In this document: one piece after another, positions 1-64,000 of the stretch
Layout of the letters: every line of letters starts with the position of its first letter
How positions within the stretch are numbered: position 1 is the stretch's first letter
Assembly: GCA_000708835.1 (NCBI GenBank)
Contig: DF237038.1
Span: 82,901-146,900 of the forward strand
Direction: 5' to 3'
Length of the DNA stretch: 64,000 nucleotides
Source of the DNA: Klebsormidium nitens
Taxonomy: Eukaryota > Plantae > Klebsormidiophyceae
Position numbers and translations under genes: made by a program
The notes under the pieces: model-generated
The model's database searches: none
Seen by the model: the letters and a program-made list of their open reading frames with translations, nothing else
Told to the model about the DNA's origin: nothing

Positions 1-291
1 AGCGCGCACAACGGATAGCTTATCTGCAACAGCGGTAGAGCGGCCCGCAGGCTCTCAAGAAAGCCTGTGGTGGTGAATAATCGTCCCTCTACTTTCTGAG
101 CATACCAAGCCGAGCTGTTAGTTGCGCGGGTACATAAGTCTAGCAACCCCCTCAGGCGCAAAATCTCCAGTTCGCTCGCACTCGTCCCCGTCAAACGTCG
201 GGTGAAAGAAGGGAAGGGATCGAATCCGAGTTTGGGCAGGGACGCAAAAAGCGGTGAATTTCAGAAGCGCATATAAGATGCTTCCTCGTAC

Positions 292-3200
292 CTCGGGTGT
301 GAACACCGCGACCCGGGACGCGTCTGCCGACCGGTTGCCGTCCTCTTTCATGCGCATCTGGAGCTTCTTCCGGTCCCGGGAGTCCCTCCCGTTCGTTGAG
401 GTTACATTCATGAGCAGGTCACGGATTGTCTCGTTGTAGATCTGCGCGGTCGCGAGGGAAGAGACTCTTTTGGGTCTCTCTCACGACAGCCTTTCCTAGT
501 GTCACGACAGCCTTTCCTAAAAAACTACATTGAATCTCCTTGGCTTAAAAGCTTGCAAACATTCGACCAAGGAATCAATCTGCTGAATCCTGGCTTTCAC
601 AATTGAAGGACTACATAATTGGTTTACAAAGTCTGAACAGGGAGTACGAATCTCAAAAAGTTTGACGGTATGAGCTAGCCTTACTTTACTTTCTCGGCAA
701 CAAAGACAAGCAGTACTCCATAGGCATTTTCCCGCTTTACAGAACACAGACACCCCTCGCCTCGACCATCTCTACCCCGATGTCAACAGCACCTCGGAAG
801 AAGTAGAGTCCAAGGGGACTCCTTTCAGCTTTACGGACTCAAAATCCCCCTCACGTCGACCATTCCGCAAAATGACGACATCGGGCTAGCTTTCAATTCT
901 CTTCGTCGCAACAGTGCCGACGGCACCTCAGAAGACAAAGATCTCAAATCGATTTCTCCGGGCGGCAGAGTTCAAAAACGCCCTCACCTCGACCATCTCT
1001 ACCCCGATGTCGAAGTCCCACTCCGCCGACCGATCGCTCCGCAGCCCGAAGAGTAGATCAAGTGCCCGGTAGTTGACACCGACCGACTTGCTGTCGAGCT
1101 GCCCGCTTGGCCCGGACTGTGAAAGTGAGATGGGCATGAAGTCAGCAAGCTAAGTGTCAAGAGATCTCCTTCGTGCGGTGCTTCTATCTGAAAGTATCTG
1201 AATTTGGAGCTCTGACTTTCGCTCCCGTCCGACCTAACATCCAAATGATCGTGCCTGGCTAGAAGAACATTGCTTTGTTTTGAAGATAGGGGTGAAAGAT
1301 GTGCAGCCACGTTCGGATGGTCAATATTACCCGACGACTTTGGCGTGTCGGTTCCTTGGAAACGCTTTGATTTGAAGCGTGCTCAATCTTAAGAATACTC
1401 GTAAGCCGTCTCTGTCGCTCCACCCTAAGACACGGACCCTCGTTGCAGACAGCGCCTTCAACCATTTTCTTCACGAAATGAGAGCAGAACGCGCGCTGCA
1501 AAGTCGCGCGCGTCAAGCTCAAAGTGGGCGCGCCCGCGCGCGGGCGCGCGCTCACCATGGTGTGCGTCTTGCCAGAGCCGGTCTGGCCGTATGCGAAGAT
1601 GCACACGTTGTAGCCGTCGATGACTGACCGGATGATCCCCTCAACCTCGCTGAACACCTCCTCTGCACGGGATGACGTGGCACAACGTCAGCGTTCGTCA
1701 GCGATGACGATGTGATCGGACTTTTCCGATCGATTCAGGCGGCCAAACGGCTTAAAATTCCGGAATGTCAGAAGATTCTCCAAAGTAGCTTTGTCGACGA
1801 TACTCCAGAACGAGCCGGGTTAGGAACTCGTTCGTAAGGCAAAGAAGGTTAGAAGCTGAAGCCGCGCCTGTGAGGTCGCACAAACGAAGAAAGTCCGACA
1901 CTTTGCTTTCAACAATCCCGATTATACAAAGTGTTGGATGTTCGACAACAACCACGTTCTTCATTTGATACACCAACGCCTGAGTTCTCAGCGGAGGGCA
2001 CGGCTCACCACAGCCGTTGGAGAAGACACCAATGTCCCTGCTCTTACACAGATTGATGGTGCATTGCACCGGCGAAGCGGTTGCTGGCCGACTGGTTTCG
2101 ACCGCGGTCGTTCACTTCTCAAGAAATTGAGCGTTCGAAAGCCTACGTATCGAACCACCCACCTTGCGTCGCGTTCCCGCCGTACACTTTGTCGAAGCTG
2201 AACTTGTAGCTGGGCGCCTTGACCCCCTGCTGCTGCTTCACCAGGATGACGTCATCCCCGGGGCACGTGGCGGCCGCGAAGGCGCCGTCGCGCAGCTCCT
2301 TGTGAGACAGGGGCCGCACGCGACAGAAGACGCGGATGTTGCCTGCGGAGCGCGCGGTACGGGGTTCAGAGCTTCTTTTTCGGGGGGCGGGGAAAGACGC
2401 TTTTCAAGAAACGGACGAATCGCTTGCGAACACGGTTTGCCGGACGAAGATCATTTGGTCAGCTGGTTCAGGCATGCGTCAGACGGTCAAACTGCTGGCT
2501 GGGCAAACGATATTATCACGAACACCGTTGCCAATCGGAGCTTTGTTCGAATCGTCCTTGCCTGCTCCTTCGTCAGCACGCCTACAGAGTCCAGGAACGA
2601 AACTTAGACCTTGAATGATCAAGCATGGACCTATTATACAGAACGACTGCAGAACCTGAACTGTGGGCAAGCTACGCGTTATTGACTAGGTAGATCTTCC
2701 TTGTCTGCAGCAACGAGAGACGCGCGCGCCTCAACAAATACTGGGATCGATCACCGCTGTCGTCTTTGCAAAACGCGTCTCCTCGTTTATCCAACAGATT
2801 TCCAGTCATCTCACTTGACTTTTGAGAGACGCTCAAGAGTGTGAACGTTCGAGCGCCCACCTTTGAGGTCGATGATCTCGTTGTGCAACCGTTTGTTCTC
2901 CTTCCGCACCGTGTCATATTTTTCGCCGACCTCGCGCAACGAGTCGCCCAACTCCAACACGCGCTGCATATCGCCCAAAAGCGGCGCCCTGAACGCCTCG
3001 AACTCGCGCTTAACCCGCGCCAAACCCTCGCGCAAACCCTGGGCCACGAGCAGCAGCGCGCGCAGCTGCTTCTCCTTCTTCTTCACGCCCTTCTCTGCGC
3101 GCGCACGCTCCTTCTCCAGCCGCTGGTTCGCCGCGCGCGCGTCCTCCAGCTGCTTCTTCCGCTCCTCTAGTTCCCGCAAAACGCGCGAGAGCTCGGCGTC

Positions 3201-5641
3201 GCGCGTCCCGCCCTGCCCCGCCAGCTCCTCGCGCACCTCCGACACCTCGCGCTGCGCGATCTCGAGGTCCGTCCGGAACTCCGCGCACTGCCGCCGCGAC
3301 TCCTCGCACTCCGCGACGGCCTCGCCGTACGCGCGCTTCGTCTCGCTCAACTCGTTTTTCGCCTCCTCTAGTTGCCGCCGCACGTCGCCCACCAGCGCGT
3401 CCAACTGGTCCGCCGTCACGGTCCCCGCCGACGATGTCCGGCTCAGCGGGCCGTCACCGGTACCGCCGCCGGCACCGTTACCGCCCTTCCCCATCAGCGT
3501 CTCCAGCTCGGCGAGCCGCGCGCGCATGCGCTCCTCGCGGTCGTTCGCCGCCTGGATCGCGCCCGTGAGCTCCTTCACGACCCGGTCCTTTGACGCGAGC
3601 CGCCGCGCGAACTTCCGGATCGTGTCGAACTCCTCGGGGCTTTTCACACCGAGCGCCGTCAGGCTGCTGCCGTACGCGCTCACCGCGGACGACGTGCTCG
3701 TCACTGAGTCGCTCCGCTTCGTCCTGCCGGTCGACGGGGACCGCGGGCCCCCGCCAAACGCCGGGCGCTCTTCCCGTCCGACCGGAGACTCGGGCCACAC
3801 CGCCGCGTCGTACTCGTCATCCAGATTCGCGGCCTCGTCCAAACTCTGTGACGAGCCCTCCCCCGTGCTCCGCCGCTCGCGCCCAAAACCCGTCTTCGAA
3901 TGCTTCCCACCCAGCGGCGACGGCGGGGATGACGTCAGCTCGATCCTGCGGAGCGTCTGCACCAGGGGGTCGTCCCCCTCGCCCTTTTCGTCCCCTTCGA
4001 GCGACGCCCCCCGGCTCGCGGTCGCCACGCGCAGCGCGAGCAGCCCCCGCGCGACGCGCTCCGCATCGCGGTGCTCCGTCAGGTCCGCGGCGGAGAACAG
4101 GTCCTCTTTCTTGCACCCGGCGGCGCGGCACACGGCGAGAAACGTGGTGATGCTCTCCATCGCGTTGAATTTTGCCTGGTACCGCGTGCGCTCGACCCAT
4201 CCCAAGCGGTCCTCCCGGGGGAAACTGCCATCCCGTTTCAGGGGGGTTCCGGAAGAACGGATGTCGCGGACCGCCGCGCTTTCGGTTTGCGTGGCGAGCA
4301 CGCGCGGGGAGATGTGGATGCGGTCGAGCGCGGAGGGGGCGGCGCTGCGCGCCACTTTGACGAGAAGATCGCCGTCGCAGAGTTGCTGCAGGGGTTGGAA
4401 ATTTTGCGTTGGTTCAAGCACCAAAGAACGGAGTGAAAGTGTTCCATCGCCATTGCCAAAGGATATGTACTTGTTGCAATATGATGTCCGTATTTAGGCT
4501 GCGATTCTTCCAACAAGTCCTGTCGTTTCAGGACGAATTGTCAGCTAGTTTTGCGGGCCTCTGGTCGCATGAACGGCTTTGCAGAAAGAAATCAGCTACA
4601 CGAATGCGAGAAATGAGAAGAGTGTGCGAAGAAGAGTGAAGGTCCTTGACACCTTTTCTTCAACTTTCATTTCTGAAGCTCACCCTGGCATTCGCTCTTT
4701 TTACATAGTGTTCAAATTGCCGGACTGTACATCGTCAGCAACATTGGACTGATACTTTTACCAGGCGTGAGAATCTTATTTCAGGTTTAAGTCTTGCTTG
4801 AAACCTTGGTTGCCAGCTGTCGTTATGACCTGCCAGCTGTCAAGAAAACCCGCAAGCAGTTGAGACCTTTGGTCCAACAATGAAGCAGAGAGCTTCATGC
4901 CAAAGATTGAAAGATACTGGAAGAACACGAACGTCCGGCAGAAGGCTCTCTATAAGGCTTTGAGCTGATGCGCTCATGATTCAAGAGTTTCAAGAGGCTT
5001 GAAGGTGCAGGGTTTAAATACAGACTTGTTCCTTTGGAAGATGGAAACCCGTTTGGCAAACCCACCCAGCGCTTGACTCGGCTTTTATAGACACTGGTTT
5101 GTGGTTTGTGCCTTTGCTTGCGTGTATGTTTCTTCCTTCGAGGTGAACTTAAGCATTCTTTGAGAAAATTTCTGGCAACGTCAATCTTGACCTTCAGCTC
5201 CGAGACTGGCCTCTAGACCTCTTTACGATAGCAGCCTCTTTCGTCACAATGGACCTTTATAGTGTAACTGCTGGTGCTGACATTAGGAGACAGCAGGGTG
5301 CAATGCCGAGGCTAGCAGAGTAATCCATCACGGTCTGAAGCACTGAGTCACAGCATGCTCCAACTCTGATTGCTCCCTACTAATCACCATAACCTAGAAC
5401 TGGCTCTTCAACTAAAACACCTGTCAACCTTCAGGATTGGGCTTAACCCCAGTTACCAGAAAACAAAAGCATAGAACGGCTTCACTCGATTCTTGCAGGC
5501 ACATCCGTGACGTCTATCCCTGGTAAGAGTCTGGAAAAGCAGTCGGCGCACCTCGCAGAAGTCGAACCCATCGGAGTCCAGCCAGACACCTGTCAACTCC
5601 CCAATCCATGACACCGCTTCTTCCACCGCCGACAGCTTCAT
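292..5641 (-). CDS. Kinesin-14 with N-terminal calponin-homology domain (KCH-like); 3' end lies beyond the left edge of the window
   Basis: Phase-consistent GT-AG exons: 5641-5552 ([22 protein letters not shown]), 4385-2861 ([11 protein letters not shown].. CH domain, then coiled coil ending [12 protein letters not shown]), 2342-2163 ([10 protein letters not shown]), 1662-1556 ([20 protein letters not shown]-loop), 1116-988 ([16 protein letters not shown]), 441-292 ([10 protein letters not shown]). These are C-terminal kinesin motor motifs. Confidence 0.93.
481..519. repeat. 21-bp direct tandem duplication in a kinesin intron
   Basis: tcacgacagcctttcctagtg is followed by tcacgacagcctttccta. 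Confidence 0.9.
761..784 (-). repeat. Echo of a kinesin exon 3' end with a mutated donor
   Basis: 24-nt exact copy of the exon tail gacatcggggtagagatggtcgag (real copy 988-1011). It is followed by GCGAG where the real exon has GTGAG. Confidence 0.85.
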
Positions 5642-6639
5642 GATGCCTGCCCCTAGGAACCCGCCACTCTCTGATTGGTCCACACTCTGCCACGTCAGCG
5701 GCTCCCTTCTGCCAGCTTGAGAGTCATCGTGTCACTCGCTTCCCGCTCAACCAAACCCTTGACGTTGCAATCAGAGCAGAAACCTGACGCTCCGCTTTTG
5801 CGTTTTTCTTCTCACAGGGCTTTGATGTGGCGCTCCATCCTTCTGCGACTATGATGCATGAACGGGCGGTTGAGGCTACTTGATCAGACCGCCTCCTTGT
5901 GTTACCAACTCAGCAGTGCAGAAGGGCGTTCGCTGTCTCTGCCCAGACTCTGGGGGCTGCCTCACGTGCTCCCTTTGCCAAAGTCATTCAGTGCTACAGC
6001 CCCAGATGTACCCGGCCCCTAACGCAGCATTGCTCTATCAAGGGACTTCTGGTTGCTGGAAGAGTTCCTATGGACATGAATATGACGGCATTGCTACGGA
6101 CTCGTCTGTCTCTATGTTAGATCTTCCGGGTTGTTGTTGACATCCCCTTTCGTTCACATCACCCAAGGCTGCTATACAGAACACAAATAGCAGCCCCTGG
6201 CATCTCAGAATGCTCACGTCTGTCTCAAATTGACGGGTGATTTCTCGCTGCGCAACACCAGATCTAAGATTCTGGGGCCATTCGCAGGACATCAACAAAA
6301 AGGAGGCGCTGTAGTGTCACTGATCCTTGACTGATCTGGATCCATTCTGGAGGCTTGAACCCTCGTTATCTGACAGCATTTCACTGTGACTTTCGCCACA
6401 GCATTGTGTTTTGTAGGAAATTAATGGTGGCCCTCTGATGAATTTAAACTGTTGACTTGCAAAAGCTGGAGATGATGATGCAGCATTACAATTCTCGTGC
6501 ATGCATTATGGCGCCAGAAAAAAAACTGCTTGTTCAGGCTGCAAATATCCTGGTGCTGTTTTGAATGATCGCGGCACCGACCGGTCAATGAAGTTCTGTG
6601 ATCGTTGGCTCCTTAGATGGACGGCCACGATACAGTACC

Positions 6640-6815
6640 TCATAAGGCCGCTTTCCGAACCGTACTGCTGCTAGATAGTGTTTCCCCTGTAGTATCTAAT
6701 ATAGGTCCTCAAAGTCGAGTACAGAGCTTCTGCTTCAGACAGCACGGGCCTGACGCACTCCAAATCACGTCCCAGTAGTACCTACTCCGGTACTACTAGC
6801 GGTAGGTACCTAGGT
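6640..6815. other. GTAC-rich island
   Basis: About 6 GTAC tetramers in about 175 bp (counted by eye), roughly 1 kb upstream of the kinesin ATG. Confidence 0.55.
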
Positions 6816-9800
6816 TGGGGTCGAAGTTTTGCGGAAGTTCCAGGCTGATCATGCATTACTCCGACTGAGTCAAGTCAGGCTCGCGCTCGTCCTCCACTTG
6901 CGGGAAGTGAACCAAATGCGCGCGCTCAAAAGGGTTTCTTTCAATGCCGTCGATGAAGTCAGCTTTCTCATCGTGAAGTCAGCTTTCTCATCGTCACCGT
7001 TCGTTGGGATCCGCATTCAAAAGTTAGTTAGTTTCGATGCGATAATGGATACACCACACATTACTGGATTTACTATTTAACGGAGATGCTTCTACCGTTA
7101 CCACCCTGAATTGTCGCTCTCAGCATGCCGAGCTGCAAAAGTACTAAGTAACTTCAAGTTGCGTGATCCCCTTGCGCATATTGCAGCAATTCTAGAACTA
7201 GTACTAGAAGGCATGCTCAAGCTAGCGCAGGATAGTTCTGCTGTATGAGATGAGGTTTTACTAAGGATGCAAGGCTGGCCAGCATTTGAAGCAATCGCTT
7301 GGTCGTAGGAATTTTGCTGCGCGAGTTGCTCTATTGAACGTCGAACAACAAAACGATCAGGTTGGTTCACACAACTTACAAGAGGATGGTTCTGCTGTGT
7401 TTGAGATAATCAACTGAGCAAGCTGGAGGCTGTAGGCTGCATGTGGTCACTACTTTGAGAAACTGCGCTGGTTTACATAGAGCTCGTGCAACATATCAAG
7501 CAGCTTAAAGGTGTGCATATGTTGGCGATTGGCAGGACGTGACAGCATTGGAAAGACAGCACTGAGTTGGCAGGTGCTCTTTTAAGTTCTCTGATGTCCA
7601 TCTCTCTCAAACCAGACACCGTAAGGAAGCTGGAAACAAGAAATGTTGCATGCCATACCTTGAGTAAGCCCAGCTGCGTGCATGCGCACTAAGGGCAAAT
7701 TTCTCAGGGCAACTTATCACTTGTGCAGTCGGTTCTTATTCAAGCGTTCTATATATAACCGGGCTCCGACAGTTTCAGCTTTGAAACACCAGCCCAAAGG
7801 CTGACTTAACGTCAAGTTTTAATCACCACTTTCCCAATTGACCATATGAGATCTTCTATTTGCAGAAAGTCCCAATTTTGCTTTTGGCTGCCAGGTTCAG
7901 GGAGGCAGATTGGACGCGGTACAAGGGAGGGCCACATGGCACCCCATTCTAGCTTACCACCACCGGCAGAGTAAGTGGTTGTCAATCAAACATTGTGGAG
8001 TGTTGGCTAAGTTTCCCCTCTTCCATCTCACAGCTATAATAGATTTTCGCAGTTGTTGTTTCTGTTTGAGAGGTGGTGATACAAGTTGCAATTGTTTCCG
8101 AAGCAGTGTGCATCTGGGTGTGTCTGCCGGCAACATCAGACTTGGTTATTAAGCAAGAATAAGCGCTCTCCAGTCGGCTGTATATTGTGACATGGGCAGG
8201 GCTTTGAGAGACTCTAGCCTTCATACAAAGTGCTCATGTTGATCAGTTGCCGGTTGATATGTTTGGATGAAGTGAGTTAATCCACGAGGGGCCTTTGTTC
8301 GTTGCAAATGGATGGAAGCTGCACCCAAACATTCTGTCAATTTCCTGCCGCAATTGGCACCATTGCAAGAGTAACCTTCCGAGGCCCATGAGCTGTGATC
8401 TCCGTGAGACGGTTCCGGAAAGCAGAGAGCCTGATTAAAAGCCTCAGGTGTTCGCTGTCTTACAAAGCGTCGGACTTTGTGAGGACGTCTTATGAATGTT
8501 GAGCTCCGGAACATTCACGACGATGACTGATTTGCAGGAATCCACACCAGCGGCAACCTCGACAAGTTCCTTACAAGTACCTTGTTCCCCTTGTATATGC
8601 TCCCATCCTCCCATTAAGTGAGCCCCTATATGATCCAGCTCAGAAAGCAAACAGTGACAAACTATACGCGTGCACTTTTTCCTGTAGTCTGTTCTAGCAA
8701 GGCCGCAGATCTCTGCTAGCAAGGGCAAACCTCAAGGTTCCTGTGCAAGTGGCCATGTACTAAGAGGCGAACAGCCGGGCCTCGATCGATGATTCTTCTT
8801 CACCTGCAGCTTGTTCTTCTCCTGAAACAACATGCATTCAACCATATCAGATCCTTTGGGTGGTTAACTCATTTGATAATCCTTGCAATCGGAATCCGAT
8901 CAATGGATGCTTCACTAGCTTTTCCTGCTTGATCCAGCTGCTTTGAGTGCTGCTAACGCCAGGCGTTGCGTCCTTGCAGTTCGAATAGGTCTAGCAAAAC
9001 AACCGAAACTCAGGACGCGAGTTTTTGGGTTAGCTGTCGGGGCCGCGCTCCTCCACGGGGCGTGGCTTATGTGAGCAGAAGACTTGGCTTTTTGTCCTTC
9101 GATACGGTTTTCCTGACATTTGGATGCAAAAAGCAAGCAGTTATTTGCAGGGAGTTTTTGGCCCGTTGTCCGATGCTTGCAAGTCAGATTGGTTTTGATG
9201 TCCAATCTGCTTCGAGTTACTCGCTGGCGCTTTGTTTGAGGAGTAGCGAGCAGCGTGTTGATTACTGATCAAGGAAGTGTTTTGTCAATCCAGAAAGTCT
9301 TAGGAAGTCCTGTGTGCTTAGATGCACATCTCTCTTGAACTTTGTACACGTATGCAACGAGGATGGTGACTCACAATCTGCTCGGACTCCGGGAGCAACA
9401 TTTCGGACGCACCAGTTATCAGCGTCTCAGTTACGTCTGCAAATCCACGGCGTCTTTGACCAGGTTTCGTATGCTGATGCACACATGTTGCATTTCTTTT
9501 TCTGCAGAAGCGATCTGTACAACCAAGAAAGTGCATCTACCGTTCCCAAGGGAAGACGAAGACACGAGTAAAGCGGTCTCAGGCAAGGCAGGTGAACTGC
9601 TTGTGGTCGATCCATTCCTTGCATTCTAGTCTCATCGTGTCTGCCGACGATCTTGCAGCTCGCTTTCCTATAGTTTCCCGAAACGACATTCCGTTTTAGG
9701 GGGTGTTTGAAGCCTGATCGCAGACAGCTTAGCTCTTGAAACGGGCTCGCCGACTCAAACGACAGGGACAATCGATCTTGTAAGAGTCCCAAATCAGCCA

Positions 9801-9879
9801 TAGAAGAGGTCTGGTGATGATAAATTAAGACTTATAAGTGTGCTAGTGCCTATATAGCTTGTCACTGTAGATCAGGAAA

Positions 9880-10600
9880 CTCAGACGGTCACTGCCATAT
9901 AACCAGTTATGGTAAAATATCGAGCCACCATGCCGCATGTAAAGTTTTATATGACGTCAGTCAGTCGTCAGGCCGGCCCCTTTAGCGCAGCCCGCTGGGG
10001 CTGAGCCTGCAGCGCCCTCATGAGCAAGTAAAACACATGCACAATAGTTTGAGGGCAGCACTTCTAGCATGCGGAAAGAGGGATTGAACATATGTTCGTT
10101 TGGCAGGCGATGCAGTGCGCTCAGCGCTAGATTGATATTCAACTTGAATTCGATCTGAGCTCTACGCTGGCACATGCATGGCATTGGCATAGGCGCAGCC
10201 GCAACGGGTCATGATGTGCGCCAGCCTGATGGTAGACGATCATGAGCGCGCTGAACTTGAGTCCGCGCGCCACATGTAAGCCATGTGTATGTATATATCG
10301 CCTCGATCAGATCCTGGCGCTTGCATGCGCATATGTAGACGGTTACTCCGGGTATATAAACCGTACAATGTTTGATCGCTACCGCTGCACCGGGGCCGAA
10401 AATAAGCGACATCGAGCTGATCCAAAGCTCGACAACGAATCGGATTGCACTCTGCTCTGTACGCGGCGGTCTTTCATGCATTGTGATGCATGGCCACTTG
10501 CTTGCCTTCGCTGCCGCGCCCACCATAGGTAAACCCGTGCTGAAAGCGCCAGAAGACTAAGGAAGCTGTGTCTGCCATGCTGCATGCGTTACACAAGCAA
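9880..10600. other. CATG/ATGCA-rich island, possibly a decayed repeat
   Basis: Dense catg, atgcat, catatg and gatc words with no credible ORF. Composition resembles 49680-50110. Confidence 0.45.
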
Positions 10601-10748
10601 ATAAGTCACCAATGCTTCAAGGCGAACACTCAGGTCAAAATAGCTTTCAGTGAAGTTGTCCTTTGCAAGCACTAACACTTCCGCTCAGGCATTCAGCATG
10701 TTATACATTGCCGGCAAAACTCTCTGCGGCCCCGCTGACCTGTGCAAG

Positions 10749-13700
10749 CTACTCATGCCACTGGAAACTTCCCGGTATAAGCCGCAGACCGCTCTCAACT
10801 CTGGCACTCAACTTGAGCGGCCTCTTCTCACCCGCCGGCATGGCAAAGACGATCTCATTGTACGGGAGCTTGTAGCTACCCTCGCTGGCAACCGTGATCC
10901 TGACCTCCTCCTTATTTGTCTCCATCTCATACGTGAGCAAACGATACGCCCCCTTTCGGAAGCCCCACCCCAAACCGTCGTCCTCATACAGCTGCCCGGT
11001 GGCTTTCCCCACCCCCTGGAAAGGAAACACCCGGACGCACCGGGACGGCTCGTCGTGCAGCCGTCCAAAATCGTCCGCTTCTGCCGTCATCGGCACCATG
11101 CTCCCCTCGGCAACTAGCAACGGCAGCTTTTCCAGAGGCGCATCCAACGTCACCACTTGGCCCCCCTCATACCACTCCTCGCTGTAGAAGTCGTACCAAC
11201 CGAGCGACGAGGCTGAAGCCGGAGTTCCGTCGCCGGATTCCGGTCCGTTGCCTCCGGGCCCAGATCTCGGCAAGTACACTCTGCGCGTCGTCGCGCCTCG
11301 CTCGACGACCGGCGCCGCAAGAATCGCCCCTCCGAGCATCATCTCGTCGCAATCGTCAAACGTCCTCTCATCGTCCTCGAACTCGACGAACGTCGGCCGT
11401 AGGATCGGCTCGTTCTCCGTGGCTGCGTGCCAGTACAGCGTATACGTATACGGCATCAGGCGGTAGCGCAGGCGGAGCGCCGAGCGGGCGTGCGCAGTAA
11501 CGCCCGGGTGCATCCAGGGCGTGGTAACGGTCCCGTCGGCCTTCCAGCTGTTGGTTACGCAGCGGGGGTGGAGGGCGCCCATTTGGACCCAGCGCACCAG
11601 GAGCTCAGGGTCAGGGGGATCCCCCGCGAAACCGCCGACGTCATGCCCGATGTTGAACATGCCGCTGAGGGACATCTGGAGGCCGGTGCGGACATTCCAA
11701 CGGAGGTGGTCCCAACTAGAGCGGAGAGGAGTTTGCGTCAGAAAGAGCGGCCGGAAGTTGAGACAGTGACATGGTGTAGGTTGACGGGGCTGTCGGTCAG
11801 TGTCGGCAAAAGAATGGTTTAGAAAGGCATTCAGCGTGGTTGATTGATACAACGTTCACGAAACAAGGTTTGAATCTTGCTCGCTTCGAAGAAGCTCAAA
11901 GCTCGAAGCTCGAAGGCTAAAACGAGGCACGAATTTTTCTTTGCCGTTTTCAAGCAGCTTCCGACAGAGTGTATTGCGTCGAGAGAGAAATACTCAGTCC
12001 GTTGAAGACTTTCGCTTGAGTCGACAGCGGGACGTTGATAGATGCTGTCTCGTCTTGTCAAGTCACACGCAGGAGATGAGTCAACTTAAAGTATGCAGCG
12101 CGAAACAAACGAGTTGTTCACGAAAAGGCATAGAGCGTGGAGTCTGGCGGGAAAGCAACGGAGCCGCACGGACGAAGTCAATTAAAGCTGGGAGAAGCAA
12201 GCATAAGCAGACCAGAGGCAGATAATAACTCTTAAAGTACCATAAGCAGATGAGGCGCAAACGGCAACTCTTCAAGAGCCATAAGGAAATAAGGCGCAAA
12301 CAGGAACACGCCCACAAACAGAGTCACAGAGAACGGGACCAAACACATGTGGCAAGAACCCACGAACTTTGATCAGGGCGAACTAACAAAGACACGGCTG
12401 CACGAGAGTTCGACTCGGCCTTGGTGTGCGACTCACCTGGTGGTGTTGTCCCCGCTCCACGTCTGCCCGTAGCGCTGTACTCCTGGGCATCCCGCTCTAG
12501 TTATTGTGTACGGCCGCTCCTCCGGCTGGAATCGCACCTGCTCCTCGTACGACGCGCGTGTCATCAGCAGCGCCAGCACGGGGCGCGCCAGCGCGATCGG
12601 GACCGAACGGCCTGCTGCCACGTGTCCAATCTTTACTGACCCACCGTCCTCTGTGGCAAAAGACGCAGGAGTCGCGGCTTCTGAGTCGTTGATACTGCTC
12701 GCGACCTGCGAAGTCTCCGCACCGCAGGCCAGACCGTCCGACCGTTCCTCGCCTGTCACAGCCCGCAAGTTTCCCGCCCCTTTCCCCGGCCCTGAAGCCG
12801 CCAAACCTTGTTGGAATTCCTGAGCCGAACCCTGAGCCAAACCCTGGGCCAAACCCTGAGCTAAACCCTGCGTTCCCCCCAAACCCTCCGTCCGTAACCC
12901 CGGCCCCCCGCACTCCGCTTCCTCGTCCCACAGCTCATACTCATTGTTATCGTTCCAGGCGCTGTCGATTCCGTACTCGAGGATTGCCTCCCTTAACCCG
13001 GTCTGCCACCACTTAACCGCGGCGGCGATTAGGAAATCCAGGTGCGCGCCCTCGCCGTCCCAGAACTGGCTCGTGCTCGGACGTCCGGTTTCGGCGTTCC
13101 GGACGAACGCGCCGGCAAATTCCGCGTCCGCGTACCGGGGGTGGTCGTTCAGCAGGCACGGCTTTAGGTTGGCCACCACGCGCAGGCCGGCGGCTTTGAA
13201 CCGTTGGATGAGCGCCTGGGAACAAAGCGGAACCAAGCGGAACCGTTGGATAAGCATCTGGGATGTAAGTGAGAGAGCCTAACTCAAGGAGTGTGAGTAT
13301 GTTGGATGAATGACGTCCAACACATTCAGGCTTTCAAGTAAGAATATCCCGGTCTCAGCGGAATTGTAAGCGGAAGAGAAACCGTGCCTGTCCACAGGCT
13401 TGCTGCATCATCTACCAATTCCTCAAATACACGGTGTTTGCTCGAAAGATTTCAAAAAGGCCACAAAATCAGAGTATCTTTCCAGTTGAATACGTACCAA
13501 TCATCCCGATTGCTCTTCCAGGTATCAGAGGACGTAGGCCTCCCTTTTCGTACTCGTTCCTTTGTACCTTTCAAAATTCTCCACACACCTTAGGGTCCGG
13601 GAACTTGTCCCGGTTCCAGTTGAACACGTAGCGGCGCGGCCCGATGCTCGTGTATCCGGACCCAAAGTGGAAGGCGCTGCATGGGATGCGGTTGGCGGTG

Positions 13701-16700
13701 CACTCGTCCAGAAAGCGTCCGATCTGCACCTGGGCGTCCGGGGCGTCCGCGAGGGGCATGGCCGTGGCCGCATAGCCTGAGAAATAACTAGAGCGGGGTC
13801 AAGAGATGAAACAACTTCCGATTACCCGGCCGAAAAGGGTCCGATCTGCACCTGGGCGTTCGGCGCGTCCGTGAGGGGCATGGCCGTAGCTGCGTAACCT
13901 GAAAAGGAACTAGAGCGGATTCACAAGAGGCAAAAATCTCCAATCGTCAGACGGTGTCTCGTCCAGAAAGTACCCAATCTGCACCTGGGCGTCCAGTGCG
14001 TCTGCGAGGGGCATCGCGGTGGCGGCGTTAACTGGGCAGTAACTAGAGCGGGGTCAAAATGCATATAACATACGTCCGGATCGTTAAACGGCCAGGAAGC
14101 GTCCGATCTGCACCTGGGCGTCCGGCGCATCCGCAAGGGGCATGGCCGTAGCGGCGTAACTTGGGCAGAAACTAGAGCGGGGTCAGAAGCGATTGAGCGC
14201 AATTCGACCCAGTAAGATCGTGCCTCGTCCAGAAAGCGTCCGATCTGCACCTGGGCGTCCGGCGCATCCGCGAGGGGCATCGCCGTGGCAGCGTAACCTG
14301 GGCAGACACTAGATCGGGGTCAGAAGCGATTGAGCACAATTCGACCCAGTAAAGATCGAGCATCGTCCAGAAAGCGTCCGATCTGCACCTGGGCGTCCGG
14401 CGCATTTGCGAGGGGCTTCGCCGTGGCGGCTTAAGCTGAAAAGCAGCTGGAGCGGGTTGAAGGAGGAATAGGCAGAAACTTTCGGAACTTCAGACTATAA
14501 TTCGATCTGCTTCTGGGCGTCCGGTGTGTCTTCAAGTGGCTTGGCCGTCGCGGCATAATCCGAGCAAAACCTAGTGCTTGGTCGTAAAGAAAAGTGGGAA
14601 CCATTTCGGCTCACGAGTTATCAGAAGGCGTTTGGGGCGTCTGCGGGGGGCATGGCCCGGACGGCGTTACCTGGGCAGAAACTAGAGCGTGCTTGGATCA
14701 AAAATCTTTCGGGTTGTTACTCGGCCGGTAGGCGTCCGGAGCGTTCCGGGCGTTTGTCAATGGTATGGCCCTGGGAGGCGTGCCTTGAGCAGAAAGTAGA
14801 GCAGGGTCAAAGAGGATAGAGCACGTTTCAGACCACTCAGACGGTGGGACTCGTCCAAAGAGGGTTCAGGGCGTCCGCAAGAGACGATGACGGTGGCGAT
14901 GAAAAGTGAGAAGCAACTAGAACGAGATTAACAAACACACTAAAAGCACAGCCTTCGCTCAGGCCGCCATTCGTCTAAAAGACGGTCACAATATACTTAA
15001 CATAAGCTTACTCGTAGCAAGCTTTTGGAAAGTCAAGCTGCCTTACTGACCAAGAGGAAATACGTGCAGTTTTCACGCAAAAGACTCGAGCGTAGGCATA
15101 AGAACTCTCCGCCAGGCGTATTGATCGACGTACAACTGGGTGGGTAGAGATCTTTCCAGGACGCTTGGGGTGCGGAGGGAGCACACTCGTGGGAAGAGTA
15201 TCTTTGCAAAAACCGAAGAAGCCCATCTTCCTGACAAGGAAGCTTCAAACCGATTCTGGCTGTGGCTTCAAATATTATACTGTGGCTTCAAGAACAATAC
15301 CGCATGTCCATCTTGTACAAGCAGAATTGATATAGTCCAGAATATTTCCGACGGCTTTTATCTGACGCCCCAGCCGATGTGTTGAAAAAGAATTCAACAA
15401 TAAACCCTCACCGAGGGACCAGCGCGGCCCGAACGCCATCTTGCCGGTGAGGTCAGCAAAGCGGCGGGTGACGTCAGCAAGCCTGGGGCCGAGGATGAAG
15501 TAGTAGTCCAGGTCGCCATCGGTCGCCTCGTACCCGCGGTAAAGCCCGTAGTAGTTGCTGTGCTCGCAGCCCAGGTCGAAGGAAGACGCCGCGGTGTTGT
15601 CATAGAAAACGCCGTAGGAAATGCCTGGAAAGATAAATACAATGTTCGGTGTTTAGACGAGGCCTGAACATGTCCAGAAACGAGGTTCCAACGTTGCCGG
15701 GTCTAGAGTTGTTGCGCAGTTCGAAGGAAGACGGCCGCAGTGCTGTCATAAAATACGTCTTGGGAAACGTTTGGGAGATGTGATAGGATACTCTAAGAGC
15801 CTTAAGTGCATGAGTGATGTTGAAGATCTACGAGCAAAATCTGCGAAAGGGTATACCCATAGTAGTTGCTGTGCTCGCAGCCCAGGTCGAATGAAGACGG
15901 CGCGCTGTTGTCGTAGAACACGCCGTAGGACACAGGGGAGCGCCCCTCCCCCTGCATCCCATCCCCCATTAAGGGACCTCTGAACTGATGACGTCGATTG
16001 GAAAAGTGTATAATATGGGCCTGATCGAGCTCGAACAAAATGATTAATCTGCAAGCTCTTCCAGATTGTTGTGGTCGCAGCCCAGGTCGAACGAAGAAGG
16101 CGCGGTGTCGTAGAACACGCCGTAGGAGATGCCTGGAACACAAATGTGTGTTGGGTTTGATCTTTTCAAATTTACGAGGCCTAAAGATGTTCGAAACAGG
16201 TCCGAACATTCTTGAAGTTCGAGGCCTGAACATGTCCGGAAACAGGTCTGGACATTTCAAGACTCTCCACTTATGTAGTTGCTGTGCTCGGAGCCGAGGT
16301 CGAACCAAGGAGGCGCGAAAGAGGCCGTTAGTTTTCAGGAATTCCCTACGCCGCCCGGAAAGATAGTGATCTGATGTTCAGAGTGAGTTCCTGAGGCCTA
16401 GTCAACGTCCGGAACTTGAGTGCATATACTACGAGCCCTTTTTGAGGGTACTAACTTGCAACCAGGACAAAGATGGACCGTACGGGGTGAGTCGTAAAAG
16501 AAGCCGAAGGAGATGGCTCTCATGATGAAATACACTCAAACAAAACCGTGAAGCTTGGCAGGACATACAGCCGGAGGTTCTGTAAACCGGTACGGCCCGC
16601 AATCGTTGCTGTGCTTGCAGCCGAAGTCGAAGGAGGACCATTGTCGTAAAACGACACTACACAAACTGCCGGAATAATGAAATCAGGGAGGACTGAGAAG

Positions 16701-18807
16701 AGATTTCGAAAGAGCCTTTTCGTGCTTGCGCTTGATCTTTGCGTTTTGTTTCATCCAACGATTGGAGCTAGACGGACACTTGTTTCTTGAAATTGGCAAA
16801 AAGCCTGTGACGAGGGACCAGTAAAGAGACTTGAAGGGTGTAGGTCAGTGAGCCATCGAATTGATTTAATCTTCCCTCAGACGAGCGCCCAGGAAGTCAT
16901 TCCTCTTGCAACTTAGTTCCGCACCCGAGAGTGTAGAAGTCAAGGCTCTGCTCAGCTCACAGAGGCAAGCAAAATGGACCCGCGGTGGAAGACCAAAAAT
17001 GCTTGCGCTTTTATCCAGCTTCGTCGGTTAAAAGATCACGAGCCAATAAAGGGAGGAGCTCTAAAGATTGGAATCTCGAAGAAGGTTGAAGTTTCAGATT
17101 CAGGCCTTCGAGAGTTGGCAGAGTGAAGCGTTAAGCCCTATTGGCTGGCAAAGCATTGTTGCTGCGATTATAAGGATGCATTTTCGTTCCTGGGACTTAT
17201 GGCTGGCCACTGCCTGTCAACTTCCGCCCTCCAAATAACCAAGGCAACAAGCTTCTATTCCATTGAACTCGAAGTATATATTTTGAGGCTAATCAGTCTT
17301 TTCCAAGCTGAACGCTCTGACTAAGCTTTCAGCAGTGGACGGGGCCGAAGACTGGAAAGTACAGCACAGGACTTCCATAGTAAAAATGACAGTAGGTTCG
17401 TTCTGAGCTCATGAATCGGAGGCTGTAACTTCCTCGACACGCGCCATGTCACTGGTTCTCTACTCGAAGATAGACCTTTCCATTGAAAGTGATGAACAGG
17501 ATCCGCCCCGCAATGCAGGTCACTCCTTCGGCCAATAGATTGATTTTTGCTCAACTGAAGTACTTTAAGAGTGTTCCATACCTGTGGTGGCGTCCTTTGT
17601 GAGCAGGAAGGGCCAGTTCTTGTAGAGCGGGTCGCCCGACTTGGGATCATATCCCAAAGCGTCAGTCATGTCACACCGAAGCCGTCGTCCGTGCAGGTTC
17701 AGGGGACCGGTTTTGTCCCCCAGACCACAGTAGAAGTCGCCTCTGTTTCTCTCCATGTAGTGCTTCACGTGGTTGGACTTGCGTCCGAAGAAGTAGGGGT
17801 GGCTCGCCCTGTCCGCAGCGAAAGGGGCGTCCGAAGCTTTGCCGTCGCGTAAGGACCTGGGATGTGTGACATCGAGGGTTACGGATCCTTGATAGATTAA
17901 GAATGTCTTGGTTGCAGGAAGACAAATGGAGAACTACCAAGCCGTTGAACTCGCAGGAGAAGGATGCAGCTGGTTTGAGAAGCTACCAGCCAGCAGCTGC
18001 TGAGTCAAAAAGGGTGTGCAGATGTGCTTGAAGGAATCTGACGGTCTGATCTTGGGAGTCCGATCACTAGAATCTGGACGTCTGGAGATCTCGTAGCAAT
18101 TGGTGGTGACCATGGGATAATGATCAGCTGCTACTCCATTTGTTTTGAAAGGATTGGAAGGAATGTCCGGTAAAAAGTAAAAGTTAATGTTCAGTTGCGT
18201 TCAAGACTCCTGAAAGAGTCTCTAAGTACCGATGCATCACAGGAGAAAGGCAGCTGTTATGAACCAGTACACGACATTTCGCGCGTCAATTTCCTTGAAT
18301 CAGTGGGGTATATGTGCATACTCACCAGCTGAGACACAAAGGGCTGAGTGTGACAGTCAGCCTGATGGCAGACGTGTGGAGTATAATCACATCACGTGAC
18401 TCCTCCATCTCGTAGAGAGGTGGCCCCTGCATTGGCATGAGCTGCAGCCTTGGGCGACCACCCCAGGGGACATCAGCCACTGCGAACTCCCCCTGCTCCT
18501 GCTGCTTCACACTCTCAATCCCAACCTGGTGCTCAAGCTGATGCGAATGCACTCCTCCTGATCCAGCCTCATGTGAAGCTATTCCAACCCCCTCTGATTG
18601 CACCCCAGCTCGTTGTAATCCATCTTCTCCAGCTTCTCCAAGGACCATCCATGTTGTCGGCTGTCGCAAAGTGCCTCCTTGCACAAAGAGCACTCTGACT
18701 ACCCAGGGGCTCCGCACCTCGACGCGGCAGCGGACTCCATCGCCGCAGTCCAGCCAGACTCCTCTGGGGTCGGAGCTTGAGAGAGCAGCATGCTTCAGGT
18801 GCCCCAT
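10749..18807 (-). CDS. Glycoside hydrolase family 31 (alpha-glucosidase-like, bacterial Aec37-like type)
   Basis: Phase-consistent exons 18807-18326, 17856-17582 (YCGLGDKTGPLNLHGRR..DALGYDPKSGDPLYKNWPF), 15624-15412 (YGVFYDN..DLDYYFILGP..PRWSLG), 13776-13589 (FHFGSGYTSIGPRRYVFNWNRDKFPDP), 13215-12437 (WNDNNEY nucleophile; TWSGDN acid/base), 11715-10749 (GHDVGGF..PELLVRWVQMG..). Both catalytic Asp residues are intact. Confidence 0.93.
13216..13260 (-). repeat. Short duplication of the GH31 exon-5 acceptor and exon head (in-frame alternative acceptor 42 nt upstream)
   Basis: cccag|atgcttatccaacggttc at 13257 versus the real cccag|gcgctcatccaacggttc at 13215. Confidence 0.75.
13800..14920 (-). 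repeat. Tandem array of about 9 degenerate copies of the GH31 exon-4 acceptor and exon head (period about 110-138 bp)
   Basis: Copies of YAATAMPLADAPDAQVQIG(RFLDE) plus the upstream ctagttnctg..cag acceptor. Heads start near 13898, 14031, 14160, 14297, 14435, 14559, 14670, 14783 and 14900. The most distant copies are the most decayed. Confidence 0.92.
15700..16670 (-). repeat. About 5 degenerate copies of the GH31 exon-3 head (SYGVFYDN..FDLGCEHSNY)
   Basis: Copies near 15710-15770, 15855-15935, 16070-16135, 16270-16345 and 16590-16665, all upstream of the real acceptor at 15625. Confidence 0.85.
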
Positions 18808-18863
18808 GATGGACTTGCAGCGTCTCAAGCGTCTTGCATTGATTGTTGATCAGAAGAACGTGC

Positions 18864-18925
18864 TGTAAGTTAAGTCCAGCCAGACTCCTCTGGGGTCAGA
18901 GCTTTTGAGTACAGCGTGCTTTGAT
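18864..18925 (-). repeat. Echo of the start of GH31 exon 1, upstream of the ATG
   Basis: The plus-strand string gtccagccagactcctctggggtc occurs near 18748 and near 18874. The echo translates KHAVLKSSDPRGVWLD versus the real KHAALSSSDPRGVWLD. Confidence 0.85.
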
Positions 18926-19782
18926 GGACGGATCACGAGTGGAGGGGTCTCAGAGCTGTTGCAATTTCTGTTGTGGAAGGAAAGTGGTGTGCGGAGTCGA
19001 CAATTGCAGATAATTTGACTCCAGCTGCGGCAGGTTAGGAGGAGAAGTGCAGGGCAATTCGCGACTGTGAGAGCATTTGCCACCAACTCATCGATCAATC
19101 AGAAGAGATGCAGAGAGTCCTGTAGCGACCACGACCACATCCTGTCATAATCCATTGAAAATTTGGGCCTGTTCTGAACATTGAGCTCTGAAGAACTTGA
19201 ACTGCTCTAAACTTGGAAGATTCCGTGAGTGGTCGTAGCGAATCATGACAAGTTGCAGCTGACCGAATCAAAATCATTCAATTAAAAAACCTGCTGGGTT
19301 CACAAACTTTACACCGTTCCGATCGGTTTTTAGAACAGACTTGTCGACGTGTGGTGCACGTGGTCATCACCGATGTGTTGACTTGCCCATGTTCACATCC
19401 TGTGGACAAGCGCAGACAAAGCGGAGGAGGAGCGGAGAAAGTGACCTCTAAACATCAAGCTGGCTGCTAGCGCCTAGCGCTGAACCTTCATTAGGAGACG
19501 AGGGTTCTGTGCTTGCCTGAAATTGGTCGCAGACAGCTCAAGAAGTTTGATGCTTAAAAGCTGCGCAATTGATGTGGTGAACTGTTCCCTTCCCTTGTTA
19601 CAACCTGCAGGATTCAATCCAGTACTTAGTTGTTTTGATCAAAGCTGTTGATTCACGCTTCTTTAAGGTATCAAAGCCTGAGGGTTTCAAGCATTGGTCA
19701 CAATGACACACTTGATCTCTGATCAGGCTTCCTGATCCTCGTTCAGGTTGAAAGCATGAGGTGCAATTAGTCATTGGCAGGC

Positions 19783-29370
<9,588 letters not shown>

Positions 29371-29582
29371 GTTGTCAACTTAACCATTATAGAGAATTTT
29401 CTCACGCACGCTTATGTATGCACTTCGGAGGCGTCTGCCGATCGTCCCGTGTGCGTGATTCCCTTGCTCCAATCGCTCTTGGAAAGTGTGTGAGTGTAAC
29501 CTGCCTGAATCGTTCTTTTGGTCTGCCGTGGGGCCGCTAGTTGAGCGCCCGGCCCGGCTTAGTCGGAGCCGAGAACAGCATA

Positions 29583-29775
29583 CCGGTAACTCTCGTGTGA
29601 CCTAACGGGCGTGTGACCTATGATACGAGTAATCCGGGCACTTCAAACTAAAAACCTAACCCAATTAATCACCCGCTCCGCACCCCAACCCACCCTAACC
29701 ACCATACCAACCCCAGCCGTCCCCCGGGTGCCTATCTTAGGTCACACGGCTCTTAGGTCACACGAGAGTTATCGG
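29583..29775 (+). mobile_element. Hairpin element copy 1 (conserved core, 43-bp inverted arms)
   Basis: Left arm ccggtaactctcgtgtgacctaacgggcgtgtgacctatgata (29583-29625) pairs with 29733-29775. Core: ctaaaaacctaacc..aatcacccgctccgcaccc..caccctaacc..ccgtccc. A direct repeat tcggag(cc/t)gagaacagc of about 16 bp sits at both flanks. Confidence 0.8.
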
Positions 29776-29839
29776 AGTGAGAACAGCTAGCCTAGCTGGT
29801 GCCAACGCCGCCCAAACCGGCCTTGGTCCGATGACGCTG

Positions 29840-30560
29840 GTATGACGTACCAAACAGGTACCTCACCGGCCATGCAATTTGATTACATACCGACCTACTA
29901 CCGGTACCTAGTTACCCCATTAATGGGGGTACCGTGGCCTACCGGTAGTACGGTACTGCCAACTTTCCCCATGGCGAGGTCTGGTCGGTACCGTACCTTC
30001 TTTCGTACCGGCTGTACTCCTAGGTACCGTATACGTACCTCTACAGGCATCGCGGGAATTTCAAAATTCCTGAACGCGGTCAGCTCTGGATATGACGAGA
30101 TATGAGTCATATGACTGTGGTTTACGGTATAAGGTACCTGCTCGTATGAGAGTCCAGACTCCAGACTCCAGACTCCATTCCATCTAGGTACCGTACCCAG
30201 TTGCTAGATGTTAACCCGGAATGTTCCATATGATTCCACCTTCAAAGAGCTCCAAGTGCGAAACTTGGAAATGAGGACGGCCGGCATCCCGGCCGTTATG
30301 TTGGTTACTAGTGGGTTGTGGTTTAATAATTCCATATGATCCCGTACGACAGCTGAAATGACCCGTACTCATGTGTGTACCGGACCCCGGTCCTGTCAAT
30401 TGAATCTCCGGCCGGGGCGGCTAGGCTGGACGGGCCTTCATCGTCGCCGCCCCAGGTAGTCGGGGACCGGCGTTCCATTAATGTCGTCACCGACCGTACA
30501 CCATAGGCTATACCTGGTGGCAAGTACTCACTGGAGTTGAATAAGAAGTGCGGTAGGCCA
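29840..30560. other. GTAC-rich island upstream of NCL, including a (TCCAGAC)n microsatellite at 30153-30177
   Basis: About 12 GTAC in 29846-30040 and several more up to 30530 (counted by eye). Confidence 0.7.
30277..30311 (+). mobile_element. Helitron-like 3' terminus
   Basis: GC hairpin ACGGCCGG-catc-CCGGCCGT, an 11-nt spacer, then CTAG followed by T. No 5' end or Rep/Hel ORF was identified. Confidence 0.45.
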
Positions 30561-31201
30561 ATCTATCCAGAATTTACCTGGATTCCCATGCAGGCTGCTC
30601 ACTTTGTGAGTTCGATCGAAGATGGGCCAGCCGCCGCCAGCGTCTTGAGATTGAGTTTCTTGTCGAACGACGACGTTTGGTAACTTCCGGCGATACTTCA
30701 CAAATGAGGGCGGCTGTAGCCGAAAGTGGAGCCTAAAAGCAGAGATGGCGACACCCGAATCGGGATACTAGATTCAAAACTGGGAAAGTGTGCACAGCTG
30801 ACACCATCATCCTGCTTCGCCAGTCTGCCGCGGCTTCTGTCAGTGTTGCAGTGTACAGGTACCTGTATTGAACCAATGTACCTACCGTTACGGCATCTGT
30901 ACCCAGGGCCACTGCGTAAACATTTCGCATTCCTTGAATCCTTGTCCAATGTCCTCCCTGCATGGGCTGAACGGTAGCTGCTACAGTAGCCTTGCAATGC
31001 CATACCTTATCGCACATTGCATGCAGGGCGGCTACCTATATTGAGATAATAGGTAGAAGGAGCTGGTAAGTCTATTGAAGATTGAACGCCGGTGGTTGGT
31101 GCAGAAGCGAAGGGCTGGCCAAAGAAAGCTAGAGGAAAGGAAGGGCTGGCTTAGAAAAGCTAAAGCAAAGACATTGCCGGCAGCTGCCTTGCATCAGGAC
31201 G

Positions 31202-34200
31202 ATGTTTTCTGCTGGCGGGGGCGGGTGTGAGGAAGCATATGGCTTCCTCCCGTGTTCAAACAGCCTTGCAGGCAGCGTCTCGCTAATTGTAGCTTATGGT
31301 TACATCCTCCTCCAGGGGGCCAATCTGATCTCAGATGGGAGCGAGCTGCTGCTTGAGGTGAGCTGGCATTGCCCCTCTTCAATATTTATATTCCTTCTCT
31401 GAGATTGTGCTGATGATCAGATCCCAATGCTGTTCTCAATTTTCAAGCACACTGGCGTCAAACTCTGCAGATTACCTGTGTGCATTTACCTCCTTTTCTT
31501 CCAGTGCTCATGTATGTGGAGGAGAGTCAATTGGATGACCATCTAAGTGAACTCGAGACAATTGGTCTATTTGCAGACTTTTTGAGCACGGGGAAACTTC
31601 CATGATGATTCCAAAATCTCTGAACACAATACTAGTGACCACATACATCAAGAATCTGAAAATCACCTTTCTTTGTAGACATGAAGACAAACTTTATTGT
31701 CTGCCAGGGTCAGCAGGCAGATCCTTTTTTTTTTTCAGAAAGCAAAGTGGCGCTACTTTACAATCCAAATAATCATTCCGTCATCAAGACCCTCTGTAAT
31801 GACGTACTGTCGCTACTTTTCCTATGATTAGGCCCTCAAGTAAGTCTCTAGCAGAGTCAACCAAGGGACCCTGTCATTAGCTTCTTTGATGAGGGGAATG
31901 TTAAGAGCGATAGCCTCTGAAAGAATTTTCCTCTGGTCCAATTGTGCTGCTCAATACGACGGACAACGAGGCACATGTTGGTTGCATTCAGAGCTCCTCC
32001 AATACCACATCTTTTAAGCTTAAGGTATTCTTTTTGAGAATGTCTCTCAACCTTGCTTTCTTGGGGGCAAGTGCATTGCAGCTTGAGTCAGGCATAACAG
32101 ATGCAATGCCGCGTTAGCTGTCAACATCTGCCTCAAAGTGACCTCTTGCTGAGCCTTTGTTGACTTGTTACGAGTCTGGATCTTTGAGATCAGGCACTAG
32201 AGCATGAGCGAGTGTTCCATCGATCGTTACAGAACGCACAATTTTTCGAGTTCCAGCAACTACTCTTTGATCAATTTTCGACCAGGACCTTTGCAGCTGG
32301 AATGTGGAAGGAAAGACAAGCGACAAAGAAAGGGGAAGAATGCATGTCGAACACAGTCCACGTCCTGACTGTTTTTGTCTTTGGCAGGTTCTGAACCCTG
32401 GCCTCATCGGAGGTCTCCTGCTGCCAATCCTGGGAGCTCTGCCAGACTGTGCTATCATTCTGATGTCTGGCATCGGGGGCACCGTAGAGGAGGCCCAGGT
32501 AAGACGGCGTCTATGCATCATATGCTTCTCGTAGCTTCTGCTCACTTCTTAGCATCCACCCCATTTGCATATGCCCCACCTGGCCCAACATCCCTTTCTG
32601 TCTGCTCTTTGAACTTTCCTCGTCCCATTCCCATCTTCTATTTCGATCTGTCAATTATACTTGGCGTCCGCTTTTCCGGCCAAGTCCCCCTGTCTGGTCG
32701 ACCAAGCTGCAGTTTGTAACTGCAGCTGGTGAATCAAAAGCTAGAGCGGCCATGTTGAATTCTGCAAACACATATCTACTTTAAAAGGACGGTCTAAAAG
32801 TACCACACCCCTGGCAAGTAACCTGCGGACCCGTTAAGACACTGGCTAGGCCCAGGAAAAGAATGAACATGACTGCAAGCCAGCCGCGCTTGGTCCACAT
32901 CATCAGCCCTTTGTGTTGTCTGCTTCACTCCCTCTCCTTCCTTTTCTCTTGAATCCTCTTGTGCCTGGCGTGATGTAGCATTTGTGCTTATTACAGACCG
33001 CATCTGAGCAGGCATCTGCTTTTCACCAAGCGTCAACCACATGAAGTTAATTTCTTACCTTTTCAATATGACAGAGACAGGTTTCACATCCTTAAATTTG
33101 ACCTTAATTCCGAGCGTACAGGAACAAGTTGCTGTGGGGGTGGGGACACTCGCAGGATCCACCATCATGCTGTGCACGATCGCCTGGGGGGGTTCACTCA
33201 TAGCAGGGCGTTGTGACATCGGCGAGAACGGGCTCGCTATTAACAGGAAGCTCACTAAGGGTTGGAGCCTGACGGAGACTGGGGTGTCAACGGACGTGTA
33301 AGTTGCAACATCGAAATTTTTGGTTAAGAACTTCAGCTTGAAAGTTGTCAACGTTCAGGGGGCTCAAGGGTCTAAGCTAGTTGCTAAGTGTCCAATCTTT
33401 ACGCAAGTGCCTCGTTGCTCTCCAAGCCTGGTCTATTGCTTTGCTGGGTGTAAGGAACATCATGATTCGAAGGCAGAAAGCCTCTGTCAATTGGTTCATG
33501 CTGACAGAAACATCAACGAGTTAGATAAGATGTAGTTTGTTTTGTGCCCCTGCCAACGATAAAGGCTTACATCAAGCCTCTTCCTTGCAGAAGCTGTCAC
33601 GATTCCTGTCGTACCTTTCCTTCTTTCAGTTTAATTCACAGGTTCGCTCGCCAGCGCAGTCCTCCCTTTCAGCACCTCACTCGTCCGGCACTGCATCATC
33701 CCTCCTCCATCCCTGCTTTTCGCCTTTGGTTCCATATGGCAACTACGACCTGACATTCTGCCAAGCAGGAAAGATTTTGCCTCTGCTTTACCAGCTCTAT
33801 GCTGAATTATCCTCTCTCCTTTCCATTCCAGCGAGACTCCCCGGAACGCCATCATAATGCTGGGAACCGTCTTCCTGTACCTAGTTGTGCAAGTCCCCGC
33901 CGTATTCGGCCACAACCGCGATCCGATCGTTGATCTGGTTGGCCTCGTCCTCGCAACGCTCACCCTCGCGGCGTACTGCGTCTACCAGGTAAGGCGCATG
34001 CATCAACAGTGGTTGGACTTCGGATGCTTTTTAGCGTGCCACTTGATGCGTTTTTGATGACGGTATCGTTTGACAGTCGTCGTGCTGCGAATCGACTGTC
34101 AGATTTCCTAGCCTTGTTTCAAAGATCGCGGTGGCGTCACACTCTTCTCTGAGATGTCGAATGTTCACCGGTTTGAATACCTACCAGTGCGTGGCATGTG

Positions 34201-37200
34201 CCTGTTACTCCTCGATGGATTGTTGGACCAAGGCACAGAGTCGAAAGACTGTCTTTTTATTTTAGCAATAGTAAGCCCTAGCATTAGTAAGCTCCAACAC
34301 TAACACTAAAAACCTAACCTACAAAATCACCCGCTCCGCACCCGAATCCACCCTAACCCCCAGACTAACCCTACCCGTCCCAGGCTGGTGAGCTTACTAT
34401 TGCTAAAGCTTACTATTGCTCAATTGAAGATTCTTGTCGAAAGCGTTGGTCTCTCGTGATTTTAGGGCAAATGTTCGGGAAGCCAAAGATAACTTACCTT
34501 CTGCACCCCTGCCGCTGAATCACAGCCGCTTGAACGTGGACGAGGATGAAAAGAAACCAATTTTCTCGTCTGGGATTGCTACATTGCTACTACGGCAGTA
34601 TTTTCAGGCTCTGGACGGGGAAGTAAATTCACCGGCGTGGTGTCTCATAGCTAGAAAAAGTTGGGTTTTCGCGCCTGCATTCAGAGACGTTCCTTTCGAG
34701 AAGCTGCGAAGCTGGCTCTGCAGACAAGATCCAAAGCGACTGCTTCATGGCTCTACGAGCCCTGAGTTGTATGACTTCTCGACAACTCTAAAACCGGATC
34801 GCCGCTGCCTTTGTCCGGACTGGTTAAGTTTTGTTTTGAGGGGCACGGACTTTGCCAGGCCATCCATCTAGCCGAAGGATACAGGATTTCTGGTTTGGAT
34901 TAAGTTTCCCTCTTTCTTCACCCCGACAAACATGTATGATCTGTATACGCTTCAAGGAGACTGCGTATCTGGACACGCGTTCTGACGACCAACAGGCTCT
35001 CCGAGGCTGCCCGATAATTCCTCTTTGACCAAAACTCTTTCCGCTCTCGTTGCAGGTCCTGGTTCCTGAGCTCCAGAAGCGGCGCATCCGTTTCGCGCGC
35101 CAGAACTTCCTGCGCCGGTATGCCGTGGGTCACGTCCACAAGCTAGCAGGTGAGGGTCGTCAAGCTCCTATCGATATTGGCTTGCCTCTTTGTTATTTCA
35201 ATAAAGGGGAGATATCGTTCTGACAACGACCGCGCTTCGGGCGACGCTGTACGACGCCGCTATGCGCGGCGGACTGAGCCGAGTCTGGCGGTTCAAATTT
35301 GCGACTCGCAATCGCCGATAAAACGAACAGTAACTCCTCATTTTCGCCCGCACCTGCAAAACACCCGACCTCTCGACCGCCCCGTGCGGCGGCGCAAATT
35401 TGGCACATACATATCGTCGAATTCGGCCGCGCTGCCGACCGATGACCTGACGTAACGCCGTAATGCTAAATGCCACCGCGGTATCAAGTCGACTTACCTA
35501 CGTTTAGGCAGTGTTTACGAGCAAACAGTACGCTGTGTCGAAGTCTTCAGACCTCTTACCCGCTTCTTTCCTTCGACACAAGGGAACTCCAAGGTCAGCA
35601 TATCGCCGATATTCCACCTTTCATAACCAAAGAGGCAAGCCACCGCCGCCACCAGGCGGCCTAACATGTTATCACTTTGCCAGTTACAGCTCAACTTATG
35701 AGTCACATTGCTCTAGCTAATGTTGAGCCGTTGATGTCGTCCAATCGTCGTTTGTGTGGTCCACGATCAAAAAAGTGGGGCCGGAATTTTGGAACTCGAT
35801 GCCAACCTGACGCATAAATTCTGTAGGCGCGGCAACTGGACCGCGGTCCCGAAAAGAACATAGGGTATACGAGATTCTAAACGACAGGTATACAAAGAGG
35901 AAGGAGCAACCGAGAGTCCCTGGTTGCTTGCCTGCTTTTGTATAAGCTGGACTTTCGAATGTGTGTCCCTTGGTTTTTGTTTACTTTATAGCCGTTGCTC
36001 TTGCTCACCCTCTCATCGGAACCGTTCAATTGGCTTTCAATACCGGTTAGTAGACGAAGCGCAAAAAACTGTCTTGGCTATTTTTCTGCATACCTACCCA
36101 GTGACTGTATGGTTCTCCGGCAAACGCGCTGAAATGTTCTTAGCCCAAAGCTCTTCCGCATGGTGGACTGCAAAATGTTGAGACGAATATATCCGAACCG
36201 GTATCGTCCTCATTTGCAGGTAGCACCGGCAAGGACTTGTACGACGCAAATGGCAACATCAATCCTCTTGTGCTCAAGGATATTTTCCGTATCATCGACA
36301 GAAATGGGGACGGGGAGATCGACGCTGATGAGATCAAGGTGCGTCATCGTTTTACGGGACTCAGATCGGCTTCAGCTTTACACTTGCCAAATACGACGGC
36401 CTGAAGAGCTGTTTGTTGTCCTGCGAATTGTTTCGGGCCAGGTTGCCTCAATCCAGGGGGTGCTTGAGATATGTTTGGCTGGCCACGAATGTGTGTTTCT
36501 ATCTACGTGCCAGGTTGCCTCGATCCAGATTGGATCCCTCGTGATATCCCCTGGTATTGTTCTCATTGAGCCATGGTCAAGCCAAAAGTATCATACGTCC
36601 TGTGCTGACTTTGCTTGATCACTCCAATCATTTTTAATTTCACATGTTGTGGTCGCGGGAGTGTTGTCAGCGCTCAATATTGTGTCGTGAAGCGCTATCA
36701 TGGGCCGTAAGCCAGGCCGATCAACCACCTAGAGCATTCAACTTCAGGAGACATTATGACATCGTCACGGGCATGTCCCTCTACTTGCCGAAAAGTCCGT
36801 TTCTGGCAAATTTTTCACCCAGACCTTGCTTCTGGTTGAAAAAGTTCTCTTGACCTCGGATTCATGATACGGGTTTTGTGAACTACCAGGTCGAGAGAAA
36901 GACGTGGACGTCTTATGGTTTCCGAGAAGGCCGGATTCCAGTGTGTCAGTCAGTCCGCTGAATGTCTTCCCTCTTCAGGCTATAATCACAAGGGAATTTA
37001 CAGAGGTAAAACTCATGGATTGACCTGGGTTTTGGCGAAGGCTTTCATCAACTCCCATGTGTAGGAAAAGACATGGACGTTACATGCGTTGCCTTCCAGT
37101 TCGTTAACCTGTCCGGTTTGAAATCGTCTATTTCCTTTTCTCTACCTCCTCTTCAGGCGATGGTCACGAGAACGTCTTTCTCCGCCAAGAACTACCTTGT

Positions 37201-40200
37201 CAACGAGAGCGACATGGACTACGTGTAGCCGCAAAGAAATCCGCCTCCAATTCCGCAACCGCTTCGCTGACAATCCTCTCTTTTTCTATGTAGGCCACGG
37301 TCACGCGGATGTCTCTCTCCGCAAAAAACTACGAGGTCAACAAGAGCAGCATGGACTATGTGTATGTGCCGAGAAAATCGCCTCCGTTGTGTGAACCACT
37401 TTGTTGAGAAAGCTCTCTTTTTCTGTCCAGGCCATGGTCACCGGAGTGTCTCTCTCCGCCAAGAACTACCAGGTCGAGGAGAGTGACGTGGACTGTGTGT
37501 AGCCGCCGCGATATTCGCCTCCAGTTTTTAGCCAGTTCGTTAAGACTCCTCTTTTCTTCTGTTCAGGCCATGGTCACTCTCCGCTAAGAACGACCAGGTC
37601 GCGAGAGCGACTTGGACTATGTGTAGCCGAAAAAAATCCGCCTCCAATGTCAACCACTTTGCTGAGACTCCTTTTTCTTCTCTTCAGGCCATGGTCACCG
37701 GAATGTCGCTCTCTCCCAGGAACTACGAGGTCAACAAGAGCAACATGGATTATGTCTGTAGCCATTGAGGGAACCCCCTCCAGTAGGTCATTATACTTCA
37801 TTATTACTTCGCTGAGACTCCTCTTCTCTACTATTCAGGCCATGGTCACGGAAATGTCTCTCCTTACCCAAAACAACCAGGTCAAGGAGAGTGAAATAGA
37901 CTATGTCTAGCCGGGAAAATCCGCCTCCAGTAGGTCAACCTCCTTCGTTGAGAATCTTCTCTTTTTCTGTTCAGGCCATGGTCACCGGAATGTCGCTGTC
38001 CGCCAAGAACTACCAGGTCGAGGAAAGTGACGTGGACTACTGGATGAACCAGTTCGACGAGGACAAGGGCGGCAGCATTGGCGAGGAAGAGTTCGTCAAG
38101 GGCATGTCCCGCTGGGCCAGCGCCGTAAGCCTTTTACTTGTTTCTTTCTGGGATCCGCTTCTCAAGTTCTGTAGGTTTGGCTCCCAGGATCTTTGGGTTC
38201 GCTTCTCAGACTTTTTGGGTTTCGCTTTTCGGATTCTTTGGCTTTGGCTTCTTAGATTCTTTGGGTTCCGCTTCTCAGATTCTTTCGGTTTGCCTTCTTA
38301 CTTCTACTCCCGGTGGAGAAGCTGGTGCGTTGTCTTCTGTTTGGAGACCCCGTGCGCGCCTTTTCATTCTGCCTGCAGCAAACGGTTTCCGTGCAACCTG
38401 TATGTTGCTTAGTCGTATTTGCAGAGCGGACGCGTTTTCGAGAAGCCAGTCGGGGCCAAGAAGGGCGAGACACAAATAGAGACATCAACCAGGGGCTGAC
38501 TTCTGAATGATGTGATCTGTCCGCTGACGTCATCCCTTGCTGTCGTCGAGAGTGAGAGCCGACCTTTGAAAGTTGCATCGAGGAAAAGGCGCTTCCGCCT
38601 ATCGAGAGGGAGACGCGAGCCGCCTCCTGAAGAATGCATAGCTTGCTGACGTCACCTTCCTGCTGACGTCACTCAGGTGACGCCCAACCGCACCACCAGC
38701 CAGGCGGACCTCGACCTGGAGCAGGCGCTCCTGCCCAACGGCGCCGGGGCGGATGACGACGACGATGACGACAGCGACGAGCAGAAGGAGCCGCCCAGCA
38801 AGCAGGCCATTGCGCTGAAAGCCACGATGCTGCTCGTGCTTGGGACGGCGCTCATTGGAGTCTTCTCCGACCCCCTGGTGAGTACTGCCATTCCCTGGAA
38901 AAGTACAGGTCGACATAATCTCCATCTTTGCTTAGTTGGATCTAGGGAGGACTCACATCTGTACAACCTGGACCCGCCCTTCCTAGTTTTGAAGCCCCAC
39001 ACCTTTTCCGCGGGTCGAACCGATTACCCATCTTCTCTCCCGAGTCTTGACGCGACCCTTAGCTTATTGTGTTTCAGATCCTTGTCATAACCCTTGAGCA
39101 TACAAACCCCCTCGTCTCTTTTAGGTCGCCCCCATTACCATCTTCTCCCGCAAATTCTCATCTCAGAAAGCCTGGTCGTTAGCCCACGAACCAATAAATA
39201 CCCTGGCCTCTTTTCAGGTCGACTCAATCACCCATCTTCTCCGGCGAGCTTGACGCAACCCCTCGCTTGATTTACATCCTTGTCGTAACCCATGAGCCCA
39301 AAACCCCCTCGTCTCTTTCAGGTCGCCCCGATCACAGTCTTCTCCCGCAAACTCTCATGTTAGAAAACCCGGTCGTTTACTCATGAACCCAAAACCCTCG
39401 CCTCTTCCGCAGGTCGACTCGATCACCATCTTCTCCCGCGAGTCCTCCATCCCGCCGTTCTTCGTCTCGTTCGTCGTGACCCCCTTCGCATCCAACGCAA
39501 GCGAGCTGGTGTCGTCCCTCCTCATCGCCTCTAAGAAGCAGTCCAAGAAGATCTCCCTCACCTTTGCGCAGGTGACGCTCTCAGATCGTCTCTTTTGTGA
39601 TTGTCCAAGGCAATCTCTTTCCTTTCCTTTCCGGTCTGGCTTTCTTCGTCGATGCAGAATAAGAGCGCTTGGTCGGTCCATCTCTGTTTCTCTGGTTCTT
39701 TAGGTTTGGCCCAGCACGCCCAAGACTCGTCTATGGAAGTCGCCTCTGTAAATCCCGGATATGGACAAAAGTTGTTTACTTATCCTCTCTTGGGTCTTTC
39801 TCGTTCCGCTCTTCTCCGCTCATTCTCACCCTTGGGAATGCGTGCTTCTTTAAAATGCTCACCAGGCCAGTCCTGTAGGTGATCGGCGCCCGTTCGTGCT
39901 CATCATCTGCTTTGAAATAGAATCGATTCTTCCGTGCCGTCTCCCACTTTCCATGTTCTCTTATTCATCACAAGTTGTCCGACGCTTGCCTGCGCTTAAG
40001 CTCCTTCTGGACCTCGTACTTGCTTGCATCTCGCAATTCCTTTCCCTCCAATATCGTTATACTTGATCCAAGCAGCTGGTTTCAGAACCCACGACGCTGT
40101 TCGGCCTCTATCACTCTACTTGTTTGCTTAAATCCTTGGAATCATGCCAAAGAACTGCGTGTGCATTGCGGGTGACCTTCTTTCCCATACCTTTCGCCGT

Positions 40201-40888
40201 TGACGGTCCACGACAAAGCAACACTCTGAGCTCAGCGCCAAAAGCTGACGTACAGCTTCCATTACCTAAGTTTTCACTCCCGTCACTGTCCGCAGGTGTA
40301 CGGAGCGGTGACCATGAACAACTCCCTGGCGCTCGGCGTCTTCTTGGCGCTGGTCTTCTTCCGGGGCCTCATGTGGGACTTCTCGTCCGAGGTGAGAAGT
40401 TAACCATCTGTGGTTTGCACTTGACTCACGTGACTTTCGCGGCGGCTTCGATGTCCTGTAGCTTTCCAGCACGTGCGAATCGCAGCGACTCGAGCAGCTG
40501 CACGCGGGCTTCTTGGTCGCTGGACAAGGCGGCAGTGGTCCGAGGCCGTCGCTGACGTATGAACCACCTGGTTAGACCATGCTGTTTTTGACCTCACCAC
40601 GTGGCTTCGCCAGTGTATCCTTTTGGCCTAACCACATGGATTCACCAACTTTTCCTCCGCTTGGCCGGGTTAGCTGACAATGTACCTCCGCCTAACCACG
40701 TAGCTTAATCATTCCTACTCATGTGCCTGACGCAGGTGACCGTCATCATGGTGACTGTGCTCAGCCTCGGCATCATGGGCTCTCAGGCACGTACGCTCAA
40801 GCTGTGGCACGCTTTCGTCATGTTGGCCTTCTATCCTCTGTCGATTGGGCTCGTGGCTTTCCTAGATTACGGCCTGGGTTGGCACTAG
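31202..40888 (+). CDS. NCL: Na+/Ca2+ exchanger-like protein with EF-hands (EF-CAX/NCL family)
   Basis: Exons 31198-31357 (CEEAYGFLPC..ISDGSELLLE), 32388-32498 (PGLIGGLLLPILGALPD), 33122-33297, 33832-33988, 35056-35149, 36220-36338 (EF-hand DRNGDGEIDADE), 37975-38124 (DEDKGGSIGEEE), 38677-38877, 39413-39571 (PFASNASE), 40296-40391 (MNNSLALGVFL..WDFSSE), 40736-40888. A phase-compatible upstream exon 30588-30679 is possible. Confidence 0.93.
34261..34423 (+). mobile_element. Hairpin element copy 2 (same core, unrelated 34-bp inverted arms), inside an NCL intron
   Basis: Left arm tttagcaatagtaagccctagcattagtaagctc pairs with gagcttactattgctaaagcttactattgctcaa. Core: ctaaaaacctaacc..aatcacccgctccgcaccc..caccctaacc..cccgtccc. 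Confidence 0.8.
36760..37910 (+). repeat. Array of NCL exon-head echoes (period about 136 bp)
   Basis: AG-bounded copies at 37157-37222, 37294-37359, 37431-37496, 37567-37620 (deleted), 37688-37753 and 37839-37904, each followed by GT. Older decayed remnants lie at 36760-37000. Confidence 0.92.
38150..38300. repeat. About 22-bp minisatellite downstream of the donor of the second NCL EF-hand exon
   Basis: About 6 copies of gcttctcagattctttgggttc-like units. Confidence 0.8.
39000..39360 (+). repeat. Four echoes of the NCL VDSITIFSR exon head, arranged as a higher-order A-B dimer
   Basis: gtcg..atcaccatcttctcccg-like heads near 39014, 39125, 39218 and 39322. Copies 1 and 3 share one spacer type and copies 2 and 4 share another. 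The real exon starts at 39413. Confidence 0.85.
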
Positions 40889-42354
40889 GGCTGCTAAATC
40901 AAGTAACGCATTCACCTTTTTGGAGCGTCGTTTACATTGTTGTTGCGTTTGAGATGGATTGCGCACGGGGTTGCCAAGTGCATATGCGGCAGTGTCGGCA
41001 CATTGTGCTGGTAATGTTGACGAGCTTTTGTCCAAAGCTCAAAAAAACACCAAAAAGGTTCCCAGGCAGAAGCTCGATAAAGGTGTGTATTTAGTCTGGT
41101 TAAATGTTCCTGAAAGTTTTTCAATAAAGTGTCGGTAGGGGCAATGGACCATCTCATGTGGGAGTTAGTAGAAGAAACTTTTTGCGACGCCCCACGTTAA
41201 GTGAGCTGTTAGGCTAAACCAATCCTTTGAAAGGATGGGAGTTGCGTTATGAACCACCTTACTTCAGCAGATGACCATTTGCAAGCTTGATAATCAGCTT
41301 GCAAGTTTTCAGAGTTGACCATCGGTAGGTCGGAACGGCCTACTTCCTCTAAAAGAACAATTTATTATTTATTTCGGCAAGTTATTTTCACCAACTGGTT
41401 GTCAACTTGCCACAGGCTGCATGTACTCAATATCATGCGCAAGTAGCTTGTAATTTTCGAGCAAGGACGTCCAAGATTCGTGGAAATACATGGCGCTCAT
41501 GTGTGAAGGTGCGCAACCTATATTTTGCCGCAATCCTTGTTATTTGGACCATCTTGAGAATGGCCCGGCCTGATAGGTGACCGTTGTTGCGGGATATTTA
41601 TAGGTTGCATGCATGCGTTTGATCCATGGCAGTGACATGCTATAATTTCGGCCCACCTACGTTAGTATCGCAACAACTTAGACTAGCTATGGCGCTAATA
41701 TGCTCGGTAGAGGTTGACCTGAATGATTGAAGCTGCCAGATTTCTTTCTGAGCATGATGTGCGATCTTGAGTCACACACCATCTTGGCGCTCGCTTGATT
41801 ATTCCAAGGCAAGTAATGATCTACGCGTATAAAAATGGGTGGCTTCATATACGAATTGCATTTGAAGCTACTGTAGGCCGCCGGTGTGTTGGAATTGCCT
41901 TTGCACAAGCTACCTATGGTGGGTCCCGGCCGAGTCGACTTCGACTCAAACCGCGACGAAAATGTGGGACCCGGTATCAAATTTCGTCAGTAGTACCGGC
42001 GGTTCACGTTACGACGACTCGGACTTCCGTAACATGTACCCAACGAGTACTTTCAAAATCTTGCTCGGCCGTAACCGAGTGTCATAATGGTGTAACAGAG
42101 TGTTTTGATTTACACTTTGACAGAAGCATAAAAATGCCACACTATGAGGAGGCTTATGCAGCTTATAGAAACCTTTGACAAGCAAAAAAAAATGTTGAAA
42201 GGGCGTCATTAGAGGTCCTTTGAAGCTCCAACATCATGTTTTGTTCAGGACAAATCTCAAGAAACAGCATAGGAGGCGCAAAGTGGGCCGCCATTGTTGA
42301 TTTTTGCAGAGCGCCTTTCCTTACACTGCTCTATCAAATTCCTGCACTCTCCTT

Positions 42355-42580
42355 TCAGTCTGGGTACCGCGGTACTCCTGCGTGGTTCAAGTCGGAAGTT
42401 CCGACCAAGACCATAAATTTCATAATCGATGTACGCGCAGACTCGAGCGGTACCGTACCTCCGCATAGTACGCACTTGACCGTTGATCGACGTGTCAGAA
42501 AAAGTTCAATTCATGAACTCAGACCTGATTCTCAAGTACTGCCGAGTACGGTCGTCAGTGCCGCGTACACAATTCGTCGC
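42355..42580. other. GTAC-rich island
   Basis: About 9 GTAC in about 215 bp (counted by eye), upstream of the second kinase gene. Confidence 0.6.
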
Positions 42581-43973
42581 GACACGTAACACCGGTGTAA
42601 GAAATTTGAGACCGGACCGTCGCGCGGTCGATACCGTCGAGACCCACCATAGGTAGCTTGTGTGAGCAACTCACTTAGGCATACTGCACATGCGCCATAA
42701 CTTATATATCAAAATGTGCCAATGCAGAAGGGAACGGGCTCATTCAGTGACCCTGCAGCTAGGTCGGGACAAATATCGAGTATTGATGTTTGATGCTTGA
42801 TGCTTGATTACTTGATGCATGCCAATGATGATAAATTTGTGTCCCTCACTTAATGGCTTGTGGATATCATTGTGGATGGGGACCCCGCGAACTCATCAAC
42901 TTACTCACCCACGCCGCGTTCTTTCAGCTTCAGCTTACGATTGCGTAGGGTGTGGCGTTCATGCAACAACAAAGCTGTTTGTTTATTTGTGAATGCGCTT
43001 GAAGCCTTGACTAGTTTGAGTGTCACGGAATCAGCATGCAACATGTTGTGATCACCAAGGAGTCAAGGACGGGGCTGACCGGCGGAGAGGGATCATCCTG
43101 GAGTTCTGGATTTGTGACGGCCTCAACCTCGCCGCGCAATCCGCATCGTTCGACGGTCAATATAGAGTTAAGGATCCAGTGGCCTATCGTAGAGCCGTCG
43201 ATTGGGCCGACTCTTTCGGGCGGGGACCTCCGGGGAAGTAGGGGCTGGCTCTTTCAAAGCCGTCAACTTTGCCGGGCGCTGCCGGGAGGACGAAACCCAA
43301 AGCAGTCAAGGGAAGGCAGGCTTTTTGACGGAACCCTAACGAACCGTCATCGGCCAGTTGCAATCAGCTAAAGACTCAGACTTGCGCTTCAATTTCAAGA
43401 TTCATGAGCTCTGCTCTGATTCTGAGAGAAAACGTTTCAAACCCCGCAGCATTGCAAGGTTTCCACTCCTCTGATGTTTCTCCTCTGTTGGATGCCTTGG
43501 ATGCTGCTTGGATGGCAGAATCATTAGTACTCAAAGACCAACAGTTCTGCTTGATGAAGACTGCAGCGCCAGCTCTTTGAACCGTCTTGTTGAAGTCTGC
43601 TGGCTTCCGAAGTCTGCCAAAGATTACCCTCATCTCTTGACCTGTATCCGTTGAGCTTTCTTCAATAACCTGCTCTCGTACAGCCTTCACAGCAAAGTGT
43701 CCGTAAAGTAGTGTCAATCATCAGAGGCTTGCTGTAAGAAGGCTCTTACAAGAGTCAGCAAGCAAAGGAGGCCTGCAACTGGGATGTTTTTGAAAGGAAG
43801 GTTCTCTTGATAACTGCGTGCTCAGACGAACCTTCATATTTTGCACCTAAGCTGACTGGAACCAGCCTTAGACTCTGTTTGAGTCCAACAAAATGGTTGC
43901 GAAGCGAAGGAGAGGTTTGAAGCAGGACATTTGTTGGTTGGAAACTGGGAGAGAGAACCTATGCTTGCCAGCA

Positions 43974-46900
43974 ATGACACTGAAAGGGGGGACTGCACTT
44001 CAGGTGCTTTTGTTGTGCGTTGCTTTTTGGGGCGCTTTGGTCAGAGCGACTCCAGTAGAGCGGTGCAGTGGAGACAGCGGGGCTCAGCTATTTGCAGAGG
44101 TGAGGGCTGGGAATGGGATTGCTCCGAAGAACCGAGTCTTGCTAAACACCAAGCCCTGTTGAAGTGTGTATGCTTGTACCACGAAGTGAGTGGTGGTTGT
44201 CAAAAAGGACAGTAAGATCTACTAGCTGCCCCGAGAAAGCTTTAGAAAGTGGTCTGAAAAGGACATGGCAAAAGGCCTCGTCGATAGGGAAGGAGACTAA
44301 TGGAAGGTTCCCCGAAGAAAGTTAGGCCGATCTCTCGCCGTTTAAAGGACAACTGAAGCGTTCAGGCGCCAGAAAGGCTTTGATTCCAAGTCACAAAGGC
44401 CCGTTCTTTGATACTGATTCATTCATAGTGCGCAATACGTTGTGCTAGATGGCAGCATGGGCTATTCTTTGCATTCTGTTATCAAATGGGAAAATGCTGA
44501 ACAGCACTCACAAGCGCTAGAAGCAAGCCCCAAACTTGCTCTGATCAGCTGCCCTTGGCAAAGCAAGCTGTAAAGACTGCATGGGCGCCCGCATCTATTT
44601 AGTCACTTACTGAGGCCCTGTATTTTTACAGGTTGGAGGGATTGACAGGGACTCGCAAGTGTCGCACAGCCCTCCCACAGGGCTCTCCGTCTGCTCGAAC
44701 CACAGCAGTCCAGATTTTTTGGCAAATAGCTGCCCTTATGATGCGAGCGCAAATGCAGAGGGAGGAAAAGTAATGCAGAATCCCAAAAGGAGTGATTCAT
44801 TAGATGAGGGCGCCTTGCCGCAGGAGGAGAGCAGAATGATCGTAGGAGAGGTGAGGTTAACTCCTGGGACTTACCTGCTGAATTCTGTACTTTTTGGAGG
44901 CAGCTTTTGGATATTGTTGTGCCCCGCGATAATTTAATCTTGTGTAAGGAGATTGGGGAATGAGCGACTATGGCTCTTGAGGCTTCAGGATGCCCATGCA
45001 ACGTCGGCTCAACGTAGAGATTCGAAACGCAACAACAACAGGCCGAGCAACCTTGACACCCGCTTCCTGAAAGTCAGTCCTTTGACCTGCTTTCATTGAA
45101 CATGCAAATCAGTCACCAGAGGTTAATCTACATTTTCGTAACTTGTTGACGTGATGCTGGGATGGCCAGGAGCATAAATATGGTAATTTCCAGAGTTAGT
45201 TTCAGTAGCAAAGTTTCATTTTAAAGTCTTCTCTGGAACTATGGGATGTTGTGATTTTGAAAGGAAATGCCCTCCTCCCATGGAGGAAACCAGAAAAACG
45301 AGAAAGAAAAATGACTTTTTTTATTAATCGGATTCTTTTGATCTTGCAGGCGATTCGAGAACTGGGCGACGGCCGATGGGGCAAGGTCTACGAGGCTGAG
45401 GTCAGCGGAGTTGGGCGAGCCGCCGTGAAGCTCCTGAGTGACGCCATGATAGAGATGGAAAATGATCTCGAGATGAGCTACCAAGACTTTCGGACTGAGG
45501 TATGCAAGGACTCATATGCTCCCGTTTTTCATTTTAGATTGACCCCTCTCCTCAGTTGAAGACCACTTTCCTGACCCTTTTAACCGCAAACTCAAGAGCT
45601 AGAAGCCTTTCAATGAAACAAAAAGCCGCAGTGCTCGGTATATCTTTGTATTGCTCTAAAACCTCCAACGCACCCTCATGCTCGACTTCGAGTACGTTGT
45701 TGTTAAGCTTATCAAATGTTCAGAAGAATGCAATCCCTTGTTTCTGATTACTGTACGCTCAATCCAGCAGACGTCACCAAGCGCATATTTTCTCTTTACA
45801 CAGCTCCGTTTGACGGACTCTTGCTCTTAAGCACCACTCTAGAAGTGTCCCAACAAACGCCGTTTGAGTCTGTCATAAAAAGCTTTTATTCCGCGTTTAG
45901 CGCTTGGCAGCGGCGGCAAAAGCAATGCCTGCTTCCCATTATCTCCTTTTTCCGTTTCCACAACGGACCATTCTCAGCTTTCCCGCAGGCTGAGCGCTGA
46001 AAGGGGTGTCGCTCAGACTCCCTTTCCTTGAAGAAACACTTCCCCTGCAACAATCAGTGGTTTTCGCAGACCAGCAACAGCCGCCATGTTGGCTACTCAC
46101 TCTCACTGACACCATTATTTCTTTTTCTACTTATCTGCAGGCCGAGCTCCAGCAGCGGTGTCAACATCCGAACGTCGTCAAAGTGTTTGGGCTGGCCCCG
46201 TTCCCCTCGTGGGGAAACGCCACGTCACGCAGCTGGGGCCGTCCCGACGGTGCAGTCGTCATGGAGTTCATAATAGACGCGCAAGAGTTGAAGGATATGT
46301 TGGAGCAACTGAGGTAAGCGCGCGCCTTCTCCGGGGTTCCTTCGCTTTTATCTACGTTTAATCTGCAAGTCCTCCATTCCTATTTCGTCTTTCCTTCTCG
46401 TTTCCAGCAGTCTTCGTTCGGTATCGCCTCAGTTCGAATTAACAAAACGGGGTCAATCGGAAATTCGCAAAAGTTTCTAAAATGTCGGTGGAAGTAACGA
46501 AAGCGCGGCCTCTTGCGGATTCGTCTGCTTTCATTCCTTCCTTTACAACTTCTCCCAGTCTCCTACTGATCGGCAATCTCTGATCTGCAACTCTTCAACG
46601 GGCACTCGATTTGGAGCTCAAAGAATCAGCAAGAGCTCCTTTTATCCTGCTCCGCTCAAACTTCTGTCTTGGGAGCCGAAGCAACGATGGAATCCCGCTC
46701 AATCTTCGGGCGAGCGACGTCGGAGCTTCTCTAACCCTGTTCCGCTCAACCTCTGTATTGGCAGCGGAAGCAACGGCAAATTCGGCTCGATTTCCGGCCG
46801 ACCAGCGTGCGGAACATCCAAGCTCTTCTCATACCGTTCCGCTCCATCCTTTGTTTGTGGCGGAATTTCGCCTGCCGTTCGGGCGAGCAGCGTGCGGGAC

Positions 46901-49303
46901 GTCCGAACTCCTCAAACCCTGTTCCGCTCACCCCTTTGTTGCAGCGAAAGCGACGGCGGAATTCCGCTCGACTTCCGGGTGAGCTGCGCGCTGGACGTGG
47001 CACGTGGCCTGGCGCACGTGCACGCGCAGGGGGTCATCCACTTCGACGTCAAACCGGAAAACATTCTGGTGGACCGGCGAGGCAGCTGCAGGGTGGGTTA
47101 GCAAACTCCCCCGCTTAACCCACTTTTTCTGGCAGTTTCTGAAATTCGTTTCCCATTTGGTCGCATGGGTTGTCGGCTAACCACTCTTTAGAACAACGTC
47201 GAATACGTGTGCTTTAGGAAGTCCCATGCCGAGGTTGGTTCAATAACTGTCCTGGCAAAAGCTAGGGTTTAAAGCGATTTTGTTGAACGGCAAGGGCGAT
47301 GCAGGATCGGTTGACAAAAGTTCTCGGTTGAAATAATGATTGGTGTCTATGAAGCTCGAATCAGCCGGCCGACAGGTAAATCTCAAAAATGACGGTGAAA
47401 AGGCTCTCGTGGACCAACAATCCGGATATAAGCAGCCGAAGTCTCCTGTAAGCAGCCGCAATCTTACATAAGCAGCTGCAACCTTGTGAAAGCAGCCCAA
47501 ATCTGCATAGAAGCAGCCCTCGGCTTATATACGCAGCCGTAGTCTGACATAAGCAGCAGCGATTCCGTGTATATATGCTGACCGGCGGATCGTTCTCTGC
47601 GCAGTTGAGCGACTTCGGAGTGGCGTGGGATCCCAAGGGGGCGCCCATACGCTATAAGGGCAGGGGAAGCATAGCGTATATGGCCCCGGAGCTCATGCTC
47701 AGCAATAAGCCGGCGAACACCAAGGTAAGAGCCTGGATCGTGTGCGAGCTTTTACAAAGGGGAGACAACCCGAATTCCTTATCGTCCTGCATTCTTTCTC
47801 GGATAGAGCTTCGTGATTGAAATGCGGTCTGCTATTGTAAAGTCGATTACAGCAATTTCCTGCTTTCTTCCAGTAAGTCGAACTGGAGGTGCTTTGCTGA
47901 CCGGATAGTTTAGGCGTGAGATAAGCAGAGGAAACTGAACGAGAAGTAAAAAGGTTAACAGAGAAGCCTAGGCCACTTTCGTATCCCGCCTCCATGACCT
48001 CATTGTAAATTTAATTCCAAACCTGAATGCTTCATGACGGACGACGATGCGTTGGACGCATGACACGTGTCACCGTTTCCTTGTGCCAGGTGGACGTGTA
48101 CTCTTTTGGAATCCTCATGTGGAAGCTGCTGATCGGGACGGACCCTCACGACGGGATGGACTATGAAGAGATCAAAGGTGGGTGTCGTGTGCTCAAAGCC
48201 CAGTATTTGCAGATCTGCGGACGTCAGGAGAGAACCTTTTCATCGAATTTGTGATTTGTGCAACCTTTTCGTAAGGAAAGAGGGGTTAGGTTCGGGTCCA
48301 AAGCTCCTTTGGACTCGTCCGATGGTTTGAGCTGAGCAAGGGGTGCTTATCTCAACCGACTGAAAAGAGGATCCCTCGGGCCGTTTCTGACCGTCCCTCA
48401 ATTGAATTCTACTGTTCGAAAGCGCATTGGTCGAGAAGTCCCCTCGAACGAAACATGTCCTAAGACTGCTTCAGAAGCGTTCGAAAAGGTTGAACCCAAG
48501 AAACCCATAATAATCCGAGATAATATTGAGGTAACCGCATTGGGACGGGTAGAGATCGTCTGGTAGTTAGGGTGGGTGCGGAGCAGGTACCCTTTGGGTT
48601 AGGGTTTTTATATCAATCGGACCTTATCATTATCTTGACTCATTATTATCCTTCTTGAGTTTTGAGTCGAAAAGTCCTGTAAAGCATGGCTTGTAGCTGA
48701 GAAGGGAGTTTTTTGAAGTTGATCCTGTTGGCCAAACAGCGCCATAAGCCACGTAGGGCGACTGCGTATAGTGTCGGTTGGGCCAAATACGGGGGCCGGA
48801 CGGTCGCTTCTTATCAGAAGAAAACGCTGAAACAGGTGGTTGTTGCCAAGGCATGCTGCCACGTTTCCATTCAAACCCACTCTTTTGAACTCTTCTTAAC
48901 ACGCTATTTTGGGTCACAGTCTCGAATTCGCTGTTCCGGACTCCTGTTGACAACACATTTTCCTGGCTCTTCATTCAAGACTGCTTTGGACCCCTGTTTC
49001 AAAATAGTACCTTTTCGAGCTGTCTCGAACTCAACTCTCTCGGTCCCCACTTGCTTTGGGGTGCACTGTTTCGGACACATTGGTTCGAACAAACTATCTC
49101 GGACACACTGTTGCGGACTCACTGTTCCGGACGCCACCGCTGCAGCCACCGTCCAGAGGAAGGAGCGGCCGCCAATCGACGCCGCGTGGGCACGGCGCGA
49201 GCCCGCATGGCACGAGCTGATGACGCAGTGCTGGCGTCAGCCGCCTCATGCGCGGCCGGCCATGTCGTGGGTCGTTAAGTCCCTGGAGAAGATGCTGGAA
49301 TGA
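43974..49303 (+). CDS. Non-RD TKL-type protein kinase with an N-terminal signal-peptide-like segment
   Basis: Exons 43974-44099 (MTLKGGTALQVLLLCVAFWGALVRA), 44632-44850, 45350-45499 (LGDGRWGKVY..AAVK), 46141-46313 (HPNVVKVFG..VMEF), 46945-47092 (HFDVKPENILV), 47605-47724 (SDFG..GSIAYMAPE), 48090-48177 (DVYSFGILMW), 49146-49303. All are phase-consistent. The first two exons are less certain. Confidence 0.85.
46670..46920 (+). repeat. Three echoes of the ESDGGIPLDFRV exon head (period about 90 bp)
   Basis: gaagcaacgatggaatcccgctcaatcttcgggcgag, ggcag|cggaagcaacggcaaattcggctcgatttccgg and ggcggaatttcgcctgccgttcgggcgag, versus the real gcag|cgaaagcgacggcggaattccgctcgacttccgggtgag at 46945. Confidence 0.8.
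47445..47570. repeat. About 20-bp minisatellite (taagcagcc core, about 7 copies) just upstream of an acceptor
   Basis: ataagcagccgaagtctcctg/taagcagccgcaatcttaca/taagcagctgcaaccttgtg/... Confidence 0.8.
48497..48657 (-). mobile_element. Hairpin element copy 3 (core in reverse orientation, third arm sequence), inside a kinase intron
   Basis: Reverse-complement core: taaaaaccctaaccc..acctgctccgcaccc-accctaac..ctacccgtccc. Degenerate arms caagaaacccataataatccgagataatattgagg and ccttatcattatcttgactcattattatccttcttg. Confidence 0.7.
48900..49140. repeat. 14-bp minisatellite running into the last acceptor of the kinase gene
   Basis: actgtttcggacac/attggttcgaacaa/actatctcggacac/actgttgcggactc/actgttccggacgc, then cgctgcag|. 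Confidence 0.75.
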
Positions 49304-49679
49304 ACATTTTCTGAAAGAAGTTCCGCTCGGAAAGAGTGGTGTCGTTGAGGAGTTCGCCAGTAGAGATGCCTAGCTCTCTATGCAGGGCGGACCTTTGCGC
49401 TGGCCTCGTGTTGTAAAGAACTTTAGCAAGACATTAAAAGTATTGTCAATGGGGTATGCCAAGGTCAGAAAACATGGTTGGTGACACCCGGAAAAGCGAT
49501 TGGAGGACGTGACAAGGGCCGGGTTAGCTGATTGTGTCGGCCAGGCAAGAGACGTCATCAAAATACCCTCCAGCATTTGTTGATGATATATGTTAGCAGG
49601 AACTTGAGACTGAGTAACGGTCCGACTGAACCGACGGTCGTGCAGTCAGTAACAGGCTGGGGCGCAGCAAAGCTTGAAG

Positions 49680-50110
49680 CGCGGCATGCTTTCGCTAAAC
49701 GAAGTGCCAGAATCAATGATGTCCCATGGCATATGCCGCGTGCCACGGCGATGATGCAGATCATAAGCAATTCAATGCATGCCAGCTGTCATGATGCATG
49801 TGGGCGGCCACATGTATATTCACGAGTTGCACCGGTAGATCATGCGCAAGCTCACATGATGGAATTTGATTGTCTCACCGTCCGACGAGCGGAGCCCGTA
49901 TACGGACCAGAAATGGCGGCCAATGATGGGTCTCAGAAGCTTGAGCTCAGGCATCATGATATTGGCCAGGCCGGCCTGGGTCCGCAATTTCATGATGTGA
50001 TGTATGTATGGCCTCCGCCGGCGCGCCACACATATGCACACATTTGCGAGCTCCGGGGGGGCTTGAACTATTGCTCGCAACCACGTTCCGGACACGTTTT
50101 CATGCTTGCT
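49680..50110. other. CATG-rich island between two convergent genes
   Basis: Dense catg, atgcat and catatg words. The 209-aa ORF over it has no recognisable motif. Confidence 0.45.
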
Positions 50111-51162
50111 GTACTTACTAGCAGCTGGCCCTGGCATTCAGTCAACTCTGTCCCTAGATAATTCATCTGTACGAAGTGGTTCCGGCACTGTTGGCAATGC
50201 AAAGTTCTGTTATCGGACAAGACCTGGCTTTGTTTAGTAGCGGAGCCGTCTAATCCAGGGTTCCTTCTACAGAATTTTGTCATGTTCACCGCCTTCGCCC
50301 GTTACTAATCTCAAGCTGGCGCCTATGTCTACCAAAGAGGCCGAATATCTACGGTACAATCAAAACTTGGCCGTTGCTACCTCATCCGCTCCAGTGCCCT
50401 GATTCGTTGGGTTTCCTAAACTGCTACGTTAAGCGGCCTCGTCCAGTCCTTACTTTACATCGTTGATAAATAAATTGAAAAATACACAGAACGTAGGTGA
50501 GAGGGACAAGTTCCCACGGACAGACTACGAGGTATGAGTAGCATGTTGCAGCTGCTGTGGGTTTCGCGACACACTCCTGTAAAATGATCTCTCCGTGCCC
50601 TCTCTAGTCAGAGATTGGCCTTCGCTCGTCCGTTCTGGTAAGCGAATCCCATAACTGAGGCTAGGTGCGGTGGTAACTGCCGACGAAGGTCCGCGGCAGG
50701 GATGTGTGGCAAGATGCGGGTGCGGGCGTCAGCAAGAGCTCGCGTGTACTCGTCAGCGTCCGAAAGCGCCGCTGCAATGGGAGAAAAAAGAATGAGTCAA
50801 GTACATTTTCGCGGAAAGGGCTTGCGGCGAGTGGGTCAGGAATTATTGCCCTGCAGGCCCGGAGATGACACACAAATAATTGGCCCCACAGAGCGGTCTA
50901 AAGCTACGAGCGGATCCTGTACCAAATGTAGAGTCGGCCTGAAGTACTTTGAAGACCCTGTCGAGAGAATAGGAGAAACGACCTCAATTTGTATACTGCA
51001 ACGCAACGAGCCACAAGAACCGTCTGGAGGCGTCCAAGTGATTGCGATTAGAACGGCACAAGCCGCTCGCTTGTTGACAGAAGTTTCCTCTCCTTGGTGC
51101 TTGGCTTACATTGGATGCATTTCAACGTTGCCCTTCCCCGACTTTCGATGAGATCCGAAGTG

Positions 51163-54100
51163 TTACCGAGTACCGTATCTCCAACCACTTCGCGGCGCAA
51201 GAAAGAGCAAAACTATGCCTCTGGGGCGTACCTCCATCTCACAGTTCTTAAAAAGAGACAAGCGGTGGCTCTCACTAGCTCGAAACGGTGGCTCACCCGG
51301 ATTACGCAGCAGAAGCAGCACTTGGGTCACATTGTTCAGCAGCTCAAACGGACGGTTGATCCGGACGTCCCGACAGGCATCGGTCCAAGTCGCCAGACCA
51401 CCTTGCTCCTGCGAACCAGGTTCCGGAGCGGCTTCTCGCTCTGATGACGTGGCAAGATCAGCGCGCGCCGTCTGGCACGGGATGTGGTCATCACCGCAGT
51501 GGCCCTCCGAAACTGAGCCAGGCCGTGGGCTAACGGATGCAGACGTTCCGGCCACCACAGTGGGTTCCGAAGGAAGGGAACTCCGCTTTGATTCCCCGGC
51601 AACAGGGGCCGAAACTCGGCCGGAATCGTACTCCGGTCTCGCGAGGCTGCTGCGGCTGGCTACTTGCGCAGCCGATGCAGTCGAAAGCGGGACCCCGGAA
51701 CAGCTTCCCGGGAGGTCCCGGCAGGCTGGCTGGCGGTACGGCGTGAAGTCGCTGGTTGAGACCCGCGTCGCCTCAGAGAGCTCGCGCCGATGCCCGGGGA
51801 TACTCAACCGAGCGCCTGTTCGTCGCACGGTCTCAGGTTCCCGTCTCGATTTGTTCCCGGGAGGAGCAGGCCCAGGGAACCGGGGAACGGGGGGAATGCT
51901 CGACAACCGGCGGGGCGTGGGGCGCAGGACCGGCACGGGCGGTTTTCTGGAGGGCAGTGTGAACGTGGGCTGAAGACGGGCCGGTAAGAAGGGCTCGAAC
52001 GGGTTGTATGTGAGAGTCGGGCTCGCCAGGGGCTGCCCCGGTTGGTGGGAGGCGCCCGGGGGAAGGCTCAATCGGGGCGGTTTTGCGGATCCCGAGGGGG
52101 GAAGGCTTAACCGGGGCGGTTTTGCGCATTCCGAAGGGGGGCCGCTCATTCTGGGAGGTTTTCCGGACCCGGAGGAAAGGTTTTGACTCGACGAAGACTG
52201 CGCAAGCGGTACAGGTCTCCGGAAAGCGCTCGCGGGTGCGGACGGACGCTGCCGGGGGGGGAGGGGCACCGGGGAGAGGGGCGGTCGGCCGCTGTGAGAG
52301 GGCTTCTCTCTAGAGTCCTCTTCACAGATCTTAAATCCCGAGCGCGTCAGAAATGCGTCGGCGAAGTCGTCCGAGGGGAGCCGTACGGGACGGCTGCCAC
52401 GTGGCAGCTCNNNNNNNNNNNNNNNNNNNNNNNNNNNNNNNNNNNNNNNNNNNNNNNNNNNNNNNNNNNNNNNNNNNNNNNNNNNNNNNNNNNNNNNNNN
52501 NNNNNNNNNNNNNNNNNNNNNNNNNNNNNNNNNNNNNNNNNNNNNNNNNNNNNNNNNNNNNNNNNNNNNNNNNNNNNNNNNNNNNNNNNNNNNNNNNNNN
52601 NNNNNNNNNNNNNNNNNNNNNNNNNNNNNNNNNNNNNNNNNNNNNNNNNNNNNNNNNNNNNNNNNNNNNNNNNNNNNNNNNNNNNNNNNNNNNNNNNNNN
52701 NNNNNNNNNNNNNNNNNNNNNNNNNNNNNNNNNNGGGACGGCTGCCACGTGGCAGCTCGACGGAGCGTCGCTTCGGGGGGGGCTCATTTGGGGAGGCCGT
52801 TGGCTGGGAGCTTTGACGGGGCGTAGAGAGGGAGTCGTCGCTTTTCCGCTTTCGGTACTGAACCGTGCGAGTGGTTGTAGAAACACCTGCCAAAGAGGAT
52901 GATGATTGAGAACAATGCCTGAAACCAGCTGCCAATGTCTATAAAGATCATTCAGAAAGCCTTGTAAGAGGGCGCTCCTATTCACGACTTTGGTTGCCGA
53001 TCCGATTGTCTCTATGAATTTAACATCAGCCCGTTAAACCATCCTGTAGACTGGACGATCTGCAGACTGCAGGCACCGTTGATGTGTCCCTTTGATGGAC
53101 CGCAGAAGAACCAGCATGCACGGGCAGCTTTTCTGGTTTCAGCAATCACTCGCCCCTCCATACCTTGCCCGGGGTAGCCGCAGGACGCAAACCAGAAGTG
53201 CAAAGGATGAGGCTCGCGAGAAAGTAAGGTGCACAAACCTGGAAACTCCCCTAGCCGCTCTTGCAAGCCTGGGATACCCAGCCACAGGTACGCAGGTCCC
53301 TGCGAGGCTTGGAACTTGACGACCAGGTGCAGGCAAGAGAGGATGTTTGCCACGTCATACAGCCGTCGTCGGATCGCTGATAAGATGAAAAGATAGTCAG
53401 GGTTTGACGATGGAGGTGTGTGCAACTTTTGGATTTGCATCAGAAGATAAACTTTTGATGCCAAAAGTATCCTGGTCAATTTCTTTCGGCGCAACATTCT
53501 TGTTGAACGTCTCAGAGGCACTCTGTGAGGAGCTAAGCGCGGTTGCCGCATAACTCACATTGAACACCGTCGTTTAAGCCTCCCAAAACGGCGGAAACCG
53601 CCTTGTTGAGGAGAATGACCTGCCCCTGCATTTACAGAGGCGAAACTCGCTTCCATCATTCCTTACCGGCAAGAAACAACATCAAGACTTTCACCTGAAT
53701 GAATGCAGTAGCTTGATAAGGCTATACTGTAGACTGTAACACAGGCGCAATCTCCTTCCAAGCGGCGGTACTTCGCGAAAGGTGCTGAGGAGCATAGGAC
53801 CGGAAGATCCAAGACTTCAAGGCTACGAAGCAGAGGCCGACTCACCTGATCCGCAAGAAAGACTCGCACGAACTCCTCGCTCAGAACCTTCAGCGACTTA
53901 AAGAGCCGCGTATCTGCAGAATTTGAGATTTGTCAACTGCCCTTCTTTTTGGAACTTCCAAGCAATACCTTCATGAAGATATGGGGCAATAAAGCTCTTG
54001 ATAAAAAACTAGTCAAGGCAAAGTGGGGAACCTTGATGAATATAGCGTCTTTAAAAGCTGTCCCTCACCTCTGCGTGGCGCCTCCGTCGCTGAGGCTTCT

Positions 54101-57100
54101 TCGTTGCTTGAGTGCGGAGTCTCGCCGTCGGCGTCTATCGTTCTCATTTCCGCTTCGAACTGTGAAGAACGTTACTTATTACAACTCGGTGGCTAAGATT
54201 CTCAGACCTTAATTTGACGTCTTCTTTCGCACAGCAGGTCTTTTGAGACCACGGCCGACCAACTCTGACAAGCATGATCCAAAGGCGTACACGGTTTGCA
54301 GATTTCGATGCGACGTACGTCAGCGCTTCATCGCCTTCAGAAATATCATGCAGCTGGCAGAAACAGCGGGCACACCTGCACTTGAGGAGCAACACTCACC
54401 GCAAGAGCGTCTAGAGCGTCTTTAATCGAGCTGGCCCCCTTCCAGATGTACAAGTCTTGAGCTTTGCGTTCCACGACCTGGATGCTCTCCAGCACGTTCA
54501 TAACGTCATAGATGCGCCGCTTTTTGACTCCTGCAGAACGAAGAGCTTGACACATTCAAAAAGGCCCCAGGCCAAAATCGCGTTGTGCTTGAAGAGGGCA
54601 AATAGGACAGGCGAGGAAAGGCCGTTGCAACAAAGCGAGCAAATTGTGATCCCGCAACTATTCGCGCATACAGCAAGTTGCCAGGAAACGTGGGGAGCTC
54701 GATGAGCCTTTGTCTAGGGGGACTCTATTCGGAACAGGGTATTTTTGAGAGCTTCGCTCAACCTGGAAAATTGCACCATTTGGCGAGGTCGCCAAGGAAG
54801 CATAGCCTTCAGACAGTAGCCTTACCGAGATCCTCCGCTAGGCAGCCCAGGGAGAGGACAGAGCCGACTTTGTTGCCGAAGAGCTCCAGCAGCCTGCGCT
54901 CCAGAGAACAGCAAAATATGAGCCTCTACTTCTCGCTCCGTGCATGAATCAATTGCGGTTCTACATACGATTATTGCTAGCGGGGTTTGTAACTCAAGCC
55001 CTTCGAAACACGCCCTACGCAGTGCGGTCGGACGGCTTGGGAGCTGATCGCCAGAACCTACAGACTTGACCTGGAAACGCTGTCCTCATAATGGACGAGT
55101 GAGGTGCGCCTTTGATGAGGCAAGGAGCGGACCTTTCAACAAGAGACGTCAATGTCCTTTGTTGACGAGGATCTTCTGCGTCGCCGCTCAAGTCGAGCTG
55201 CTCCTCTACCTCGCTGGCAGGAGGGTCTTTCTGTACTGCGTCGATTGCAGCTTTCTCCTGTAGTAAATAGCTAGCAGCGTTACACTTTGGGGAGCTTCTG
55301 CCGGCTTTCCTGGAAGCGAAGAACAGTGCATGCATCTGCGGGGCGATGTAAGTGTCCGTCCTCGAGCAGAACTTCTCAAAGGAAAACCGACGTGCTGATA
55401 GGAGCTCACAGGAGATTTACATTTAGAGACCCCTCTTGCTATGTCGCACTGTGTCAAGAGCATATTCGCTCTGGCCTTGGGAAGGACGTGTAAAGAGGGA
55501 AGACCAGCCTGCAGTGCCTACCTTGCATTGACCAAGACGTTCCTTCAGCTTCGGTTTCGATCCAAGCCTGTTGGCACTTGTCACGACGTTCGTCACAATT
55601 TCCTGCAGCGGAGGCCTCGGTTCTCCGGGCTGGTTGATAGCCGGAGCAGCTTCTGAGCCTGTGATCAAATCAGAAAGCTGTCATCAGTGCCCAACTTGTC
55701 AGTTCTCTTACTACCTGCAGATCAGCTTGTATGCAAGAGGGCTGTTATCCATAAACAACTGCATCTCAATCACCTTGCCATCTGAAAGATACAAAGACTG
55801 TGTGCGGACTTACCATGCATGTTGCACACAAGGTCGAAAGATGCTGATCCTCGCGGTGCATCATTGTTGGCGACAATGCGGATCACTCCTGATACAGCTG
55901 TTGCCACTTCCTGCTTCTCAGAGTACAAGCCCAGGACGAGACGAAACCTTGGCGACTTATGATCCAAGTGTGCACATGCCTGCAGCAATAGATATTTCGT
56001 CAAGCTCCGTTTTGAAGGAATTTTCGTTACTTGGAAATGCGTCATGCTCCTTGACAGGAGCAACTCCAAAGGCATCATGATGCAAATTCTGATCTCAAAG
56101 TAACTGCCTAGACAATATTGACCTTCTCTGCTCTAAGCTTGATCAAAATCAAGCTCCAAGCAGCGCATCAGCACCAGTCGCAACTTGTGCTTCACCTCGT
56201 CAATTGCAACGTACAGTTTGCTGGGATCTTTGGCTCTGTCATGTCTTTCTTCCAAAATGCCTCTGGTCGTTCTTCCATAACGACGAATGCCCTGCAAACA
56301 AGCGTCGCTGTTCAGTCGAAAGAATCCACTGGGAAAACTGGGTGCATTCTTATGGTTGCTCCCGCACAACAACGACTCAGGACTGCCCCAGTGTCACTTT
56401 ATCACCAGAAATATTGTTCAGACAAGATGTATAACTTTAAACTGCCTATGTAGATCACCTGTGCAGCCATCCTACCGGCAGTTCAAGTGCTTGGCTTGCG
56501 CAGATCGTCCAAAAAGGACGCTTGGTAGCAAAACATTTGCAAAGAAGGTCAGGTATGCGCACCATTAGCATTGGCCCTTCGCAACCACGGAGACAGTTCT
56601 CTCTGGTGACAACCTGCCATGCATATTGCTGCGGCTCATCTGTTGCTACATTCTTTGCAAATACCTGCGACAGAAGGAATTCTAAGATTTTTTCCCTGTT
56701 CTAAACACTTAAACTGTTTTTCTATTTTCTTTCTTAGGCTGAGATGGTTATGCCAGACTCAGGACGTGATTGAACTCGTGAATAATAATGTACTGGAAGA
56801 GGAGCTTGAACAGATACAAGCTCTTGAGTGGGAAGATATTCCTCAAGTCCCAAACGAAAGATCTGAATGTAACTTTTATGGAAGTATGATCACTAAGCTT
56901 ACCAAAAAGAGGTATGCACACAGCTCGTCGCCGCTGGCCAGATGGAGATTGTACTTGAGGCAACTGCATGGCAGTAATGATGCGCTTTCTAATGATTCTC
57001 CAGATAGCTACGAAAGGTTTGCATTTGCAAGCACCAGAAAACCAAGCATCTCAGAACCAGAATAAAGCAGTTGCATCTTTGGAGCAGCTGAGGTGTGGAT

Positions 57101-57324
57101 ATTGAAAAGAAAACTACGGAGAGAAGTTTTTAAGCAATCTATCAGCATCATAAGGCCATGACCTTGTGCAGCATTATGGAGAATACCTTTGCTTGAGCTC
57201 AGCTACCACTTCATTCCCTATGGGTGCCTCAACAGCGGATGCAATTATCTTGGGGCCGCAGGTGTCTTGCAACAGTAGCGTGATTGCATTGTAGCTGAAC
57301 TTCTGCTTTCCCAGCTTATAACCC
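51163..57324 (-). CDS. Atypical E2F (DEL/E2F7-8-like) with two E2F/DP winged-helix domains, an unknown N-terminal domain and a long P/S/R-rich C-terminus; both ends uncertain (may extend to about 58430 and about 50608)
   Basis: Phase-consistent exon chain 57324-57187, 56963-56903, 56664-56563, 56291-56196, 55979-55814, 55658-55522, 55257-55133, 54893-54826, 54530-54400 (TLTSLVERLLELF..LGVKKRRIYDVMNVLESI..YIWKG), 54159-54069, 53913-53846 (SLKVLSEEFVRVFL), two small uncertain exons near 53790-53730 and 53525-53454, 53376-53239 (IRRRLYDVANILSCLHLV..AYLWLG), then a large exon from 52886. Confidence 0.82.
52411..52734. other. Assembly gap (324 N) flanked by identical 24-nt sequence
   Basis: gggacggctgccacgtggcagctc occurs on both sides of the N run and contains a 14-bp perfect palindrome, ctgccacgtggcag. 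Confidence 0.95.
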
Positions 57325-58919
57325 CTGTGAAATAGAAGACAAAATAGAGTAGAACCATTATTCCTCTGCACAAGAAGATCTTCTCAAAAAGCTGGCCAAA
57401 TACCAGTCTCCTCTATTTGATGTGAAATGTTGACATGGAGTTTCTCCAAATGCCTTGACAATCTGCCATGGAAAGGGACCAGAGTGCCAGAGCAGATCCA
57501 GCTGGGCTAAGAGTTCGCCAAGTGCAATATAGAGCAGGCTGGCTGCAGAGGACTTCAAGTTGGTTACCTGATCTCATCTCTATTTTCACTGGTAGGTCCT
57601 GTTCGAATAGGGCAGAGTAGCCCATTGCTGCTTCCTCCAGATCGATTGACAGATTCCATGACTTTTGTGCTCAGACGAAAGTCTCCACCTGCATGAGTAG
57701 ACAAAGGCCAAAAGTTTGTGAAATGCAGTAGTCAAGCACAAGCTCTGCAGCAGCCCTGGCTAATAAATGGGTGATCTGAGAAGCATCCCTTGCCCACCAA
57801 GATCAAAGTCCCAGATGACAGCGCATGCTTGCTTGGCACAGGACACATTGCTCATTAAATCAATCGACATTGGTCACTTGCCCAGACAGAGCTCACCTCA
57901 GTTGCGCAAATAGTGTGCCAAGTAGATTGCTTTCTCATCTATTTCTACTCCCCTGCAAACTTCCTCCAGCTTTGACTGTTCTGTTCCATTTGCAGCGATG
58001 GATGCTCTGTCCCAAGTAAGTTGAAAGCCTGCTGCCCCAAAACGACTAACCAGCCAGTTCTAATCTGCTTCCAAATGACTCGTTAAATACCGCTTTAGAA
58101 GTGAACGTGAGAGGTCTTCCAGGGCCAATAGCAGTTGCTCCAAGTACCTATCCTGCGAGCAATTGCAGAAGCAACTTCTCTTGCCAAGGCTCAGAAAGGT
58201 AAGCAGGTAGTCCTAGTCCGAGCGCTCCCTAGTCCAAGTCTGCGCAGGTCTGCGTCTCGTCTGCGTGCACCTCAATGTCTCATTGCTCAGGCTTTTCAGA
58301 TTCGGAATGAACATTCCTCTTGAGTCTTGAGATGAAGTCTGTTGATCTGTACTCGGAAATTACCTAGGAGTCGATATCTAGAGTTCGTATCTTTGACCAA
58401 GCTGTTGTCAAAGATCAACCTCCGGCCCATCGAACCGTCCAACCTGTTGCAGATTGCATGCCATCCGTCCGATACAGATCTTGGCCCCAGAAGATTTCCC
58501 GGCCTGCAGAATTCAAATTGTTCTCCTGTGGCCCCGATCGTTCCCCTTGGTAACGGGGCGGGCACGGGAGCGGCCGGCTCTTTGTCGTACGACTGCAGCA
58601 GGATTGGACGAGTTGCCGGTTGTGCTGCCGCCTTCGCAGTCTTGTGCCTTCAATTCGCTCGCGGTAACAGTTGGTTGGGCGAGACATTGGAGTTGCAAGT
58701 GCCCACCTTGCCAGCGTATTGAACTTAAAGTTGCCTGGGCTACCTACTAGGGGCTTCAGATGTGCGCTTGGCGCTTTCTGGGTTGAACCTTGTTGGCTGC
58801 CTAATCTTGCAAGACAGGGGCTGAAGCCTGAAGTCGACCAGACATTTGCATCACGAAGAGGTAGAGTAAAGAAACGCAATCCCTAAGCCAGATGAGCTCC
58901 TGAGCTTTTAGTAATTTGA

Positions 58920-61900
58920 ATGGCGTCTTGCCTCGGTGTAAGAAGCGCTGCAGCTCCAGCAAGGATCCTTCTGAAAACCTCTCATCATTCGCTGCAATGC
59001 TGTTATAACCAGCAAAATATCATAGGTTTGCAGCTGGGGTTTGTTGCTGGAGGCAAGCCCCCTCTTCTGTCACAGTCGAATGCAGCTGGACACGCTGCGT
59101 CACTCCTCCAAAGGAAATTGTGGTCACCAATCGGGAGCAGTTGTTTGAACGGCAGATATCCCCAGCTAGGAAGCACGCTGAGCGCAGCACATCCAGTTGG
59201 CAAAATACATGCTGGCCAGTTGACAAGCGAGCCGGCCGCTGCTGTACATTCAGACGCCAGCACAGCCAGACCTAGCAGCCAGAGCCCTGCACCTGAGGAG
59301 CCTCACATACCTGTCCTTCTCAATGAGGTGGTCGAGCATTTCACTGGAAGGAAGCTGGGAGTCTTTGTAGATGGGACTTTAGGAGCTGCAGGTCACGCCT
59401 GCGCAATCCTTGCAGCACATCCTGAGCTGCAGACTTTCATTGGGCTGGATGTGGATCCTAGAGCGCATGCTGAGGCCAGACGAAAAATAGACACACTCGT
59501 ATCGGGGGGACTCCAGGACAGCCAGTCATTGAGTTTGCACCTTGTGAAGTCCAACTTTGAGAATGTGCATGCTGTGCTGAGGAGTCTAGAAGGGGGTGTT
59601 GCAGAAGATGGGGTTGATGGGATGCTTCTGGACCTTGGGGTGTCGTCAATGCAGGTATGCTATTGAGGATGTCTTCGTCACCTGCTTCTGCAGGTGATCT
59701 AGTCTTGAACTTCACTGACCACTTTGGATTGTGAGAGTGTTTCTAAAGTACTCATATGCTGAGCCTGGCATCTTCTGTATGCCGCTTGTCAACAGCTTAG
59801 TATGGTGCAAATCAGCTACATTCAGCAGTCATCGCACTTCAGCTCTTTTTTAAAACAGTTCAGTGCGATCCTTACTCAGGATAAGTGCATCTTGGGTTCC
59901 TCTTCACAAGGTTCAGATTTTGAATTTACCCCCTGTTTCAGGCATTGATTGCTACAGGTAGGAACGTTTGCCTGAAGCCTTTAAGAAATTCAAAGGTCCA
60001 TGCTCGGAACTGTTCTGCAAAACCGTTCTAAGCGATGGCTTGTTTGAAATCCTGCATCTGCTTGCCACCTCAGGTCGACGAAGCTGACCGAGGATTCAGC
60101 TTCATGCGAGACGGGCCACTGGACATGAGGATGAATCCCAGCGTAAGCTCTCCACCAGAGCATCACCATTCAACCGCCACCGTAACTGCCGTTGTTTGCA
60201 ACTTATCCGAACCAGTTCAGACTAGCCACAATCGGATCGAATTCTGCTGTAAGTCTTCCAAAAGGAACGAGGGCAGTGAGGCGATGTTCGCATGGAGGGA
60301 CTCAAACACGTCCTGAACAACGTTAGAGAGGCTTGTAGGCTAAATCAGTACTTTTCTTCGATTTGTGGATCGTCTCTCTGCCGAAGTCTGTAAAGTTCCG
60401 CACTTCGAAGTTCCCGGATATTGGAGATACGGGCATCGTCCGGGCTTTTTGCAGTTTAAGATTCTGCTCTCATCCAGCAGTTTCTCGTGTGAGATTCAAC
60501 ACCCTAGCTTCTCACTCAGAGAAATTCCTCTGTTGTGTGCCACATTGGATTCTCTCTTGGCAACGGCTTTGTCTCCGTTACTCATGTTCTTCGACCCCAC
60601 TTTGAGCCACCATTTGCGGATAGTAAAACAATCTGCGATATCGCCAAGACTTAGAGACGAGGTGCTCACATTGCAATGTGAGCACCCCCTCATGTGCCCG
60701 CCAATTCATCCCACGCCTCGCTGACGTCATCAGGTGCAACAACTGAAGGACATCTGACATGACCGGATAAGAGTGCACGAAAACTTCAAACCAGCCCTTT
60801 CCAACCTCTCATTGAAAGCGGATTTTCTTCATTCGCTTCAGGCAGCGGTGACTGCTGAGCAGATCGTGAACGACTGGTCCGAAGACCGCCTCGGAAAGAT
60901 CATCCGAGATTACGGAGAGGAGCGTTACTGGAAGTCGATCGCAAGGCGGATTGCGGAGGCGCGAACGGTGTCGCGCATCCGGACGACAGGGGAGCTGGTG
61001 GACTTGGTCGGGGGGCCTCGACCGGGCAGACGTAAGCTCGCAAAAACTGCTTTCTTCTCATCGGTTGTCGTGGTCGGAGGGCCGGTCGAAAGAGAAGTAA
61101 CGAAATCTTACTGTGGGCCGCTTTTGCGCTCGGTCTTCTGATCGGGGTCCCTCTGTCGAGCAGACGTCAGCTGGCAGAAAGTTCTCTCTTTCTCATGACT
61201 TGTGGTCAGGGGGTCCGGTCGAAAGCGAAGGGTGAATTGACACAGCGGGCCGCTTATCGGCTCCAATATTGTGGTCGGGGCTCTTGTACCGAGCTACGCG
61301 AGCTGTTACGACCTTCAGTCGGTTTGCCCGGTTGCTGTGGTCGGTATCATCCCTGACTCTGCAAAGGCTAGGCTGCCACAAGTTTTCCTACTTTGCTGGG
61401 TGATCATGTTTGGCTGCTCGATGAGCCTCCCTTCCTGTGCTTCATTCTTTACTCTTGTTGCATCCTGCCGGTCCTGTATTAGACCACAGTTGGCCGGCCT
61501 TTTCTTCGTTTGACAGAACGGATTGGCAATTGCGGAGTCCCAGTCAGCTCTAAGGTTCGCGGTTGTTTTTCTTCAGAGGCGAGGGTTCGAAACAGCTCTT
61601 CTTGTGTCAACGTCAATCGCTGATCCCCTTGGGTTAAAGCCAAGGGGGCTCTTGAGGATCCGCCGGGAGTCCTTGTGATCTTTCCATCCGTTTTAAGCGG
61701 ACACGGTCACTCTCTGCACGGTCACTCTCTGCCTTTCGTGAGATTCACAGATTGTTTTTGGTTCCTTCTTTCTCCACTATTGTACAGAATCTCCCAGAGC
61801 AAAAGCCCATGATTGTAAGGTTCCGCTATATTCTGCCAACCGTCTCTTGACAGAATGGTCTTTTACTTGCTCTGTTGTCCGCCTTATCAGATTGCAACTC

Positions 61901-63363
61901 TTCCGCAAAATATCGCCACCGTTGTGCTCAACTTTACAAAGTCTTCGCCACCTCCTACCACTCGTCAATCCAGAACTCCCTCCTCGCCTCCGCCTGACCA
62001 GGATACCAATTCTTCCGCAGGAAAAGGCGGCGCCCCCCGGGGCATTCACCCGGCCACGCGCACCTTCCAGGCGCTGCGGATCGCCGTCAACGACGAGCTC
62101 GGGGTTTTAGAAAGGGGGATCCCCCGGGCCATCGAGTGCCTCGCGCCGGGCGGCCGCCTGGCCGTTATCTCCTTCCACAGTCTAGAGGTACGCGTCGTTT
62201 TCTGCTTTCGAATGACGTCTGCCTCATCAAATGGAATATTGATCCTTGAAAGAAGAGCTTCAATTTGCCTCTACTGATGTAAGATCAACCAGCTCATGGG
62301 AGCTGTTGTTCCTCTTGACTGGCGTCGGTCACCGACTTAACGTCTTTACCGCTTAGGAAGTCGCGTTAGTCCCTGCGACGGAAATCTTTCAAGGTCTGGA
62401 AACTCAGGTTTCAGAGCTGGACGCTGTTCCTTAGCCGCGTCTCTCTTTAACTCGACAAAACTGGGCAAAAAGCTTGACATTACCCTGAGAAGTCTTTGAT
62501 GAAAGAGGTTCCTAGGATCTAAAATCCAGAGGTTTGGATATGAGGAAATATTTGGCATGAGGCGTCCGAAGCAGGACGGTAATACCGACTCAAGCAGCCA
62601 CCGATGCCGCCGAGGCGTCACCAGGCTCGTCATCTGCATGGATACGTTCTGCCGATCTTGGTTCAAGACCCAATGGTGGACCCTTGTGAATCCAAAACCT
62701 GGGTTTGTGCGAAGGCAGTTCGAGCTTTCACGGGACGCCAGGAAACGCGAGACGAAAAAGCGGAGAGGCCGAAGGCCTTTATCGGAGTCCGTTCGTTCAA
62801 TTAGCAGTCCGATCCTCTGATCTGGAGCGCAGTATTGCGGCTCTCGTTCGGGACTTGACACCGTAGGCACGGAGTTCTGGGTCTCCAATGTTCAAGGTCA
62901 AGTTTCGACCCAGCCCGCGTACAAGGTTCAATACACTTTCCAAGCTTGCTACAAACTGCTCATTTTCGTCGCTTTCCATCTGGCTTGCGTTCCAGCTTAC
63001 ATCAAAGTCCTACAACATAGGGGTGGTCTACTTGCTCCGCGGGCGCGTCTGAAGCTGCGAAGCTTTCACGGTTTCCATCCACCCAATCCGTGGTTTACAC
63101 GAAACTTTTCCCAACTACGCAATCGTGTTTCTCGATTGCAGGATCGCATCGTGAAGCGAGCCTTCTTGGCCGCAGCCGGGCGGCCCTATGTCGAAGAAGA
63201 GGACGAAGTAGCCTACAGCACGTCGAATATCTTCCTCGAAAAGGAAACGCCCAAGCCGCTTGTTAAGATTCTTACGAGGAAGCCCTTCGTACCATCGGAG
63301 GAAGAAGCGCGAAAAAACTCGCGAAGTCGAAGCGCTAAGTTGCGAGTTGTCGAAAAGCTATAG
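58920..63363 (+). CDS. rsmH: 16S rRNA m4C1402 methyltransferase RsmH/MraW, organelle-targeted (long N-terminal transit-peptide-like region)
   Basis: Exons 58920-59654 ([33 protein letters not shown]), 60074-60142 ([15 protein letters not shown]), 60842-61031 ([14 protein letters not shown]), 62021-62187 ([31 protein letters not shown]), 63142-63363 ([16 protein letters not shown]). Confidence 0.96.
61007..61290 (+). repeat. Two echoes of the rsmH exon-3 tail plus donor region (period about 133 bp)
   Basis: gtcgggggcctcgaccgggcagac|gtaagc..ctcat..ggtc..gggccggtcgaaag..gggccgctt is repeated from 61141 (donor now GTCAGC), with a fragment from 61274. Confidence 0.75.
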
Positions 63364-64000
63364 TAGGGGCTAGGTATCTCCGGTGTCTCAAAGGAGCTGT
63401 TTCACCAAGGGCTCGGATCCAAACTTCAATTGTTTACAAAAGTTGACTTTTCGATCCTGCATTGGCCTCTCTGTTCGATCGTTGTTTGCTCTCTAAAGGC
63501 CAATCATCGCTTCTTATGAAACCGTGTTTCGGCAGTTCTTTTCCGATGTTGCAAAATGCAGACTCCCTCGAATATTGACTTGAAGCCCCTGAACGACGGA
63601 AGGAGTAATGTTACAGCTTCCGAGATTGAAGCAATGTTGTCAAGCCATTGAAAGACCGAATAATTGGTCCGATTCGCGTCGACTTGCCCCTGGCTGGCCG
63701 AGGCCGCCCGCACAACGTTGTATGCTCAGTGGCGAGTCCGCATGCGATTGCCATCATTGTAAGCGAAGGTTGTCGGAGTGACGTCATTCAGCGAAAGATA
63801 GCATCAGTCTACCTGGAGTGTAGACCTTAATGTAAGGCTTGCACAGAGTGACGAGAGCACCCGGCATCCCAACCTAGTGCAAGCTTGATGAATTTGTGCA
63901 GCTTCATTCTTCTCGATCAGAGCTGAGAAAGATCTACGACGCTGGTTGACTGTGAACCGCTTCCTCTCAGCATTGCGCCCTCAAGTCACCTTCAAGAATT

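Follow-up and report, generated by a model that had tools for sequence, protein, structure and literature searches.

Core and arms of the three elements

Terminal repeats define MITE families and are thought to bring about their mobilisation. A 64-kb window of the Klebsormidium nitens genome (the whole stretch of DNA analysed here) carries three short hairpin elements in which a preliminary description had seen the reverse, a conserved core between unrelated arms, and it raises the question of what kind of element is built in this way. We searched the window with a profile of the core (nhmmer) and obtained just the three copies that had been described (E values from 6e-19 to 7e-17; next match, E 6.3), which are named c1, c2, and c3 in Table 1. 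The pattern GCTCCGCAC-N0-8-CCACCCTAAC matched three times in the window and 0 times in 100 shuffles. The core is C-rich and measures 71–75 nt, instead of the 75–90 nt first given. Its pairwise identities between the copies were 0.85, 0.72, and 0.73 (shuffle maximum, 0.65), and those of the arms were 0.45–0.56, which is chance level (shuffle mean, 0.48; maximum, 0.60). These results indicate that the reversal is real and that the arms were fairly described as exchangeable; the loop may be "the functional part", as was also proposed.

Table 1. Positions in the window of the three elements and their parts.
Feature	Positions	Strand	Remarks
c1 left TSD GAGAACAGC	29571–29579		Exact 9-nt direct repeat with 29779–29787; distance to outermost unit, 14 nt on either side
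c1 element, 199 bp	29580–29778	+	Terminal segment to terminal segment; long hairpin fold
c1 left arm, two CGTGTGACCTAA sites	29594–29621	+	Sites 29594–29605 and 29610–29621, 16 bp apart
c1 core, C-rich strand	29649–29723	+	nhmmer E 6.7e-17; C 38 and G 4 of 75 nt
c1 right arm, CGTGTGACCTAA sites inverted	29737–29764	-	Sites 29737–29748 and 29753–29764
c1 right TSD GAGAACAGC	29779–29787		Exact repeat of 29571–29579
c2 left TSD GTCGAAAG	34240–34247		Exact 8-nt repeat with 34436–34443; offsets 15 and 14 nt; ninth base differs
c2 element, 188 bp	34248–34435	+	Within NCL-type (EF-hand cation exchanger-like) gene, + strand
c2 left arm, two TAGCAATAGTAAGC sites	34263–34292	+	Sites 34263–34276 and 34279–34292
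c2 core, C-rich strand	34307–34381	+	nhmmer E 5.7e-19
c2 right arm, TAGCAATAGTAAGC sites inverted	34392–34421	-	Sites 34392–34405 and 34408–34421
c2 right TSD GTCGAAAG	34436–34443		Exact repeat of 34240–34247
c3 TSD, low-coordinate side, TCGAAAAG on + strand	48481–48488		Exact 8-nt repeat with 48667–48674
c3 element, 178 bp	48489–48666	- (core)	Last intron of + strand kinase gene
c3 low-coordinate arm	48506–48530	+	One GATAATATTGAG site 48519–48530; degenerate outer site, 13-nt spacing
c3 core	48542–48612	-	nhmmer E 4.6e-17; 6-nt deletion relative to c1 and c2 (alignment)
c3 high-coordinate arm	48623–48650	-	Sites GATAATAATGAG 48639–48650 and GATAATGATAAG 48623–48634, 16 nt apart
c3 second TSD copy TCGAAAAG	48667–48674		Exact repeat of 48481–48488

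Within each copy, the inverted arms were complementary over 43 nt at 88% in c1, 39 nt at 85% in c2, and 26 nt at 73% in c3, which is the oldest and most decayed copy. Each element has four copies of its own site of 12–14 nt, two per arm and 16 bp apart. The two tandem units per arm had been recognized before, and their period of 16 nt holds for c1 and c2; the period of about 13 nt first assigned to c3 is true of one arm, the other having 16 nt, and the cause of this difference is a 3-nt indel. The complete layout consists of a terminal segment of 14–16 nt, two 16-bp-phased sites, a short linker, the core, a linker, two inverted sites, and a terminal segment. The extents first given for the elements were rightly placed but too short, with the terminal segments and the target-site duplications (TSDs) of 8–9 bp lying outside the arms.

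Each arm unit occurs four times, solely within its own element; a check of the units against other loci had been proposed, and no further match was found in the 64 kb. A scan of the same 64 kb for the four-site architecture returned c1 and c2 alone, both core-bearing, and no coreless element; moreover, no other short-range inverted repeat of this kind of at least 20 nt was found there. Neither a terminal motif common to c1, c2, and c3 nor a pattern common to their units was convincing. The sites matched between the arms at 49 of 52 positions (3 mismatches), and the spacers and terminal segments at 25 of 40 (15 mismatches; Fisher p 3e-4). The terminal 14 nt of c2 are essentially non-complementary between the two ends. 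Since the sites are kept better than the spacers and terminal segments, the sequence itself is constrained, not pairing alone. This comparison points to the four iterated sites as candidate sequence-specific docking sites rather than a mere hairpin.

The preliminary description had also pointed to telo-box or telomere-like CCCTAA words. The core does contain isolated CCTAAC/CCCTAA words, one to three per copy; however, CCCTAA words are not enriched in the window (14 observed, about 31 expected under uniform base composition), and the exact telo-box AAACCCTAA is present in c3 alone, so that we rejected it as a conserved core feature. No tandem telomeric repeat, and hence no interstitial telomeric repeat, was found. 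A G-quadruplex was rejected as a conserved feature as well, because the canonical motif occurs in c2 only (on the opposite strand), c1 having a relaxed form and c3 no such motif. Visual inspection and an alignment suggested that the core might consist of two diverged half-units of about 39 nt; this division was no better than shuffles (p 0.12–0.86) and was rejected.

The three elements contain no ORF of note and have no coding capacity, and none of the large ORFs in the window encodes a transposase. A word search with the 56-aa frame that runs through the c1 core, made against called ORFs (proteins of 31–98 aa only), was blank, which is weak evidence. In public collections, the core pattern matched 62 metagenome, 3 viral, and 37 prokaryote-genome stretches. 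These matches were rejected as further copies: the best E value with the core profile was 0.03 and nothing matched beyond the pattern, which indicates chance. Thus, the scan of metagenome, viral, and prokaryote collections yielded no further copy of the core.

Target-site duplications and host genes

Every copy is bracketed by an exact direct repeat, and the offsets of the repeats from the outermost units were 14/14 nt for c1, 15/14 nt for c2, and 14/16 nt for c3. Symmetric direct repeats of at least 8 nt were found at 0.5% of random window sites, which gives a probability of about 1e-7 for three of three copies. Because symmetric TSDs are this rare by chance, the arms and the core were inserted together, in the manner of a transposon. 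These results show that each copy is a single inserted unit of 178–199 bp bounded by a TSD of 8–9 bp. The duplication agrees at 9 of 9 positions in c1 and at 8 of 8 in c2 and c3, where the ninth base is mismatched, and the three copies are compatible with a length of either 8 or 9 bp. On the gene-sense strand, all three duplications end in AG, and there is an apparent preference for targets of the form ...AAAG. In the broad sense of small, non-coding, dispersed elements with TSDs of constant length, the three copies are MITEs; terminal inverted repeats (TIRs) conserved among members were not found, the arms being at shuffle level.

The c1 copy lies downstream of a stop codon and c2 and c3 lie in introns, so that all three are in transcribed gene regions. 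The exons of the host genes were searched singly and by reference. Relatives of the neighbouring gene showed 82% (P0001) and 62–70% (P0002) identity to the window. Removal of c2 restores a frame of about 190 codons that is continuous across the junction, and no relative of this junction-spanning frame was found by Pfam, a word search, or a full representative search. On the gene strand, c3 reads AAG/GT...AG/ (slashes, borders), and such borders would remove the element and one duplication exactly. The AG-ending duplications and the GT/AG borders of c3 resemble introners (transposon-derived introns), from which the copies differ in that the intron that holds c3 (about 950 nt) is far longer than the element and c1 is downstream of a stop codon. 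None of the three copies is shown to be an intron of its own.

Relation to known transposon families

In our view, c1, c2, and c3 are probably old insertions of a non-autonomous cut-and-paste DNA transposon family of the foldback/MITE kind. The best reading of the superfamily is a Mutator/Foldback or hAT type in an "inside-out" variant, for which coral CMITEs provide a precedent. Among the candidates of the preliminary description, the nearest is that of one core borne by different DNA-transposon families, and the symmetric TSD of each copy agrees with it. In such a family, the four sites would dock a sequence-specific transposase acting as a multimer, which would pair both ends and cut with a stagger of 8–9 bp; this stagger would fit DDE enzymes of the Mutator/Foldback or hAT type. 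c1, c2, and c3 would fall into lineages whose transposases have diverged and recognize different sites, and the common core may be an internal module that acts in cis, either like an enhancer or through a bound host factor, and that was either retained in all lineages or passed between them by recombination. Some points weigh against this explanation. No autonomous element with matching sites was seen; three unrelated site sequences would call for more than one cognate transposase, an assumption that lacks parsimony; and the copies have no common terminal motif, whereas CMITEs keep CC[C/T]T.

Mutator/Foldback elements, which include the FARE and Hairpin elements of Arabidopsis with composite TIRs, have a TSD of 9 bp (range 8–11). 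MITEs of the hAT type have an 8-bp TSD and short conserved TIRs starting with YARNG. An 8-bp TSD, as in hAT elements, agrees with c2 and c3 and would also allow c1; the termini of the three copies are unshared and carry no YARNG motif. In regard to the Mutator/Foldback type, the composite arms with tandem subrepeats are present in all three copies (16 nt in c1 and c2; 16/13 nt in c3). In the Tm1 Mutator/Foldback elements of root-knot nematodes, tandem repeats of about 14 bp make up composite TIRs, the terminal motifs are not complementary, the TSDs measure 8–10 bp (most often 9), and there are MITE-like members (PMC3169594). The present elements are similar to Tm1 in their arms of 13–16 bp tandem repeats, in outer terminal segments that need not be complementary, in TSDs within the range of 8–10 bp, in the existence of small non-coding MITE-like members, and in a non-palindromic middle domain. 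However, foldback families, Tm1 included, are each defined by their TIR repeat motif and have a variable middle, whereas here the middle is common and the motif is private to each copy; furthermore, there are only two units per arm and no MULE transposase is linked to the elements. In maize, Mu elements recombine and thereby swap TIRs and interiors, giving "heteromorphs" (PMC10401008). They agree with our elements in that the TIRs and interiors of Mutator elements can evolve and recombine independently, and differ in that the Mu TIRs are 150–250 bp long and form five related clades, not unrelated ones, with the exchange taking place in autonomous and large elements.

In the coral CMITEs, a 75-nt interior is conserved and each family has TIRs of its own; a role of the interior in transposition was suggested by the authors (PMC2872659). 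These Acropora elements, MITEs of about 100–200 bp, resemble c1, c2, and c3 in their intronic location and in that the families agree better in the interior of about 75 nt than in the TIRs. They differ in TTAA duplications and the piggyBac terminal motif, where our copies have duplications of 8–9 bp (GAGAACAG(C), GTCGAAAG, and TCGAAAAG) and no common terminal motif, and in TIRs of 13–14 bp in a few families, where our copies have composite arms of 40 nt with four iterated sites. The copies are accordingly not CMITEs of the piggyBac type, and the likeness is confined to the conserved interior. CMITEs are the only close precedent that we found in the literature for a conserved interior with swapped ends.

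Alternative explanations and significance

An alternative, which we regard as unlikely, is that the machinery reads the invariant core or the hairpin (cruciform) shape, with the arms drifting or being rewritten (for example, one arm copied from the other in each round), so that a single enzyme would serve all copies. One common core between arms of chance similarity would be expected from this, and the lack of a common terminal motif and the coincidence of the hairpin loop with the core in all three copies agree with it. However, pairing alone would keep neither two tandem site copies per arm nor the sites above the spacers and terminal segments, and the non-complementary ends of c2 argue in the same direction. 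To our knowledge, no eukaryotic TSD-making transposase recognizes a core or hairpin shape instead of the arm sequence.

The copies could also be hairpin RNA genes, in which dicing of the stems of about 40 bp yields small RNAs specific to each copy and the C-rich loop, being unstructured, is a common processing or protein-binding platform. The RNA folds predicted for c1 and c2, should they be transcribed, are very stable (z -8.8 and -8.5; DNA folds, -7.7 and -5.7), all three copies are in transcribed regions, and the loop cannot fold on itself because it has almost no G. Against these points, c3 does not fold better than shuffles (DNA z -0.6), the core is in both orientations relative to the host gene (sense in c1 and c2, antisense in c3), and the 16-nt tandem unit is unrelated to the 21–24 nt register. 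Furthermore, TSDs mark insertions and not conserved genes, and the arm units have no second match in the 64 kb. Rfam 15 gave no match in the window at the gathering score and none on c1 and c2 at E values up to 1, a single weak match (E 0.88) falling outside c2; no known structured RNA family (miRNA precursor, snoRNA, telomerase RNA, and others) was recognized. We give little credence to the copies working as RNA genes, whatever their origin; the small-RNA and RNA-scaffold candidates of the preliminary description gain no support from these results and are not refuted by them. Under the preferred transposon reading, the three copies would form long RNA hairpins in transcripts as a by-product, because all of them lie in transcribed gene regions.

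A more radical form of recognition, which we think improbable, is split between the parts of the element: the invariant core would give the element its identity, read by one conserved protein or host factor, and the end sites would be replaceable four-copy "addresses", rewritten by transposition or read via a guide derived from the hairpin transcript. If true, eukaryotic DDE elements would have a mode of transposition that has so far not been described for them.

It is quite improbable that the core came as a piece of its own, mobile or inserted, which landed centrally in pre-existing palindromic foldback MITEs of many unrelated families. Such nesting would account for a core that exactly fills the non-palindromic centre of each hairpin and for arms unrelated between copies; however, three core-bearing elements stand against no coreless four-site element or similar inverted repeat of at least 20 nt in the 64 kb, and neither a direct repeat nor any other sign of insertion surrounds the core itself. 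A repair- or telomerase-related insertion of telomere-like sequence with arms built from local DNA, as had been suggested, could explain the CCTAAC/CCCTAA words and is very hard to credit, given arm units absent from the surrounding 64 kb, symmetric flanking duplications of fixed size, the scarcity of CCCTAA words and lack of tandem telomeric repeats noted above, and a reported Klebsormidium telomerase product of TTTTAGG, not TTAGGG (PMC9498494).

The elements are neither a telomere structure nor a known RNA gene. On present evidence, they are an unusual member of a known transposon class and do not amount to a system of a new kind. A family whose interior is kept while its ends are swapped challenges the terminal-repeat rule for MITEs, and four sites at 16-bp phasing with a 75-nt core make a compact natural system for studying what a transposase reads. 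Moreover, the copies lie in introns or beside coding sequence, and the hairpins of about 40 bp that would form in the transcripts may affect splicing or small-RNA production in a host lineage close to the origin of land plants.

Shared core and copy-specific arms

We compared the three short hairpin elements (c1, c2, and c3), each of which consists of a C-rich core and its own inverted arms. As the preliminary description had it, three copies are present in the window, with a common core, arms that lack similarity between copies, and two tandem units in each arm. Searched with a profile of the three cores, the 64 kb gave three matches (E 6e-19 to 7e-17) and no further match, the next-ranked having an E of 6.3, and a 19-base core pattern matched three times in the window vs zero times in 100 shuffles. 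The pairwise identities of the cores were 85%, 72%, and 73% (shuffle maximum, 65%), and the arms of different copies were 45–56% identical, which is the shuffle level. The arms within a copy were complementary at 88% over 43 nt in c1, 85% over 39 nt in c2, and 73% over 26 nt in c3. The start-to-start spacing of the sites was 16 nt, 3 nt having been lost from one c3 arm. Each site occurs four times, always within its own element and nowhere else in the window.

Positions of the elements, their direct repeats and arm sites, and other features of the window
Feature	Position	Strand	Length	Sequence	Remark
c1 element	29580-29778	+	199 bp		
c1 direct repeat	left 29571-29579, right 29779-29787			GAGAACAGC	
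c1 arm site				CGTGTGACCTAA	two tandem copies per arm
c2 element	34248-34435	+	188 bp		
c2 direct repeat	left 34240-34247, right 34436-34443			GTCGAAAG	
c2 arm site				TAGCAATAGTAAGC	two tandem copies per arm
c3 element	48489-48666	core on -	178 bp		
c3 direct repeat	left 48481-48488, right 48667-48674	+		TCGAAAAG	
c3 arm site				GATAATAATGAG	two tandem copies per arm
Joined open frame across c2	34112-34871 without 34248-34443				flanks joined in silico
KCH-type exon (probable)	2811-4421	-			long single exon
GC-rich gene	23587-25227				downstream of ANTH-domain exon
Assembly gap	52393-52756				N run

The C-rich strand of the core contains 4–8 G residues in 71–75 nt and is unable to self-fold. 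A G-quadruplex motif on the opposite strand was canonical only in c2, relaxed in c1, and absent from c3, so that it is not a conserved property of the core. The core seemed to contain an internal duplication, but this failed the shuffle test. The telomere-like character proposed for the core was borne out only in part: each core holds one to three isolated CCTAAC/CCCTAA words, but an exact telo-box was found only in c3, and CCCTAA words are rarer in the window than uniform base composition predicts. In Klebsormidium, telomerase is reported to synthesise TTTTAGG (PMC9498494). No match to Rfam 15 was obtained at gathering score in the whole window or at E values up to 1 for c1 and c2, and no tRNA genes were found in the window. 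In the metagenome, viral, and prokaryote collections the core was not found, all matches to its pattern being due to chance; a word search restricted to proteins of 31–98 aa gave no match to the frame running through the core.

Boundaries and target-site duplications

The previously described extents were correct in location but too small in size, since a terminal segment of 14–16 nt lies beyond the outermost site of each arm and an exact direct repeat lies directly outside this segment. The repeats were offset from the outermost sites by 14/14 nt in c1, 15/14 nt in c2, and 14/16 nt in c3. Among 20,000 random placements in the window with 30-nt flanks, an exact repeat of at least 8 nt arose in 1.6%, and in 0.5% its offsets were symmetric as well; the probability for three of three elements is therefore ~1e-7. 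The core and arms were inserted together as a single piece at a staggered cut of 8–9 bp, and such duplications flanking the whole unit are characteristic of cut-and-paste DNA transposons. With three copies only, a duplication of 8 bp is mildly favoured over one of 9 bp, the c1 and c2 sites looking young.

The suggestion that the arms might be built from local sequence was not upheld, the arm units not being copied from nearby DNA. A scan of every locus in the window for two tandem sites plus two inverted partners within 400 nt detected c1 and c2 only, and a general inverted-repeat scan added no element of the four-site design. The absence from the window of any such element with no core or with a different core argues against insertion of the core into pre-existing palindromes. 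A 182-nt "perfect palindrome" proved to be a run of N in an assembly gap, which has duplicated sequence at both edges and gives X runs in ORFs.

Host genes and splice-like borders

The window consists of eukaryotic DNA in which ORFs are sparse and introns split the genes. Those identified (GH31, ANTH, CH-domain protein, EF-hand, and kinase genes) are streptophyte in type, and no transposase was found among the large ORFs. The c1 element follows the stop codon of a + strand kinase gene at a distance of ~210 nt, c2 lies within a + strand EF-hand cation-exchanger-like gene, and c3, whose core is antisense, sits in the ~950-nt intron that separates the DVYSFG exon from the last exon in another kinase gene. 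Elsewhere, the GC-rich gene has two long overlapping open frames and public-data relatives on a 9.5-kb contig of a Logan assembly (P0001, 82% identity) and a 56-kb JGI contig (P0002, 62–70% identity). The long minus-strand exon matches the calponin-homology domain weakly, contains a coiled coil, and ends in a manner typical of the neck preceding a kinesin motor; it probably belongs to a KCH-type kinesin-14 gene.

Read on the sense strand of its host gene, each of the three duplications ends in AG (GAGAACAG(C), GTCGAAAG, and TCGAAAAG; n = 3), and TCGAAA(A)G is common to those of c2 and c3. With three cases only, the cause could be a preference for certain targets or the preferential survival of splice-compatible insertions. 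On the gene strand, c3 reads AAG/GTTGAA...TCGAAAAG/ (slashes, borders); judged from these borders, the element and one duplication would be removed exactly. Despite them, c3 is contained in the larger intron. When c2 and one duplication (196 nt) were taken out, the flanks joined as a single open frame of ~190 codons, which makes c2 a candidate for an insertion that split an exon. For this frame, searched with its 145-aa downstream part, no relatives were found in Pfam, in the word search, or among all 1.84 billion representatives. The searches with host-gene exons took each exon on its own and by reference.

Constraint on the arm sites and proposed mechanism

For the outer 46 nt of c1 and c2, we aligned the left arm, ungapped, to the right arm in reverse complement. 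Mismatches numbered 3/52 in the sites vs 15/40 in the spacers and terminal segments (Fisher p 3e-4), and the terminal 14 nt of c2 were almost without complementarity. Uniform decay from a perfect inverted repeat would not yield this contrast, and a pairing requirement alone leaves the two tandem copies of one site per arm unexplained. The simplest reading of the sequences is that master elements were selected for four copies of one sequence, to which a sequence-specific protein may dock as a multimer. The predicted RNA hairpins of c1 and c2 are very stable (z -8.8 and -8.5; DNA folding, z -7.7 and -5.7), and no such hairpin is predicted any longer for c3. In transcripts, the modelled c1 and c2 hairpins would be a by-product of the elements.

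What is established is that non-coding units were inserted with 8–9 bp duplications, that all of them share a core, and that each carries four private sites phased at 16 bp. In the most likely mechanism, the four sites would be bound by a DDE transposase of the Mutator/Foldback or hAT type, which would pair the ends and move the element. The differing copies may come from lineages mobilised by diverged transposases, with the core as a cis module common to them, which would act like an enhancer or be bound by a host factor and would be kept across lineages or exchanged through recombination. However, three unrelated sites in three copies would call for several cognate enzymes, and the window showed no partner element.

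Known elements support the pieces of the proposed mechanism separately. The tandem-unit arms, terminal segments, and duplications of c1–c3 are paralleled in Tm1 Mutator/Foldback elements, whose TIRs carry tandem units of ~14 bp and non-complementary terminal motifs, whose duplications are 8–10 bp (most often 9), and which have MITE-like members (PMC3169594). Coral CMITEs, which keep a 75-nt interior with TIRs that differ between families (PMC2872659), are a precedent for a conserved interior with differing ends, and maize Mu elements, in which TIRs and interiors are shuffled (PMC10401008), parallel the proposed core/arm exchange. The three elements are a real and unusual mobile element that is not categorically new.
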